From NCBI GenBank assembly GCA_041565075.1, contig JBFGOQ010000004.1, forward strand, positions 9,018-73,017: a DNA stretch of 64,000 nucleotides, read 5' to 3'. Numbering within the stretch: position 1 is the first letter of the stretch; each line of letters opens with the position of its first letter. The position numbers and the translations under genes are program-made. The stretch comes from Gammaproteobacteria bacterium (GTDB lineage Bacteria > Pseudomonadota > Gammaproteobacteria > Steroidobacterales > JABDLF01). Below, piece after piece: positions 1-64,000 of the stretch. The notes beneath the pieces were generated by a model, which worked only from the letters and a program-made list of their open reading frames with translations, searched no databases and was not told the DNA's origin.

Positions 1-676
1 GACCGAAATAATAGCTGTTGACAATGCCGACATCACATTGCCCGGCCACCATCGCCTGCATCAGCGAAGTGTCGTTGGAGAAAACTTCGGTGGCCAGGTT
101 TGCCACCCAACCCCTGACAATTTCTTCTGCGCGAGCCGCACCTTCCTGGGCTATCAGCATTGCCACCAGCGACTGGTTGTAAACCTTGCGCGACGTCCTC
201 AGGCAGAGCCGCCCGCGCCACTGTTCCCCGGCGAGATCCGCGTAGCTCGAAAGCTGATCTTGCGACACGCGTTGGCTGCTGTAGACGATGGTCCGGGCGC
301 GCAAGGACAATCCAAACCATCTGTCCTGGTCATCACGCAGATGCGCCGGAATATTGCGTTTCAATACAGCCGAGTCCACTGCTTTTAAAAGGCCATCGCT
401 GGCGGCGTGCCAGAGGTTGCCGGCATCCACCGTCAACAGAATATCGGCCGGCGTGTTCTCACCTTCCGCGCGCAAACGTTCAACCAGAGGGCCGGCAGAA
501 TCCGTTATGAAACTTATATTCACGTTTGTCTCGGCGGTGTAGCGCTCGAAAACCGGTTTGATCAACTCTTCGTTGCGAGAGGAATAAACCACCAGTGTGT
601 CATCGGGCGGGGCACAGCCCGCCACCACCGCAAGTAGCACTGGCAGCAGCAGAATTATTCTTACAGGCGATTTCAT
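1..676 (-). CDS. Fe(3+) ABC transporter substrate-binding lipoprotein (FutA/FbpA/IdiA-like); 3' end runs off the window
   Basis: Not in the ORF track. Manual translation from ATG 676: MKSPVRIILLLPVLLAVVAGC (lipobox) ...LVVYSSRNEELIKPVFERY...EGENTPADILLTVDAGNLW...GLSLRARTIVY...YNQSLVA...CDVGIVNSYY, typical of FutA/FbpA. Fur-like box upstream. Confidence 0.88.
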   Translation of the reverse strand, partial: MKSPVRIILLLPVLLAVVAGCAPPDDTLVVYSSRNEELIKPVFERYTAETNVNISFITDSAGPLVERLRAEGENTPADILLTVDAGNLWHAASDGLLKAVDSAVLKRNIPAHLRDDQDRWFGLSLRARTIVYSSQRVSQDQLSSYADLAGEQWRGRLCLRTSRKVYNQSLVAMLIAQEGAARAEEIVRGWVANLATEVFSNDTSLMQAMVAGQCDVGIVNSYYFG

Positions 677-743
677 CAGCTGGTTCCTTGCACCCGGATT
701 CCGGCCCGGGCAGGCGCATGGCCCCCGAGTAGGGCCGGATTCT

Positions 744-764
744 AAATGAGAATGTATCTCATTT
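744..764. promoter_or_regulatory. Fur-box-like inverted repeat
   Basis: AAATGAGA-ATGTA-TCTCATTT: perfect 8-bp inverted repeat resembling the Fur consensus, about 70 bp upstream of an iron-binding protein gene. Confidence 0.75.
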
Positions 765-826
765 GCGTTGTGGGGGGAAGTGCCGGGCTAGCGAGATTTA
801 ACATAGCGCGGTAAGGTTAAGCTGCT

Positions 827-1024
827 ATGGCCGAAGTACTTATCGAAGAAAAAGATTTCATGTGTCCCTGTTGCGGCACCATCATATCGATGCTGCTGGA
901 ACTGGGCCACGGCGGCCAGCGTTATATCGAGGATTGCGAAATCTGCTGCAATCCCATCACCATCAGTTACCAGGTCGATGACATCGGCCTCTCCGATTTC
1001 AACGCTAAACCTGCACAGCGCTAG
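827..1024 (+). CDS. CPXCG-motif cysteine-rich small protein
   Basis: 65 aa, CPCCG...YIEDCEICCNPI pattern; its TAG overlaps the GTG of the next gene. Confidence 0.8.
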   Translation: MAEVLIEEKDFMCPCCGTIISMLLELGHGGQRYIEDCEICCNPITISYQVDDIGLSDFNAKPAQR

Positions 1025-1461
1025 TGGGCCAGGATCCGGCCTTGACCGTCAGCAAGACCCTCAGTCTTGCCCCTGAAGAAATACGCATCACTTATATTCA
1101 TGCTTCCGGTCCCGGGGGGCAGAACGTCAACAAGGTTGCAAGCGCAGCCCAATTGCGATTCTCGGTCGACGACTCGCCGTCGCTGCCCGATGAGCTCAAA
1201 GACCGGCTCAGAAAAATTGCCGGACGTCGTATCAACCGCAATGGCGAGCTGATCATCACTGCCCGCCGCTTCCGCAGCCAGGCGCGTAATCGCGATGATG
1301 CCCTGCGGCGACTCGTGACGCTGGTCAGGCGCGCGGCGCGGCCACCAAAGACACGAGTCGCGACGCGGCCCAGCAAGGCCTCCAAACAGCGGCGCCTGGA
1401 TGCCAAAACCCGGCGCGGCCGACTGAAATCATCACGCCGCAAGCCGGACAGCTTCGACTAG
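1024..1461 (+). CDS. arfB: Alternative ribosome-rescue peptidyl-tRNA hydrolase ArfB (YaeJ)
   Basis: ASGPGGQNVNKV (GGQ motif), RSQARN, and basic tail TRPSKASKQRRLDAK. Confidence 0.92.
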   Translation: MGQDPALTVSKTLSLAPEEIRITYIHASGPGGQNVNKVASAAQLRFSVDDSPSLPDELKDRLRKIAGRRINRNGELIITARRFRSQARNRDDALRRLVTLVRRAARPPKTRVATRPSKASKQRRLDAKTRRGRLKSSRRKPDSFD

Positions 1462-1482
1462 CGAAAAAGGCAGCGCCGGGGC

Positions 1483-2577
1483 TCAGCTCTTGGGCGGGGT
1501 ACGCACCTGGTCGCGGCCATCACTCTTGGCCTGGTATAGCGCCGCATCAGCTTCCTGCAACAGTGCCTCCCCGATCAACTCGGGTTCCGTCTGGTTGCGC
1601 CGTGGCATATCTTCGGCGACGCCGACCGACAGCGTCACGGTCACTGCATTGGTCGGATCCAGGCTAATCGGGGTCCCGGACACGGCGTTGCGGATGCGCT
1701 CCGCCATCTGCACACCCGAGGCCTCATCGGTATGCGGTAACAACACCGCCAGTTCGTCACCGCCAAACCGCGCAGCAACATCGCTGCCGCGAATTTGCCC
1801 CTTTACCCGATACGCTACTTCGCGCAGTACGGTGTCGCCGGCAAGATGCCCATAGCTATCGTTGATGGCCTTGAAGTTATCGATGTCGATGAGCAGGCAA
1901 ACCAGGGACTGGTGATAGCGGCGGGCGAGAATGACTTCTTCGCGCAGGCGACTCTGCAGATAGCGACGGTTGTACCAGCCCGTCAGCACATCCGTCAGAC
2001 CGGCACGAACCAGTTTCTCACGATTGACAGCGTTCTCGAGGCAAAAGGCGGCAATAGCCGCCAGGTGATTCAGAAAATCCGTGGCATGGTGACGGGTAAA
2101 TCTCTGTGGGTCGCTGCTACCGAAATTAATGCTGCCGACCAGCCGCTGCTGGCGCATCAGCGGCAAGATCGCAACGCTTTCCAGGCGAGAGCGTGCCGGA
2201 AGGATCAGTTGATGATCGGCCGTGGAATAAGGACCGAGCCAGGTCTTGCGCAGCGTTGAGAACAGCGGCGTCAAACCGAGCAGGCTGTCTACAAACAGCA
2301 CCGAGCGGATATCGTCGGGCTGCGTGCCGCTGCCTGCAAGCAAGTGGCGGATCTCGTGTTGCGGATCGCACAAGACCAGAGTCACATCGTTCAGCCCGAA
2401 GGAATCGCCCAGCCCACGGGTCATGCTTTCCAGCAAGCCGGCGAGAGTCTCGGCGTTGAGCAGATCGAGCTCACGCATCTGCGAACGGCGCAGGATTGCC
2501 TCGTTGTTGCTGGCCTCTTTGGTCAGTGCCGACATCTGCTCGCGCAGCCGGCGGTTTTCTTCGGCCAGGTCGGTCAT
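1483..2577 (-). CDS. Diguanylate cyclase with N-terminal DUF484/GAF-like domain
   Basis: TDVLTGWYNRR, LIDIDNFKAINDSYGHLAGD, I-site RGSD, active site GGDEL, ADAALYQAK. N-terminal coiled coil plus GAF-like segment. Confidence 0.85.
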   Translation of the reverse strand: MTDLAEENRRLREQMSALTKEASNNEAILRRSQMRELDLLNAETLAGLLESMTRGLGDSFGLNDVTLVLCDPQHEIRHLLAGSGTQPDDIRSVLFVDSLLGLTPLFSTLRKTWLGPYSTADHQLILPARSRLESVAILPLMRQQRLVGSINFGSSDPQRFTRHHATDFLNHLAAIAAFCLENAVNREKLVRAGLTDVLTGWYNRRYLQSRLREEVILARRYHQSLVCLLIDIDNFKAINDSYGHLAGDTVLREVAYRVKGQIRGSDVAARFGGDELAVLLPHTDEASGVQMAERIRNAVSGTPISLDPTNAVTVTLSVGVAEDMPRRNQTEPELIGEALLQEADAALYQAKSDGRDQVRTPPKS

Positions 2578-2770
2578 CGCCCTCACAACCGGATGAGTAA
2601 GCCGTCGCAGGCGTGTATTCCGACTCGGGGGCGACGGCTGGCCCGCGCCCGCGGATTCAAGCCTGCCCGCAGCGGCAAGCCTGCCTCAGCGTTTCATCAC
2701 CCGTCAAGAAAATCGGGCCGCCGCGCAGGGCGGCACGGCAGCCCGGTGCCGGTTGGGATGTAGACCGGCA

Positions 2771-2803
2771 TAAAACCCTCGCGCAGGGGCGCCTGCCCCT
2801 CGC
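2771..2803 (-). terminator. Probable intrinsic terminator of the His/Tyr/Arg-rich gene
   Basis: Minus strand reads GCGAGGGGC-AGGC-GCCCCTGCGC then GAGGGTTTTA, directly after the stop codon. Confidence 0.45.
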
Positions 2804-3255
2804 TAGTCGTCGTAATAGACTTCGTCGGAGCTGTGGTCGTCGCTGCTGCCGTCGTCATCCAGGATCTCGTAAACGAGGCCGCCCAGCACCAGACCGGCCA
2901 CCACGGCCCCGAGGTTCACATCACGACGGCCATGATAATGACCATAGCCATAGCGCGCATGGCGATAAGCACGGTAATGTTTTGGATAACGGTAGTAACG
3001 ATAATGGCGACGCGGATGGGCTCTCGCGAAATGCCGCGGGCGTGCACGATAGTGGCCGCGGCTGTAATGCCGTGCGGGCTTGAAGTAGCGACGGTGGCCC
3101 TGGCGCTTGTAAGCAGCGTGGCCGCCATGGCCCGCCACCTGATAGGCACCGTGCTTTGACACACCGCGCGGTGACTCGGCCATGGCGCTGCCCACGCTGG
3201 CCAGGGCAAGTAAAAAACCCGCCGCAACGGTCAATAACTTATGCTGGTTTCGCAT
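2803..3255 (-). CDS. Secreted His/Tyr/Arg-rich low-complexity hypothetical protein
   Basis: SD GCAGGAG before ATG 3255; signal peptide ending AMA; HYR-rich tract; hydrophobic Gly-rich segment; acidic tail. Confidence 0.7.
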   Translation of the reverse strand: MRNQHKLLTVAAGFLLALASVGSAMAESPRGVSKHGAYQVAGHGGHAAYKRQGHRRYFKPARHYSRGHYRARPRHFARAHPRRHYRYYRYPKHYRAYRHARYGYGHYHGRRDVNLGAVVAGLVLGGLVYEILDDDGSSDDHSSDEVYYDD

Positions 3256-3299
3256 TGTCAGATCTCCTGCATTGTGAGACACACGCTAACCTGACCAGA

Positions 3300-3326
3300 C
3301 TGAACAGAGGCTGAATGAGCCATTAA
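3300..3326. promoter_or_regulatory. Direct repeats at 11-bp period; possible OmpR/PhoB-family binding site
   Basis: CTGAA (3300), CTGAA (3311), ATTAA (3322) in the divergent intergenic region. Confidence 0.4.
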
Positions 3327-3400
3327 GGAACGCAACATGGGCATAACAGCAGGCGATCGGGGCGCCGGTGGCGGCTTGAACCCTGTGCGCCAGGAGCAAC

Positions 3401-5467
3401 ATGGATCGCCAGCGCCAGACTAGATGCCGGTCATGCCTGCTTGGTGTGGCCGCCCTGGTGTATGCCGGCACGGCTGGCGCCCTGGAGCTGGGAGATTTCT
3501 TCGCGGATACGCTGGCGGGTGACGGCTGGCGGGCAGCCGGCATCACCATGCAGGTGTCGCTGGGCAACGATGGCGTGTTTGCAGCCGAAATCCGGGCCAG
3601 CTCCATAAGCCTCCAGGCACCATCCATTGAGCTCAGGGATGTCAGGGCCTCATGCCCGCGGCTGCTCGCCAGCGCCACCGCCCTGAGCTGCCCAAGCGCG
3701 CGGGTAAATCTGCGCGGGCTGCCGCTTGACTCGCCGCGTTTCGAAGCCAGTTGGTCCTACAACCTCGTTTCCGGCGATATGCAGTTTGCAGCCAACCGGG
3801 TGGCCCTCGCCAAGGGCATGTTGCGGGTCACCGGCAGCGTGCGCGCCGGCGGGTGGCAGGCACGGATCGGTGCGCGCGGCCTCAGTATTCCCGAGCTGGC
3901 CAGGGCCGCCGCGCCGTTTGTCGAGTTGCCGGTTCCGGCTGGCTTCGAAGGCAAGCTGGATGCGGATTTTGCGCTGGCCGGGCCCGACAGCCTGGCCAGC
4001 GCCGCCGGCCAAGCCCATGTGTATGCGCTCACCGGCGGCAATGAAGAAGGTACGCTGGCGAGCGATCAGTTGCAGGCGAAGCTGACAATCAAAGCCGCGC
4101 GAAACGCCTCAAAATGGCAGATTGACGCCGCGTTGGAAGACACCGCCGGGCAGGTCTACTTTCACCCGGTATTTGTTGATTTCTCCGCGCACGCACTGGC
4201 CGGCGAAATATCCCTGCTTGCCACCCCCGATGGTGACTGGCCGCTTACCTTTCGTCTGCAGCAATCCGGAATTGGCAGCGCAGCAGGTACGGCCATGCTT
4301 GCCGGCCAAAACTTGCGGCCGCTGGAGCTAGAGTTGCAAATCAATGAAGGACTGCTCCCCGGTGCTTACGAGGTTTACCTGCAGCCTTTCCTGGTTGGTA
4401 CGACAGCAGACAGCCTGGAAACAGTTGGCCGCCTCGAGGCGCGCATCAGGTATCGGGACGGTGCACTCAGGCAATTCCAGGCCAGCCTGCAGGATATTCA
4501 CATGGACGATACGCGCGGGCGCTTCGCGATGTACGGACTGGAGGGCAACATAGACTGGGGCTATGACAGTGCGGGTGACTCGCAGCTGAGCTGGCAGGGC
4601 GGTTACATTTACAACGTCGGGCTGGGTCTTGCCCGGCTCGCATTGAAAACCGGCGGTGGTGAAATCGCGCTGGCGGAAAAGGCGCGTATACCGGTGCTGG
4701 ACGGTATGTTGACGGTGTCGGAATTCAGACTCACTCATCTGAATGCTGCGATCAATCAACTTGAATTCGATGCGGATATCGACAGTATCGGTTTGCGCGC
4801 ACTCACCCGGGCGCTGGGCTGGTCACCGTTTGCCGGCAGCCTCTCGGGTTCCATTCCGCGCATGCGCTTCGCCGACGATGTCATTACAGTGGACGGCGCA
4901 CTGACCGCGCAAGTATTCGATGGCACCGTCACGATAGAAAACCTGCAGGTGCTCGATCCACTTGGCGTGCTGCCCCAGGCGCAGGCTGATGTGCGGTTGC
5001 GCAACCTTGATCTGGCTGCTGTTACCAGCACCTTCAGCTTTGGCAACATGGAAGGCAGGCTGGACGGCGACTTCAAGAAATTGAGGATGCTGGGGTTTTC
5101 TCCGGTTGAATTTGACGCCAGGCTTTACACGACGCCCGGCGATCGATCGCGGCACCGCATCAGTCAGAAAGCGATCGAGAATATTTCCGACCTCGGCGGC
5201 GCAGGTGCCGCCGCTGTGCTGTCGCGCGGCATGCTGCGTTTTTTCGACGCATTCTCCTACGACCAGATCGGCTGGAGCTGCCGGCTGCGAGACGAAGTGT
5301 GCCGCATGGACGGCGTGGCAGCGGCGCCGGGCAACGGCTATTACATCGTCAAGGGCAAAGGACTGCCGCGGATAAATGTCATCGGCTTTTCCCGGCGCGT
5401 GAGCTGGCCATTACTGGTAGAAAAGCTGCGAAATATCAACGCCGAGGGTGTCTCGCGCAGCCCGTGA
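3401..5467 (+). CDS. YdbH-like (AsmA-like superfamily) envelope protein
   Basis: 688 aa, hydrophobic N-terminus, repetitive beta-strand pattern, C-terminal GSLSGSIP...FFDAFSYDQIG...GKGLPRINVIG; directly upstream of a YdbL-family gene. Confidence 0.62.
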   Translation: MDRQRQTRCRSCLLGVAALVYAGTAGALELGDFFADTLAGDGWRAAGITMQVSLGNDGVFAAEIRASSISLQAPSIELRDVRASCPRLLASATALSCPSARVNLRGLPLDSPRFEASWSYNLVSGDMQFAANRVALAKGMLRVTGSVRAGGWQARIGARGLSIPELARAAAPFVELPVPAGFEGKLDADFALAGPDSLASAAGQAHVYALTGGNEEGTLASDQLQAKLTIKAARNASKWQIDAALEDTAGQVYFHPVFVDFSAHALAGEISLLATPDGDWPLTFRLQQSGIGSAAGTAMLAGQNLRPLELELQINEGLLPGAYEVYLQPFLVGTTADSLETVGRLEARIRYRDGALRQFQASLQDIHMDDTRGRFAMYGLEGNIDWGYDSAGDSQLSWQGGYIYNVGLGLARLALKTGGGEIALAEKARIPVLDGMLTVSEFRLTHLNAAINQLEFDADIDSIGLRALTRALGWSPFAGSLSGSIPRMRFADDVITVDGALTAQVFDGTVTIENLQVLDPLGVLPQAQADVRLRNLDLAAVTSTFSFGNMEGRLDGDFKKLRMLGFSPVEFDARLYTTPGDRSRHRISQKAIENISDLGGAGAAAVLSRGMLRFFDAFSYDQIGWSCRLRDEVCRMDGVAAAPGNGYYIVKGKGLPRINVIGFSRRVSWPLLVEKLRNINAEGVSRSP

Positions 5468-5550
5468 TGCCAGCTGGGCTCAAAATACGTTGTGAACCCG
5501 GGGCAAGACTGGCAGTCTCACTCACAAGTCGCCACATGGAGGCCACAATT

Positions 5551-6159
5551 ATGAAAGTCAGCGGATATGCAGCAGTGGCAGGCGGGTTCCTCCTCGCCGC
5601 CTGCGTCACGATCAACGTCTATTTCCCAGCCGCAGCCGCCGAGCAGGCCGCGGACAAAATCATCACTGACGTGCTGGGAGCTGAGCCCCAGGCCAAGCGC
5701 TCACAGAGTGGCGACACGGCCGCACTACGCCAGTCTGTCACGGGCTTTGCCTACGCGGCAGGCAAAGGTTTGCTCGACCTTTTGGTACCGCCGGCACATG
5801 CACAGCAAGCCGACATTGACATTTCCTCACCGGGCGTACGTCGTATCCAGGCTTCCATGAAAGCGCGCAATGCCAGTCTGGAACCGTTTTATGACAACGG
5901 CGCTGTGGGTTTCACCTCTGACGCCATGGTGGCCGTGCGCGATCTCAATGCCGTGGCTTTGCGTGATCGCAACACGGTCAGGCAGCTCGTTGCGGATGAA
6001 AACCGCGACCGCGACGCCTTGTACCGGGAAATAGCGGTCGCCAACGGTCATCCCGAATGGGAAGACGAGATCCGCGCGACTTTTGCGCGGCGCTGGGTAG
6101 CCAAGGCAAGAAGCGGCTGGTTCTACCAGGACGACGGCGGCAACTGGCGGCAGAAATAA
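5551..6159 (+). CDS. YdbL (DUF1318) family lipoprotein with YnbE-like N-terminal segment
   Basis: Lipobox LAAC then VTINVYFPAAAAEQAADKII; C-terminal ENRDRDALYREIA...ARSGWFYQ...W typical of DUF1318. Confidence 0.78.
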   Translation: MKVSGYAAVAGGFLLAACVTINVYFPAAAAEQAADKIITDVLGAEPQAKRSQSGDTAALRQSVTGFAYAAGKGLLDLLVPPAHAQQADIDISSPGVRRIQASMKARNASLEPFYDNGAVGFTSDAMVAVRDLNAVALRDRNTVRQLVADENRDRDALYREIAVANGHPEWEDEIRATFARRWVAKARSGWFYQDDGGNWRQK

Positions 6160-6188
6160 AACCCCCGGACGCGCACGCGAAACAAACC

Positions 6189-6458
6189 ATGACTTCCCTG
6201 TATGTCGGTAACCTGCCTTTTTCGGCAACCGAAGAAGACGTAAGGGCGGTATTCGTCGAATTTGGCGAAGTCTCGAGCGTCAAGCTGATCAGCGACAGGG
6301 AGACAGGTCGTCCACGGGGCTTTGGCTTCGTTGAAATCGCGGATGACGCAGCGGATGCCGCCATAGCGGCAGTCAATGGCAGCCCCATGGATGGGCGCCC
6401 CCTGCGCGTGAGCAAAGCGCAAGACACACCGCGACGCTCACCATTCGGTAAGCGCTGA
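6189..6458 (+). CDS. Single-RRM RNA-binding protein
   Basis: RNP2 LYVGNL and RNP1 RGFGFVE motifs; DRETGRP loop. Confidence 0.92.
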   Translation: MTSLYVGNLPFSATEEDVRAVFVEFGEVSSVKLISDRETGRPRGFGFVEIADDAADAAIAAVNGSPMDGRPLRVSKAQDTPRRSPFGKR

Positions 6459-6505
6459 AGACTCGCCATCAGCACCCGGGTGCACACCCGCACCCGCCGC
6501 ACTAT

Positions 6506-6976
6506 TCAGGCGCGCTCGCTGAAGTAGCCGTGGTCGGCGCCGGCCAGCAGTGACCGGAAGTCCTTGCCACGCATGTGCACGAATTCGCGGTGGTCGCCCG
6601 CCTCGAAGTAGACGTCGTTACAACGCGACAGGCTCATATCGACCAGCACATCGAGACCATAAGGCTCGCCGAATGGCGGCACCGCCCCGACTTCACAATC
6701 ATCGAATAACTCACTGAGGTCCTTTTCTGTTGCCAGGCCAAGATGGCGCTGATAGCAACGGTGCAGAAGACCCAGCTGCACTCGATGAGTGGCCGGCACG
6801 GCTGCCAGCAGGAAACCCTTCTCGTCGGCCAGCACAACGCCTTTTACGACCTTGTCACCGCAAAGATGTGCCGCCGCCGCCGCACGCGAACTGCTCGATG
6901 CATAAGAATGCTCAACCAGCTCGTAATCGACACCTTTCCTGTCAAGGAACTCGCGCAACGTAATCGCTATACCCAT
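6506..6976 (-). CDS. YbaK/ProX-family aminoacyl-tRNA deacylase
   Basis: VVKGVVL (conserved Lys), GAVPPFG, FEAGDH motifs. Confidence 0.85.
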   Translation of the reverse strand: MGIAITLREFLDRKGVDYELVEHSYASSSSRAAAAAHLCGDKVVKGVVLADEKGFLLAAVPATHRVQLGLLHRCYQRHLGLATEKDLSELFDDCEVGAVPPFGEPYGLDVLVDMSLSRCNDVYFEAGDHREFVHMRGKDFRSLLAGADHGYFSERA

Positions 6977-7273
6977 GTCACGCACCCCTCGCCCGTCTCC
7001 GGGTCGCTTGCCTCCTTTTATTTATAGCTCAACCCACCGCCTTTTTCCCCGTTGCAGGCCGGCTCATCCCGCCCCAATGGCGCCGATCGAGGTGTGGCGG
7101 CAAGCCTGCGAAATTGCCAGGCACCCGATTCGGGTCCGCCGTGCGCTGCAACGACGGCGCTGATGCGGCCCGATTGCCTGACAGCACGACGGACAATTCT
7201 TGTGAACCCCACGCTTGCCAGCGCCTGCCTGTTAACGCAGACTTGAGTGGGCAATTTTCGGGTCGAAAGGCAG

Positions 7274-8503
7274 ATGCCTGTGGCAAATGATACGAGCAGT
7301 AGGGTCAAGCTGACGCCAAGGCTTTTGGTGATCGACAGCAGTCCCGAAATGGCTCACCAGATCGCCCGCATTGCAAAGCGAATTGGTTACCAAGCCCATC
7401 CCTGTCGGGACTATGACGATTTTCGACGACGCTATGACTCCGATACCTCGGTCGTCGTTATCGACCTGATGCTGCAAAAACCCGATGGCGTGGAAATTAT
7501 CCGGGCCCTGTCCGGGCGCAAGAGTCCGGCCGGCGTGGTGTTGACCAGCCGCTTCGACCCGCGAGTGCTGGGGGCGGCCGAGCGCCTGGCAAAAGCACAG
7601 GGGCTATGGGTCATCGGTACCCTTACCAAACCATTTTCAGATTCCGTTCTTGAGACGATGCTTGCGGATGTTGAGGAAGCGGCCGTCGAGCGCACCATGC
7701 AGTTCAAGGCCTTCCCGACAATTGAAGACCTGCGCGAGGGCATCAAGCGCGATGAGTTGCGCGTGTATTACCAGCCAAAAATTGATCTCAACGCGCTTAC
7801 TGTGCGCTCGGTAGAAGCGCTGGTCCGCTGGCAGCATCCAGGTCTTGGATTATTGAGCCCCGATCGTTTCATCGAAATGTCCGAAGAAGGAGGCATGATC
7901 AACGCCGTAACCTATGCAGTGATGGAGAAGGCCTTTGCGCAATGCGCCGACTGGCTGACAGGTGGCCTCGACCTCAAAGTATCGATCAACGTTTCGACAC
8001 GGTCGCTCACCGATCTGGAGCTGCCTGACAAGATCATTGAGCTATCTCAGCGACACGGCATAAGCAGCGATCAGATTGTTCTGGAAATCACGGAAAGCTG
8101 GCTCAGCAAAGACCAGGTCGCTGCGCTGGATATTCTGACGCGGCTGCGCATCAAGGGATTCGACCTTTCCATCGACGACTATGGCACCGGTTATTCGACC
8201 ATGCAGCAGCTAAAGGAAATTCCTTTCAGCGAATTGAAGCTCGACCGCAGTTTCGTAACGGATGCCGGCACCAACCCCGATGCCCGCGCCATCGTTGAAT
8301 CGTCCATCAAACTGGGGCACGAGCTGAACCTGCGCGTCGTGGCCGAGGGCGTCGCCAGTCAGGCAGACTGGGACCTGGTCTGCCAGCTTAAATGCGACGA
8401 AGGCCAGGGGTTCTTTATCGCGCGGCCAATGCCGGGACGAGACATGCCGAATTGGCTGGATCGATGGCAGGCCACGCTTGGCAAGACGGTGCAATCAAAA
8501 TGA
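7274..8503 (+). CDS. Response regulator with REC and EAL (c-di-GMP phosphodiesterase) domains
   Basis: REC: VIDLMLQKPDG, LTKPF. EAL: YYQPKI, VEALVRWQHP, SINVS, LEITES, DDYGTGYS, LKLDRSF, AEGV, QGFFIARP. Confidence 0.9.
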   Translation: MPVANDTSSRVKLTPRLLVIDSSPEMAHQIARIAKRIGYQAHPCRDYDDFRRRYDSDTSVVVIDLMLQKPDGVEIIRALSGRKSPAGVVLTSRFDPRVLGAAERLAKAQGLWVIGTLTKPFSDSVLETMLADVEEAAVERTMQFKAFPTIEDLREGIKRDELRVYYQPKIDLNALTVRSVEALVRWQHPGLGLLSPDRFIEMSEEGGMINAVTYAVMEKAFAQCADWLTGGLDLKVSINVSTRSLTDLELPDKIIELSQRHGISSDQIVLEITESWLSKDQVAALDILTRLRIKGFDLSIDDYGTGYSTMQQLKEIPFSELKLDRSFVTDAGTNPDARAIVESSIKLGHELNLRVVAEGVASQADWDLVCQLKCDEGQGFFIARPMPGRDMPNWLDRWQATLGKTVQSK

Positions 8504-9414
8504 GGCGGTCAACGGCAAGGCTGCGACTTCTGTGGTGTCGCGCGCGCGGCCCGCGCGCGGCTGTATCCATACCGGTGTTGGCGGTACTGCCCGGGCTGGC
8601 GGCAGCGCAAACAGCGACGAATAATCTACTTGGCATCGCCCTGGGCGCAGGCCTGGTGCTGCTTGCTGGCGTGATTTTTTATCTGGTTTACAGGGTCAGG
8701 GCTCTTGCGCAGGCCTTGCAATCGCAGTCGGACGACATTGCCGGCCTCGCTCAGGAACGCGACACCGCGATCGCCAGACTGGCCCAACAGGCACAGGAAT
8801 TCGAAACGCAACTGGGTGAACAGCTGCAGGAACTGGAGAACGAAAATGAAGAGTTGAGCGAGGCCACCGCAAAGCTGCGCAAGTTGGTGGTGGTCGACGA
8901 ATTGACCGGGCTGTCCAACCGCATGCACTTTGACCAGGTGCTACCGCATGAAATCAAGCGTGCGCTGCGAGAGGAAAAGCCGCTATCCATCATCCTTGGC
9001 CGATTCGACTGGGCCGATGCTTTCCAGCAATCCTACGGGCGCGAGAGATTTGACGAGGCCCTGAACAGGATAGCCGAAGAAGTCAGAACCATTTTTCGGC
9101 GTGCAGGCGATTTGCCGGCGCGCTATAACGATGACTCGTTCGCCGTCATTTTTACTTCTGACGGTGATGTGGCGGTTCGCTTTGCCGAAAGATTGCGCAA
9201 AGCTATCTGGAATATTCCAATTCCAAATGATGCTTCGCAAACCGCCGATCGGGTGACGTTCAGCCTCGGCGTCGCCACTATCCAGGCCAATAAGGTCCAC
9301 GATCCCAAAGATTTCCGCCAGGCGGCGGAAACAGCCACCAGGATTGCCGAGGGTAAAGGCGGCAATCACGTTGAGGAATATCGCAAACCCCCGGCGGAAC
9401 CGTCCGCCGTCTGA
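8500..9414 (+). CDS. Membrane-anchored degenerate GGDEF-domain protein (likely c-di-GMP receptor)
   Basis: ATGA overlap with the EAL gene; TM segment LLGIALGAGLVLLAGVIFYLV; coiled coil; DELTGLSNR; I-site RAGD kept; GGDEF replaced by NDDSF. Confidence 0.8.
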   Translation: MRRSTARLRLLWCRARGPRAAVSIPVLAVLPGLAAAQTATNNLLGIALGAGLVLLAGVIFYLVYRVRALAQALQSQSDDIAGLAQERDTAIARLAQQAQEFETQLGEQLQELENENEELSEATAKLRKLVVVDELTGLSNRMHFDQVLPHEIKRALREEKPLSIILGRFDWADAFQQSYGRERFDEALNRIAEEVRTIFRRAGDLPARYNDDSFAVIFTSDGDVAVRFAERLRKAIWNIPIPNDASQTADRVTFSLGVATIQANKVHDPKDFRQAAETATRIAEGKGGNHVEEYRKPPAEPSAV

Positions 9415-9429
9415 AGCCAGGGACCGCAA

Positions 9430-9843
9430 ATGCCGAAAAACCCCCTCAGACGCTTTCTCGACAGGACGCTGTCGGGCGAAGCCACCAATCTAATCGCGGA
9501 GGGCGTCGTCATCGACGGCTTCATAAAAGGAATCGGACACCTGATCGTAGCAGGTCGGATCAAGGGAGACTGCAAACTGGCAGGCACCGTGAGCCTGTCA
9601 GACAGCGGCAGCTGGAGCGGTAAGATCGCAGCACAGCGAATCCTGATTGCAGGCCAACTCAAAGGCAGTGCCGAGGCAGAAGAAAAACTCGAAATTGCTG
9701 CCACCGCGAGAATCAAGGGTGACGTGTCCGCCAAGATGATCGCCGTCGCGCAAGGCGCTATCGTCGACGGCAAGATGCATGTCTCCGGAGACAATTCACC
9801 GCAAACCTTCACCGAAAAAAGAAGCCGCCAGCAAGACCCGTAA
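9430..9843 (+). CDS. Bactofilin (polymer-forming cytoskeletal protein)
   Basis: LIAEGVVIDGFI...VAGRIKGD...IAGQLKGS...ATARIKGDVSA...GAIVDGKM beta-helix repeats. Confidence 0.88.
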   Translation: MPKNPLRRFLDRTLSGEATNLIAEGVVIDGFIKGIGHLIVAGRIKGDCKLAGTVSLSDSGSWSGKIAAQRILIAGQLKGSAEAEEKLEIAATARIKGDVSAKMIAVAQGAIVDGKMHVSGDNSPQTFTEKRSRQQDP

Positions 9844-9856
9844 GTTGCCGACGGTT

Positions 9857-10591
9857 TTATTGAGGCGCTTCGCGAAATTCCTCGCACCACATGCGCGTAG
9901 CACCGAGCACGCCAGCAGGCATCGCCAGCAGGTTCACGACTGGCAGGCTGGCCAGAAGCATGACGCCGGCGCCGAGGCCCAGGGTCATGCCCCGCCGGGC
10001 GGCGAGCGCGGCACGCTGATCGCTTGTTGTCAGCGCATGGTTTTCCATTGGATAGTCCATGTATTCCAGCGCCAGCAGCCACGCGCCCAGGCCAAGCCAG
10101 ATCAAAGGCGCCAGGAGATTGAGTCCCGGCACCAGGAACAGGAGAGCCGCGGGCACAAGCCAGCGCAGCAGATACCAGAGCTTTGCTAATTCGTGCACAA
10201 AGGCCGTCGTCACCTCCTGCCAGAAGCCACGATTGCCAGCGGCGGGCAGTTGCCCGGTGAGCAAGCGCTCGTAACGCGCGGCCAATGCGCTGTTAAAGGG
10301 TGCGCCAAGCAGATTTGCCAGTACTGTAAATGTATACACGGCGACCAGCAGCGCCACCACGGCAAACACCGGCCACAACACCCACTGCAGCCAGTCCAGC
10401 CAGGCGGGCAGCCAGGCGAGCAGCCAGTCGATGAGAATGCCGAAACCCATGACGCCCGCGGAAATTATCGAAGCAAAGACCAGGACACTGATGAGTACTG
10501 GCAGCAATACGAAGCGGCGCAGACCGGGTGTCGGCAGGGCGGACAAGCCTGACCACGCATAGGAAAAACCCCTGGCAAATTCACTCATCAT
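9857..10591 (-). CDS. cysZ: CysZ / EI24-domain membrane protein
   Basis: PGLRRFVLLP, ANLLGAPFN, LEYMDYP, PVVNLLAMPAGVLGAT. Confidence 0.85.
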   Translation of the reverse strand: MMSEFARGFSYAWSGLSALPTPGLRRFVLLPVLISVLVFASIISAGVMGFGILIDWLLAWLPAWLDWLQWVLWPVFAVVALLVAVYTFTVLANLLGAPFNSALAARYERLLTGQLPAAGNRGFWQEVTTAFVHELAKLWYLLRWLVPAALLFLVPGLNLLAPLIWLGLGAWLLALEYMDYPMENHALTTSDQRAALAARRGMTLGLGAGVMLLASLPVVNLLAMPAGVLGATRMWCEEFREAPQ

Positions 10592-10614
10592 AAATAACGA
10601 ACAGACCTCAACGG

Positions 10615-11859
10615 TTAAAGCAGGTGCCGCAGTTGCGGCAGGTATTTTTCGAAAGAGCCTGTATTGATGACAACGACCTGTTCTCGCTCACGCAAGAATC
10701 CGCGTTCGGCCAGTGGAGCCAGGGCAGCCAGTGCGGCCGCACCCTCGGGACCTATCCACCAACCTGTCTCGCGCCAGCTCCGCGACAGTTCAGCGGCAAT
10801 TTCATCCTCACTGACCGCCAGCGCACAACCGCTACTGGCGCGCAGAATTTGCAAGACGCGAGCGTGGCCGACACCACCGGGCACATTCAAACCGGTCGCC
10901 AGCGTGGCACCCGCAGCAACGGTGTCTGTATCGTCCGACCGCGACGCAAACGCCTGCACAAGCGGCGAGGTCGCCGCACTTTGCACCGCAACGATCCGCG
11001 GACGACGGGCGGAGACCAGCCCCAGCGCTTCGAGCTCGGCAAAGGCCTTCCACATGCCGAGGATTCCCGTGCCACCCCCCGCGGGATACACGATCACATC
11101 GGGCAGATGCCACCTGCCCCCCGGAGCAGGTTGCGCGATCTCGAGGCCCAGGGTTTTTTTGCCCTCGACGCGCCAGCCTGGCTCCTGGAACGTCGCCACA
11201 TTGAAATAGCCGCGTGGCAAATATCGCGAGCGCATTATTTCGCCGGCCTCGCGAATCGTGCCCGCGCAAGTTTCGAGGGTTATCGATGCGTGCTTTCGCG
11301 CCAGGGCGGCCACCCTGCCCAGAATGGGCATCGGGGTGTCCTCCGGCATGATGATTGCGGCCTCAAGGCCGCCCGCCAGGGCATATTCCGCCAGTGAATC
11401 GCCGGCGTTTCCCTGGGTGGGTACAACGACCTTGCTGATCCCGAGTTTGCGTGCCATTGATACCGTCATGGCCATGCCGCGGTCTTTAAAACTCTGGGTC
11501 GGGTTGGCACCGAAACCCGGTGCCGCCCGTCCCTCGTCTTTGAGTTTGAGGTCAAGGTCAAGGGCGCGTGCGACAGGGTGTCCCGGATAAGCATGCAGGG
11601 GCGTGGACCCCTCACCGAGAGTCACGATATGCCGGGCGTCATCCGCATCATTGATGTCCAGGGCCAGCAGCGCGGTGAACTTCCACATGTCCTGGCGCTG
11701 CGCCTGGAACCAGGCATGCTGCGGGTACGCACGCTGTATTGCCGGTAAGTCCAGTTCGATAATTAACGGTCGCTGGTCCTGGGGGCACAGGTTGGCATGT
11801 TGGTTCAATGCGATGCGATGACCGCATGCAGTACATACAAGTGCGCGCGCGAAACCCAT
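10615..11859 (-). CDS. Threonine synthase-like fold-type II PLP enzyme
   Basis: TLGEGSTPL, NPTQSFKDRG (PLP Lys), GNAG, EGKKT, PAGGGTG, PEGAA, NTG; N-terminal CTAC...CP. Start reassigned to ATG 11859. Confidence 0.82.
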   Translation of the reverse strand: MGFARALVCTACGHRIALNQHANLCPQDQRPLIIELDLPAIQRAYPQHAWFQAQRQDMWKFTALLALDINDADDARHIVTLGEGSTPLHAYPGHPVARALDLDLKLKDEGRAAPGFGANPTQSFKDRGMAMTVSMARKLGISKVVVPTQGNAGDSLAEYALAGGLEAAIIMPEDTPMPILGRVAALARKHASITLETCAGTIREAGEIMRSRYLPRGYFNVATFQEPGWRVEGKKTLGLEIAQPAPGGRWHLPDVIVYPAGGGTGILGMWKAFAELEALGLVSARRPRIVAVQSAATSPLVQAFASRSDDTDTVAAGATLATGLNVPGGVGHARVLQILRASSGCALAVSEDEIAAELSRSWRETGWWIGPEGAAALAALAPLAERGFLREREQVVVINTGSFEKYLPQLRHLL

Positions 11860-11873
11860 GGGCAAAGATGCAG

Positions 11874-12569
11874 TCAGCGCCGGCGCCGTGAGGCGCGTGA
11901 TGCGAGACCTGCCCGAAACGGAAAAATCAACACAAGGCCGGCCACAAAGCCACCCGCGTGGGCGGCAAAGGCAACGCCCGGCGTACCGGGGGGCGCCGAC
12001 ATAGAACTCAGAATCTGGACAGCAAACCAAAGGCCCAGCACGGCCATGGCCGGAAACCGTGCGATGTGCAGATAGAAAATCAGTGGAATCGCCACCAGCA
12101 CATGCGCTCTCGGATAAAGGATGAGGTAGGCGCCAAGCACGCCGGAAATGGCACCGCTGGCCCCGATCATCGGGATCGCGGATTGTGGCTCCATCATGGA
12201 TTGGGCAAATGCCGCGGCGACACCGCAGGCCAGATAAAAAACGACGAATCGCGGCGCTCCTAACTCGTCTTCGACATTATCCGCGAATATCCACAAGTAC
12301 AGCAGGTTGCCGAGCAGGTGCATGATGCCGCCATGCAGAAACATCGATGTGAAAATGGTAGCGGCTGGCGGGACCAGTTCTATGGACGACGGCAGCCGGG
12401 CGTGATCGAACAGGACCGCCGGCGTCACGCCGAGTGCATAAATGAACGTCTGCCCGGCCTGCGGCCCCAGCGAGAGCTGGTAGAGAAACACCAGCCCGCA
12501 GGCTCCGATAAGCGCATAAGTTACATACGGCGTCGCATAGACAGGGTTGTCGTCTCGCAGGGGAATCAC
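11874..12569 (-). CDS. Rhomboid-family intramembrane serine protease
   Basis: SMFLHGGIMHLLGN, GASG (catalytic Ser), AHAGG (catalytic His). Confidence 0.93.
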   Translation of the reverse strand: MIPLRDDNPVYATPYVTYALIGACGLVFLYQLSLGPQAGQTFIYALGVTPAVLFDHARLPSSIELVPPAATIFTSMFLHGGIMHLLGNLLYLWIFADNVEDELGAPRFVVFYLACGVAAAFAQSMMEPQSAIPMIGASGAISGVLGAYLILYPRAHVLVAIPLIFYLHIARFPAMAVLGLWFAVQILSSMSAPPGTPGVAFAAHAGGFVAGLVLIFPFRAGLASRASRRRR

Positions 12570-12585
12570 GGTCGCGGCTTCGGCT

Positions 12586-13812
12586 TCAGTCGCCCGCGGC
12601 GGGCGCCAGCTGCAAAAGCAGGCTCCCTGTTACGGGCTCATTCAAACTGGCAGATTGCAGCTCGTAGGAAATCGGGATGGCCTTGTCAGCCGCCGCTTGC
12701 GTGACCACCACACGCAAGGGCTCGCGGAAAACCGGCATCGAACGATGCTTGCGAATCTCGCCCAGAGGGTAGGCGACTTCGAGAACGCTGTCGCTACGGG
12801 TGACCGCCGGGTAGCCGGGGTTATCTATCTCGGTCAGCACCCGTTTTCGTGATTGCGGATCGATCTCGGCGGCAAGTATTTTCGGCGCCACCTCAAAACC
12901 GTGCTCTCGCGGCAAGCGCAACACCAGATGCGCGTTTTTTAATGCTCGGTCGCCGGCATTGCTCACTTCAAAATTGAGCCGGTGCGCGGCTTTTTCAAAC
13001 ATATGAAATTTGTCCTCGACCTCGAATGTCTGGTGCACTTTCCGCAAATCATCCTTTAGTTCATCAATGCTCTTTTTCGCGAATGGCTCGTCCTGTCCAA
13101 AGGCACGTACATGCATCAGGCGCACCATGCCAGTGTCCAGCCCACTCATCGCCTCTACTTCACTGCGCGCCGCGATGGCCGCCTTGAGTTTTCTCGCCGC
13201 GATGGCCGATGGCAGATCACTGTCATCATTTATTCCTAAACTGAGTGTGCGCGACCCGCCCGCAAAATTAAGCGCGATTGCATGCCCGCTGGCAATCGGT
13301 GTTGCGTCCGCATTGGGGGCTTCGCTTGATTGGGCATCGTCGCTCTCGGCAGCCCGTTCGCGCAGCACCTGGCATTCGTTCCTGGTGAGCATGGAATTTT
13401 CCTTGCCCCGGCGAATAAACCCGACGCCCTTCATCAAGGCACCGCAGGATTTTTTCAAGAGGTAAGGCGGCGTATGTGCCTGGTCGACAACAATTACGGA
13501 AACGGCCCGGGGGCCCGAACCCGGGGTAAACACCTGGATCGACAGCGATGGCTCGATGAATTCATCGGCCAGCGCCTGCAGAGCCCGGCTGTCGTGGGCT
13601 TCCTCGCGCGGAATCCCCGGCGTTTTGCGCTGCGCCGGCTCGCCTGGCAGCACACCTATGACCAGTGCCCTCTGACCAACTATGTCGGCATTGGCAAGCG
13701 CCATGATATCGGCCAGCAAATCATCCGGATACTCCAGGTCGTAGGTGTGCGATCTAAACATCAGCGCCGGTCCTTCCCGCCCGCGCTTCACGATGTCTTT
13801 CAGATTGTGCAT
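12586..13812 (-). CDS. Schlafen/AlbA_2-like domain protein (degenerate motif) with beta-rich C-terminal domain
   Basis: GREGPALMFR...LLADIMALAN...LVIGV...GI...IEP...PY...FIRRG...TR follows the AlbA_2 pattern; C-terminal LNFEVSNAG...LVLRLP. Confidence 0.62.
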   Translation of the reverse strand: MHNLKDIVKRGREGPALMFRSHTYDLEYPDDLLADIMALANADIVGQRALVIGVLPGEPAQRKTPGIPREEAHDSRALQALADEFIEPSLSIQVFTPGSGPRAVSVIVVDQAHTPPYLLKKSCGALMKGVGFIRRGKENSMLTRNECQVLRERAAESDDAQSSEAPNADATPIASGHAIALNFAGGSRTLSLGINDDSDLPSAIAARKLKAAIAARSEVEAMSGLDTGMVRLMHVRAFGQDEPFAKKSIDELKDDLRKVHQTFEVEDKFHMFEKAAHRLNFEVSNAGDRALKNAHLVLRLPREHGFEVAPKILAAEIDPQSRKRVLTEIDNPGYPAVTRSDSVLEVAYPLGEIRKHRSMPVFREPLRVVVTQAAADKAIPISYELQSASLNEPVTGSLLLQLAPAAGD

Positions 13813-13844
13813 GCCTATGTGCTCCGCAGACGTGCAGCTGCGAT

Positions 13845-14543
13845 TTACCAGGGAATCCGGCTACCGTCGTAACTGAAGAAGCCGCCGCTGTCATCAAGGG
13901 TAAGTCCGTCGATCACCTCGCGCATACCGGCAACGCTTTTGGTCGCATCAATCAGGGCGTTCGGTCCGCCCATGTCTGTCGCCACCCAGCCAGGGTGCAG
14001 GATGGCCACGCAGACTCCGGCGTCGTGCAATTCAATAGCCGCCGATTTGAGCGCGGCGTTGAGGGCGGCCTTTGAGGATCGATAAATATAGGATCCGCCC
14101 GAGCTGTTGTCGGCGATGGATCCCATGCGGCTGCTGATGCCGATCGCCCTGGCTTTGCTGCCGGCCCTGAGATTCTCCTGCAGCGCGCCCGTTACCTGTA
14201 ACGGTGCGATACAGTTGATTCGCAAAACATCCAGCCAGTCTTGCGCATCCAGCTGTCCCAGATTCCTGCCCTGCGGACCATAAACACCGGCATTGTTGAG
14301 CAGCAAGTCAATGGGCCTGCCTTTCAGCTGCTCACCAAGCGCAGCAATTGCCGGTTCATCCGCGACGTCCAGTGCCAGTATCTCCAGCCGATTGCCGGCG
14401 CCGTCTGCGAGCTTGTTGAGGGCCTCTGCGCCGCCCGGCTTGCGGCAAGTGGCAACGATATCCCAACCGTCTGCCAGATATTGACGTACAAACTCCAGAC
14501 CGATGCCCCGGTTGGCACCGGTGATAAACAAAGTCTTTTTCAT
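13845..14543 (-). CDS. Short-chain dehydrogenase/reductase (C-factor/CsgA-like)
   Basis: TGANRGIG, NNAG, SSRMGSI, YRSSKAALN, HPGWVATDMGG. Confidence 0.9.
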   Translation of the reverse strand: MKKTLFITGANRGIGLEFVRQYLADGWDIVATCRKPGGAEALNKLADGAGNRLEILALDVADEPAIAALGEQLKGRPIDLLLNNAGVYGPQGRNLGQLDAQDWLDVLRINCIAPLQVTGALQENLRAGSKARAIGISSRMGSIADNSSGGSYIYRSSKAALNAALKSAAIELHDAGVCVAILHPGWVATDMGGPNALIDATKSVAGMREVIDGLTLDDSGGFFSYDGSRIPW

Positions 14544-14589
14544 AACTTAAGTCTTGTAACCGGCGCCCGGCTGCTTTCAGCAGGACAAT

Positions 14590-14838
14590 TCATGCTTCGT
14601 TGCGCCCATCCCAGATGCTCTTTGGACCACGCCGGTCAGCACCCGAGCGGCGCGGTGCCCGGTCCGGCTCGAAGCGCAATAATTCGCGCCTGTCCAGCGC
14701 GCCGGTTCGTCGCTCACCTTTGCGGCGCTCCGGACCCGAGTAGCCCGGCACATTAATGGTCTTGACGCCAATTTCGAGTTCAGCCGGACCCTCAGTGGCT
14801 TGCTCGGCTTCGCCTGGCTGCTCGTCTTCAGGGTTCAT
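14590..14838 (-). CDS. Small hypothetical protein with YxGPxRR motif and [DE]RR repeats
   Basis: 82 aa; SD GGGAGA before ATG; acidic N-half; GYSGPERRKGERR...DRR...PRR...DRR. Confidence 0.65.
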   Translation of the reverse strand: MNPEDEQPGEAEQATEGPAELEIGVKTINVPGYSGPERRKGERRTGALDRRELLRFEPDRAPRRSGADRRGPKSIWDGRNEA

Positions 14839-15002
14839 AGGTCGTTCTCCCGCGATCTGGCCCCAAGGATAGAATATCCCCGGTCACCGGGTCTAACTTT
14901 TGCGTCACAATTCGTGCCAGGCGGGCTCGGCAGCGGCCAGTGAATCCTTTGAACAATGGCGATCTGCGGGGCTCCGGCGCCGGTCGTGCAGACTGTCCGG
15001 CT

Positions 15003-15030
15003 CTTGATTTTTTCCCAGCTGCACCCATAG
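15003..15030 (+). promoter_or_regulatory. Sigma32 (RpoH)-type promoter of htpX
   Basis: CTTGAT-N14-ACCCATAG resembles the consensus CTTGAA-N13/14-CCCCATNT, upstream of a known heat-shock gene. Confidence 0.65.
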
Positions 15031-15068
15031 TTGTGGAACTGCGTGGCCGATTAGGGGACCAAAGCAAC

Positions 15069-15950
15069 ATGAAACGCATATTTCTTTTTCTGATGACCAA
15101 CATCGCCGTGCTGGTGGTGCTCAGCGTGGTATTGCGCCTGCTGGGCGTCGACCGCATTCTCGATGAAAGCGGCACCGGGCTTAATTATCAGAATCTCCTG
15201 ATCCTGTCTGCAGTCATCGGTTTCGGCGGCTCCTTCATATCACTGGCAATTTCCAAGTGGATGGCGAAACGCAGCACCGGTGCGCATGTCATAACTCAGC
15301 CGGCTAACGAAACAGAAGCTTGGCTGGTAAATACCGTGCAACGTCTGGCACGCAGCTCGGGCATCGAAATGCCGGAAGTTGCGATATACGACGCACCTGA
15401 AATGAACGCATTTGCGACCGGCGCACGCCGCAACGCGGCCCTTGTTGCCGTCAGCACCGGCCTGCTGCGCAGCATGGACCGCCAGGAAGTAGAGGCGGTA
15501 CTCGGGCACGAGATCGCGCACGTTGCCAACGGCGACATGGTCACGCTCGCACTCGTACAGGGGGTGGTCAATACTTTCGTAATATTCCTTTCCCGCATTG
15601 TTGGCCATGTCGTTGACCGGGTTGTGCTGAAAAATGAACGGGGCCACGGCATCGGCTATTTTCTGAGCGTGTTGCTTGCGCAGGTAGTGCTGGGTTTCCT
15701 CGCATCGATAATCGTGATGTGGGTATCGCGCCACCGTGAATTCAGGGCCGATGCTGGCTCGGCCGAACTGGTCGGGGCCAACGGCATGATTCGCGCGCTG
15801 CAAAAACTACAGCAAAACCGCCCCGCTACCTTGCCCGAACAACTGCAGGCCTTCGGGATTTCCGGCAATCGCACGCAAGGCTGGCGCCGGCTGTTCATGA
15901 CGCATCCGCCGATCGAAGAGCGCATAGCCGCATTGCGCGGCCAAGGTTGA
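15069..15950 (+). CDS. htpX: Zinc metalloprotease HtpX
   Basis: [41 protein letters not shown]. Confidence 0.95.
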
Positions 15951-16029
15951 TCAGAGTTCCTCTGACCAGGTTCGCTGCCCCGTCGGCCGCCGCGTCCGGG
16001 TCGGTCCCGGTGCGACATTGCCTGGCCGA

Positions 16030-17019
16030 TCATCTGGCCGCCGGACCACGATCTCTTGTTACCTTGTTGCGTCCTGATTTCTTGGCGCGATAAAGCGCCT
16101 GATCGGCGGCCTGCACAACGCTCTCCCAATCCTCGGGTTCGTGACGGAACCCACCCTGTGCCACACCGCCGCTGACCGTCACCACGCCGCGGCGTGCTTT
16201 CGCGTGCGGGATGGCCGCCTGTTCGAGCGCGGCGCGCAAGCGCTCCGCCACCACCATGGCGCCATCCAGGTCGGTCTCGGGCATCAGCAGCAGGATTTCT
16301 TCGCCACCATAGCGATACAGCCGGTCGGCGCTGCGCAAAGAGCCAGCGAATTCGGCCACGACTTGCTTGAGTACGCGGTCGCCGGCGGGATGGCCGTAAT
16401 TGTCGTTATAGGCCTTGAACCTGTCGACGTCGAACAGGGCCACGGAGTAATCATGCTGGTAGCGGCGCGAGGTCTCTTCGATATGCGCAAGGTCCCGTTC
16501 CAGCGCGCGCCTGTTACCGATCCGGAGCAGCGGATCTTCCAGCGACAGGGTTCTCAGCCGCGCAGTCACGGTGGCCAGGTCTTCGCCTCGTCGCCGGCGC
16601 TCGACGTTCTCCCGCTGCGATTCGTAAATGCTGAAATGGGCGCGCGCCATATCGGTCACGGTGACCATCCCGACGACCTGTGCATCTGCTCCCAGCACCG
16701 GCAGGTGCCGCACGCGATGCTCGCGCGCCACCAGCAAGGCCTCCGAAAGCGACTGTTCGGGCCGCACGCAGCTGAGTGTGGTACTCATATGCTCTGCTGC
16801 CGGTGCTGACCAGTCCAGCTTGCCGTCTAACACGGTAGTTGCCAGCCGGATAATGTCAGCCTCTGTGATAATGCCCGCAGGCCTGCCATCGCTGCCGAGC
16901 AAGATCACGCTGGAAACGGATTCCGCCGACATTTTGCGCACAACCTGTTCCAGCGTCCCGGTCTGCGGCAGCACCGGCACTTCTCTGCTCATCAGGTTTT
17001 CGACCAGGATTTCCTGCAC
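16030..17019 (-). CDS. CBS-domain diguanylate cyclase
   Basis: CBS pair (GIITEADII; RHLPVL...GMVTVTD), then DVDRFKAYNDNYGHPAGD, I-site RSAD, GGEEI. GTG start after a G-rich SD. Confidence 0.87.
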   Translation of the reverse strand: MQEILVENLMSREVPVLPQTGTLEQVVRKMSAESVSSVILLGSDGRPAGIITEADIIRLATTVLDGKLDWSAPAAEHMSTTLSCVRPEQSLSEALLVAREHRVRHLPVLGADAQVVGMVTVTDMARAHFSIYESQRENVERRRRGEDLATVTARLRTLSLEDPLLRIGNRRALERDLAHIEETSRRYQHDYSVALFDVDRFKAYNDNYGHPAGDRVLKQVVAEFAGSLRSADRLYRYGGEEILLLMPETDLDGAMVVAERLRAALEQAAIPHAKARRGVVTVSGGVAQGGFRHEPEDWESVVQAADQALYRAKKSGRNKVTRDRGPAAR

Positions 17020-17057
17020 GCCCCCCCCTGGCTTGCAACTTGCAATGCTGCGCGGTC

Positions 17058-17474
17058 TCAAGACATCGGCTGTCGTGACCTGGCAGCTATCATGACTGCC
17101 ACGCAGAGTGTCACCGGAACCAGCATGTACAGGGCACCAGCCACCCATGCCGGCATAGCAATACCAGAGAGCATATCGTTCTCAGCCATGATGTACACCT
17201 GCAGTGCCACGGCCAAAGCCTCGATGAGCAGCAAGGCCCATAGCCACAGGCGCACCCAGTACATCCCGGCGAGCAACAGCACGGCGACCGCAGCGTACAG
17301 CGCAGGCAACACGTAGTGATGGGTCGCTGCCACCAACGTCACCACCCGGCTCATTGGCCCCGGCGGGTTGACGCTCGCCAGGTTCAGTCCAAAGAGTATC
17401 CCAATAGGTTTGAATAGCAGTGCGACCGCATACATCAACAGCAGGACCGCCAGAGCCCGGGTCAGCATGGGCAT
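17058..17474 (-). CDS. Hypothetical membrane protein (about 4 TM)
   Basis: Four hydrophobic segments; co-oriented with neighbours. Confidence 0.55.
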   Translation of the reverse strand: MPMLTRALAVLLLMYAVALLFKPIGILFGLNLASVNPPGPMSRVVTLVAATHHYVLPALYAAVAVLLLAGMYWVRLWLWALLLIEALAVALQVYIMAENDMLSGIAMPAWVAGALYMLVPVTLCVAVMIAARSRQPMS

Positions 17475-17500
17475 CACTGCCTGGTGGCTCGCGGAGTGGC

Positions 17501-17827
17501 TTATTTGTGGCGATCCAGCCAAAGTCGGATTCTCAAGTACAAATACCAGCCAAGCCCACCTACGAACAGCGCTGCTGCAAGCATGCGCATCCGGCCATCG
17601 GCTTTCGGCATATCACCGAACATCAGCCAGAGCCCGCCGCCAATGCCGATGAGGGTGGCCAGCACGGCATGCATAGACATACGCCTTGCGCGGGCGCGAC
17701 GTGCTCGTGCCAGGCGCCGCGCAGTCTCTTCGGCGTTGCCATTGCCGACAGCAAAGCCACAACTGAGGCAGGCCGGCGCCGCACTCGAAGTGCGCGCGCC
17801 ACATTGCGGACATAACACTATCGCCAT
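17501..17827 (-). CDS. Zinc-ribbon plus two-TM hypothetical protein
   Basis: CPQCG...CLSCG, basic helix, two TM segments. Confidence 0.65.
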   Translation of the reverse strand: MAIVLCPQCGARTSSAAPACLSCGFAVGNGNAEETARRLARARRARARRMSMHAVLATLIGIGGGLWLMFGDMPKADGRMRMLAAALFVGGLGWYLYLRIRLWLDRHK

Positions 17828-17848
17828 AAGTTGCTCATCCGCCGACCA

Positions 17849-19282
17849 TCACAGGTACGGTGAAAATAACCAGAAAAACGCATCGCGCAGCCTCACTGGC
17901 AAGGCTCGCCCGTCGACTTCTTCAAGCAGTATCTCCCGAGACTTCATTATCTCGCCATCAACATAAGATTCCAGATCACTGACCACATCCTTGTCGAATA
18001 ACTCCACCACCAGTTCAAAGTTCAGTCTGAGGCTGCGTGGATCAATATTCGCCGACCCAATATGTGCGTAGTGGCTGTCGATCAGGAACAACTTGGTGTG
18101 AGCAAATGGTTCTCCCTGATAGTAGATGCGCACGCCGCGCATCAGCAACTCCCACAGGATATTGCGTGTCGCCCAGTGCACGAATGCGAGGTTGCTTTTT
18201 CCCGGCAACACTATCTTTACGTCGATACCGCGCGACGCGGCAGCCTGCAGGGCTCCGATCATTTCCCGAGACGGCAGAAAATAGGGCGTCACGATTACAA
18301 TCCTGGTATTGGCCGCAGATATCGCGCCAAGCAGGATGGTGGTGAGCTTGTCCATGTCCTCGTCGGGCCCATCGACCACCGTGCGACACCGGGTATTGCC
18401 ATGTTCCTGCATGACAGGATCCGGGCGCGGGATCGTGCAGCGGTTGCAGAACTCCCAGCTGCCCAGAACGACGTCCTCGAGCTGCCCGACAATCGGCCCT
18501 CTGAGCATGAAATGTACGTCGCGAATACCCGGCTCCCCGCCGCTCTCAAGGAGGTGCCTGTCACCGATGTTCATGCCGCCTGTGAAAGCGATCTCCCCGT
18601 CGACGGCCAGAACTTTCCGGTGATTCCTGAGGTTGAGATGCAGGGATGGCGGGATCAGTCGAAACGGCAGAAATCGCACGGCATCAACGCCATTTTTTCT
18701 GAGCACTGTTGCGGCACGCGGGAAGGAATACAGCTCACCCATGCTGTCGACGATAACTTTTACGTCGACGCCCCTTTGGGTCGCTGCAGCCAGTGCACTT
18801 ATAAATTCCTGGCCGGTTTTATTGGTCTCGAAAATGTAGCTGACCAGATAGATGCGCTTGCGGGCATTGCGAATGGCGTCGAGCATCGGCGGATAGGCCT
18901 GCTCGCCATTATGCAGAGTCGTGACCCTGTTGCCGCCGACCACCGGGCGGGACGCAACGGAATCCGAAACCCGGGCCAGCTCACGAAATTCATCTGGCAA
19001 TTCTGTCGCGCTTGCCAACTGACCCTGTGAAGATTCGCCACGCTCATAGGGTATGGCCAGTCGCGCGCGTGGCCGACCATGCAGTTTGCGAGCACGTGTC
19101 CGCACGCGATTAACGCCAAATAAGAAATAAGCCAGCGGGCCGGCAAGCGGAAACAGCAGGCAGACCGTGATCCAGCCCAGAGCCGAACGCGGGTCGCGCT
19201 TGTACAGCAGGGCGTGGACAGCCGTCAGCGGCGCGACGAAAACGTGCAGCGCGATGGCGATAAAGCCCGTCATTTCCGCCAT
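17849..19282 (-). CDS. cls: Cardiolipin synthase (PLD family)
   Basis: N-terminal PLDc_N TM pair; two HKD motifs, HRKVLAVDG and HTKLFLIDS; GSANIDPRS. Confidence 0.9.
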   Translation of the reverse strand: MAEMTGFIAIALHVFVAPLTAVHALLYKRDPRSALGWITVCLLFPLAGPLAYFLFGVNRVRTRARKLHGRPRARLAIPYERGESSQGQLASATELPDEFRELARVSDSVASRPVVGGNRVTTLHNGEQAYPPMLDAIRNARKRIYLVSYIFETNKTGQEFISALAAATQRGVDVKVIVDSMGELYSFPRAATVLRKNGVDAVRFLPFRLIPPSLHLNLRNHRKVLAVDGEIAFTGGMNIGDRHLLESGGEPGIRDVHFMLRGPIVGQLEDVVLGSWEFCNRCTIPRPDPVMQEHGNTRCRTVVDGPDEDMDKLTTILLGAISAANTRIVIVTPYFLPSREMIGALQAAASRGIDVKIVLPGKSNLAFVHWATRNILWELLMRGVRIYYQGEPFAHTKLFLIDSHYAHIGSANIDPRSLRLNFELVVELFDKDVVSDLESYVDGEIMKSREILLEEVDGRALPVRLRDAFFWLFSPYL

Positions 19283-19404
19283 TGCTCATGCCTCCTGTGC
19301 TGGCGTTCGCCGTCAACCGGGAAAATCAAGCATATCAGCATGCCTGTGCTTTCCGACGGCCGCCGCGCATGCAATTTCAGCCAAGGGTCGCGATAATCCG
19401 ACTG

Positions 19405-20391
19405 ATGAAAGTGATCATCGATACCGACCCGGGGGGCGACGACGCCATCGCTTTGATGTGGCTGGCCAGCCTGGCTCACCAGGGCCGCATTGAACTGCAG
19501 GCGGTAACCACGGCGGCCGGGAATGTGGGTGCCGACAAGACCTGGCGCAATGCGAATGGCTTGCTGAGATTGTGCGGTCTCGGGCAAACACCGACGGCGA
19601 TCGGGGCAACGATGGGCAAGGAACGAGATGCTGCCGAAGTGCATGGCGAAGACGGTATGGGTGGCCTGGCGAGGGAATTGCCCACCGGACCTGCCCCGCT
19701 GCCGAGCACTCCGCAATCTTCGCAAGTGCTGACCAAACTGCTGGCGGTGGATCCTGCAAATACCGCTTTGCTAGCCGTCGCACCGCTCACCAACCTGGCC
19801 AGGGCGGAAAACGAGGCCCCAGGTACGCTGGCACGAGCCAGCAACCTGATTATCATGGGCGGCGCGCTCGGTAGCGGTAACGTGACCCCTGCAGCCGAGT
19901 TCAATTTCTACTTCGATGCGGCTGCCGCTGCCAGCGTCGTTTCCGCGCACCCGTTACCGCGCCTGGTGACCTTGGAAACCAGCACCAGGCTGCGACTGAC
20001 GCGCACCCATGTCGGCGCCATTATCCTTGGTCACGACTCACTGCAGCCGGCCCGGTTTTTTGCCCGGCTGTGCGCATTCATGACCCAGCGTGACAGGCAG
20101 ATTGGCAGCGGGCTGCCCGATGAGGGCTTTCCGGTGCACGACGCGGCTACCGTGGCCTGGCTTGCTTACCCAAACTTGTTTGCAGAAAGTCGCTGCCAGG
20201 TGCGGGTCGATGCAGAAGATGGGCCGTCGCGCGGGCGGTTGCGGCAGAGTCAGTCCGCGAATACTCAGACGTGCCTGGTGGCGACGTCCGTGGATAGCAA
20301 CGGTGTACTTGAAATGCTGACCAATGACCTCAGGTTTTTGTTCGATACGCTGCGTGCGAATGATTGCGCGTCTGACCCCGGCTTAAGCTAG
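19405..20391 (+). CDS. Nucleoside hydrolase (IUNH family)
   Basis: DTDPGGDDA, HGEDG, PLTNLA, AEFNFYFD, HDA. Confidence 0.9.
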   Translation: MKVIIDTDPGGDDAIALMWLASLAHQGRIELQAVTTAAGNVGADKTWRNANGLLRLCGLGQTPTAIGATMGKERDAAEVHGEDGMGGLARELPTGPAPLPSTPQSSQVLTKLLAVDPANTALLAVAPLTNLARAENEAPGTLARASNLIIMGGALGSGNVTPAAEFNFYFDAAAAASVVSAHPLPRLVTLETSTRLRLTRTHVGAIILGHDSLQPARFFARLCAFMTQRDRQIGSGLPDEGFPVHDAATVAWLAYPNLFAESRCQVRVDAEDGPSRGRLRQSQSANTQTCLVATSVDSNGVLEMLTNDLRFLFDTLRANDCASDPGLS

Positions 20392-20464
20392 ACTAGGCAC
20401 GGTCGGTAAACCAGGGCGCCGGGATATCGCTACGGGGCACAACTTTTTTTGCTGGAGGCAAGAC

Positions 20465-21046
20465 ATGTCGAGACTGCAAGGCTGTATTGGCGGGTTGTTT
20501 GTGTTCCTGTTTCTCGCAGGTTGCGCATCGAGTCCACCGGAAGACGACAACATTACGGTCGAAGGCACCCACAGTGAGGAGACCGTACTCAAGGAAGCCG
20601 AGAATTTCTTTGGCGATGGGGCCGAAGGCCTGGCGCAGGTAGTCAAAGCGGCATTTCGCGATAAGGGCAAACCCAATGCCTACATCAAGGGCGAGGAAGT
20701 GGGCGGCGCAATCGGTGTTGGCTTGCGTTATGGCGCCGGAACACTGGTACTCGCAAACGGGCAAACGCGCCCGGTCTACTGGCAGGGACCCTCAGTTGGG
20801 TTTGACTTGGGCGGCAACGCATCCAAGGCCTTTGTGCTGGTTTACAATCTGCCTGATACGAATACCCTGTTCCAGCGCTATCCAGGCGTCGAGGGCAGCC
20901 TGTATTTTGTCGGTGGTGTCAGCGTCAATTACAACCAAAGCGGCAATACTGTGCTGGCTCCGATACGCTTCGGCGTTGGTTGGCGACAGGGCGCCAATGT
21001 CGGCTACCTGCACATGACGCCCGAGAAGTCCTGGGTGCCGTTCTGA
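20465..21046 (+). CDS. DUF1134 (EipA-like) lipoprotein
   Basis: LAGC lipobox; PNAYIKGEE.GGA...GLRYG.G, YWQGPSVGFDLG, RYPGVEGSLY, PIRFGVGWR...W.PF. Confidence 0.8.
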   Translation: MSRLQGCIGGLFVFLFLAGCASSPPEDDNITVEGTHSEETVLKEAENFFGDGAEGLAQVVKAAFRDKGKPNAYIKGEEVGGAIGVGLRYGAGTLVLANGQTRPVYWQGPSVGFDLGGNASKAFVLVYNLPDTNTLFQRYPGVEGSLYFVGGVSVNYNQSGNTVLAPIRFGVGWRQGANVGYLHMTPEKSWVPF

Positions 21047-21102
21047 GTTGTTAACGCATACCCGGGCAGGGCCGCGGCATCTGAGCGCCATGCCAGCGCT
21101 AA

Positions 21103-21966
21103 TCAGGTCGGTGTTTCTTGCTCGTCCTTTTGCCCATCAAGAGGGCTGGTCATGCCTTCGGGCACCCAGCGCCCCTGTGAGCGAACCATAACGACATCAA
21201 AGTACTGTTCGGTATCGAGCAGTTCGAAATGCACGCGCACGAGCGCAGTGTCACCCTGCTCGCGGAGCGTCTCGGCGCTCACTGAGGCCAGCATCTCATC
21301 GATGCTGATGCCGTATACGACCAGCATGTCTTTGCTGGCGGCGAGCAATATACCCGCACGTCCCACCATTTCCTCAAACTCAAGCGCCTTGATATCGTCC
21401 ACTTTGTTCAGTTCCAGGCGACGCGCGCCGGCCACGCCGGCATGCAAAGCTTTGCGCGCCAGTGCCGGGTCGGCAAGGTCTTTGCCGCCGGCCCATTTGC
21501 CAAGCGCGGCCAGTAAATCGTTGGCCGATTGTTTCTGCGCCTCGCTCAGCGATTCATTAGCGGCGATGGTGGCATGCGACCAGCTTTGCGCCAGCAGAAG
21601 CATGAGCGGCAGGTTTTTGCGCGCCTCCTCCAGAGCGGGCTCGATTTGTGCCATCACACGCTCGACGGTAGCGTCGTCTTCGATGCGCGCCAAAGTTGCA
21701 TTCAGTTCGGCCTCATCGGCGGCATCGATGGCACCGACGCGGGCCTGGTCCCATTCCGCGCGCGCGGCGACGAAATCGCTCTCACTCAGACCGTGGCGCA
21801 GGAAGGTGACCATGTCGTTGGACTGCAAGGCGGTGGACATCGCAAGGATAGTGCCGTGCGGCGTCCCGGCCGCGGCGGAATCGGCACTATCGGTGCCCCG
21901 TTCACAGGCGGCCAGGACGGCCACGCCGCAAAGCAAAGCGAAAAATACTCGTATGACCCTGATCAT
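21103..21966 (-). CDS. Hypothetical lipoprotein
   Basis: LAAC lipobox; helical body; C-terminal GDTALVRV...MVRSQGRW beta segment. Confidence 0.7.
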   Translation of the reverse strand: MIRVIRVFFALLCGVAVLAACERGTDSADSAAAGTPHGTILAMSTALQSNDMVTFLRHGLSESDFVAARAEWDQARVGAIDAADEAELNATLARIEDDATVERVMAQIEPALEEARKNLPLMLLLAQSWSHATIAANESLSEAQKQSANDLLAALGKWAGGKDLADPALARKALHAGVAGARRLELNKVDDIKALEFEEMVGRAGILLAASKDMLVVYGISIDEMLASVSAETLREQGDTALVRVHFELLDTEQYFDVVMVRSQGRWVPEGMTSPLDGQKDEQETPT

Positions 21967-22049
21967 GGATGTTCCGGGCTAAGACATTGATTGTTGCTGG
22001 CGCGAATCCGTATCCGCCCTGATGAGGGACTCCCTCGTGCGCAATAAGT

Positions 22050-23441
22050 TCACGGCGCAGGGAATGGCCAGTCCGGGTCGGGCAGCAGAGCAACTTCAAG
22101 GCGATTGTTGCGCACAGCTACCGCGTTCCATTCGGCGGCGCTGGCGGCGCTGCGGGGATAGGGATACAACTCCCGGGAGTCCGCTCGCCCATGGTGCACA
22201 ATCTGGATCTCTATGTTGCCGGTTTCAAGCAGCTTCGAGCTGTCAAGAAAATTCGTGAACTCGAGGGACTGACGTTCGGCGACAGACAGGGAATCATCCA
22301 GCGGGTGGCCGATCAGTGTGCACTGGTCGACGGGTGTATCAGCAGGCGCCGGCATATAGCCTTCGTTATCATCTCCCAGCAGGCAAAACCGGCCGAGATG
22401 GGTCTCGAGCCTGAGCACGCCCTGGAACCCGAGGCTGTCCAGCCGCTCCAGCAGACCTTGTACCAGGCTCATGCGCCGCTCGTTCAGGGCGAGTTCGCCG
22501 AATTCGATACTGTTGCCCTGGTTGGTCGCCCACTCCAGCGCAGAGAGCATTCGGTATAGCTGGTCGCCCGCCGTGGCGAGCTTGGCGCGCATGCTGCCGA
22601 GTTGGTCCTGACTCATGGCACTCGTGCCGCCGCCCATTACCCGCTGCAAGGCTCGCTGGCCCGTGACGTCCTGCTGCAACCGTCCGATTTCCTCAGCCGA
22701 GCGATAGCCGTTCCAAAGCAACCAGGCGCTGGTCAGGAGCAGGACCAGGGTGAACCACATCCACAGTGTCGAAACCTGGTTCGCGGGTTTTTCAATCGCC
22801 GCCGATTCCTCGTCCTGCCCGGCACTGGCCGCTTCCAGCCGCGCTGACTCGGCACGCTGCTCGCTGAGAATTTCCTGGGCAACCTGGCGGGCGAATGCGC
22901 GGTGGCTGGCCAGAATGTCACTCCGCAATTCGTGCCGTTGCTCCGACAACATGCGGTCCACCAGTCCCTTGAGCTGAATGCCCGGCGGTTCACCGTCGCG
23001 GCGACGGCGGTCTTCGCTGCGTTTGAGAACCGGCAACTCCTTGTCGCCATGCTGCTCGCCCCGCTTGTCGGAGACCAGACCAAGCCGTTGCAGCACCTTG
23101 AATAACTCCGCGGGCTCGACCTGCTTGGGGAGTACGCCAACCGCGCCGAGCGCACGTGCCTGCCCGACATACAGCTCACCCTCCTTCGCCGTATACATCA
23201 TTACGGGGATCATCGCGGTTTTCGGCTCATTCTTGATGACCTTGACCGCCTGCAAGCCATCCATGCCCGGCATCGTATGGTCCATAAAAATCGCGTCAGG
23301 ACGATTCTGCTTGAGAAATTCCAGGGCCTGCTCCGCCGATTCGGCAGTCTCCACATCCAGGCCATGCTTTTCGAGCAAGCGCCGCAGAATCAGCCGCGCA
23401 GATCTTGAATCGTCCACTACCAGAGCGCGTTTTATCGCCAT
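22050..23441 (-). CDS. Receiver-domain membrane protein with OmpA-like C-terminal domain
   Basis: Canonical REC (VVDDS, IFMD54HTMPGMDG, YT, PK); TM LWMWFTLVLLLTSAWLLW; C-terminal RNNRLEV. TGATG coupling to pepN. Confidence 0.75.
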   Translation of the reverse strand: MAIKRALVVDDSRSARLILRRLLEKHGLDVETAESAEQALEFLKQNRPDAIFMDHTMPGMDGLQAVKVIKNEPKTAMIPVMMYTAKEGELYVGQARALGAVGVLPKQVEPAELFKVLQRLGLVSDKRGEQHGDKELPVLKRSEDRRRRDGEPPGIQLKGLVDRMLSEQRHELRSDILASHRAFARQVAQEILSEQRAESARLEAASAGQDEESAAIEKPANQVSTLWMWFTLVLLLTSAWLLWNGYRSAEEIGRLQQDVTGQRALQRVMGGGTSAMSQDQLGSMRAKLATAGDQLYRMLSALEWATNQGNSIEFGELALNERRMSLVQGLLERLDSLGFQGVLRLETHLGRFCLLGDDNEGYMPAPADTPVDQCTLIGHPLDDSLSVAERQSLEFTNFLDSSKLLETGNIEIQIVHHGRADSRELYPYPRSAASAAEWNAVAVRNNRLEVALLPDPDWPFPAP

Positions 23442-26104
23442 CAGGTCATTTCCTTGCTTGCGGTATCCGCCAGACTTCGGCTTACCAGCTCGTATAGATT
23501 GCGTGACAAATCCTCTAGCCCCGCTATGCGCTGCAGCTCGGCGCGCATCAGCGCACGCCGGCCGCTGTCATATTTGCGCCAACGGGTAAGTGGTGATAAC
23601 AGCCGTGCGGCCGTGCTCGGATTCAGGCGGTTCAGGCTGATCACCTGGTCAGTAATCAGATGATAACCACTGCCGTCGCGCGCATGGAAACCATACGGGT
23701 TTGCCTCGCCAAATGCACCCAGCAAGGAACGCACACGGTTCGGATTGTGCAAATCGAAACAAGTATGTTCCAGCAGACGCGCAACCTGTTGCACGGTATC
23801 GGGCAAGGGCGCGGTAGCCTGCACCGTCAGCCACTTGTCCATAACCAAAGGCTCATCAATCCAGCGCTTTTCAAATTCCTCGCTGGCCAGCTTGGCTTCG
23901 TCGCAGCCTGCATGTACCAGCGCCCGGAGCGCGCCGATTTGTTCGGTCATATTGCGGCTGTGCCGTAGCCGCTGCAGCGCGTTTTGCCGGCCCTGTTCGT
24001 CTTCTGCCAATACCAGGTAATTGAGACATGCATTGTAGAGGCTGCGAGATGCCATTGCGTTAGCGCCCTCGTCTTCGGGCGAGACCCCAGCATGCCGCTC
24101 ACAGGCCGCATGTAATGCATCGTGCAGGTAAACGGCAATCTCCCTGGCAAACTCGCTATGCACCCGGTGTATGCCATCCACATCGATTTCGGCAAAATTG
24201 CCCGCCAGTTCATTCTCGGATGGCAATCTGATAGTTTCCGCGACCAAAGCGGAATCCAGTGTGCTGTCCGCAAGCATAGTCTCCAGCGCGCCCAAAAAAA
24301 GATCGCGCGCAACCGAGCGCTGTTCGGCTGCCCCCCGCAGTCGCCGCAGCATAATCGCGCGAGCAAGACGCTGCCCTGCATCCCAGCGATTGAATGCATC
24401 GCTGTCATTGGCCATCAGGAACGCAAGTTCCTCATCGGGCTGCTCGTAGACCAGCTCGACGGGCGCTGAGAAATCCCGCAACACCGACAATACTGGCTGA
24501 GTTTTTACCCCAGCGAACCTGAAAGTCTGTTTCTCAGTCTTGAGTTCCAGCACACGCTCACAACCGGCGGCACGCTCCTCGCCTTCGAGACGCAGCGGCA
24601 TATCTTGACCCTCGGCGTCGATCAGGCCAAGCCGCACCGGGATGTGCAACGGTGCCCACCCGGCAGCGTCCATGACCGCCGGTCGTTGCTGGCACAGGGT
24701 AACGTGGTAACAGTCTGCGTCAGGCTCGTAGTGGGTCGCGACTGACAATCGCGGTGTGCCGGCCTGGCTATACCAGCGGCGAAACTGCTTCAGCTGCAGC
24801 CCGGTAGCATCTTCCATAGCGCGCACGAAATCCTCGGTGGTCGCCGCCTCGCCATCGTGACTGGCGAAATACAGGTCCATGCCGCGCCGGAACCGCTGCT
24901 CGCCCAGCAGGCTGTAAATCATGCGAATCACTTCCGCACCCTTGTTGTACACCGTCGCCGTATAGAAGTTGTTTATTTCCATGTATGCACGCGGCTGGAT
25001 CGCATGCGCCATCGGACCGGCGTCCTCGGCAAACTGCCGGTTGCGCAACAGATTCACGTCCTGAATACGCTTTAGTCCGCGGCTATTCAGGTCAGCGGTG
25101 AACTCCTGGTCACGAAATACGGTAAGGCCTTCTTTCAGGGTCAGTTGAAACCAATCCCGACAAGTGACCCTGTTGCCTGACCAGTTATGAAAGTACTCAT
25201 GTCCGACAACGCTTTCTATATCGATGAAATCCTGGTCGCTCGCAGTTTCCGGCCGCGCCAGGACGAACTTGGAATTAAAGATATTGAGGCCCTTGTTCTC
25301 CATCGCCCCCATATTGAAATCATCGACTGCGACGATCATATAAATGTCGAGATCGTATTCGCGACCGAACCGCTGTTCGTCCCAGCGCATCGCGGCTTGC
25401 AGCGACTTCATCGCATGCTCGCATTTGTCGAGGTTGTGCTCTTCTACATAAATCTGCAGTCGCACCTTGCGGCCCGAAGCGGTAAGGTAAAAGTCCTCGA
25501 CACAGGCGAGCCGGCCTGCGACGAGGGCAAACAGATAGGATGGTTTTGGGAACGGGTCTTCCCAGCGAGCGAAATGCCGCCCGTTTTCGAGAGCCCCGGA
25601 TTCCACCGGGTTTCCGTTCGAGAGCAGCACCGGATAATTTGTTGCATCCGCTTCGATTGTGGTGCTGAACCTGGCAAGCACGTCGGGACGATCCGGATAA
25701 TAGGTAAGCTTGCGAAAACCTTCAGCCTCGCACTGGGTGCAAAAATTGCCCCCGGTCTTATAAAGGCCCTCCAGGCTCGAATTTTTCTCCGGGTGAATGA
25801 TCGTTTCGATTTCCAGTTCGAAATTCTCACCGGGGTTGGTAAAAAGCAGGCCCTCTGTGCTGACTTCGTAAGCGCCTTCCTCGAGCCTGCGTCCATTCTT
25901 GAGGATGCGAACCAGCTCCAGATCGCGACCATTCAGTGCCAGGTCTCGGCCGTCTTGTTGGCCGTTGCGGCGCATTGACATGCGCGCCACGACCCGCGTC
26001 AGATGTTCGTACAAGCTGAAGCGCAGATCGACACGATCCACCAGGTAGACGGGTGGCCGGTAGTCGTCCAGGTGCACGGGACTGGGTGCATCATGCCTTG
26101 CCAT
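23441..26104 (-). CDS. pepN: Aminopeptidase N
   Basis: CTQCEAEGFR, GAMENKGLNIFN, HEYFHNW...KEG, NNFYTATVYNKG. Confidence 0.96.
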   Translation of the reverse strand: MARHDAPSPVHLDDYRPPVYLVDRVDLRFSLYEHLTRVVARMSMRRNGQQDGRDLALNGRDLELVRILKNGRRLEEGAYEVSTEGLLFTNPGENFELEIETIIHPEKNSSLEGLYKTGGNFCTQCEAEGFRKLTYYPDRPDVLARFSTTIEADATNYPVLLSNGNPVESGALENGRHFARWEDPFPKPSYLFALVAGRLACVEDFYLTASGRKVRLQIYVEEHNLDKCEHAMKSLQAAMRWDEQRFGREYDLDIYMIVAVDDFNMGAMENKGLNIFNSKFVLARPETASDQDFIDIESVVGHEYFHNWSGNRVTCRDWFQLTLKEGLTVFRDQEFTADLNSRGLKRIQDVNLLRNRQFAEDAGPMAHAIQPRAYMEINNFYTATVYNKGAEVIRMIYSLLGEQRFRRGMDLYFASHDGEAATTEDFVRAMEDATGLQLKQFRRWYSQAGTPRLSVATHYEPDADCYHVTLCQQRPAVMDAAGWAPLHIPVRLGLIDAEGQDMPLRLEGEERAAGCERVLELKTEKQTFRFAGVKTQPVLSVLRDFSAPVELVYEQPDEELAFLMANDSDAFNRWDAGQRLARAIMLRRLRGAAEQRSVARDLFLGALETMLADSTLDSALVAETIRLPSENELAGNFAEIDVDGIHRVHSEFAREIAVYLHDALHAACERHAGVSPEDEGANAMASRSLYNACLNYLVLAEDEQGRQNALQRLRHSRNMTEQIGALRALVHAGCDEAKLASEEFEKRWIDEPLVMDKWLTVQATAPLPDTVQQVARLLEHTCFDLHNPNRVRSLLGAFGEANPYGFHARDGSGYHLITDQVISLNRLNPSTAARLLSPLTRWRKYDSGRRALMRAELQRIAGLEDLSRNLYELVSRSLADTASKEMT

Positions 26105-26429
26105 GCTTGGTTTGTCTCAGGAAACTCCCTGGTTACTGCCGGGCAGCGGCGCGCCCATTCATGTCGGGACCGGCACCGACGCAGCGCTATTTTACATAAC
26201 TTTCGAGTACTTGCCCTGATCCGCCCTGGCCTGCCACCACCGCCAGTTCGCAAAATTCCGGCCCTGTCACGGGACCGCGTATTCTGCGGGTAGCGCACGA
26301 TGGTCTGCTGAGCAGCTGCAGATAACAGCCTGCCCGGTGTCGTCGACATAAACACGCCGCCGGCAACCCGGCAATCGGGAATCTGATATGTTTGCAACTC
26401 TCTGTTCTTAACACTGGATATTGATCCAC

Positions 26430-27212
26430 ATGCCCAAGCAGCCCGGTGCCGGCGAGAATCGAGTCGAACTGATAGCACATCGCGGTTACGCGGCGCGTTT
26501 TCCAGAAAACACGCTGGAGGGAATCAAGGGCGCCGTGGATGCAGGCGCTCGTTGGGTGGAATTCGACATCCAGCTCACATCTGACGGTTTTCCCGTACTC
26601 CTGCACGACGCAACGCTCAAGCGTACAGCCGGACTTCCCGGCACGGTCATGGACATGTCCCTGGCGGACCTGGAGGGAATCGCTGTCGGAGAGCCGGAGC
26701 GTTTCGGCCACAAGTTTTCCAGCGTTGGCATTGCGAGTGTCGCAGATCTTGTGCAGCAACTTAAAAACTGGCCGCAGGTCTCGGTATTTGCCGAAATAAA
26801 GGCGGAGAGCATTGAACGTTTCGGATCACGCTTTGTGGTAGCCCGGGTGCTGGAAGCGCTGCAGCCGTGCATCGCCCAGTGTGTGGTAATCAGTTTTGTC
26901 GCGGAGGCTGTTGCGCAGGCCCGCGAACTGGGTGCACCGAGGGTAGGATGGGCCATTCGCCAGTTCAGTGGCGTCATTCGCAAAGAGGCGGAACTGCTGA
27001 AACCCGATTTTCTTTTTTGCGATCATGAAATCATTCCCAGGGCGAGCAGCAAGAATCCAAATCCCCTTTGGGCAGGGCCCTGGCGCTGGGCGATTTACGA
27101 AGTTGGCAATCCGGGCCTGGCGATTCATCTGGCGAAACGCGGGGCGGATCTTATCGAGACATTCGACATTGGCAGCCTGATCCGGCATCCGCTGCTGGCG
27201 CCCGGACAATGA
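26430..27212 (+). CDS. Glycerophosphodiester phosphodiesterase
   Basis: IAHRG...PENT, EFDIQLTSDG.PV.LHD.TL.RT, EIK. Confidence 0.9.
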   Translation: MPKQPGAGENRVELIAHRGYAARFPENTLEGIKGAVDAGARWVEFDIQLTSDGFPVLLHDATLKRTAGLPGTVMDMSLADLEGIAVGEPERFGHKFSSVGIASVADLVQQLKNWPQVSVFAEIKAESIERFGSRFVVARVLEALQPCIAQCVVISFVAEAVAQARELGAPRVGWAIRQFSGVIRKEAELLKPDFLFCDHEIIPRASSKNPNPLWAGPWRWAIYEVGNPGLAIHLAKRGADLIETFDIGSLIRHPLLAPGQ

Positions 27213-28393
27213 GTGGACAATACGACATCGTCGTGATTGGCGGAGGCATAAACGGCACCGGTGTCGCCCAGGCGGCCGCGGCTGCAGGTAACAGCGTGCT
27301 GCTGCTGGAGAAAAGCAGCCTTGGTGAGGGCACTTCCAGTCGTTCGAGCAAATTGATTCACGGCGGGCTGCGTTATCTCGAATCCATGGAGTTTTCGCTG
27401 GTCAGGGAAAGCCTTAACGAACGCACCCTGATGTTAAAGCTGGCACCTGAACTTGTGCGGCTGCGGCGATTTCTCATTCCGGTATACAAAGCAACCCGTC
27501 GTCGGCCTTGGCAGTTACGGGTCGGGCTTGGCCTCTACACCGCCCTGGCGAGCTTCGAAAAAGGCACCGAGTTCGGCACCCTCGGGCGCGAGGAGTGGCA
27601 GGAGCTTGACGGACTCAGAACAAAAGGCCTGCAAAAGGTCTTTTTCTACCATGACGCACAAACCGATGATCGCGCGCTGACCCGCGCGGTTATGGCTTCC
27701 GCAGAAAAATTGGGGGCAGAATGTATCGAGGGCGCCCAATTCGTGGGGGCAACGCTGGGACAAAAGAATTCCGAACTGCGCTACCTCGTCGATGGCAGGG
27801 AACAAACCTGCAGCGCCAGGGTGATCGTAAATGCGGGCGGACCCTGGGTTAATGATGTTCTGGCAACGGTCTCGCCGGCACTGCCACCGCGCGCTATTGA
27901 GCTGGTCCAGGGCGCACACCTGATTGTTGACGGCGAGGTCACGCAGGGTTGTTACTACATGGAAAGCCGGCGCGACGGGCGTGCAGTGTTTGTCATGCCC
28001 TGGCAAGGCAAGACCCTGGTGGGCACCACAGAAACGCGCTTCTCAGGTGACCTCGACGACGTCCAGCCCTTGCAGTCGGAGCGCAATTACCTGTCGGCAA
28101 TCCTGCTGCATCATTTCCCACGCTATCGGCAAGCACTCGGGGCCGGGCCAGTCGCCGCGTTTGCAGGTCTGCGCGTCCTGCCAGCAGGAGAGGGACACGC
28201 ATTTCACCGTTCGAGGGAGGTGATACTGGACACTCATGGCGAGGACCGGCCCAGGGTGATCAGTATTTATGGCGGCAAGCTGACGACATGGCGGCCGACC
28301 GCCGCCAAGGTCATGCAAAGAATACGTGGCGCACTGCCGGCACGCGAGGCAAAAGCCGATACCCGCGATGTGGTCCTTACTCCGGTTGACTGA
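27209..28393 (+). CDS. glpD: FAD-dependent glycerol-3-phosphate dehydrogenase/oxidase (GlpD-like)
   Basis: GGGINGTG, GTSSRSSKLIHGGLRYLE, NAGGPW, GTTE, GGKLTTWR. Confidence 0.82.
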   Translation: MSGQYDIVVIGGGINGTGVAQAAAAAGNSVLLLEKSSLGEGTSSRSSKLIHGGLRYLESMEFSLVRESLNERTLMLKLAPELVRLRRFLIPVYKATRRRPWQLRVGLGLYTALASFEKGTEFGTLGREEWQELDGLRTKGLQKVFFYHDAQTDDRALTRAVMASAEKLGAECIEGAQFVGATLGQKNSELRYLVDGREQTCSARVIVNAGGPWVNDVLATVSPALPPRAIELVQGAHLIVDGEVTQGCYYMESRRDGRAVFVMPWQGKTLVGTTETRFSGDLDDVQPLQSERNYLSAILLHHFPRYRQALGAGPVAAFAGLRVLPAGEGHAFHRSREVILDTHGEDRPRVISIYGGKLTTWRPTAAKVMQRIRGALPAREAKADTRDVVLTPVD

Positions 28394-28447
28394 TGAGGCC
28401 GGGGCGGTGAACCTTGCGGGCACCGTGGCAGGTCAAATGCAAAGCAG

Positions 28448-29980
28448 ATGAGCAAGGTAGCCCTTGCTTCCAGTTCGCAAATCTCGGCAGACGCCGGGGC
28501 GGAAATTGCCCGCGCGGGCGGCAATGCCGTCGATGCGGCACTGGCGGCAGCCTTGGTCAGCGCCGTCACCGAGCCCGGGGTATGCGCACTGGGTGCCGGC
28601 GCATACCTCAGTATCTGGCCACCCGACGGCGAGCCGGTCACTATTGATGCCAATGTCGCAGTGCCGGGGTTGGGGCGTCCTGCTGGCAGCGCCGGTAACA
28701 GCGGCCGGGAAATTTACATGGAATACGGAGGTGGCGTCACTACCATCGTGGGCCACGGTTCTGTCGCAACGCCTGGCGCTCTGGCCGGCTGCGATGTCGC
28801 TTCGCGGCACTATGGTCGCCTGCCCTGGCGCGAATTATTTGGCCCCGCCATAAGCTGGGCGCGCGATGGCTTTCCACTTTCGCAGGCGGCTTACAATTAC
28901 CTGCGTTTTTCCCACCAGCTGGTATTTGGCTGGAATTCACAGAGCTACAACGCGCTGCATGATGAGAACGGGCAGGTACTCGAGCCCGGAGACCCCGTCC
29001 GCATAAGCTGCCTCGCGGAATCTTTGCACCAAATTGCGGACCAGGGCGTCGCCGTCTTTTACAAGGGCGAGCTCGCTCGTGCCATCGCAACGGACATTGG
29101 CTCTCATGGTGGCGCACTGACCCTGGCCGACCTGGAAAAATACGAGCCGATCACGCGAAAGTGTCTGCGTGTCAGGAAAAAGCAATGGGAAATTGCCACT
29201 AATCCTGCGCCCGCAGTCGGCGGTGCCACCCTGACAGCCATGTTGATGCTCATGAAAGATGAGGCTCAGGAACCGTGGACGTCAACGCAAGTCGCAAGAC
29301 TCGCCCAGGTGCAACATGCCGTGCTGGGGTTTCGACGCACGCACCTGTCCGGAGACCACGATTGCGAGCCCGCCATCAGGCAGCTGCTGGCTCTGGCCCG
29401 GGCAGGTCGCCTCGACGGCATGACCGCGCCGTCCACCATTCATGTCTCGGCTGTTGACCAGACGGGGCTGAGCTGCGCGATCACAATGTCGGCGGGCTAT
29501 GGCTCCGGCGTCATGCCGCCCGGCACCGGCATCTGGCTCAACAACTGCCTGGGCGAACTCGAACTCAACAGTCGCGGACTCGATGCCGAACCGGCCGGTC
29601 GGCGTCTGCCGTCCAATATGGCGCCATGCGTGGCCCGCAGCCGCGATGGCGCCGCGCTGGCAATCGGATCACCGGGGGCCGATCGCATTACCAGCGCGAT
29701 CCTGCAGACATTGGTCAACTTCATCGATCGCAAAACGTCGTTGAATGCGGCAATCGAAGCCCCGCGGCTGCATGTCGAAGCCGGCAAGGATGGATGGCGG
29801 GTTGCTTGCGAGCCGGGCTTGCCCACCGAAGAAATCAAGCTGCCCGTGCGAGTGTTCCCCGGAATATCAATGTATTTCGGGGGCGTCGGTGCCGCCCTGA
29901 TGCACCCGGACGGGCGTCTCGAATCTGCCGCAGATCCGCGTCGTACGGGCGGTACCGCCATCGCCGAGCATTCCGACTGA
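28448..29980 (+). CDS. ggt: Gamma-glutamyltransferase family protein
   Basis: GGNAVDAA, VATPG, STIHVSAVD (Ntn Thr), LNN.LGE, SNMAP, GSPGADRI, DPRR.G; no signal peptide. Confidence 0.83.
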   Translation: MSKVALASSSQISADAGAEIARAGGNAVDAALAAALVSAVTEPGVCALGAGAYLSIWPPDGEPVTIDANVAVPGLGRPAGSAGNSGREIYMEYGGGVTTIVGHGSVATPGALAGCDVASRHYGRLPWRELFGPAISWARDGFPLSQAAYNYLRFSHQLVFGWNSQSYNALHDENGQVLEPGDPVRISCLAESLHQIADQGVAVFYKGELARAIATDIGSHGGALTLADLEKYEPITRKCLRVRKKQWEIATNPAPAVGGATLTAMLMLMKDEAQEPWTSTQVARLAQVQHAVLGFRRTHLSGDHDCEPAIRQLLALARAGRLDGMTAPSTIHVSAVDQTGLSCAITMSAGYGSGVMPPGTGIWLNNCLGELELNSRGLDAEPAGRRLPSNMAPCVARSRDGAALAIGSPGADRITSAILQTLVNFIDRKTSLNAAIEAPRLHVEAGKDGWRVACEPGLPTEEIKLPVRVFPGISMYFGGVGAALMHPDGRLESAADPRRTGGTAIAEHSD

Positions 29981-30765
29981 TGGCAGAAGGCGTATTCCTG
30001 AAACAATTGCGCATCGCGATCCTGCTGTTGATCCTGGCAGCGGTCGCTGTCGACGTTTTGCTCGCCAGGTTGCGGACGCATGACTGGACCCAGCTCGAAC
30101 GTGTTGCGGTCTACCCCATCGTCGGCGATCACTCCCTGGTGACGTCAAAGTATGTCGGCAGGCTTGAAGAGCGCGTATTCGAAGAAATCGAGCATTACCT
30201 TGTCGCCCAGGCAAAACGGCATGGCATCGATCAGACGCCGCTCGTTGACCTGCAATTGCGCCAGCAGATAGACCGCCTGCCGCCTCCGCCGCCGGCCGCG
30301 CGTGGAGTTTTGAGTACCGCATGGTGGAGTCTGCGACTGCGTTACTGGACCTGGCGCGTAACCCGCAATGACCCGCGACCCGATACTCGTATTCGCATGT
30401 TCCTGGTCTACCACGATCCAGAGCATCGAGCGGAGCTGCCACATTCGCTGGGTTTACGCGAGCTATTGGTTGGTGTCACCCATGTATTCGCAAGCCGACG
30501 ACAGCAATCGGTGAATAACGTGGTGATCACCCACGAACTCATGCACACCCTGGGTGCCACGGATAAATACGACCCGGTAAGCAACCAGCCCTTGTACCCG
30601 GAGGGCTTCGCTGAGCCGGACAGGAAACCGCTCTATCCACAGCGTTTTGCGGAAATAATGGGCGGTCGCGTGCCACTTTCATCGACTGAAGCCGCAATTC
30701 CGCCGGCCCTGCGGGCGACACTCGTTGGCACCCGGACCGCAAAGGAGATCGCCTGGCGCAAGTGA
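29980..30765 (+). CDS. Membrane-anchored hypothetical metzincin-like metalloprotease
   Basis: N-terminal TM; HELMHTLGATD (HExxHxxGxxD); downstream EIMG; TGATG coupling to ggt. Confidence 0.62.
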   Translation: MAEGVFLKQLRIAILLLILAAVAVDVLLARLRTHDWTQLERVAVYPIVGDHSLVTSKYVGRLEERVFEEIEHYLVAQAKRHGIDQTPLVDLQLRQQIDRLPPPPPAARGVLSTAWWSLRLRYWTWRVTRNDPRPDTRIRMFLVYHDPEHRAELPHSLGLRELLVGVTHVFASRRQQSVNNVVITHELMHTLGATDKYDPVSNQPLYPEGFAEPDRKPLYPQRFAEIMGGRVPLSSTEAAIPPALRATLVGTRTAKEIAWRK

Positions 30766-30792
30766 CATGGCATGATTTGTTAGACTGCATGG

Positions 30793-31575
30793 ATGATTTC
30801 AGGTCCGTCTTCATATGCCCTGGCATGCAGCGATCTCGATGTGACGATTGCTGGCCGTACCCTGGTACAGGCGCTTGCGCTGCGCCTTGCTGGGGGCAGC
30901 TGTACCGCTTTGCTGGGCCGCAACGGCGCCGGCAAAACCACTACCCTCCACACGCTTGCCGGTCTGCACGTCAAGGGTAGAGGCACGCTCGCACTGAATG
31001 ACAAGCCGCTGCCGGAATTGGGGCGAAAGCAACTGGCCCGGCGCCTCGGCCTTCTGATGCAAAATTATGAATACCCCTTCCCGTCGACAGTTTTGTCCGC
31101 GGTATTGATCGGCCGGCATCCGCATCTTGGCCTCTTGCAGTGGGAGAGCCGCGACGACCAGGCACTTGCCAGGCAAGCTTTGGCCGCGGTGGGACTCGAG
31201 GGATTCGAGGAGCGTGATGTCACCACCCTGTCGGGGGGTGAACGGCGGCGCCTCTCCATCGCGACGCTGCTGGCCCAGGATCCGGATGTTTACCTGCTCG
31301 ATGAGCCCGTCAACAATCTGGATCCCCGTTATCAGCTCATGATTATGCGCTTGCTGGCGGACAAGGCCAGGGCTGGCCATGCGGTTATGGTCAGCCTGCA
31401 TGACGTCAATCTCGCCCGAGTTTTCTGCCAGCGCGCCGTCTTGCTGTTCGGCGATGGCACCTGGCTGGCGGGTCCCGCACACGAAGTGATCAACGCCGAC
31501 AACCTCTCTCGCCTTTACACGACTCCGTTCGCGTCCGTCGAAGCCAACGGACAACATTATTACTACGCCGCCTGA
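30793..31575 (+). CDS. ABC transporter ATP-binding protein, cobalamin/siderophore (BtuD/FepC-like) type
   Basis: GRNGAGKTT, GRHPH, LSGGE, LLDEP.NNLD, SLHD.N. Confidence 0.87.
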   Translation: MISGPSSYALACSDLDVTIAGRTLVQALALRLAGGSCTALLGRNGAGKTTTLHTLAGLHVKGRGTLALNDKPLPELGRKQLARRLGLLMQNYEYPFPSTVLSAVLIGRHPHLGLLQWESRDDQALARQALAAVGLEGFEERDVTTLSGGERRRLSIATLLAQDPDVYLLDEPVNNLDPRYQLMIMRLLADKARAGHAVMVSLHDVNLARVFCQRAVLLFGDGTWLAGPAHEVINADNLSRLYTTPFASVEANGQHYYYAA

Positions 31576-31583
31576 GACTTCCC

Positions 31584-32054
31584 ATGCGCCAGCACCAAGC
31601 ATTGCCCGATCAACCCGTAACGCTGGTCGAAACCTGTCCGACCGTCGATCAGTATCTGCATCTTCGAGAGCAAGTCGGCTGGGCTCCGGTGGCAGCGAAT
31701 GAAGTGAAAGGAGCGCTCGCAGCGTCGCTATATAGCCTGTGCGCCGTACACGACAACAAGGTCATCGCCTGCGCACGCATTATCGGAGATGGCGGGCTGT
31801 ATTTTTACGTCCAGGACATGATCGTCGATTCGGATTATCGCGGGATGGGTATCGGGACCGTTCTCATGCGCGCCTTGCTCAAATGGCTCGCGGCGCATGC
31901 TGGCGAGGGCGCATTTATCGGACTGATGGCGGCCGAGGGGGCAGCAGGCTTCTACCGCAAGTTCGGCTTCGAAGAACGGCCCCAAGGCCGGCCCGGGATG
32001 TCTATTTCACAACTGCGCCTTTACCCCGGTACGGATACTTCACCCTCAAAATAA
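31584..32054 (+). CDS. GNAT N-acetyltransferase
   Basis: VDSDYRGMGIG acetyl-CoA motif; FYRKFGF. Confidence 0.85.
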   Translation: MRQHQALPDQPVTLVETCPTVDQYLHLREQVGWAPVAANEVKGALAASLYSLCAVHDNKVIACARIIGDGGLYFYVQDMIVDSDYRGMGIGTVLMRALLKWLAAHAGEGAFIGLMAAEGAAGFYRKFGFEERPQGRPGMSISQLRLYPGTDTSPSK

Positions 32055-32815
32055 AGCACCGCGTGGCCGGCGATTTCCACACGCTCGCCGCGGTCCTGGC
32101 AAAGCAGATCCCCGGCGCGTGCTGAAATCTGGCGGGCCACCAGCGAGGTCTTGCCGAGCCGCCCTGACCAGTAAGGGATCAATGTGCAATGGGCCGAGCC
32201 CGTGACGGGATCTTCCGGCACGCCGGCAGCTGGCGCGAAGAAGCGGGACACGAAATCTACGTCCCAGCCCGGCGCAGTAACAATCACGCCGATACGATCC
32301 AGCTTTGCAAGTACGGCAAAGTCTGGCTGCAAGGCGCGCACTTCGGAGGCGTTGTCCAGTACTGCCAGGTAGTACTCGGCAACACCCGTAAAGCGTGGCG
32401 TGCAACCGAGCCCCTCTTGTAACGCCGCAGGCGGTGATTCGAGGGGCACTGCGGGTTGGGCAGGAAAATCCATGCGCAGCAGATCCCCGTCCACGCGGAC
32501 AGCGAGCGGGCCGCTGTGCGTCAGAAACTGGACCTGCCGCGCACTCGGATCCAGATAGCGTGTCACGACCCAGGCACTTGCCAGGGTGGCATGACCGCAC
32601 AAATCCACTTCCGTCGCCGGCGTGAACCAACGCAATCGCCAGCCATTGTCACCCGGCACGATAAATGCCGTTTCAGACAGGTTGTTCTCGGTAGCAATCG
32701 CCTGCAACAATTCGTCGTCCAGCCATTGTTCCAGCGGACACACGGCCGCAGGATTGCCGGCAAATACGTCGCGGGTAAAAGCACTGACCCTGTATATGGG
32801 CAATTTCACAGGCAT
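32021..32815 (-). CDS. PhzF-family epimerase
   Basis: GNPAAV, NLSETAF, EVDLCGHATLA, EDPVTGSAHC. Confidence 0.92.
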   Translation of the reverse strand: MPVKLPIYRVSAFTRDVFAGNPAAVCPLEQWLDDELLQAIATENNLSETAFIVPGDNGWRLRWFTPATEVDLCGHATLASAWVVTRYLDPSARQVQFLTHSGPLAVRVDGDLLRMDFPAQPAVPLESPPAALQEGLGCTPRFTGVAEYYLAVLDNASEVRALQPDFAVLAKLDRIGVIVTAPGWDVDFVSRFFAPAAGVPEDPVTGSAHCTLIPYWSGRLGKTSLVARQISARAGDLLCQDRGERVEIAGHAVLYFEGEVSVPG

Positions 32816-33591
32816 CCCCTGGCGGCACGCCATAGCGCTGGCGTCCCTGCCAGAACCGAGCTTGTCGCCAGGGTCGGCGCCGCGCCATGCAGATCAGTAA
32901 ACACACCGCCGGCTTCGGTCACGATCAATGACAAGGCAGCAATATCCAGGATGTTCACATCAGATTCGATCACCAGGTCAATTTTGCCTGCTGCCAGCAG
33001 ATGGTAATGATAAAAGTCACCGTAGCCGCGATTGCGCGCGACTTGTGAAATGATCGTGCCCAGGCCGCCCCAGGGCCCGGCACTTGCCATGCTTCTGAGA
33101 TTGCCCGTGGACAGCGTTGCCTCTTCAAAGGTTGTGATTTGGCTGACTTTGACACGCTTGTCGTTCAACCATGCACCCTGGCCGCGCAGCGCCCAGGCTG
33201 TCTCCTCAAAAACCGGCGCGCTGGAGACCCCTAATACGATTTCGCCCCCGTGCATGAGGGCCACCTGGGTCGAAAAGAAAGGATACTGGCGGACAAAACC
33301 GCGGGTGCCATCAAGCGGATCGACCAACCACAAGAATTCACTCGCCTCACCACTGCGCCCCGTTTCCTCGCCAAAAAAATCGTGGCTCGGGAAGGCCTCG
33401 CCGATTACGCGCCTGATCAGATCCTCGGCTTCCTTGTCGGCTCGCGTGACTGGCGTGTTATCGGTCTTCAGCTCCAGACCGATCGCCGCGGCTGCGGGGT
33501 CGGCGACGTAGGCATCGTAATGCTGCCTTATGCCGGCGGACGCCAGCCTGGCTGCTTCGCGAGCGACTTCGAGATGTGCGCTGTAGTCCAC
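32806..33591 (-). CDS. Inositol monophosphatase family protein (possibly histidinol-phosphatase)
   Basis: PVTRAD, GEE, VDPLDGT, DIAA...EAGG. Confidence 0.85.
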   Translation of the reverse strand: MDYSAHLEVAREAARLASAGIRQHYDAYVADPAAAAIGLELKTDNTPVTRADKEAEDLIRRVIGEAFPSHDFFGEETGRSGEASEFLWLVDPLDGTRGFVRQYPFFSTQVALMHGGEIVLGVSSAPVFEETAWALRGQGAWLNDKRVKVSQITTFEEATLSTGNLRSMASAGPWGGLGTIISQVARNRGYGDFYHYHLLAAGKIDLVIESDVNILDIAALSLIVTEAGGVFTDLHGAAPTLATSSVLAGTPALWRAARGCL

Positions 33592-33663
33592 CAGGCGATA
33601 GCTCCGTTAACAGGCCCGACATTCTACCTCGTATGCTGCCTGATGCCGCGCCAACTGCGCGTG

Positions 33664-33693
33664 TTGACAGCAGCTCGTGCCAGCCAATAAGGT
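33664..33693 (+). promoter_or_regulatory. Sigma70 promoter for the riboswitch-btuB transcript
   Basis: TTGACA (33664) - 18 nt - TAAGGT (33688), just before the riboswitch. Confidence 0.55.
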
Positions 33694-33699
33694 AGGCGG

Positions 33700-33902
33700 C
33701 GCTTGAGGTGTTACCGGCACGTAGCCGGTACGTCGGGAAGTCGGTGCGTCCTTGCCGGGACAAGTCCGACGCTGCCCCCGCAACGGTAAGCGAGCAAGGC
33801 GGCATCAGCAGGCCCAGAAGGGCCGGCAACCACTGCAGCAATGCGGGAAGGTGATGTCTGACCAGGCGTTAGGCCCTCGCAAGCCCGGAGACCGGCCTCA
33901 GG
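33700..33902 (+). ncRNA. Cobalamin (B12) riboswitch
   Basis: GGGAAGTCGGTG...AAGTCCGAC GCTGCCCCCGCAACGGTAA...CCACTG...GGGAAGG...AAGCCCGGAGACCGGCC (B12 box); P1 TGAGG/CCTCA; upstream of btuB. Confidence 0.93.
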
Positions 33903-34022
33903 CACAGGTTTCGACTTCGCGGCGGGCGGGTGTCGGGCAGCGCACGCCCCCATCTTTCCCCTCGCATGTAGAACACACCCTTTCGGCGCCAATGTGTGGG
34001 TGCGCCCAAGCGAGGATTTGCG

Positions 34023-35828
34023 GTGCAATCGAAATTTCTGCGGCCCCTGGCCGCCCTGCTTATTGCCATGGCGACGGCCCCGCTTGTTGCCCAGGAGCCG
34101 CCGGCAGAGCTCAGCCCGGTGATAACTACGGCTACGCGAACGCCCATTGCCCTGGCCGACGCTACGCTGCCGGTGCTGGTGATAAGCCGCGCGGATATCG
34201 AGCGCAGCCAGGCCAGCGACCTGGCGGAACTATTACGTTTTCATGCCGGGATTGAACTCGGTCGCAATGGTGGCCCGGGGCAGAATACCAGCCTGTTCCT
34301 GCGCGGCACCGAAAGCAATCACACCCTGGTCCTGGTGGACGGTGTCGAGATGAACCCGGGTACGCTCGGCGGCGCCGCAATCCACAATCTGCGTCCGGAC
34401 ATCATCGAGCGCATCGAAGTGGTAAAAGGGCCACGCTCGGCCTTGTGGGGATCGGAAGCCATTGGCGGTGTGGTCAATATCATTACCCGCGCTGCCGACC
34501 ACGGTTTCGACTGGTCATTGAGCGTGGGTGCGGGCCGTTATGACACGCGCAGCGCCGGGTTCGAAACACGGGTCCGCGGTGAGCGCGGCGGTCTTGCGGT
34601 CGGTTTTTCCAATCTGGATAGCGCTGGCTTCCCAACGCGCAGTGATGCAACGATCGATCGCGCCCATGACAACACCACCGTTAACCTGAAAGCCGATACC
34701 CGACTGGGCCAGGCAATGGTAACAGCGCGCTACTGGGAAGCGCGCGGCAACACCGAGTATCTGGATTTCTTTCTCGCGCCGCTGGAACAGGACTTCGTCA
34801 ACAGCATTATTGCCACCGATGTTTCGTTCACGCCGCGGCAAGACTGGCACACAACGCTGGGCCTGAGTCAAAGTAAGGACGAGATTTTCCAGCTTGATGG
34901 CAGCGACTACGTCATTACCAGGCGTACTACCGTCGATTGGCAAAACACCCTGACCAGTAGCAAACGCCACACCTTGCTGGCAGGCCTCACGGTAAGCGAA
35001 GAAGACACTGAGTCGCTTTCATTCGGGGCATTCTTTGCCGACTCGAGCAGGGTCACGGAAATCTACGTGAGCGATTACCTTGACCTTGGCCGGCATGGGT
35101 TGCTGCTGGCCGCCCGGCACACCGAACACGATGCGTTCAGCTCGGCACAAACCTGGAACGCCGAGTACAGCCTGAAGCTCTCCGGCTCTGCGCGCCTGAC
35201 CGCCGGCCTGGGGACAGCTTATCGCGCTCCCGACGGCACCGACAGATTTGGCTTTGGCGGCAACCCCAACTTGCGCCCGGAGCGAGCGCGCAATGCCGAG
35301 CTCGGGCTGCGGCGCGATCTGGGCAACGCCCGGCTGAGCATAAGCCTGTTCCAGAATGACATCGACGACCTTGTGGAATTCGTATTCGATCCGGAGACAT
35401 TTGATGGCGGCAATATCAATGTGGGACGGGCGCGGATTCGCGGCCTGGACGCCAGCTACGAGCTGGTCACGGATAACTGGCACTGGCGTATTGCGACGAT
35501 ATTTCAGAAACCCGAAAACGCAGCCAACGGCAGCCTGCTCGCGCGCCGGGCGCGCCGCAGCCTGAGCACTTCACTGGTACGGGCGCTGGGATGGGGCGAA
35601 CTTGGTATCGATCTTCTGGCCAGCGCAGAGCGCCGTGACTCGCCATTCAGTGACACGATAAATGCCGGCTACTTGCTCGCCAATCTTACTGCACGTGTCG
35701 ATCTGGCCAGTCAGTTGGCGCTGCGCCTGAAACTCGAAAACCTGCTGGACAGCGACTACGAGACTGCCGCGGGTTTCCGCAACGCCGGCAGGAGCCTGTA
35801 TGTCGGCCTCAGTTACTCAGGCCGCTGA
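34023..35828 (+). CDS. btuB: TonB-dependent cobalamin receptor BtuB-like
   Basis: Signal peptide, VITTATRT, plug FLRGTESNHTLVLVDG, IERIEVVKGPRSALWGSEAIGGVVNIIT, NLRPE, C-terminal ENLLD..Y; under a B12 riboswitch. Confidence 0.85.
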   Translation: MQSKFLRPLAALLIAMATAPLVAQEPPAELSPVITTATRTPIALADATLPVLVISRADIERSQASDLAELLRFHAGIELGRNGGPGQNTSLFLRGTESNHTLVLVDGVEMNPGTLGGAAIHNLRPDIIERIEVVKGPRSALWGSEAIGGVVNIITRAADHGFDWSLSVGAGRYDTRSAGFETRVRGERGGLAVGFSNLDSAGFPTRSDATIDRAHDNTTVNLKADTRLGQAMVTARYWEARGNTEYLDFFLAPLEQDFVNSIIATDVSFTPRQDWHTTLGLSQSKDEIFQLDGSDYVITRRTTVDWQNTLTSSKRHTLLAGLTVSEEDTESLSFGAFFADSSRVTEIYVSDYLDLGRHGLLLAARHTEHDAFSSAQTWNAEYSLKLSGSARLTAGLGTAYRAPDGTDRFGFGGNPNLRPERARNAELGLRRDLGNARLSISLFQNDIDDLVEFVFDPETFDGGNINVGRARIRGLDASYELVTDNWHWRIATIFQKPENAANGSLLARRARRSLSTSLVRALGWGELGIDLLASAERRDSPFSDTINAGYLLANLTARVDLASQLALRLKLENLLDSDYETAAGFRNAGRSLYVGLSYSGR

Positions 35829-35880
35829 GTATCCGCAGGACGGGCTGTGTGGCAGACTGCGGGTCGTCGGAGGATCTCTG

Positions 35881-36435
35881 ATGGGCAAGCGGCTAAGTAA
35901 GATTTATACGCGCACCGGTGATGACGGCACCACCGGCCTGGGCAACGGCGAGCGAGTACCCAAAAGCCACCCGCGGGTGGAAGCCTATGGCAGTGTTGAT
36001 GAACTCAACAGTGCGATCGGTGTCCTGTTGACCTGCGAATTACCCGGCAATATTCGTGACGGCCTGGTGGAGGTTCAGCATGATCTTTTCGACCTTGGCG
36101 GTGAACTGTGCCTGCCCGGTCACAAGGCAATCGACGCCGCATTCGTCACGCGGCTCGAGGGTTTACTGGACGCGCTCAACGACAAGCTGCCGGCATTGCG
36201 GGAATTCATACTGCCCGGCGGCGGCCCCGGCGCGGCGCATTGCCATCTTGCCCGCGCCATATGCAGGCGCGCGGAACGCAGGCTATGGTCGCTGGCCGCC
36301 CAGGAAGAAATCAATCACGATGGAATGATCTATCTCAACCGCCTTTCTGATCTGTTGTTCGTAATTGCCCGCGTGCTCGCGCGCGAGGAGCACGGCCACG
36401 AGGTGCAGTGGAAACGCGGTCGCAACGCCGGCTGA
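35881..36435 (+). CDS. PduO-type ATP:cob(I)alamin adenosyltransferase
   Basis: KIYTRTGDDGTT, EAYGSVDELNS, QHDLFDLG, FILPGG, RRAER, YLNRLSDLLF. Confidence 0.92.
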   Translation: MGKRLSKIYTRTGDDGTTGLGNGERVPKSHPRVEAYGSVDELNSAIGVLLTCELPGNIRDGLVEVQHDLFDLGGELCLPGHKAIDAAFVTRLEGLLDALNDKLPALREFILPGGGPGAAHCHLARAICRRAERRLWSLAAQEEINHDGMIYLNRLSDLLFVIARVLAREEHGHEVQWKRGRNAG

Positions 36436-36456
36436 CCCCGCAACCCGCGGGTGCGG

Positions 36457-37338
36457 CTACCGCAATTCAGATACCTCGCTCGACGACCGTAGTGCATTCA
36501 TTTTCTGGCAAATCTGCGCAGCACCGTCGGCCAGGCGCAAGGATGGGCGGGTCACAAGATCCGGGTCGACGCCCTGTACCTGGCTGGCCGCAGAGGTATC
36601 AAACGAGCCAAAACGCTCCCAGTGGGCCCGCGCCTCACTCAGCAGACCTTTGCTGACCAGTATCAGGCGCGGGTTGCGCGCGAGCACAGCCTCATGGCTT
36701 ACCGCCGCCGACAGCAAGTCGAGGTCGGCAAAAATATTACGCCCGCCGCACAATTCAATCAGTTCGGTAATGAAATGCGGTTGTCCCACCGTGTACAGGG
36801 GATCGAGCGAAATCTGATAAAAGATGCCAGGACGCTCATTATCGACGACTTCGCGATGCAGGGCTTGCAACTGCTCTCGGTATGCCTGTGCCCGCGCATA
36901 TGCCAGCGACTCGTTACCGGCCATGCGGCCGAGTTCTTCGAGTCGGGTCGCAACATCTGCTAGCGTGCTCGTGCCCAGGACCCGGACAACGAGCCCCATT
37001 TCCACCAGGCGCTCCCGGATGGTACCGGGCGTGCCACCCTCCCAGGCCAGCACGACGTCGGGAGCCAGTTGGGCAATGCGCTCGAAATCCACGTTGAACG
37101 CATCGCCGACCCTCGGCACTGCGAGCGCTGCCGCGGGATAATCACTGAATTCGACGGTCCCCACGACGCTTTCGCCCGCACCCGCGGCAAAGGCAAGTTC
37201 GGTCAGATGCGGGGCCAGGCTGACGATGCGCAGCGGCGCGCCATCGCCCGCCCGCTCTTCTTGCGCCGGTGGCGGTCCGCAACCAAGCAAAAGCATGAGC
37301 GCCAGGCCACTGCCCAGCAGTCGCGGCAATCTTTGCAC
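36457..37338 (-). CDS. btuF: Cobalamin-binding periplasmic lipoprotein (BtuF-like)
   Basis: LLGC lipobox; RIVSLAPHLTE, SDYP, ERI..L.PD, CGGRNIF, RPS.RL. Confidence 0.8.
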   Translation of the reverse strand: MQRLPRLLGSGLALMLLLGCGPPPAQEERAGDGAPLRIVSLAPHLTELAFAAGAGESVVGTVEFSDYPAAALAVPRVGDAFNVDFERIAQLAPDVVLAWEGGTPGTIRERLVEMGLVVRVLGTSTLADVATRLEELGRMAGNESLAYARAQAYREQLQALHREVVDNERPGIFYQISLDPLYTVGQPHFITELIELCGGRNIFADLDLLSAAVSHEAVLARNPRLILVSKGLLSEARAHWERFGSFDTSAASQVQGVDPDLVTRPSLRLADGAAQICQKMNALRSSSEVSELR

Positions 37339-37349
37339 TACTTTGCCCG

Positions 37350-38276
37350 TCAGAGTTTCCAGCCGAGCAAGGTAGCCAGCGCAATGAAAGTGACCCAGAC
37401 GATCAGAGTCCGCACGACCAGGCTCATTGCTGATCGAGCCGCCGCAGATTCCAGTTCGCATATGCCGTCCGCACTAAGGTCCTCACCCGCAGGCGTTACG
37501 CCCTGGGCACCGCAACCGGCGGCCGCCAGGATATCGTTGTTGACCTCGAAAAAATGTTCGGCCGTATCCTGATAATAGGCACGCCAATCCGAAACGGCGT
37601 CCTCGAAACTGCCCGCCAGCGCATAACCCAGAGCCAGCAAGCGAGCGCTGGGCCAGGCAAGGGCACCGTGACAACGCAGGATTGCCCGCGCAAAGGAGGG
37701 TCTCAGATGCTTGCCCCCGTCATCCGGATGCGCCAGCGAGTAAACCGCTCGTTTGCGCATCAGGTCAGTGACCCGAAACAACCATGCGCCGACCGGACCG
37801 AGCAGCAAGAACCAGAAAATTACCCCGAATAAGCGGTTGTTGGCTTGCACGAAGATGGCCTGCCGCAAGGCGTGAATTCTTTCCGGGTGCGGTTGCGGTA
37901 CCGGCCGTTCCAGAAGTTCGCGCAGCGCTGTCTCGGCTCCGCTGGCGTCCCCGGCATCCTGGGCCACTGCAAACTCTTCCACATCGTCACCGAGATCCCG
38001 GGGTCCGAGCGAAAAAAGCAGCACCAATGTCGCGAACAACAGGTACGGTACGCCGAGCAGCACATCTGCAAATACCCGGGCGATGATAAGCACAGGCAAT
38101 ACCGGCACCAGTGCAACCACGGCTGCACCGATGATGGCAATCACACCGTCGAGCCGATTAAAGTGCTGCAGGCACCAGTCAAAATAGCCATCAAACCAGT
38201 GTGGCTGGCGCAAGTGCAACCAGCGCGTGAGAAGTTTCTCGAGCACCAGGCCAAGGGCCAGCGCAATCAGGTTCAT
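37350..38276 (-). CDS. AmpE / CobD-CbiB-like membrane protein
   Basis: LFGVIFWF.LLGP.GA..FR, AWPSARLLALGYALAGSF, LVVRTL. AmpE-like pattern; lacks the CbiB NTLDSM motif. Confidence 0.7.
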   Translation of the reverse strand: MNLIALALGLVLEKLLTRWLHLRQPHWFDGYFDWCLQHFNRLDGVIAIIGAAVVALVPVLPVLIIARVFADVLLGVPYLLFATLVLLFSLGPRDLGDDVEEFAVAQDAGDASGAETALRELLERPVPQPHPERIHALRQAIFVQANNRLFGVIFWFLLLGPVGAWLFRVTDLMRKRAVYSLAHPDDGGKHLRPSFARAILRCHGALAWPSARLLALGYALAGSFEDAVSDWRAYYQDTAEHFFEVNNDILAAAGCGAQGVTPAGEDLSADGICELESAAARSAMSLVVRTLIVWVTFIALATLLGWKL

Positions 38277-38373
38277 GAAGTTTTCCTACCGAGGTTCCAC
38301 TCTATTTTAAGCTATCCACTCAAATGTTGCTGCGCGTTTTGTTGCACTGGGTGGCCACTGACGCGAGAATTCA

Positions 38374-39552
38374 ATGATGGCCGGGACCCTCCCTACTGTC
38401 GATAACATGCTCGATACCCTCATTGCTACGCCGTCGGTAAGCAGCGTCAATGCGGATCTGGATATGGGCAACCGTGCCATCAGCGAATTGCTTGCGGACT
38501 GGCTTGAGACTTTGCAGTTTCAGGTGCAACTCATGCCGGTGCCGGGGCATGCCGACAAGTGCAATGTCATAGCTGTTCGTGGCGCAGGCGAGGACGGGCT
38601 GATACTGGCCGGCCATACGGATACCGTGCCCTACGACAAAGGAAGCTGGAGCCATGATCCCTTTTGCGCCACGCGCAGCAGCGGGCGCCTTTATGGCCTT
38701 GGCAGCAGCGACATGAAGAGCTTTTTTGCACTGCTGCTGGAAGCCCTGCGGGATACGCGGGCGGCCGACCAGAAGCGACCCATTGTCGTGTTGGCCACAG
38801 CGGACGAGGAAAGTGGCATGGCCGGCGCACGACAGCTCGTTGCCACGGATACCCGGCCGGGACGCTATGTGCTTATCGGCGAACCGACCGGATTACAGCC
38901 GGTACGCGCTCACAAAGGCATATTCATGCTGCGCATCACGCTGACCGGGCGCTCCGGGCATTCCAGCGACCCTTCCCTGGGGCGCAGTGCGCTCGAAGGC
39001 ATGTACCAAGTAGTCGGCGCGCTCAGCACATTGCGCAATGAGCTGCAGTCCAGTTACCGTGACGAGCGATTTGCCGTGCCGGTGCCAACCTTGAATTTCG
39101 GACGTATCGCCGGCGGCGACAATCCCAATCGCATTTGCGCGCGCTGCGAACTGGACATCGATGTAAGGCTCACCCCGGGCATGGACCTGGCCGCAACCCG
39201 CGAAGCCATCGAAACATGTGTTCGCAAGGTGCTGGCCGGGAGTGATCTGAACGTGAGCTGCCACGCGCTTTTTGACGGTGTTCCGCCGCTGGATACACCG
39301 TCCAGCAGTACCCTGGTCCGGCGTTGCGAGACGCTCACGGACTGCACTGCGGGCAGCGTGTCTTTCGCCACCGAAGCGCCGTTGTTCGCCGCGCTCGGCA
39401 TGGAAGCCGTAATCATGGGTCCGGGCAATATAGCGGTGGCGCATCAACCCGATGAATACCTGGAACTGGCCAGTATTGCGCCGACCGTCCGGCACCTTCG
39501 CGCCCTTTACCAGCAGTTTTGTATCGCCAGTGAATCGTCGCAGCATGCGTGA
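38374..39552 (+). CDS. argE: Acetylornithine deacetylase
   Basis: GHTDTVPYD, GLGSSDMK, ADEE, GEPT, GHSS, GGDNPNRIC, AHQPDE. Confidence 0.9.
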   Translation: MMAGTLPTVDNMLDTLIATPSVSSVNADLDMGNRAISELLADWLETLQFQVQLMPVPGHADKCNVIAVRGAGEDGLILAGHTDTVPYDKGSWSHDPFCATRSSGRLYGLGSSDMKSFFALLLEALRDTRAADQKRPIVVLATADEESGMAGARQLVATDTRPGRYVLIGEPTGLQPVRAHKGIFMLRITLTGRSGHSSDPSLGRSALEGMYQVVGALSTLRNELQSSYRDERFAVPVPTLNFGRIAGGDNPNRICARCELDIDVRLTPGMDLAATREAIETCVRKVLAGSDLNVSCHALFDGVPPLDTPSSSTLVRRCETLTDCTAGSVSFATEAPLFAALGMEAVIMGPGNIAVAHQPDEYLELASIAPTVRHLRALYQQFCIASESSQHA

Positions 39553-40297
39553 GGTGCGGATTTTTGTGGCGACGCCGATCGCCGGTCCCGGCCCGCTTAC
39601 CCTGTCGGGGCAGGCAGCAATACATGTACTCAAGGTCCTGCGCATGCGAGCGGACGACGAACTCACGCTGTTTGATGGCAAGGGAATCGAATATGCTGCG
39701 CGCATCACACAATGCCGGCGCGACAGCGTGGCGGTCGAAGTTACCGATCAGTTTGCCGTTAACAGGGAAAGCCCCCTGCACACGACCCTGGCTCTGGCCG
39801 TGGCCCGCGGTGAACGCACGGACCTGGCGATCCAGAAGGCCACCGAACTCGGGGTAACGGAAATTATTCCCCTGGTGACTTCGAGAACGGTGGTTCAGTT
39901 ATCGGGCCAGCGAGCTGAAGGTCGCCTCACCCGCTGGCGTCGGCTTGCTGCAAGCGCCTGTGAGCAGTGTGGCCGCAATTCGCTGCCCGGCATTCACGCG
40001 CCTCGTGCCATTGACGACTGGCTGCATGAACTTGCCCCGCCTGGTGAGAACGAGCGGCGCCTGGTAGCAGACCCCCACGGCAATGGCGCAACGCAACTCG
40101 TGGACCCGCCAACCGCGAAGCTCGTTTTGCTGATCGGTCCCGAAGGTGGTTTGACCCGCGCCGAACTTGAGTCCGCGTGCGCACGATCGTTCGAAGCCAT
40201 TACTCTGGGGCCGCGCATTCTTCGCGCCGAGACTGCGGTGATCGCCCTGCTGGGCATCGTGCAATGGCAGTTCGGAGATCTCGCAGCCAGCAGATGA
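39545..40297 (+). CDS. rsmE: 16S rRNA m3U1498 methyltransferase RsmE
   Basis: HVLKVLRM, QKATELGV, ACEQCGR, IGPEGG, LGPRILRAETA. Confidence 0.95.
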   Translation: MREVRIFVATPIAGPGPLTLSGQAAIHVLKVLRMRADDELTLFDGKGIEYAARITQCRRDSVAVEVTDQFAVNRESPLHTTLALAVARGERTDLAIQKATELGVTEIIPLVTSRTVVQLSGQRAEGRLTRWRRLAASACEQCGRNSLPGIHAPRAIDDWLHELAPPGENERRLVADPHGNGATQLVDPPTAKLVLLIGPEGGLTRAELESACARSFEAITLGPRILRAETAVIALLGIVQWQFGDLAASR

Positions 40298-40315
40298 GTC
40301 GGCCGCGCCGGCGGG

Positions 40316-40807
40316 TCAGTTCGCTGTCGCGCGGTCGTCGAAATACTCCGCGGTCATCTCCTCGAGACGTTCCAGGTCCGGAATGACCGGGCGTTCATTC
40401 ATCATGCGCAACTGGCACAACACCGGTTCATCTATTGAATACTCCGGCTGTTGGTCGACCTGGAGCACATCAGGGTTGAGTCGGACCAGCTGGGGAAAGC
40501 CCTGGGTCAGAATGCCGAGATAACCACCGCGCAGACGATCAGTCAGCGCGCTGAAAACTGCTATGCGGCTACGCCGCCCGCTTTCCGGCACATCTCGATG
40601 GCAGGCGGCTTCGAATGAAATTACCGGCAAACTGCGACCATTCCAGTCGACCGTACCCAACAGCCACGGAGGCGCATTGTTGATGGGAGTAATGCCGCTG
40701 CTACCGATTATCTCGATAATGCAGGTGCGCGGGACGATCAGCCGACCACCCGCCAGCGGTGCCAGCAGGCTGTAAAGATCTTCCGTCGTTTCGGCGCCCG
40801 GGTTCAC
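40316..40807 (-). CDS. chpC: CheW-like protein ChpC
   Basis: PPWLLG...W.G...PVISFE, QGFPQL; last gene of the pil-chp cluster, GTGA overlap with chpA. Confidence 0.8.
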   Translation of the reverse strand: MNPGAETTEDLYSLLAPLAGGRLIVPRTCIIEIIGSSGITPINNAPPWLLGTVDWNGRSLPVISFEAACHRDVPESGRRSRIAVFSALTDRLRGGYLGILTQGFPQLVRLNPDVLQVDQQPEYSIDEPVLCQLRMMNERPVIPDLERLEEMTAEYFDDRATAN

Positions 40808-43800
40808 AGCACTTCTCTGGCGACCAGCGGCTCAATGGCGTCGAGCAACTGGCTTTCCTGATAGGGCTTGCCAAGATAGTCGTTAACACCCAGCTCAATT
40901 GCCCGGGCACGATGCTTCAGCCCTACCCGCGACGTAATCATGATGATGGGTATGTCCTTGAGCCGGTGGTCGTCGCGCACATGCGCTGCCACTTCATAGC
41001 CATCCATGCGCGGCATCTCGATATCCAGCAGAATCACGTCGGGCTTGTTCTCCTGCATCAGGGTCACGGCGTCGACACCATCCTTGGCCGTCATGACACG
41101 CATCCCGTTACGTTCCAGCAGCCTTTGGGTAACGCGTCGGACCGTAATCGAATCATCGACCACCAGCACAAAAGTGCGTTGGTCGATTTCTTCGGCCACT
41201 TCCGTGCCGCGCATTACCGCGCCCGAGCGAATCAGCGCGCCGAGATCCAGAATCAGGACTGTGCTGCCATCACCCAGAATCGTCGCACCCGAGATGCCGC
41301 GAATTGCCGACAGTTGTGGGCCGACCGATTTCACAACGATCTCACGCCCGCCCAGCATGTCATCGGTAATCAGTGCGGCCGATTGCTCACCGGCACGTAT
41401 CAACACGACCGGAATGGTCACATGCTCTTCAACAATGCGTACCGCCGGGTTACCGAGCAGTGCGCCCAGATACTGCAACGGGTATTCGCGGCCACCGTAT
41501 TCAAGAAACGGGGTCTTATGCGACATTCGTTGTTCGAGTTCAGCACGCGGAATGCGCGTTACGCCCTCAACAGTGGTTAAAGGCAGCGCATAGGTTTCGT
41601 CACCGGTACGCACCAGCAGCGCCTGGCTTATTGCGAGCGTGAACGGCAGGCGCAATATGAACTGCGCGCCCAGACCGGCCTGCGTTTCGATATGAATCGA
41701 ACCGCCCAGTTGCCGTACTTCGTTAGCCACCACGTCCATGCCCACGCCGCGTCCCGCCGTTTGGGTCACTTCCGTGGCGGTCGACAGCCCGGGCTGGAAC
41801 ACGAGCTGCATGACATCCGCCTCCGAGATATCGGCGTCGACATCTACGAGACCCGCTGCGATGGCGCGCTCCAACAGGCGTTCCAGGTCCAGGCCGCGAC
41901 CGTCATCACGCAACTCCACCACTGTTTCGGAACCTTCACGGCGCAGCCGGATAGTGATCTGTCCAACATCAGGTTTGCCAACACGCGCGCGCTCGTCCGC
42001 ATCTTCAATGCCGTGAATCACTGCGTTGCGCAGCATGTGTTCGAGTGCAGGCATGAGTCGTTCAAGCATCTGCCTGTCCATCTCACCCTGGCCACCCTCG
42101 ATATGCAGCTCGGCGCGCTTGCCTGCTTCATTGGCAGTCTGCCGCACTACCCGGCCGAGCCGCTGGGCATTGCTCTGGAACGGCACCATGCGCGTGCGCA
42201 TCAGCCCATGTTGCAGTTCCGAGGTAACCCGCGATTGCTGAACGAGCAGGTTGTCCGACTCTTTGACCAGGTTGTCGAGGAGGTCCTGGATGCTCATCAG
42301 GTCGCCGGTGGTCTCAGCGAGACTGCGGGATAACTGCTGAATATTTGAATAGCGATCGAGTTCCAGAGGGTCAAAGTCGCCGCGCGGAGCACCTTCCTCG
42401 AGCTGGTGCTTGTGCAGAATCTGCGCTTCCGTCTCAATTTCCAGTTTGCGCAACTGGTCACGCAGCCGGGTAACTGTCTGCGACAACTCCGCCAGGTTAA
42501 AGCCAACGGAATTGAGCTGCTGCTCCAATCGCGAACGGTAAATGGAAATCTCGCCGGCGTTATCCAGGAGACTCTGCAACAGCTCGGCGTCCACCCGGGC
42601 TCGCTCCGGCCGGTCTCCCCGGGACTCCGGCGCGACCACGTAACTGGGCGCCGCAAATCCGGCGCGCACAGGCTCAATGACGGGGGCCGGCAGGACTTGC
42701 TCGTCGGTTTCCTCGATTACCGGCTCGGCCTGCGACAAGCCAACATCGTCCGCGTCAGGCGGTGCACTGACATCGTCCCCCGCCAGCGCCGCGACCGGCA
42801 GCTCTTCGACGGGCGCTATCTCTGCTTCAGGCGGCAACGCTTCTTCCTGCCAATTTCGTATGCGCTCCAGCAGTTCCGTCTCAGTATCGACTGCGGCTGC
42901 ATCCGACACGCGATCGCGCATCTTGTGCAAACGATCAAGGGTCAACTGTACGAGCTCAAACAAGTTCGAGTGGGGTGACACCTGAGCATCGCCTTCGCGT
43001 TCCAGCAGAGATTCGAGTTCGTGACTCAGATCTCCCATCGCTGTGATGCCGGCCATTCGTGCGCCGCCTTTCAGGGTGTGCAATTGCCGTTTCAGATCGT
43101 CGAATGCAGCCGCCGCATTTTGTCCCGCCTGCAAGTCATTGAGATCTGCTTCTGCATTGTCCAGCAGCTCCGCGGCCTCGTCCGCAAAAATGCCGGCAAT
43201 CTCGCTGTCGTAGCCAACTCCCGCCGGCAATGCAGGCTCGACCTCGGCCGCCGGCTCGTGAGTCACGGGTGCCTCTGGTTCCGGCGTGGTTGGTGCTGCG
43301 GATTCGTCGCGGGTCTCGACAATTTCCGTGACAATGGTGTCGCTTTCGTCTCCCGTCGTGTGCACCTCGAATTCACTGACTTCGAGACCCTCGGTGGGCA
43401 CTTCCGGCTCGGCTGAACTCGCATGCAGTTCGGCGATGCGCGTGCGCAACTCGGAATAATCTGGCAGCTCACCCGGCTGATTGATTCTACCCACCAGCGC
43501 TTCCACCGCTGCAGCAGCATCTCCCAGCAGGCCGATCGCGGCGCGCGGGATGCGCTGTCCTGAATTGAAGGACTCGCTGATGTAATGGTCCAGTGGCTCT
43601 GCGATAGCCACTACCGGCTCGACCGAAGCCATGTTAGCGCTGCCATGTAAAGTGTGGGCCGCGCGGCGCACGTCTTCATTTAGCGAATAAGGTGCTTCCT
43701 TTTCTTCGCATACCGCAACATATTGCCGCAGGGTATCCAGGTGGCTGGCGGTTTCCTTGGAAAAAATTTCCAGCAACGCGGCGTCCATTTCGATTGCCGG

Positions 43801-46188
43801 CGCGGCTGGCTGTTCGGCGGGTACCGGGCTGTCGATTTCTTCAGCGCCCTGTGTGGGCAGCGCACTGACGTCAGTTTCGTCCTCGGCAAGTGCTTCGACA
43901 ATTTCCGTGGTCTCGTCGGCACGCACACCGCCGGCGAGCGACCATGCGGTGTTCATCAACTGCTCGATGTCGTGCTCTGTATCGGTGCCGATTTCCAGTT
44001 GTTCAATAAGCTCCGGCATGGCACTGGCTGCAGCCCCCAGTGTCTGGATCACCTCTTCGCTCGGCTTGACGATGCCGGAGATTACTCGATTCAGCAGGTT
44101 TTCCTGGGACCAGGCAAACTCGCCTATGCGTTCCGCACCCACCATGCGCCCACTTCCTTTGAGCGTATGAAATGACCGTCTCATGGTCTGCAACGCTTCT
44201 TCATCGGACGGCTGCTCCCGCAATTTATTAAACTGCAAGCGCACAACGTCGCTCTCTTCCTTCGCTTCCTCAATAAATAGCTCCAGAAACTCAGGGTCCG
44301 AACGATCACCAGGCTTGAAAACTTCGTAACGACCAAATTCTGGGCGCACGATCTGAGTCGGCGCAAATCCCACATCGGTGGTGCGCGCGTGATCGTCGTC
44401 GCCCGCGCCTGGCTGGTAAATCTGGGTAACACTAACCGTATCTTCTTCGCCCGGCTCGAAGGCCGGCAGCTCGCCGGTTCTGCGCAGAGCCTGCATGCAC
44501 GCATCTGCATTGTCGAGCATGTACCACGGGTCCGAGCGACCCGCCCTGATCGTTTCCATGTAGTACTCGAGGCTGACGATGGCATCGGCAATACGGTCCA
44601 CCTGCAGGCTGACAGGTGGCTTGCCGGAAAATCGAATGTGGTGCTGCACGTAATCGCCGATACGCTCTACCAGATCGCTGACACGCTCGCGCTCCAGCAA
44701 CAGCATCGCGGCCCTGATGCCGCGCATCTGTGCGGCGACGGGTTCCAGCAGTTTGGTATCCTCAGGGTGGGCCACAAAGCCGACGATAGCCTCTTTAACT
44801 CTGGCAAGATTGACCAGGCACTCGTTGACAACAGCCTCTGTAACACTGCGGAATTCAACATCCTGCTCGCTGGCAGCGCTGGCCTTGCCGCTGTAACGGG
44901 CAGGGTCGACCAATTGCAGTAATTCCTTGTCCAGGCGGTCTTCGAGCCTCAGCAAAGTTGCGGCAATTTCCATGAGCGCTGCTTCAAGCTTGCCCTCGTC
45001 GTCGGCCATCAACTGCCCGATGCGGGCATTTTCCTGCTCGACGTCACGACGCAGGTGGCCAAGCCCCAGCATGCCCAGCGTATCGCCAATCTTCTTGAGC
45101 AGATTACGGTGGTCCTGCAGTTCGTCGGGGTCACGGTTGCCCGTGCGCAGAAAAATGTCGAGGCCATCCTTGACCTGCCCAAGGTCATCTTTGATTGCCG
45201 CCCCGACTGTGCGCATGAGGTCGGGGCTGGGCCCCACCAGGCCGTCACGTTGACGCATCACTTCGTCGGGGTCCGGCAGCAGCTTTTCCAGACCAAACGC
45301 GCGCTTGACATCTTTGACGCGATGTCCTCCGGCACGGGCGCTGCCGACGTAGTAAAGCATGTTGTTTACAAGGTCATCGGGTGGCGCGTCTGCGACCTGG
45401 TTCTCGCCACCATCGATAATGCGCTTGATCTGCCGGTCCACCTGGCCCAGTAACCGCTTAACCGCAGCGCCTGCTTCAACACCGCCCTCGCGCAAGGCTT
45501 CGAGCAAGGCACCGACCACCCGCCACAATCTGTGTACCGACGGTTCGCTTGACGCTTCTTCGAACTCGATGGAGATGGCCAGCATGATCTTGATGTGGTC
45601 ACGCGCAGCGGTGCCGGTTATCCATCCGAGCAATGCCGCCTGGAACCTGGGTCTGAGCTCCTTGCACAGTTCCCTGAGCGGGCGCGTCTCGGATTTTCGT
45701 GTCAGCACCTCCGGCGGCGGCACGTTATGGCTGAGGTTTTGCAGGAACAGCGTGTTTTCGTTGAGCAGCGCCGCGCCGCGCACCGTACGCAGATCGTTAA
45801 GCAGTGGCAGCAGGACTATGGGAATATCCTTACCGCCGGCAAGCAGTCGCTCCAGATAGGCGGGGAGCTGGACCAGAGCACGGCTCAGAACCTCCAGGGC
45901 ATCGCTGCGGGGCGCGGCAGGGGATTGGGCAACGAAGCGACTGACCTGCTCCATTTCATCGGCGAGCTGGGCCGCCCCGTAGAGTTCAACCAGGCTCAGA
46001 ACGCCCCTCACCTGGTGCAGGATTTCGGCACATTCAGAAATCGCGTCGGCATTGTCGCTCTGCTCGAGATACGCCTCGAGCTTGCCTCGCGCATCCTCAA
46101 TCGTGCGCGACAGCTCATGGCCCACGTCATTCATGGATTCCAGCGCGACCTGATTGATGTCGCTTGGCATTGCTTGTGCCTGATTCAC
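40804..46188 (-). CDS. chpA: Pil-Chp CheA-like hybrid kinase ChpA (Hpt repeats, HATPase, CheW, REC)
   Basis: Hpt motifs LHQVRG, FHTLKGSGR, AHTLHGSA, LHTLKGGAR; FDPLELDRY; HMLRNAVIHGIE; DDGRG; GRGVGMDVV; C-terminal REC LDIEMPRMDG. Confidence 0.93.
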   Translation of the reverse strand: MNQAQAMPSDINQVALESMNDVGHELSRTIEDARGKLEAYLEQSDNADAISECAEILHQVRGVLSLVELYGAAQLADEMEQVSRFVAQSPAAPRSDALEVLSRALVQLPAYLERLLAGGKDIPIVLLPLLNDLRTVRGAALLNENTLFLQNLSHNVPPPEVLTRKSETRPLRELCKELRPRFQAALLGWITGTAARDHIKIMLAISIEFEEASSEPSVHRLWRVVGALLEALREGGVEAGAAVKRLLGQVDRQIKRIIDGGENQVADAPPDDLVNNMLYYVGSARAGGHRVKDVKRAFGLEKLLPDPDEVMRQRDGLVGPSPDLMRTVGAAIKDDLGQVKDGLDIFLRTGNRDPDELQDHRNLLKKIGDTLGMLGLGHLRRDVEQENARIGQLMADDEGKLEAALMEIAATLLRLEDRLDKELLQLVDPARYSGKASAASEQDVEFRSVTEAVVNECLVNLARVKEAIVGFVAHPEDTKLLEPVAAQMRGIRAAMLLLERERVSDLVERIGDYVQHHIRFSGKPPVSLQVDRIADAIVSLEYYMETIRAGRSDPWYMLDNADACMQALRRTGELPAFEPGEEDTVSVTQIYQPGAGDDDHARTTDVGFAPTQIVRPEFGRYEVFKPGDRSDPEFLELFIEEAKEESDVVRLQFNKLREQPSDEEALQTMRRSFHTLKGSGRMVGAERIGEFAWSQENLLNRVISGIVKPSEEVIQTLGAAASAMPELIEQLEIGTDTEHDIEQLMNTAWSLAGGVRADETTEIVEALAEDETDVSALPTQGAEEIDSPVPAEQPAAPAIEMDAALLEIFSKETASHLDTLRQYVAVCEEKEAPYSLNEDVRRAAHTLHGSANMASVEPVVAIAEPLDHYISESFNSGQRIPRAAIGLLGDAAAAVEALVGRINQPGELPDYSELRTRIAELHASSAEPEVPTEGLEVSEFEVHTTGDESDTIVTEIVETRDESAAPTTPEPEAPVTHEPAAEVEPALPAGVGYDSEIAGIFADEAAELLDNAEADLNDLQAGQNAAAAFDDLKRQLHTLKGGARMAGITAMGDLSHELESLLEREGDAQVSPHSNLFELVQLTLDRLHKMRDRVSDAAAVDTETELLERIRNWQEEALPPEAEIAPVEELPVAALAGDDVSAPPDADDVGLSQAEPVIEETDEQVLPAPVIEPVRAGFAAPSYVVAPESRGDRPERARVDAELLQSLLDNAGEISIYRSRLEQQLNSVGFNLAELSQTVTRLRDQLRKLEIETEAQILHKHQLEEGAPRGDFDPLELDRYSNIQQLSRSLAETTGDLMSIQDLLDNLVKESDNLLVQQSRVTSELQHGLMRTRMVPFQSNAQRLGRVVRQTANEAGKRAELHIEGGQGEMDRQMLERLMPALEHMLRNAVIHGIEDADERARVGKPDVGQITIRLRREGSETVVELRDDGRGLDLERLLERAIAAGLVDVDADISEADVMQLVFQPGLSTATEVTQTAGRGVGMDVVANEVRQLGGSIHIETQAGLGAQFILRLPFTLAISQALLVRTGDETYALPLTTVEGVTRIPRAELEQRMSHKTPFLEYGGREYPLQYLGALLGNPAVRIVEEHVTIPVVLIRAGEQSAALITDDMLGGREIVVKSVGPQLSAIRGISGATILGDGSTVLILDLGALIRSGAVMRGTEVAEEIDQRTFVLVVDDSITVRRVTQRLLERNGMRVMTAKDGVDAVTLMQENKPDVILLDIEMPRMDGYEVAAHVRDDHRLKDIPIIMITSRVGLKHRARAIELGVNDYLGKPYQESQLLDAIEPLVAREVL

Positions 46189-46201
46189 TGCGGGCCGTTG
46201 G

Positions 46202-47506
46202 TCAGGCTATGCGAGCCTGCTGGGGTTCGGCATCCTCGTCCGGACCTGTATCCGGTCGTGCCGCCTCTTTCCCAACCGGCAAACTGAAGCCCGCGACCGA
46301 CGTCCGCAACTCGGCCGCCAGGGTCGCGAGTCGGCCGATGGAGTTGGATGCCGCGCTGGTCGCTTCGGCGGTTTGTGCCGATATTTCGCGCAGCACGCCC
46401 ATGGTTCGAGTGACATCGGTTGCCGCGGTGGATTGCTGGCGGGCGGCGCCGGAAATGTTCTGTACAAGTATGGCGATCTGATTGGAGACCTGCTCGATTT
46501 CGTCCAGCGATGCGCCGGCGTTTTCGGCCAGCATCGCGCCGCTTACCACATCGGTCGTGCTGCGCTCCATTGACACGACCGCTTCCTTGGTGTCGTTCTG
46601 AATGGTTTTGACCAGCACTTCGATCTGTCGCGTCGCATTACCGGCGCGTTCCGCAAGTCGTTGCACCTCATCAGCGACCACCGCAAAACCGCGACCAGCT
46701 TCGCCCGCCATCGACGCCTGGATTGATGCATTGAGCGCCAGGATATTGGTTTGCTCTGCAATGTCGTTGATGAGTTCCACGATATTGCCGATCTCCTGCG
46801 AGCTCTCGCCCAGCCGCTTGATGCGCTTGGACGTATCCTGGATGGTTTCACGAATCGCATTCATACCGTCGATAGTGCGCCGCACTGCGTCGGCGCCCTT
46901 GTGCGCCACATCAACTGAGTGGCGCGCCACGTCGGAGGAACGGTCAGCATTTCCCGAAACCTCTTCGATGGAGACCGCGATGCTGGTTATGGCTTCCGTT
47001 GCAGCAAAAATCTGGTTGGATTGATCATCGCTGGCTTTCGCAAGATGCCGGGCCGTGGCTTCGGTCTGGCGTGCCGCTGCCTCGACCTGCCCCGCGGTAC
47101 TGTCGATGGTTGTCACCAGTTCGCGCAGCGCCTCGATAGCATAGTTGATGGAATCGGCTATAGCGCCGGTGATGTCTTCGGTTACCGTCGCCTGTACCGT
47201 CAGATCACCATCGGCGAGAGAACTGAGTTCGTCCAACAGCCGCAAAATTGCTTGCTGGCTTTTTTCGGCATCGGACTGCTCCGCCAGCCGCTGATCAACG
47301 GCGCTGCGATGCTTCATGACCAGCACAACCAGGACTATCAGGCCCAGGCCCACGAGCAGCAACGGCATGTATGGCTTGATGAGCCCGCCGGCGCCGAGGT
47401 CGAATCCACTGATCACCAGCACCAGACCCGCGGCGGCAAGCAGCAGCACCGCCTGCACTACTGCAAGAGCTGTGATCATACCGCCCTTGTTCGTTTCATC
47501 AGCCAT
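46202..47506 (-). CDS. pilJ: PilJ-type methyl-accepting chemotaxis protein lacking the periplasmic domain
   Basis: QQAILRLLDE...LADGDLTV.ATVTEDITGAIADSIN (PilJ signature); IAEQTNILALNASIQA...GRGFAVVADEV; only about 13 aa between the two TM helices. Confidence 0.88.
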   Translation of the reverse strand: MADETNKGGMITALAVVQAVLLLAAAGLVLVISGFDLGAGGLIKPYMPLLLVGLGLIVLVVLVMKHRSAVDQRLAEQSDAEKSQQAILRLLDELSSLADGDLTVQATVTEDITGAIADSINYAIEALRELVTTIDSTAGQVEAAARQTEATARHLAKASDDQSNQIFAATEAITSIAVSIEEVSGNADRSSDVARHSVDVAHKGADAVRRTIDGMNAIRETIQDTSKRIKRLGESSQEIGNIVELINDIAEQTNILALNASIQASMAGEAGRGFAVVADEVQRLAERAGNATRQIEVLVKTIQNDTKEAVVSMERSTTDVVSGAMLAENAGASLDEIEQVSNQIAILVQNISGAARQQSTAATDVTRTMGVLREISAQTAEATSAASNSIGRLATLAAELRTSVAGFSLPVGKEAARPDTGPDEDAEPQQARIA

Positions 47507-47550
47507 CGTAATTTTCCTGCGTTGCTAAATCTGTTGCCCGGCTATCGAAC

Positions 47551-48108
47551 TCAGGCTGCCACGTCTGCGAACCGGGCACTTTCCACCAGACGGACGAGGC
47601 TCAATACCGGCCATACTTCCTGCCCGCGCCTGCAATGCCCGAGCAAGTACTCGTCGAGCTCACCGGGCGTATCCGCGGGCTGAGTCTCGAACTCGCTGGC
47701 GGCAAAGCGCCTGAATCCCATGACTTCGTCGACAAGAATCCCCGCTGGGATATCGGGATGATTGACGACTATGAGACGACTCGAACGGCCCTGTGAGGTT
47801 TCGCCGTTGCCGCTGAAAGCGAGCATGTCGACGACCGGAATAAGTCGACCGCGCACATTGGTGATACCGCGAATCCAGTTACATGCACCGGGCACCCGCG
47901 TGGCCGCCGGATGTTCCAACACTTCGCGCACTTCCTCTCTGGGCACCAGTACCAGCTCGGTTCCTGTACGCACTGCGACGCCAACCCAGTCGCCCGTGCC
48001 GGTTGCGACCTGTTCCCCGCCCTGCGTGCCGCGACTGCGCCTTTCGAGTTCCTTCAACAGCTCAAACGGCCGGTCGCGCAGACTACGCAATTCAATGCTC
48101 GCGCTCAT
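47551..48108 (-). CDS. pilI: CheW-like protein PilI
   Basis: PFELL, TRVPG...W.RG..NVRGRLIPVVD, GILVDEVMGFRRF. Confidence 0.88.
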   Translation of the reverse strand: MSASIELRSLRDRPFELLKELERRSRGTQGGEQVATGTGDWVGVAVRTGTELVLVPREEVREVLEHPAATRVPGACNWIRGITNVRGRLIPVVDMLAFSGNGETSQGRSSRLIVVNHPDIPAGILVDEVMGFRRFAASEFETQPADTPGELDEYLLGHCRRGQEVWPVLSLVRLVESARFADVAA

Positions 48109-48112
48109 CGAT

Positions 48113-48478
48113 TCAGTGCTCTAATGCGGCGCGCGCGCAATCGATCAGCTTGGTCTCGGTTACCGGCTTGACGAGGTATTCCACGGCGCCCTGGCGCATG
48201 CCCCAGATGCGGTCAGTTTCCAGCCCCTTCGTGGTAACGATAATTACCGGGATATCGGAGGTATCCGGGCTGCGTGCCAGTTCACGCGTGGCCTGGAAAC
48301 CGTTGACTCCGGGCATGACTACATCCATGAGAATGACGTCCGGTTTAAGGTCCTTGGCTTTCTCTATGCCGCTGGTGCCGTCTTCGGCCACAGCGGTCTC
48401 AAAGCCGTTCTTTTCGAGTGCCGTTTTCATGACGTGCACTTCGGTAGGAGAATCATCGATGATCAGTACCAGGGCCAT
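48113..48478 (-). CDS. pilH: Response regulator PilH
   Basis: IDDSPTE, MDVVMPGVNGFQATR, TDRIWGMRQGA. Confidence 0.92.
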   Translation of the reverse strand: MALVLIIDDSPTEVHVMKTALEKNGFETAVAEDGTSGIEKAKDLKPDVILMDVVMPGVNGFQATRELARSPDTSDIPVIIVTTKGLETDRIWGMRQGAVEYLVKPVTETKLIDCARAALEH

Positions 48479-48508
48479 GTCCGGCTCCCTCCGCTGAGTT
48501 TCAAGAGA

Positions 48509-48913
48509 TCATTCGCCAATATGCCTCTCGATGGCACCAAGCAGCTCTTCCTTGGTGAACGGCTTGGTCAGGTATTGCTCAGAGCCGACGATGCGACCCC
48601 GGGCGCGGTCGAATAGTCCGTCTTTGCTGGACAGCATAACCACCGGTGTTTCCCGGAAAGTTTTGTTGTGCTTAATCAACGAACAGGTTTGATAACCGTC
48701 GAGACGCGGCATCATGATGTCGACAAAAACGATGTCCGGATGATGATCAGCGATTTTCGACAATGCGTCGAAACCATCGGTCGCTGTAAATACTTCACAG
48801 CCTTCTTTGCTGAGAAGCGTCTCGGCGGTACGCCGGATTGTCTTGCTGTCGTCAATAACCAGGACCTTGAGACCATCAAGGCCGTTCACAGGCCTCTCGC
48901 TCAGCTCTGCCAC
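48509..48913 (-). CDS. pilG: Response regulator PilG
   Basis: VIDDSKTIRRTAETLL, DIMMPRLDGYQTC, SSKDGLFDRARGRIVGS; GTG start after GGAGG. Confidence 0.94.
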   Translation of the reverse strand: MAELSERPVNGLDGLKVLVIDDSKTIRRTAETLLSKEGCEVFTATDGFDALSKIADHHPDIVFVDIMMPRLDGYQTCSLIKHNKTFRETPVVMLSSKDGLFDRARGRIVGSEQYLTKPFTKEELLGAIERHIGE

Positions 48914-49009
48914 AAAACACCTCCGTGAACCGAGAAAACCATGTTTGTTTCCACACCAAGAAACGACAGGACGCGTTGCTCGCCAGGTAGCTGCAAATTT
49001 TCGCAATCC

Positions 49010-49025
49010 GGTGACTTTTAACACA
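49010..49025. promoter_or_regulatory. Possible CRP/Vfr-family binding site upstream of pilG
   Basis: GGTGA-CTTTTA-ACACA versus consensus TGTGA-N6-TCACA (8/10). Confidence 0.45.
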
Positions 49026-49195
49026 TCGGGCCACATGCTGCCATGGCGCCCGTCACAGACCCGCTGCTGCCGCCTCATGCAGCCCGCGCAGGCCATCGCT
49101 CACATCGAGTATAGTTAGCGTTTAAGCCGGGTCTTGCGGGCTATTCTAGCGCAAGGCACCTGTCTTTGAGATCCGCTGCGGATTCCGGAAAACAA

Positions 49196-50152
49196 ATGGC
49201 GAGAGACCCCGTAAAACTTGGCGTGGTGATGGACCCCATCGGTGCCATCAAACCATACAAAGATTCTACATTTGCGATGCTGCTGGAGGCCCAGCGACGT
49301 GGCTGGGATATCAGCTATATGCAACTCGGGGACATGTGGCTGATTGATGGTGAGGCACGTGCACGAATGCGCCCGCTAAGGGTGGCCGACCAGGCCCGTG
49401 ATTTTTTCGAACTTGGTGATGGCCTCGAGCAACCGCTCAGTGAGCTGGACGTCATCCTGATGCGCAAGGATCCGCCGTTCGATATGGAATATGTGCTCAG
49501 TACTTACATCCTCGAGCGTGCCCAGGAGTCTGGCGTTCAGGTCGTCAACGACCCTGGCGCATTGCGCGACGTAAACGAGAAAGCCTATGTGGCCTGGTTT
49601 GCCGAAATCTGTCCGGCCACTGTCATCACCCGCAGCATGCAGGTCATGCGAGAATTCCTGTCGCAACACAGCAAGATCGTTGTCAAGCCCATGGACGGCA
49701 TGGGTGGCAAATCGATTTTTGTGGTGAGCGAAGGCGACGCCAATGCCAACGTCATCTTGGAAACCATCACGGGACATGGCGAGCGCTTCGCTACGGCGCA
49801 GGCATACATTCCCCAGATCAGCGAAACAGGCGACACCCGAATATTGCTGATCGGGGGCAAACCGATACCGCATGGCCTGGTACGTATCCCCCCAAGTGGC
49901 GATCACCGCGGCAACCTCGCGGTAGGTGGGCGCGCCGAGGGGCGCGAGCTGTCTGCGCAGGAGCTGGCGATCTGCGCCGAAGTCGGGCCGGTACTGGACG
50001 GGCTTGGTGTCGTGTTCGCCGGTATTGACGTAATCGGCGGCCGCCTGACCGAAATCAATGTCACGAGCCCGACCGGTATTCGCGAACTGGACAAGCTTTT
50101 TTCTGTCAATATCGCCGCCGAGCTTATGGATTGCATCGAATCACGCTTATGA
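49196..50152 (+). CDS. gshB: Glutathione synthetase
   Basis: MDPI..IKPYKDST, MRKDPPFD.EY, NEK, KPMDGMGG, RGNLA.GG, EINVTSPTG. Confidence 0.96.
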   Translation: MARDPVKLGVVMDPIGAIKPYKDSTFAMLLEAQRRGWDISYMQLGDMWLIDGEARARMRPLRVADQARDFFELGDGLEQPLSELDVILMRKDPPFDMEYVLSTYILERAQESGVQVVNDPGALRDVNEKAYVAWFAEICPATVITRSMQVMREFLSQHSKIVVKPMDGMGGKSIFVVSEGDANANVILETITGHGERFATAQAYIPQISETGDTRILLIGGKPIPHGLVRIPPSGDHRGNLAVGGRAEGRELSAQELAICAEVGPVLDGLGVVFAGIDVIGGRLTEINVTSPTGIRELDKLFSVNIAAELMDCIESRL

Positions 50153-50219
50153 AGCGAACGGCTGCTGCCGGTGCCCGCCGACGGTATAATCAGCAAGACC
50201 GATCGCCCGGAATTCTCTG

Positions 50220-51131
50220 ATGAGCGTTTACTCCGCGCCCGCTGACGACAGCGCTGACCGCCTCGTTTCCACGTTATTTGTGGCGACGCTGGCGCATGGG
50301 CTCGTGATCCTCGGCGTGAGCTTTTCATTTCTTGCGCCGCAGCCGCCCGCAGAAAGCCAGAGCCTGGAAGTTGTCATGGTCCAGGGCGCCGAGTCAGAAG
50401 TCGATCCCGACGACCCTGAATATCTGGCCCAGCAGAACCAGCTCGGCGCCGGCAGCGAGCAAGAGCGCGAACGCCCGGCAACGGCCCCGTCCAACAATCG
50501 TAGCCTGCAGAACGAGGGGCAACTCGACGGCGACGCACTTGTAACGGAGCGCGCCGGTCAGCAAGCGACACCGGTGGAGCAGCTGGTCAGCCGCTCGCCG
50601 TCGGATGCCAGAGTAGAGAGTGTGCCGTGGGCGGTGAGCGATCCCGCAAGACGTCTCAGCACAGCGCGCCTGATGCTCGCCAGCGAGGACAGCGCGGCGG
50701 CCCTGGACGAGGTACGGCGGGCGCTCAAGGCGCAGGGCAAGAACCCGGATGAAGACATCATCACCGTCAATGCCAGGGCCAGCCAGTTTGCCGCATATCT
50801 CACATACTGGCGCTCGCATATCGAGGAAGTGGGCACGCTGAATTTTCCCGATGACGTGCGCCGCGCCGGGCTGTCGGGCAGCCCGGTACTCGAGGTCGCC
50901 ATCAATGCGGATGGCTCAATTCGTGAAATCCGTGTCTTGCGCTCGTCGCGCGAAAAGCTGCTCGACCAGGCCGCCTTGCGCATCCTGCGCATCGCAGCAC
51001 CATTCAATCCATTCCCGGAAGAGATTCGCAAAGACTACGACGTTTTACGTTTTGTCTACGAATGGCAGTTCCTCAGTGGCGAAGTTCCCGGCACCCGCGG
51101 GCGGGTTTCGCTGCCGGTAGATGGCCCCTGA
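50220..51131 (+). CDS. Energy transducer TonB-family protein (TonB3-like)
   Basis: TM with LAHG; YLAQQNQLG.G; TonB_C region INADG...SS...LDQAA...AAPF.PFP; conserved position after gshB. Confidence 0.82.
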   Translation: MSVYSAPADDSADRLVSTLFVATLAHGLVILGVSFSFLAPQPPAESQSLEVVMVQGAESEVDPDDPEYLAQQNQLGAGSEQERERPATAPSNNRSLQNEGQLDGDALVTERAGQQATPVEQLVSRSPSDARVESVPWAVSDPARRLSTARLMLASEDSAAALDEVRRALKAQGKNPDEDIITVNARASQFAAYLTYWRSHIEEVGTLNFPDDVRRAGLSGSPVLEVAINADGSIREIRVLRSSREKLLDQAALRILRIAAPFNPFPEEIRKDYDVLRFVYEWQFLSGEVPGTRGRVSLPVDGP

Positions 51132-51180
51132 CAAGGCCGCGCCTTGAGGGCCCGGGCCGCGCCCCTGATAATAGGCAGCT

Positions 51181-51744
51181 ATGAATGACCCGACCTACCT
51201 CGACAACCACTTCCTGATCGCGATGCCGGGCCTCGGCGATCCGAATTTCTATCATTCTGTTACCTATATCTGCCGGCACGACAGCGAGGGCGCCCTCGGT
51301 ATAGTGATCAACCGGCCACTCGATCTCACACTCGCCGAAGTATTCACGCAAATGACGCTGGAGGCCCGCAACAAGCATGTCGCAGGCCAGCCGGTCATGG
51401 CGGGTGGACCCGTGCAGCGCGAGCGCGGCTTTGTCGTACACAAGCGTGGCAAGGAGTGGGAGTCCAGTCTGCTTATTTCAGATCAGCTGGCAGTTACCAC
51501 TTCCAGGGATATTCTCGAATCAATGGCCGATGGTGAGGGCCCCGATAAGGTCCTGGTGGCGCTGGGATATGCGGGCTGGGACGCGGGGCAGCTGGACCAG
51601 GAAATTGCCGACAACGCCTGGCTGTCCGTGCCATGCCGAGAGGACATACTTTTTGAAACGCCTTTTGAGCAGCGCTGGACCGAGGCCGCCCGCTTGCTGG
51701 GCGTCGATATCGAGCAACTGAGCTACCCGGCCGGTCACGCCTGA
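51181..51744 (+). CDS. yqgE: YqgE/AlgH family protein
   Basis: HFLIAMP, GALGIVINRP, GGPV, LGYAGW..GQL..EI..NAWL. Confidence 0.93.
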   Translation: MNDPTYLDNHFLIAMPGLGDPNFYHSVTYICRHDSEGALGIVINRPLDLTLAEVFTQMTLEARNKHVAGQPVMAGGPVQRERGFVVHKRGKEWESSLLISDQLAVTTSRDILESMADGEGPDKVLVALGYAGWDAGQLDQEIADNAWLSVPCREDILFETPFEQRWTEAARLLGVDIEQLSYPAGHA

Positions 51745-51751
51745 TGGTCAG

Positions 51752-52237
51752 GTGCAGCCATTGAATGCTGACCCGCCCGGCGCCCTCACCGAGACGCTGC
51801 TGGGCTTCGACTTTGGCTTGCGCCGCATAGGTGTGGCCGTAGGCAGCCGCCTGTCCGGGCGCGCCCAGCCGCTGGCCAGCGTGGATCATCACCAGACCGA
51901 TCCGGACTGGCCCGCTATTGAAGCGCTGGTGCAGGAGTGGCAGCCGGCGCGCCTGATCGTCGGTTTACCCGCCAGCCTGGACGGTCTCGAGACGGATATG
52001 AGTACTGCATCGCGCCGTTTTGCCAATGCCATGCATGAGCGATTTGGCTTGCCGGTGGAAATGGTGGACGAGCAACTCAGTTCATCGGCCGCCCTGGACG
52101 AGCTGCGCGAAGCGCGCCAGAGCGGCCGCAAGAAAAAGCGAGTCAAGAAATCCGAAGTCGACCCGCTGGCTGCCAAGGTGATATTGGAGACCTGGCTCAA
52201 TCAGCCCGTTGCAACAGGCTTAAAGGACCATAGCTAA
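51752..52237 (+). CDS. ruvX: YqgF/RuvX family nuclease
   Basis: GFDFG.RRIGVAVG, VGLP, VDEQLSS, D..AA.VILE. Confidence 0.92.
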   Translation: MQPLNADPPGALTETLLGFDFGLRRIGVAVGSRLSGRAQPLASVDHHQTDPDWPAIEALVQEWQPARLIVGLPASLDGLETDMSTASRRFANAMHERFGLPVEMVDEQLSSSAALDELREARQSGRKKKRVKKSEVDPLAAKVILETWLNQPVATGLKDHS

Positions 52238-53205
52238 TGGCAATGAAACTGGCAGGCAAGTTAAAGAACCTGCTCAGTCTTGAAGCCCTTTCGCGCCAGC
52301 AACTATTGTCCTTGCTGGACGATGCCGAAAGGTTTGCGCGACCGCCGGGGGCGCCTCCTGCGAGAGGCCGCGATCTGCACGGTCGCACGGTTGCCAATTT
52401 GTTTTTCGAAGCCAGCACCCGTACCCGTGCTTCTTTCGAACTGGCCGCAAGGCGTCTGGGCGCGGATGTTCTGACACTGGATATCGCTACGTCATCGCGT
52501 AACAAAGGCGAAACCGACATCGACACGTTGCATACCCTGGCGGCTATGGGCGCATCTATTTTTATCGTGCGCTCGGGCGTTGCCGGCCTGCCGGCGCGCC
52601 TGGCTCGTGAACTGAATGAACATTGTGGCCTTATCAATGCAGGCGAGGCAGAACTCGCGCATCCTACCCAGGGCTTGCTCGATGTGATGACCATCCGCCG
52701 ACACAAGCCCGGCGTTGAAAGCTTGCGCGTTGCAATCGTGGGTGACATCGCCCATTCGCGGGTCGCGCGCTCTGCGGTGCGCGGCTTGTTATTGCTGGGC
52801 ATCGAAGAACTGCGGCTGGTGGGTCCCGAGTCTTTTCTGCCCGATGCCGGCGAAATGCCCGGAGTGACACTCACCAATGACTTGCAGGAGGGCCTGGCAG
52901 GCGCTGACGTTGTGATGGCTTTGCGCATCCAGCGCGAACGCATGGCGGCCGCTGACATGCCGGATACAGGCGAATATTTTCAACGCTTCGGACTTAGCGA
53001 GGACAAGCTCGCGGTCGCTGCACCCGATGCCATCGTTATGCACCCGGGACCAATGAACCGCGGCGTCGAAATCGACAGTGCTCTGGCCGACGGGCCGCGC
53101 TCGGTGATCCGCGAACAGGTCGCAAACGGCGTGGCCGTTCGCATGGCCTTGCTTGCCACAATCGCTCAGACGCTGGATGCCCACACACAGCAGGGCGCTC
53201 CATGA
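52237..53205 (+). CDS. pyrB: Aspartate carbamoyltransferase catalytic subunit
   Basis: FFEASTRT, KGE, INAG, HPTQ.LLD, GDI.HSRV, RIQRER, HPGPMNRGVEI. Confidence 0.95.
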   Translation: MAMKLAGKLKNLLSLEALSRQQLLSLLDDAERFARPPGAPPARGRDLHGRTVANLFFEASTRTRASFELAARRLGADVLTLDIATSSRNKGETDIDTLHTLAAMGASIFIVRSGVAGLPARLARELNEHCGLINAGEAELAHPTQGLLDVMTIRRHKPGVESLRVAIVGDIAHSRVARSAVRGLLLLGIEELRLVGPESFLPDAGEMPGVTLTNDLQEGLAGADVVMALRIQRERMAAADMPDTGEYFQRFGLSEDKLAVAAPDAIVMHPGPMNRGVEIDSALADGPRSVIREQVANGVAVRMALLATIAQTLDAHTQQGAP

Positions 53206-54092
53206 ACGATCCTGAGCGCAGCCACCGCAACACCATATTTCTGGAAGATGCCGAAATTATCGGCCAAACGGCTTACCCGCAGGGACAATTCGTCATGCGT
53301 ATGCATGCCCCTGAATGTGCGCGCCGGGCACGTGCCGGCAGCTTCGCCCATATCACCTGCGACCCGGCGGTTCCCATGCGCCGCCCGCTATCGATCATGC
53401 GCGCCGACCCGGCTGCAGGCTGGATCGAGTTCCTGTACAAGGTTGTCGGCGATGGGCTCAGGCACCTCGCCACCCGGCGCCCGGGCGATCGGCTGAGTGT
53501 ACTGGGCCCGATCGGGAATCCCTTCCGGCCGGACAAGAATCGGCCTCGCCCCCTGCTTATCGGCGGCGGCGTCGGCATTCCACCGATGGTATTCCTGGCC
53601 GAGGCCCTGAGGTCCGAGCTGCCAGCGCATGAACCGCTGGTCATAATGGGCTCGGAAATCCCCTTTCCGTTTGCAGATGCCCGTTCATCGAAACCCATTC
53701 GCGGAATCGAAACCAGCGTGAACGCCTGCATGCCGTTGCTGGAATCCTGGGGCATCGCCAGCAGACTCGCCAGTCAGCAGGGCTATGGCGGCTGTTTCCC
53801 AGGCCTGGTGACGGAACTGGCGCGTGGCTGGCTACAGGCCCTGGACCCGCCCGCCCTCGGTGCAGTGCAGGTTTTTGCCTGCGGGCCCACCGCGATGCTC
53901 GAGGCAGTGGCCGCGCTGTGCAGAGAATTCGATCTTCCGTGCCAGGTATCGCTGGAAGAATTCATGGCCTGCGCCGTCGGCGGCTGTGCCGGGTGCACTG
54001 TGCTGGTCCATACGGAGGCAGGGCCGGCCATGAAACGGGTGTGCGTAGATGGCCCGGTGTTCGACGCCCGCCAGGTATTTGGCAGGACTTAG
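53202..54092 (+). CDS. pyrK: Dihydroorotate dehydrogenase electron-transfer subunit
   Basis: RRPLS, GPIGN.F, GGGVGIPP, CGP..ML, EE.MACAVGGCAGC...RVCVDGPVF ([2Fe-2S] motif). Confidence 0.88.
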   Translation: MNDPERSHRNTIFLEDAEIIGQTAYPQGQFVMRMHAPECARRARAGSFAHITCDPAVPMRRPLSIMRADPAAGWIEFLYKVVGDGLRHLATRRPGDRLSVLGPIGNPFRPDKNRPRPLLIGGGVGIPPMVFLAEALRSELPAHEPLVIMGSEIPFPFADARSSKPIRGIETSVNACMPLLESWGIASRLASQQGYGGCFPGLVTELARGWLQALDPPALGAVQVFACGPTAMLEAVAALCREFDLPCQVSLEEFMACAVGGCAGCTVLVHTEAGPAMKRVCVDGPVFDARQVFGRT

Positions 54093-54103
54093 GAGCGCGG
54101 AGA

Positions 54104-55162
54104 CTACATCCCGAAGCTGATCTTCGTTTCGAGGTTGGCGCGTGAATCGGCCATGCGCAAGGCCTCTTCGAGCTCGACACGTCCCTGGCGGTAGAGGTTA
54201 AACAAAGCCGTATCGAAGTCCTGCATCCCCTCCTCGCTCGCGCTTTCAATTGCCTCTTTGACACCCGAAATATCACCCTTACGAATCAGCTCGGAGATGT
54301 GCGGCGTGTTGATCATTACCTCGACGGCGGCGACCCGGCGCCCGCCCTTACCGTGTACCAGCCGCTGCGAAATAATGCCGCGCAGGTACTGGGACAAGTC
54401 CATAAGTATCTGGGCATGGTGTGCCTGGGGAAACATATTGATGATGCGATCCAGGGTTTCGGCTGCATTGTTCGCATGCAGGGTGGAAATCGCCAGGTGG
54501 CCCGTGCCGGCCAGCGCCAGTGCGGCTTCCATAGTCTCGTGATCGCGTATCTCGCCGATCAGGATCACGTTGGGTGCCTCGCGCACGGCGCTGCGCAGAG
54601 CAGCATGATAACTCTTGGTATCGACCCCAATCTCACGCTGATTGACGATACAGCTCTTGTTGGAATGCAGGAACTCGATAGGATCTTCGATAGTCAAAAT
54701 GTGGCCGCTGGTGTTCTCATTGCGGTAATCGAGCATGGCAGCAAGGCTGGTGGACTTGCCAGAGCCTGTTGCCCCCACCATCAGGAGCAGGCCGCGATTG
54801 TGCATCACCAGCGTGCGCATGATATCCGGCATGCCCAGGTCGGCCAGCGACGGAATCTCACTCGTGATATAGCGCATCACCATTGCCACTGAACCGCGCT
54901 GATAAAACGCATTGACACGGAAGCGCCCGATGCCATCTTCGGCGATTGCGAAATCCAGTTCGAGTTCTTCCCGGAATGTCTTGGCCTGCTCCTCAGTCAT
55001 GAGGCCGAGTACTGTCCTCTTGATTACTTCGGGTTCGAGCAGTGTCTTGTTGACGGCGACCAGGCGCCCTTCGATCTTGATTTTGACCGGTGCGTTCGGC
55101 GTCATGAAAAGGTCGGAAGCCTTTTTCTCCGCCATGAGATTTAGCAATGTCCTGATATTCAT
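54104..55162 (-). CDS. PilT/PilU-family retraction ATPase (second PilU-like paralog)
   Basis: ASDLF, GATGSGKS, TIEDPIE, IGEIRD, TLHANN, GMQ.FD. Confidence 0.9.
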   Translation of the reverse strand: MNIRTLLNLMAEKKASDLFMTPNAPVKIKIEGRLVAVNKTLLEPEVIKRTVLGLMTEEQAKTFREELELDFAIAEDGIGRFRVNAFYQRGSVAMVMRYITSEIPSLADLGMPDIMRTLVMHNRGLLLMVGATGSGKSTSLAAMLDYRNENTSGHILTIEDPIEFLHSNKSCIVNQREIGVDTKSYHAALRSAVREAPNVILIGEIRDHETMEAALALAGTGHLAISTLHANNAAETLDRIINMFPQAHHAQILMDLSQYLRGIISQRLVHGKGGRRVAAVEVMINTPHISELIRKGDISGVKEAIESASEEGMQDFDTALFNLYRQGRVELEEALRMADSRANLETKISFGM

Positions 55163-55228
55163 CAGCTAGATGTTTGCCACTTGTTCACTTAAAGCCCGAC
55201 CACGCCGGGCAGGATCGGCCCCGAAAAT

Positions 55229-56389
55229 CTAAATTGATGTTCCGGCTTCGCTGTCGTCCACAATATGCAGGCTTTGGGCGCCGCCTTCGGATGCCTCGAA
55301 ATCCCGCTTGCTCTCCAGCTTGATGCGCAGGCGCAGCTCGTTTTTCGAATCCGCGTTGCGCAATGCTGCCTCGTAAGAAATGATGCCGTCCTCGTAAAGC
55401 TTGAACAGCGCCTGGTCGAAAGTCTGCATGCCCAGCCGCGTCGATTTGGCCATGATCTCTTTGATCTGACCCACTTCGCCCTTCAGTATCAGGTCGGAAA
55501 TCAGTGGCGAGGTCAACATGACTTCCATGGCGGCGATGCGTCCCTTGCCGGATTCCCGCGGGATCAGGCGCTGGGATACCAGGGCACGGATATTCAGCGA
55601 TAAATCCATGAGCAACTGATCGCGTTTTTCCTCCGGGAAAAAGTTGATGATGCGATCCAGCGCCTGGTTGGCACTGTTAGCGTGCAGCGTCGCCAGGCAA
55701 AGATGTCCGGTCTCGGCAAATTGCACACCATACTCCATGGTTTCACGATCGCGGATCTCACCGATCAGGATTACGTCCGGGGCCTGGCGCAAGGTATTCT
55801 TCAGCGCGGCGTGCCAGCTATCCGTGTCCACCCCGACTTCGCGCTGGGTAATCACGCAGCCCTTGTGCGGGTGAATGTACTCGATGGGATCTTCGATCGA
55901 AATAATGTGACCACGGGAATTGGCGTTGCGATGACCGATCATCGCCGCAAGGCTCGTCGACTTACCGGACCCGGTGCCGCCGACGATTATGACCAGGCCG
56001 CGCTTGGACATCACCACGTCCTTGAGGACGGGTGGCAGACCCAGCGCATCAAAATCAGGAATCTCCGTAGTGATGGTTCTGAGCACCCCGCCTGTTTGCC
56101 CTTGTTGCATAAAGGCGCTTACCCGAAAGCGGCCAATGCCACGCGGCGCAATGGCGAAGTTACATTCCTTGGTGGCGTCAAATTCTTTCTTTTGCTTGTC
56201 GTTCATGATCGAGCGGATGATCATGCCGCTCTCAGCAGCCGACAGCGGCCGGTCCGAAGCGGGTTTCACCAGGCCGTCGATCTTGATGGCCGGTGGAAAA
56301 CCGGCAGTGATAAACAGATCCGACCCGTCCTTGGCCACCATGGCCTTGAGCAGGTCCTGCATAAATTTGATTGCTTGATCTCTTTCCAT
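55229..56389 (-). CDS. pilU: Type IV pilus ATPase PilU
   Basis: SDLFITAGFPP, ECNFAI, GGTGSGKS, ALKNTLRQAPD, TLHANSANQALDRIINFFP, NADS.NELRL. Confidence 0.92.
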   Translation of the reverse strand: MERDQAIKFMQDLLKAMVAKDGSDLFITAGFPPAIKIDGLVKPASDRPLSAAESGMIIRSIMNDKQKKEFDATKECNFAIAPRGIGRFRVSAFMQQGQTGGVLRTITTEIPDFDALGLPPVLKDVVMSKRGLVIIVGGTGSGKSTSLAAMIGHRNANSRGHIISIEDPIEYIHPHKGCVITQREVGVDTDSWHAALKNTLRQAPDVILIGEIRDRETMEYGVQFAETGHLCLATLHANSANQALDRIINFFPEEKRDQLLMDLSLNIRALVSQRLIPRESGKGRIAAMEVMLTSPLISDLILKGEVGQIKEIMAKSTRLGMQTFDQALFKLYEDGIISYEAALRNADSKNELRLRIKLESKRDFEASEGGAQSLHIVDDSEAGTSI

Positions 56390-56422
56390 TTCCTGCTCTC
56401 CGGGAGTTGCGCCCGCGGGCCG

Positions 56423-57463
56423 CTAAAACTGGTCCTTGTTCTGTGCTTTCTCTCTGGCCGCATCCCTGGTAATGACATGCTTCGCGAGAAGGTCCTGCAA
56501 GCATTGGTCAAGTGTCTGCATTCCTGAGTCCTGGCCGGTCTGAATCGCCGAGTACATCTGCGCAATCTTGCCCTCGCGAATCAAGTTGCGGATCGCCGGT
56601 GTGCCCATCATGATTTCGTGGGCCGCAACGCGTCCGCCGCCAATCTTCTGCAGCAAGGTCTGGGAGATTACCGCGCGCAGGGATTCTGAAAGCATGGACC
56701 GAACCATTTCCTTTTCGGCAGCCGGAAACACGTCGACCACCCGGTCAATGGTCTTGGCTGCCGAACTCGTGTGCAGCGTACCAAATACCAGGTGGCCGGT
56801 CTCGGCGGCTGTCAGCGCCAGGCGGATGGTTTCGAGGTCGCGCATCTCGCCCACCAGCACAACGTCCGGGTCTTCGCGCAGCGCCGATCGCAGCGCCTCA
56901 TTAAAACCAAGCGTGTCACGATGCACTTCGCGCTGATTGATAAGCGCTTTCTTGTTCACGTGAACAAATTCGATGGGGTCTTCAATCGTGAGAATATGTA
57001 TCGGCTTGCGGTCGTTGATAAAATCTACCATCGCCGCGAGGGTGGTTGATTTACCCGAGCCGGTCGGACCCGTCACCAGCACCAGGCCGCGAGGATGCAG
57101 GGAAATGTCCTTGAAAATGGGTGGCGCCGATAATTCGTCAAGCGTCAGGATCTTCGATGGAATCGTGCGAAATACGGCGCCGGCACCACGGTTCTGATTA
57201 AAAGCATTGACACGAAATCTGGCGAGGTCCGGAATCTCGAAGGAAAAGTCGGTTTCAAGAAACTCCTCGAAGTCCTTGCGCTGCTTGTCGTTCATGATGT
57301 CGTACACCATGCTGTGTACTTCTTTGTGTGACAGGGGCGGCATATTGATCTTCTTGACTTCGCCATCCACGCGAATCATGGGTGGGACGCCGGCCGACAA
57401 GTGAAGATCGGACGCATTGTTTTTGACGCCAAAAGCTAGCAGCTGTGCAATATCGACGGCCAT
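56423..57463 (-). CDS. pilT: Type IV pilus retraction ATPase PilT
   Basis: GPTGSGKS, ALREDPD, GTLHT, AIRNLIRE, GMQT. Confidence 0.96.
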   Translation of the reverse strand: MAVDIAQLLAFGVKNNASDLHLSAGVPPMIRVDGEVKKINMPPLSHKEVHSMVYDIMNDKQRKDFEEFLETDFSFEIPDLARFRVNAFNQNRGAGAVFRTIPSKILTLDELSAPPIFKDISLHPRGLVLVTGPTGSGKSTTLAAMVDFINDRKPIHILTIEDPIEFVHVNKKALINQREVHRDTLGFNEALRSALREDPDVVLVGEMRDLETIRLALTAAETGHLVFGTLHTSSAAKTIDRVVDVFPAAEKEMVRSMLSESLRAVISQTLLQKIGGGRVAAHEIMMGTPAIRNLIREGKIAQMYSAIQTGQDSGMQTLDQCLQDLLAKHVITRDAAREKAQNKDQF

Positions 57464-57573
57464 CGAATTTCCTTTTATGGTCGTGGTCGTGCCGGTTTGC
57501 CCCGGTTGGCAGCATCGCGAGGCGTGCGCCGGCCCGGGTGGACACAGTATAACTGAGGGCAGGCACCCGGAAT

Positions 57574-58257
57574 ATGACAAATATCACAGAAAATCTGCAA
57601 CTTGTGAGGCAGCGCATCGAGCTGGCGGCGGCCGCTGCCGGCCGGGATGCCGGGCAAATCCGCTTGCTTGCGGTAAGCAAAAAGCAGCCGGCGGCGGCCA
57701 TTCGCCAGGCCGTTGGCGCGGGGCAACGTCATTTTGGGGAAAATTACCCGCAGGAAGCGCTGCAAAAGATGCAGGCGCTCACAGACCTTGACGCGCGCTG
57801 GCATTTTATTGGCCGCCTGCAATCAAATAAAACGGGCACGGTGGCCCGGAACTTCCATTGGCTGCATTCCCTTTCGCGATCCAGCATCGCCCGGCGGCTG
57901 AGCGAGCAGCGACCGTCCGGGCTGCGTGCTCTGCAAGTGTGCATCCAGGTCCGGATCGGTGAAGAATCCAGCAAAGCCGGCGTGGACCCCGATCAGGTCG
58001 CCGAGCTGGCAGATACCATAGTCCGATTGCCCGGTCTCGAACTGCGCGGGCTTATGTGCCTGCCGCCCTATACCGAGAATGTCAGTGAGCAGAGAAAAAA
58101 TTTCGCCAGCCTCAGGTCGTGCTTTGCCAAACTGCGTGACCAGGGGTATGAGATAGACACCCTGTCCATGGGCATGAGCGGTGATCTCGAGGCCGCCATT
58201 GCCGAAGGTGCGACCTGCGTGCGGGTTGGAACCGCCATTTTCGGGCCACGGATCTGA
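57574..58257 (+). CDS. yggS: PLP homeostasis protein YggS
   Basis: LAVSK, FGENY.QE, HFIGRLQSNK, GLMC, LSMGMSGD, VRVGTAIFG. Confidence 0.94.
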   Translation: MTNITENLQLVRQRIELAAAAAGRDAGQIRLLAVSKKQPAAAIRQAVGAGQRHFGENYPQEALQKMQALTDLDARWHFIGRLQSNKTGTVARNFHWLHSLSRSSIARRLSEQRPSGLRALQVCIQVRIGEESSKAGVDPDQVAELADTIVRLPGLELRGLMCLPPYTENVSEQRKNFASLRSCFAKLRDQGYEIDTLSMGMSGDLEAAIAEGATCVRVGTAIFGPRI

Positions 58258-58321
58258 GCTCGATTCTGGCCGGCCGGCCGGCACGCCGGTATCCTTGCCC
58301 CGGGATGTGGAGGAATCAGCC

Positions 58322-59149
58322 ATGTATGAACAAAACATCAGTTTTATCGGTGGCGGCAACATGGCGCACAGCTTGATCGGTGGCCTGATTGCTGATGAAT
58401 TTCCTCGCCAGCGCTTGACCGCCGCTGACCCTGACAAGAGCAGGCGCGATGAATTATCCGGCCATTTCGGTATTCGATGCGTCGCCTCGAACGCCGAGGC
58501 CGCTCACGGTGCCGACGTCCTGGTCCTGGCCGTCAAACCACAGCTCATGTCACGGGTGACGAAAGATGTCTCTGAGCAGGTCGCGAAAAGCCGGGCCCTC
58601 CTCATTTCTATTGCTGCCGGCATCAGAGTTCAGGACATCGCCCGCTGGGCGGGCGGCAACCCGGCAATTGTCCGCGTCATGCCGAATACGCCGGCGCTGC
58701 TTGGCTGTGGGGCCTCGGCATTGTTTGCCAACCCTTCGACATCAGCGGCCCAGCGCGAGACGGCCGAGGCAATCTTGCGGGCTGTGGGAGTAACAGTCTG
58801 GCTGGATAAAGAACAACAGCTCGACCCGGTCACGGCGGTTTCGGGCAGCGGGCCCGCATACTTCTTCCTGCTGATGGAGCTGATCGAGAAACAGGCCGTG
58901 CAACTCGGCCTGAGCGAAGACACCGCCCGCATCCTCACGCTGCAGACCGCATTGGGCGCCGCACGCATGGCCCTGGAAAGCGAGGAACCAGTCGGTGAGC
59001 TGCGCAATCGCGTGACATCTCCCGGCGGTACCACCGAGGCGGCTTTGAAAGTCATGGCCTCCCCGGCGTTCGCTGAAATCGTCGCAGCCGCTGTCACCGC
59101 CGCCTGCGAGCGGGCCGGCGAACTGGCGGAAGCTTTCGGCAAAGAATAG
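58322..59149 (+). CDS. proC: Pyrroline-5-carboxylate reductase
   Basis: IGGGNM, AVKP, RVMPNTP, SGSGPAY, VTSPGGTT. Confidence 0.95.
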   Translation: MYEQNISFIGGGNMAHSLIGGLIADEFPRQRLTAADPDKSRRDELSGHFGIRCVASNAEAAHGADVLVLAVKPQLMSRVTKDVSEQVAKSRALLISIAAGIRVQDIARWAGGNPAIVRVMPNTPALLGCGASALFANPSTSAAQRETAEAILRAVGVTVWLDKEQQLDPVTAVSGSGPAYFFLLMELIEKQAVQLGLSEDTARILTLQTALGAARMALESEEPVGELRNRVTSPGGTTEAALKVMASPAFAEIVAAAVTAACERAGELAEAFGKE

Positions 59150-59193
59150 ACTCCGAGCCGCGCTGTTTAACCCTTTATTCTGCCGGAACGAGC

Positions 59194-59742
59194 ATGCGAG
59201 CCGTTATTTTCATCGTCAAGACATTTATCGACCTGTACATACTGGCCTATGTATTGAGGCTGATTCTGCAATGGGCGCGGGCCGATTTTTACAACCCGTT
59301 TTCCCAGTTCATCGTGCGGGTAACCAATCCACTGGTAATTCCCGGTCGGCGGCTGTTGCCCGCCATCGGCAGACTGGATACCGCGACGTTGCTCGCCATT
59401 TTTCTGCTCGAACTGGCGGCAATCCTGGTATTGCGCTGGCTGGACGCCGGTACCTTTGCCTTGCCAATTCAGTACCTGGCCCTGTGGGGGGCAATGCGCA
59501 CCGTGGTCGCCTTTATCAACCTGTTCTTTTTTGCGATTCTGATAAGGGTCATTCTGAGCTGGGTAAATCCCGGCATCCATAGTCCGGTCACCGCTGTAAT
59601 CTGGTCCATAACCGAACCCCTCATGGCCCCCGTACGGCGGCTGATCCCGGCCATTGGCGGGTTGGATATTTCCCCTATTTTCCTCCTTATCGGCCTGCAG
59701 GCCCTGCGCATGCTGATCAGCCTGCCTGGTTTCTTGGTGTGA
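59194..59742 (+). CDS. yggT: YggT family membrane protein
   Basis: ADFYNPFSQ...TNP, ILSWV, TEP...P.RR.IP..GGLDISP. Confidence 0.92.
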   Translation: MRAVIFIVKTFIDLYILAYVLRLILQWARADFYNPFSQFIVRVTNPLVIPGRRLLPAIGRLDTATLLAIFLLELAAILVLRWLDAGTFALPIQYLALWGAMRTVVAFINLFFFAILIRVILSWVNPGIHSPVTAVIWSITEPLMAPVRRLIPAIGGLDISPIFLLIGLQALRMLISLPGFLV

Positions 59743-60059
59743 GCGAGACGCCTCGTTTCAAAGTAGGAAGTAATGAGGTGGGTATCCGTGTGTACGTGCA
59801 GCCGCGTACCATGTCCAGCGGCATCACGGTGCAGACTGAAAGGCGACTGCAACCGGCTTATACCGCCATACCGGCAGACAGCATGGCCAATCCTCAGGCA
59901 GCGGAAGCGTTGGCAGGAATCTTTGTTGTGCAGCAATCCGGCGTGCGATTGCGCAAAGGTCCGGCCGCTCGCGACCAAGCCGCTGTCATCCGCTGCCCGG
60001 GAGGGCGATGCAATTCGGGGGACCCGGGATCATTGCTCGCCTGCGTAGCTGGACTATAG
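59739..60059 (+). CDS. Divergent (possibly decaying) DUF167/YggU protein
   Basis: VYVQPR...TAIPADSMAN...KGPAAR is colinear with YggU, at the usual position after yggT (GTGA overlap), but several conserved residues are changed. Confidence 0.55.
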   Translation: MSETPRFKVGSNEVGIRVYVQPRTMSSGITVQTERRLQPAYTAIPADSMANPQAAEALAGIFVVQQSGVRLRKGPAARDQAAVIRCPGGRCNSGDPGSLLACVAGL

Positions 60060-60091
60060 TAAGAGAGAAATAAGTAAGGAGCCCGCTCGTT

Positions 60092-60598
60092 ATGTACCAA
60101 CAATATTTTGCGCGCAAGCTTGCTGGCGTCGCTGCAGTGGCACTGCTGACCGCTTGTGGTGAAGCTGACCGCCAGGTGGACCCACAACTCGCCGAGGAGC
60201 CGCCAAGCCAGGTCAGTCACCGTGACTTCGGCAAATATCGCATCCATTTCAATGCCTTGAGTACAGACAGCCTCGCACCCCAGGTCGCCAAGGCCTACGG
60301 CATCGTGCGCAGCAAGAGCAGGGCCATGCTTAATGTGAGCATCATTCGCAAAGAAGAAGGTATCGGTTCGCCGGTCAAAGGCAGCGTGTCGGTCAATGCG
60401 ACCAATCTCACCGGCCAGCTCAAGGTCATCAAGCTGCGAGAAATTGTCGAGGGCGAAGGCGCCAGCGCGGCCATTTATTACATTGGCGAGTTAGCGGTCG
60501 CGGATGGTGAGACTCTGATATTCGACATATCAGTTGCGCCCGAAGGAGAAACCTCGAGTTACAAGGTTCGTTTCCAGAAACAGTTCTTTACGAGTTGA
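60092..60598 (+). CDS. DUF4426-family lipoprotein
   Basis: LTAC lipobox; IHFNA..T..L.P.VA.AYGI.RS..RA.LNVS, NLTGQ, AIYYI. Confidence 0.85.
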   Translation: MYQQYFARKLAGVAAVALLTACGEADRQVDPQLAEEPPSQVSHRDFGKYRIHFNALSTDSLAPQVAKAYGIVRSKSRAMLNVSIIRKEEGIGSPVKGSVSVNATNLTGQLKVIKLREIVEGEGASAAIYYIGELAVADGETLIFDISVAPEGETSSYKVRFQKQFFTS

Positions 60599-60732
60599 GC
60601 TGATAAATCCGGCAAAAACCCTGTTTTTTTGCTGTTTCGGGCTTACATTGCCAAATTGGTTGTGCTATTTTGCGCCCGAAATTTGCAGGGTTAAGCCCAC
60701 TTTCCAAAGCCTGAAATCCAAGGAGAATTTAA

Positions 60733-61059
60733 ATGGCAGCATCAAAAAAGGCCGCCGCCAAGCCGCCTACCAAGAGTCAGATTCTGAGCCACATCGCTGA
60801 CGACACGGGCCTCACCCGTAAGGATGTATCGGCTGTATTTGATTCGCTCGGCGGTTTGATCAAGAAGAACATCGGCCGTCGCGGCCCTGGTGTATTTACG
60901 ATTCCCGGCCTGATGAAGATCAAGGTGAATAAGAAGCCCGCCACCAAGGCACGTATGGGCACCAACCCGTTCACCGGTGAAGAGATGATGTTCAAAGCAA
61001 AGCCAGCCCGTCGCGTGGTCAAGGTCTTGCCGCTGAAGAACCTCAAAGAAATGGCCTGA
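60733..61059 (+). CDS. HU-like DNA-binding protein
   Basis: TKSQI...IA..TGL.RK.V, IPGL.K, R.G.NPFTGE, KPA; SD AAGGAG. Confidence 0.9.
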   Translation: MAASKKAAAKPPTKSQILSHIADDTGLTRKDVSAVFDSLGGLIKKNIGRRGPGVFTIPGLMKIKVNKKPATKARMGTNPFTGEEMMFKAKPARRVVKVLPLKNLKEMA

Positions 61060-61087
61060 TTCGATTTACGGATGTTTCGACTGCAAG

Positions 61088-61116
61088 ACGCCCGGCCCTG
61101 CGCCGGGCGTTTTTTT
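61088..61116 (+). terminator. Rho-independent terminator after the HU-like gene
   Basis: ACGCCCGGC-CCTGC-GCCGGGCGT stem-loop followed by a T run. Confidence 0.85.
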
Positions 61117-61121
61117 GTGGG

Positions 61122-61571
61122 CTAAATTTCCAGTCGAGCCTGCACTTTGTGCTTGAGTCTGATCAGTTCGCCATGCGGCACATAAAGTAACTCCGCTACT
61201 TTGCGCACCAGGTAGTCTTCATATTTGTCCAGTGAATCGTCGGCCAGTGCCACCTCCCACAGCATTTCGACCACCCTGGCTTTTTCCTGCTCATTCAGCT
61301 GTTCATGCAAGGCGCGCGTGTAGTCATGCAACGACACCGAATTATCGGCCTCTTTGGCAGCGTCTTCTGCCAGCGTTTCGCTTTGCGGCGCATCAAGGTC
61401 AAAATGGCGCGCCAGTAATTTTTCAACCGCCTCGGACTCTTCCTGTCGCTCGTCAAAATCCGCGCGCATCATTTCAACCAGCAGGACCGCGGTTGCAAGT
61501 CTGATTTGCGCCTGCCGATCCGCCGCTTGTTCCGGCCGGCCCGCCAAAAGCCTGTCAAACAGGCGCCGCAT
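61122..61571 (-). CDS. TerB-family protein
   Basis: ATAVLLVEMMRAD...E, SLHDYT, LWEVALAD..LDKYE...RK.A.LLYV.H. Confidence 0.85.
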   Translation of the reverse strand: MRRLFDRLLAGRPEQAADRQAQIRLATAVLLVEMMRADFDERQEESEAVEKLLARHFDLDAPQSETLAEDAAKEADNSVSLHDYTRALHEQLNEQEKARVVEMLWEVALADDSLDKYEDYLVRKVAELLYVPHGELIRLKHKVQARLEI

Positions 61572-62214
61572 TCGCGGATCCCGGAGAAAGATTTTGCACA
61601 AGCGTATCGCGCAGCAGGGATTGCGCGCCGTGAAAAAAATGATCCTCGTCTGGCAATACGACGAGTTCCGGCCCGGGTTGCAGCGAATTGACCCATTCAA
61701 TTACCGCATCGCAGTCGACCAGCTCATCGGCAGAACCATGTACGATCAGCCATGGGCACTGCGGCTGCGTTTCCTCGGTAATGGCGAAACGGCGCACCGG
61801 CGGCGCCACCGTTATCAGCTGTGCGCATTCTCGGCGGGCTGCCGTGCGCACGGCAATCCAGGCTCCAAAAGAGAAACCGGCCAGCCACAAGGCCTGCCCA
61901 CCGAGCTGCTCACGCGCCCAGTCCACCACAGCAACGGCATCGTCCGTTTCACCGCGACCTTCATCATGGCTGCCTTGCGTGAGGCCAACTCCGCGAAAAT
62001 TAAAACGCACCGTACTGATGCCCAGTCGGTGCAGGGCGCGGCTAATCGTGTGCACAACTTTGTTGTCCATGCTGCCGCCATACAGCGGATGCGGGTGACA
62101 GATAACGCCGAAAGTTTCGCCAATACCATTGGAAACTTCCTCTACCAGGCACTCGATCGTGCCTGCCTGCCCGTCGATCTGCGTTCTTCGGCCTTGGTCT
62201 GCTCTCAGGATCAT
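61555..62214 (-). CDS. Alpha/beta-fold hydrolase
   Basis: CHPHP..GG.M.NKVV, RFNFRGVG, GFSFG (nucleophile), D and H of the triad (DELV, HFF). Confidence 0.9.
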   Translation of the reverse strand: MILRADQGRRTQIDGQAGTIECLVEEVSNGIGETFGVICHPHPLYGGSMDNKVVHTISRALHRLGISTVRFNFRGVGLTQGSHDEGRGETDDAVAVVDWAREQLGGQALWLAGFSFGAWIAVRTAARRECAQLITVAPPVRRFAITEETQPQCPWLIVHGSADELVDCDAVIEWVNSLQPGPELVVLPDEDHFFHGAQSLLRDTLVQNLSPGSANAAPV

Positions 62215-64000
62215 GCCGGTGCCGGTGAAGTTTCCCCACCGGATTCGTCGGCGTCAGTATCCTGTTCAGCCTTCTCGGCTGGTCGTTCCGGACCGAAATA
62301 AACCAGCGTATCGCCCGCCACAGGTTCGAGCTGGGACTGCGGAGATATGAAACGCACCGCCCCGTCGCCGTTCAGCACCAGGATCTGCTGCGCATCAGCC
62401 GCCACATCACCGAGAAAATCGCTATACGAATAGCTGTCGGTAAGACGTGTCTTGTAAAATACCCAGCCGCGCGCCTGACTGCGCCAAAGCCGCTCGTAAA
62501 GGGCTTCATTGCTGATCGCAATCTTGCCGCGCAGAGACCGGGCCACGCCGCGGGGGTCGTCCTCGTTGGCGGCACCCATTGGCAATTGGTAGACGTTTTG
62601 CCGGCCGAGTTCCGGCGCCAGCGCAGTACAAACGAGGGCGTTATAAGCATCGTTGCTGGTTGCCGCCAACAAGGTACCAATATGTGCGGTTTCCACCGAT
62701 TCGTCGGCGAAGTCCGAAAGTATCTCACCATAGAAAACTGGCAGGCCTGCCAGCCTGGCCTGGCGGAGGTTGTGCCAGGAACTGTCCACCACCAGCACGG
62801 GCACTTCCAGTTCCTTGAGTGCTCGCGCAAGGTCGGTTGTCCAGGGCGAGGCGCCCACCAGCAATACGCCGTTTCGCTGCCTCGCCGCCAGCCCCAGCTT
62901 GCGGCCGAACCAGCCAATACTCAGCCCATGCAGCAGAACGGTCGCAAATATGACGGCAAACACCAGCGGTAAAAGCGAGTCTGCGCCGGCAAACCCTTCG
63001 TCGGCCAGCCGCGGACCGAATACACCTGCCGTCGCCGCGGCGACAATCCCGCGTGGTGCAATCCATGAAAGCAAAATGCGGTCTTCCATCAGCATTTTTG
63101 AGCCGATGGTCGCAAGCATGATCGTGGCAGGACGCACCAGGAACAAGATGGCGGCCACCAGGGCCGCGCCGTGCCAGTCGATCGAGCGGATGACTTCGAT
63201 ATCGAGGTCGGCAGTCAGCAACACGAACACGACGGATACCAGCATGACGGTAATGTATTCCTTGAAACGTTTCATGTCCTGGATACCGGCCAGGTTCATG
63301 TTGCCGATCACGATACCCATAATGGTTACCGCAAGCAGCCCGGCCTCATGCTGCAAGGCATTGGACAGGGTGTAGACCACCAGAACCAGGCCAAGCATGA
63401 CCGGCGATTTCAGATACTCGGGAACCATGCCTTTATGAAATGCTTTGCCAGCGAGGTATCCGCCACCGACCCCCAGCAACAAACCTGATGCGAGTGCCTT
63501 GCCAATACCCGCCAGTACCACTTCCCATCCGGAACCTGCCTGGGCGAACAGGAAAAACTGGAAGACCAGGACTGCCAGCAGCGCGCCGATGGGATCGTTA
63601 ATGATTCCTTCCCACTTGAAGTAAGACGCCGTGCGCCGATTGAGCGCTGCCTGACGAAGCAGAGGCATGATCACCGTCGGCCCGGTCACCACCATGATCG
63701 CACCAAAAAGCAAAGACACCGGCCAGCTCAGATCGCCGATGTAATGTGCTGCCAGGCTCCCGAACCCCCAGGCTAGAGGCGCACCTGCGTAAACCAGCCG
63801 GCGCACGCCAACCGCCGCTTCCTTCAACTCGTGAAAATGCAGATTCAGGCCACCCTCGAAAAGAATGATTGCCACACACAGGCTGACGATCGGCCGCAGC
63901 GCATGGCCAAATGTGCCACTGGGGTCCAGATGGAACAGCCCCAGGCTCGCAGCGACTGGTCCTGCCAGAATTCCGGCGCTGGCAAACAGCACGATTGCAG
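62211..64000 (-). CDS. CPA1/NhaP-type cation:proton antiporter with C-terminal RCK-like domain; start lies beyond the window
   Basis: ILFEGGL, VTGPTV, WEGIINDPIG, APRGIVAAA, C-terminal LVGA...VD...GEIL. Confidence 0.88.
   Translation of the reverse strand, partial: AIVLFASAGILAGPVAASLGLFHLDPSGTFGHALRPIVSLCVAIILFEGGLNLHFHELKEAAVGVRRLVYAGAPLAWGFGSLAAHYIGDLSWPVSLLFGAIMVVTGPTVIMPLLRQAALNRRTASYFKWEGIINDPIGALLAVLVFQFFLFAQAGSGWEVVLAGIGKALASGLLLGVGGGYLAGKAFHKGMVPEYLKSPVMLGLVLVVYTLSNALQHEAGLLAVTIMGIVIGNMNLAGIQDMKRFKEYITVMLVSVVFVLLTADLDIEVIRSIDWHGAALVAAILFLVRPATIMLATIGSKMLMEDRILLSWIAPRGIVAAATAGVFGPRLADEGFAGADSLLPLVFAVIFATVLLHGLSIGWFGRKLGLAARQRNGVLLVGASPWTTDLARALKELEVPVLVVDSSWHNLRQARLAGLPVFYGEILSDFADESVETAHIGTLLAATSNDAYNALVCTALAPELGRQNVYQLPMGAANEDDPRGVARSLRGKIAISNEALYERLWRSQARGWVFYKTRLTDSYSYSDFLGDVAADAQQILVLNGDGAVRFISPQSQLEPVAGDTLVYFGPERPAEKAEQDTDADESGGETSPAPA

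Follow-up and report, generated by a model that had tools for sequence, protein, structure and literature searches.

A bactofilin subfamily of gammaproteobacteria with conserved tail motifs resembling a split Cle site, and its predicted link to c-di-GMP

Three neighbouring genes on the forward strand of a gammaproteobacterial window (the whole stretch of 64,000 nucleotides that was analysed) encode a REC-EAL protein, a pseudo-diguanylate cyclase and a bactofilin. The last of these appears to be new in that it lacks the usual membrane-targeting start and, with its subfamily, has tails whose motifs resemble the two halves of the Cle c-di-GMP motif in swapped order. With confidence slightly short of even, the subfamily, found mostly in uncultured gammaproteobacteria, is read as a direct c-di-GMP effector, in which a circularly permuted and split Cle-type tail site would clamp a c-di-GMP dimer and so switch filament assembly or bundling, the co-encoded phosphodiesterase and membrane pseudo-cyclase making of this a local membrane-anchored switch in the present lineage. 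As judged from sequence, what ties the bactofilin most strongly to c-di-GMP is the conservation of the motifs in its own tails together with its loss alongside GGDEF genes, a link missed by the earlier note on this DNA. Literature searches found no paper linking a bactofilin and c-di-GMP in such a manner.

The bactofilin gene (9430..9843, 137 aa; Pfam Bactofilin at residues 21-116) encodes a protein scoring 73.9 bits on PF04519 against a cut-off of 27.9, with a beta-helix core at residues 19-118 (9484..9783) that AlphaFold models at a block pLDDT of 96-99 from residue 21 onward. The best Foldseek matches of this model are the Thermus bactofilin (6RIA/6RIB) and BacA (2N3D), and the ESM Atlas returned generic bactofilin clusters only. 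The model is unsure of both tails (block pLDDT 57-68), which show no sign of meeting. The N-terminus reads MPKNPLRR, without the MFSKKKK-type (MF-x-KK) start that the available part of PMC12448750 gives as the consensus for membrane targeting; a regular expression for such starts matched 0/4 genus rows, 8/106 subfamily rows and 12 of 21 control bactofilins, namely the second copy of the host genome and 20 taken from other genomes, most of which carry the subfamily. The same part of that source describes the C-tails of most bactofilins as poorly conserved and the assembly of known bactofilins as independent of nucleotides. A tree built from the core alone likewise sets the subfamily apart (SH-aLRT 86), with 104 rows plus 3 long-branch controls on one side and 18 ordinary rows on the other; loci L117 and L327, which contig ends truncate, were left out of this tree and of the 205-row pool used below and are included in the 86-row order count.

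In the N-tail, RRFLD (R7, R8, D11; 9448..9462) matches (R/K)RxxD, one of the two halves of the c-di-GMP motif in Cle/CSP, and in the C-tail FTEKR (F127, E129, K130, R131; 9808..9822) matches the Cle consensus, [Y/F]xGP[D/E][R/K]R in the available part of PMC5677366, without its GP; outside the host order the C-tail motif is often a literal FxDRR. The two together, as [RK]RxxD and [FY]x[DE][RK]R, are present in 69/86 rows from the host order, in 17/20 rows from 16 other gammaproteobacterial families, in none of the 21 controls and in 79/81 further loci, the genomes of which partly overlap the earlier rows; in a pool of 205 subfamily rows 173 have both. R7, R8, D11 and R131 are conserved at 94-96%, level with structural glycines, and the linkers are near-fixed (length 8 in 167/187, length 12 in 146/186). 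Arg/Asp-rich motifs are generic. Among 2185 crude ORFs of the host genome the motif pair occurs in one, the window bactofilin. Both motifs are jointly absent from 12/205 rows versus about 2.5 expected were they independent, an excess inflated by kinship, and are jointly missing again in genomes G097 and G255; in families f8, f13 and f24, which are GGDEF-rich and have REC-EAL adjoining the bactofilin, they are never intact together (0/12). Binding of c-di-GMP by the bactofilin via these two motifs is predicted, and at most the tails may function like the Cle motif.

Across 301 sampled genomes of the host order (which includes Woeseiaceae), 61 without GGDEF genes and 240 with them, the subfamily was matched at E<=1e-16 in 159 of the 240 and in 0/61 of the GGDEF-less genomes, the latter representing few lineages (42 come from two families) and many of them being small; three weaker matches in GGDEF-less genomes belong to other bactofilin types. 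Within family f9 the split is 28/29 GGDEF-positive versus 0/15 GGDEF-less genomes, and of 10 GGDEF-less genomes tested, 9 retain a bactofilin of the ordinary kind. Carriers outside the order all (20/20) have at least 12 GGDEF matches, to be read against a base rate of 250/300 genomes for any match. At E<=1e-20 the subfamily is present in 144 of the 301 order genomes, about half, and no genome of a 300-genome phylum-wide sample had a match, an absence that may explain why it is unstudied.

A same-strand GGDEF or EAL gene lies within 2.6 kb of the bactofilin in 49 of 84 order loci, from 9 of 20 families, against a background of 2.7% for 380-base spots drawn at random from the host genome and judged by the same strand and distance. 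REC-EAL is upstream of the bactofilin in families f1, f6, f7, f8, f13 and f24, and in Woeseiaceae-rich loci a HAMP-PAS-GGDEF-EAL gene is downstream (AGDEF in 63/63, no RxxD). As a general rule adjacency to c-di-GMP enzymes fails outside the order, where such a gene adjoins the bactofilin in 2/20 loci versus 0/20 controls, and part of the 49/84 is inherited synteny, because in the two f9 loci read a convergent hydrolase intervenes between the bactofilin and the GGDEF-EAL gene. Separate placements beside c-di-GMP genes are seen at loci L309, L314 and L324.

These neighbourhoods bear on an alternative in which the tail motifs would serve self-assembly, the binding of anionic lipid or a protein client such as HtpG, all unrelated to c-di-GMP, the triplet having come together in one lineage by the shuffling of an ancestral block and only the phosphodiesterase and pseudo-cyclase cooperating. 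Outside the order htpG is the usual neighbour, directly preceding the bactofilin in 9/20 loci, and in several an hslR-like S4 gene is downstream; RRxxD and ExR could moreover pair mutually, residues 6-15 being predicted helical by AlphaFold. Shuffling accords with the few genes that recur in varying order around all three triplet members (gshA, a thrC-like gene, DUF2845, RRM, cysZ and several signalling genes), and a pairing of the phosphodiesterase and pseudo-cyclase genes accords with genome G022, where the pseudo-cyclase is directly upstream of REC-EAL and no bactofilin accompanies them. Nevertheless this explanation seems unlikely, as it leaves unexplained both the 0/61 count for GGDEF-less genomes, when 9 of the 10 tested still have an ordinary bactofilin, and the three separate placements beside c-di-GMP genes.

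Within the window the three genes are co-oriented. The REC-EAL gene (7274..8503, 409 aa; Pfam Response_reg 18-130 and EAL 151-385) overlaps the pseudo-cyclase gene (8500..9414, 304 aa; Pfam GGDEF 131-289) by ATGA at 8500-8503, and 15 bases (9415-9429) separate the latter from the bactofilin gene; this arrangement, taken from the ORF list, agrees in all respects with that given previously, and the motifs EAL, DDYGTGYS, EGV, RFDWAD, RAGD and NDDSF are each present as claimed. The gene-neighbourhood check gave a divided answer. The order is kept in 3/3 same-genus genomes, in genome G008 of another family (42-50% identity) and on metagenome contig L158, and because of this conservation and a random-spot background of merely 2.7% the triplet is not a chance arrangement. 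Conservation across the host order is ruled out, the triplet-bearing pseudo-cyclases being a single lineage (a 17-row clade, 100/92) so that the triplet, by the tree, has one origin. The fixed three-part unit that had been proposed thereby gains little or no support, the more so as 5 of 8 mapped order families place the clade member beside gshA, away from the bactofilin. No c-di-GMP riboswitch matched at the Rfam gathering level in positions 1-20000, and neither sigma-70 promoters nor terminators rose above shuffled sequence in 6900-10000. The host genome (95% complete) contains an MshEN-domain protein, and FliG was not found in it.

Gene 2 is laid out as a signal-peptide-like segment (1-36), a transmembrane segment (about 43-64), a coiled-coil stalk (about 66-128), a WspR-like GGDEF domain (131-289) and a Pro-rich tail. 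The transmembrane anchor formerly ascribed to it stands as one such segment and needs amending in that pattern and hydropathy place a second hydrophobic stretch, signal-peptide-like and ending AAA-Q37, ahead of it. The protein falls in a 40-row clade of pseudo-cyclases with scrambled active sites, separate in the tree from its nearest sampled sister, which has an intact GGEEF (6 duplicate or truncated GGDEF rows were left out before counts and trees). In alignment the first metal Asp is replaced by R, E, G or S in 36/38 clade rows and NDDSF (9127..9141), variable across the clade, occupies the GGDEF position, whilst R157 (8968..8970), equivalent to the secondary I-site Arg R198 of WspR, and R201 and D204 of the RAGD I-site (9100..9111), equivalent to R242 and D245, are invariant in 38/38. 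An active cyclase is ruled out by loss of the DxDxFK metal motif, the N/D guanine contacts and GG[DE]EF, and a decaying pseudogene by 60-75% identity among 16 homologues together with the invariant I-site. What is left, RxxD and the secondary Arg kept and the active site lost, is the make-up of a degenerate I-site receptor, and so the earlier idea of a dead GGDEF domain with a kept I-site is upheld, in the homologues as well. Dead GGDEF domains with an intact I-site serve as c-di-GMP receptors, PelD and PopA being examples, and binding of c-di-GMP via the kept I-site is predicted for the pseudo-cyclase. A metagenome scan with the pseudo-cyclase alignment gave 1 locus among 201 candidate stretches.

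In a model built on the earlier note the pseudo-cyclase would be the sole receptor, its c-di-GMP-bound form recruiting the bactofilin to the membrane in place of the missing targeting start, with the tail motifs as docking sites. Translational coupling and the 15-base spacing are consistent with this, as are the Pro-rich C-terminal tail conserved in 16 close homologues and the missing start itself, given that in Caulobacter a membrane client can stand in for that start (PMC12448750, available part). It is quite unlikely all the same, for bactofilins with the motifs occur much more widely than the pseudo-cyclase: the gene 2 query found no clade member in the searched f2, f9, f11, f16 and f17 genomes, where the motifs are kept, and f8, f13 and f24 possess the pseudo-cyclase but show eroded motifs.

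The EAL domain of the REC-EAL protein (7724..8428) retains E181, N239, E271, D301-D302, K322, E358 and Q378 by Pfam and alignment, the full catalytic set, which we take to be E(AL), N, E, the DD of loop 6, K, E and Q; the set is complete in this protein and 19 homologues. This bears out the claim of intact phosphodiesterase motifs, and the protein is likely an active c-di-GMP phosphodiesterase. Its supposed gating by phosphorylation is doubtful, because the receiver, which keeps D64, T91 and K119, has D21-S22 (DS) instead of DD as its acidic pair, with Ser in 4/4 genus members, and because none of the neighbour families that recur in the mapped neighbourhoods was recognised as a kinase. That the bactofilin is a scaffold which positions an EAL phosphodiesterase as a local sink for c-di-GMP, with the EAL domain as its real partner, would suit the presence of EAL in both kinds of neighbourhood (REC-EAL upstream, HAMP-PAS-GGDEF-EAL downstream) and is compatible with, not exclusive of, a c-di-GMP response operon, but it is very unlikely, no same-strand EAL neighbour lying within 5 kb in f2, f4, f10, f14, f16, f18 and f19 or in 19/20 loci outside the order.

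Returning to the direct effector reading, the chances seem evenly balanced that the three genes form a c-di-GMP response operon in which the phosphodiesterase removes the signal and both the membrane-bound dead cyclase and the bactofilin tails bind it. The REC-EAL protein, with its complete catalytic set and doubtful phosphorylation control, would hydrolyse c-di-GMP. The pseudo-cyclase, bereft of metal, guanine and GGDEF residues and retaining R157, R201 and D204, would dimerise by its coiled coil on one transmembrane segment per chain, intercalated c-di-GMP dimers cross-linking it in the manner of WspR and making it a membrane receptor. The bactofilin, without a canonical targeting start, has [RK]RxxD ahead of and [FY]x[DE][RK]R behind its beta-helix, and both tails may close on an intercalated c-di-GMP dimer, either in cis, over the length of the 3-nm helix, or across adjacent protofilaments. 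In this way c-di-GMP would switch filament assembly, bundling or client binding, with the co-encoded phosphodiesterase resetting the system. Whether the pseudo-cyclase is also the membrane anchor of the bactofilin is doubtful. The control of bactofilin assembly and localisation is for the most part an open question, made testable by a small soluble member that has a predicted site for a second messenger and four mutable, nearly invariant residues. Were the reading true, there would be a ligand-regulated bactofilin and with it a direct connection between c-di-GMP and a polymer of the cytoskeleton. The known modes of c-di-GMP binding would gain a Cle motif in split and permuted form, a new way to build a site, and a subfamily present in about half of the sampled order genomes would have a function assigned to it.

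Set beside known systems, the REC-EAL protein shares architecture and length with RocR and PvrR, and the RocR structure 3SY8 matches it at E 2e-48; it differs in its DS acidic pair, in scoring 251 bits on the PvrR model, below the 580-bit cut-off, and in that none of the neighbourhoods mapped had a recognised cognate kinase. WspR of P. aeruginosa is the best solved relative of the pseudo-cyclase (E 7e-36), with the same stalk-GGDEF arrangement and equivalents of R198, R242 and D245 all present; unlike WspR the pseudo-cyclase is catalytically dead and has a signal-peptide-like segment and one transmembrane segment in place of the receiver, and unlike PelD and PopA it has no GAF or REC domain. 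The bactofilin is, like BacA of Caulobacter and TtBac of Thermus, a right-handed beta-helix of PF04519, and differs from bactofilins of that type in lacking an MFSKKKK-type start and in its conserved C-tail. With the Caulobacter Cle proteins (CleA-E, ARR) and CSP, so far as the available parts of PMC5677366 and PMC7382256 describe them, it shares an aromatic-preceded [D/E][R/K]R and an (R/K)RxxD, both in segments predicted disordered without ligand. The CSP motif is given in the latter part as DRR-x11-(R/K)RxxD, its half-sites 11 residues apart and the Tyr and Gly ahead of the second half mattering (Y163A 4.4 uM and G165A 7.7 uM versus 0.18 uM). Both half-sites are found in the bactofilin and the linear, DRR-first tandem with its 11-residue spacing is not; because the order is swapped, the GP is lacking (as is YxG) and a 100-residue beta-helix sets the half-sites about 115 residues apart, the bactofilin is not a member of the Cle ARR/CSP motif class. 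The carrier differs too, being a CheY domain in Cle and, for the c-di-GMP site predicted here from motifs alone, a polymer.

The layout claimed by the earlier note, three reading frames with an ATGA overlap, a 15-base gap and all the quoted motifs, is found as described in the sequence. By Pfam, gene 1 (P0002, 7274..8503, +) carries REC and EAL domains, gene 2 (8500..9414, +) a GGDEF domain and gene 3 (P0003, 9430..9843, +) a Bactofilin domain, and the triplet lies between a YbaK-type gene in divergent orientation and cysZ in convergent orientation. The YbaK-type gene (window 6506-6985, -) upstream of the triplet is in genome G003 and absent from the G001 and G002 loci. A search for Rfam matches and a clear promoter found neither, and so co-transcription of the triplet is inferred from spacing only. 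Our best reading, which we hold to be evenly balanced, is that gene 1 would be the phosphodiesterase of a c-di-GMP module and the degenerate gene 2 product (a pseudo-cyclase) its membrane receptor, and that the bactofilin would sense c-di-GMP itself, the signal then controlling filament assembly or bundling.

P0003 is not an ordinary bactofilin. Its core has the bactofilin beta-helix fold (predicted structure and fold matches), it lacks the MFSKKKK-type membrane-targeting start that the available text of PMC12448750 gives as usual, and the same genome holds a second, ordinary copy starting MFGGKK. An N-tail motif, [RK]RxxD (R7, R8 and D11 in P0003), ends 8 residues ahead of the first rung, and a C-tail motif, [FY]x[DE][RK]R (R131), often literally FxDRR outside the order (Steroidobacterales, taking in Woeseiaceae and Steroidobacteraceae), begins 12 residues past the last glycine. 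Both occur in 69/86 order rows, 17/20 outside rows and 0/21 control bactofilins; in the pooled rows both are present in 173/205, with R7, R8, D11 and R131 94-96% conserved. All these rows were collected with tail-containing profiles, a choice that favours motif-bearing ones. The motifs tend to disappear together (families f13 and f24, loci L095, L154, L321 and L326, genomes G097 and G255). A core-only tree splits this subfamily from 18 of the 21 controls (weak support, 99 columns). It is present in 144/301 order genomes (E<=1e-20), in 20/298 scored class-sample genomes outside G000 and G013 (E<=3e-30; this tally and the 250/300 base rate given below each take in the unpublished genome G338 as 1/300 rows, on which nothing claimed here hangs) and in 0/300 genomes of the phylum sample.

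A GGDEF or EAL domain lies on the same strand within 2.6 kb at 49/84 order loci (background 2.7%), in two layouts, an upstream REC-EAL gene or a downstream HAMP-PAS-GGDEF-EAL gene, the latter reflecting in part inherited synteny, as convergent genes intervene. At the Woeseiaceae-rich loci L161-L238 this downstream neighbour reads AGDEF without RxxD in 63/63, and DUF2845 is often just upstream of the bactofilin. A 410-510 aa protein (L083:6446-7732, -, with orthologues in f2, f3, f11, f12 and f18), whose N-terminal receiver is followed by a hydrophobic segment and a C-terminal part that matches no Pfam family, is recurrently convergent to the bactofilin. Outside the order adjacent GGDEF/EAL genes occur only at L309, where htpG and the bactofilin are separated by an EAL-HDOD gene, and at L314; at L324 an HD-domain gene (DUF3391-HD_5) is two genes upstream. 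Of the loci outside the order, 9/20 have htpG (Hsp90) directly upstream of the motif-bearing bactofilin (L308, L310, L311, L313, L318, L319, L322, L324, L327), which suggests heat-shock co-regulation. The bactofilin is often followed there by an S4 gene resembling hslR and by a NUDIX gene. Proximity of the subfamily to c-di-GMP enzymes therefore holds for the order and weakly beyond it.

Among order genomes 61/301 have no GGDEF match, and none of the 61, which represent few independent lineages, has a subfamily match at E<=1e-16, three weaker matches being other bactofilin types. In family f9 the subfamily is in 28/29 GGDEF-positive versus 0/15 GGDEF-less genomes, the latter taking in genomes of 2.9-4.3 Mb, and an ordinary bactofilin is kept in 9/10 GGDEF-less genomes tested. 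The converse fails, since 81 GGDEF-positive genomes have no subfamily member; all 20 carriers outside the order are GGDEF-rich, which is weak alone given a base rate of 250/300. Within f9, genus g43 (L362, L363, L366, L356) displays graded loss: G097 and G255, with at least 10 GGDEF matches each, keep the subfamily gene without tail motifs, and G190 (2 matches) and G087 (0) show an ordinary bactofilin only. The strongest fact contrary to the best reading is that f8, f13 and f24 keep REC-EAL beside a motif-eroded bactofilin. A rival account, with tails unrelated to c-di-GMP and a shuffled cluster, we find unlikely.

Gene 2 seems, from hydropathy and a conserved AxA-Q pattern, to start with a signal peptide that is cleaved off, leaving a few residues in the periplasm ahead of one TM, a cytoplasmic coiled coil and the GGDEF domain. 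Its nearest solved structure is WspR, whose I-site, in the text of PMC2270323 available, combines R242xxD245 with R198 of a second GGDEF domain; counted on the alignment, these are R201, D204 and R157. The proposed retention of RxxD beside a degenerate active site is borne out, as all three residues are invariant in 38/38 rows and the first metal Asp and GGDEF positions vary freely. In a tree whose bootstrap is not fully settled, all 40 degenerate rows group in a single clade (99/94); its closest sampled sister, from G007, shares the architecture but has an intact GGEEF (97/63), and the bactofilin-adjacent members make up one subclade of 17 rows (100/92). Gene 2 therefore belongs to an old pseudo-cyclase family with its binding site under selection, and the triplet has a single origin. 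The triplet is conserved in 3/3 same-genus genomes, in G008 (another family, with differing flanks) and on metagenome contig L158. Family members also lie near gshA in f8, f13, f19, f24 and one f20 genome, and directly upstream of the REC-EAL orthologue in G022; a further degenerate member is in an f10 genome. At the gshA loci L035-L045 (f5, f8, f13, f19, f20, f24) they and gshA are transcribed divergently, and in f8, f13 and f24 gshA is followed by a single REC gene and a large GGDEF-EAL gene. G007 has a GGEEF-intact version in place of the pseudo-cyclase. That the pseudo-cyclase is the sole receptor and anchor is quite improbable.

Gene 1 is likely a phosphodiesterase, since P0002 and 19 homologues are complete in the alignment at the EAL catalytic positions, and RocR is among its solved relatives. 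Phosphorylation gating, proposed earlier, is doubtful: D64, T91 and K119 of the receiver are retained, yet 4/4 genus members read D-S at the acidic pair, and no kinase was recognised among recurring neighbour families. In CheY the second Asp of the pair binds Mg2+. The acceptor Asp is lost in homologues of f14 and f23, and L091 and L092 (f8) have REC-EAL tandem duplicates directly upstream of the bactofilin, one with a degenerate receiver. A bactofilin serving as EAL scaffold is very unlikely. PilZ and MshEN domains are present in the genome; FliG was not found there. Elsewhere in the window are a DUF484/GAF-GGDEF gene (1483-2586, -; GGDEL), which may share an ancestral block with the REC-EAL-bactofilin pair because its orthologues are divergent from that pair in f7, f8 and f13, a long-branched CBS-GGDEF gene (16030-17148, -; GGEEI variant) and a 408-aa protein (12586-13812, -) whose sole match is sub-threshold, N-terminal Schlafen/AlbA_2.

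Each component is of a known kind. Titles and abstract starts, with subscription papers largely uncovered, gave no match for the combination, the pseudo-cyclase clade or the motif-bearing subfamily; the accessible part of PMC12448750 makes no mention of c-di-GMP, and its motif logos (Figure 7 and supplements) may already show the N-tail motif. Were binding true, P0003-type proteins would be ligand-regulated bactofilins. An AlphaFold model without ligand gave no sign of the tails meeting; on inferred geometry, tails with 8 and ~8 free residues could come into contact on a single face or between protofilaments. The tail motifs resemble those of the Caulobacter Cle proteins, in which, from the sections of PMC7382256 available, DRR-x11-(R/K)RxxD binds an intercalated c-di-GMP dimer and is unfolded until bound, the family consensus being a tandem [Y/F]xGP[D/E][R/K]R (PMC5677366, likewise in part). 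In the bactofilin both motif halves are present, as in Cle, but unlike Cle they are swapped, without GP, and at opposite ends of a ~3 nm helix. The tails do not belong to the Cle motif family but may act in a similar way.
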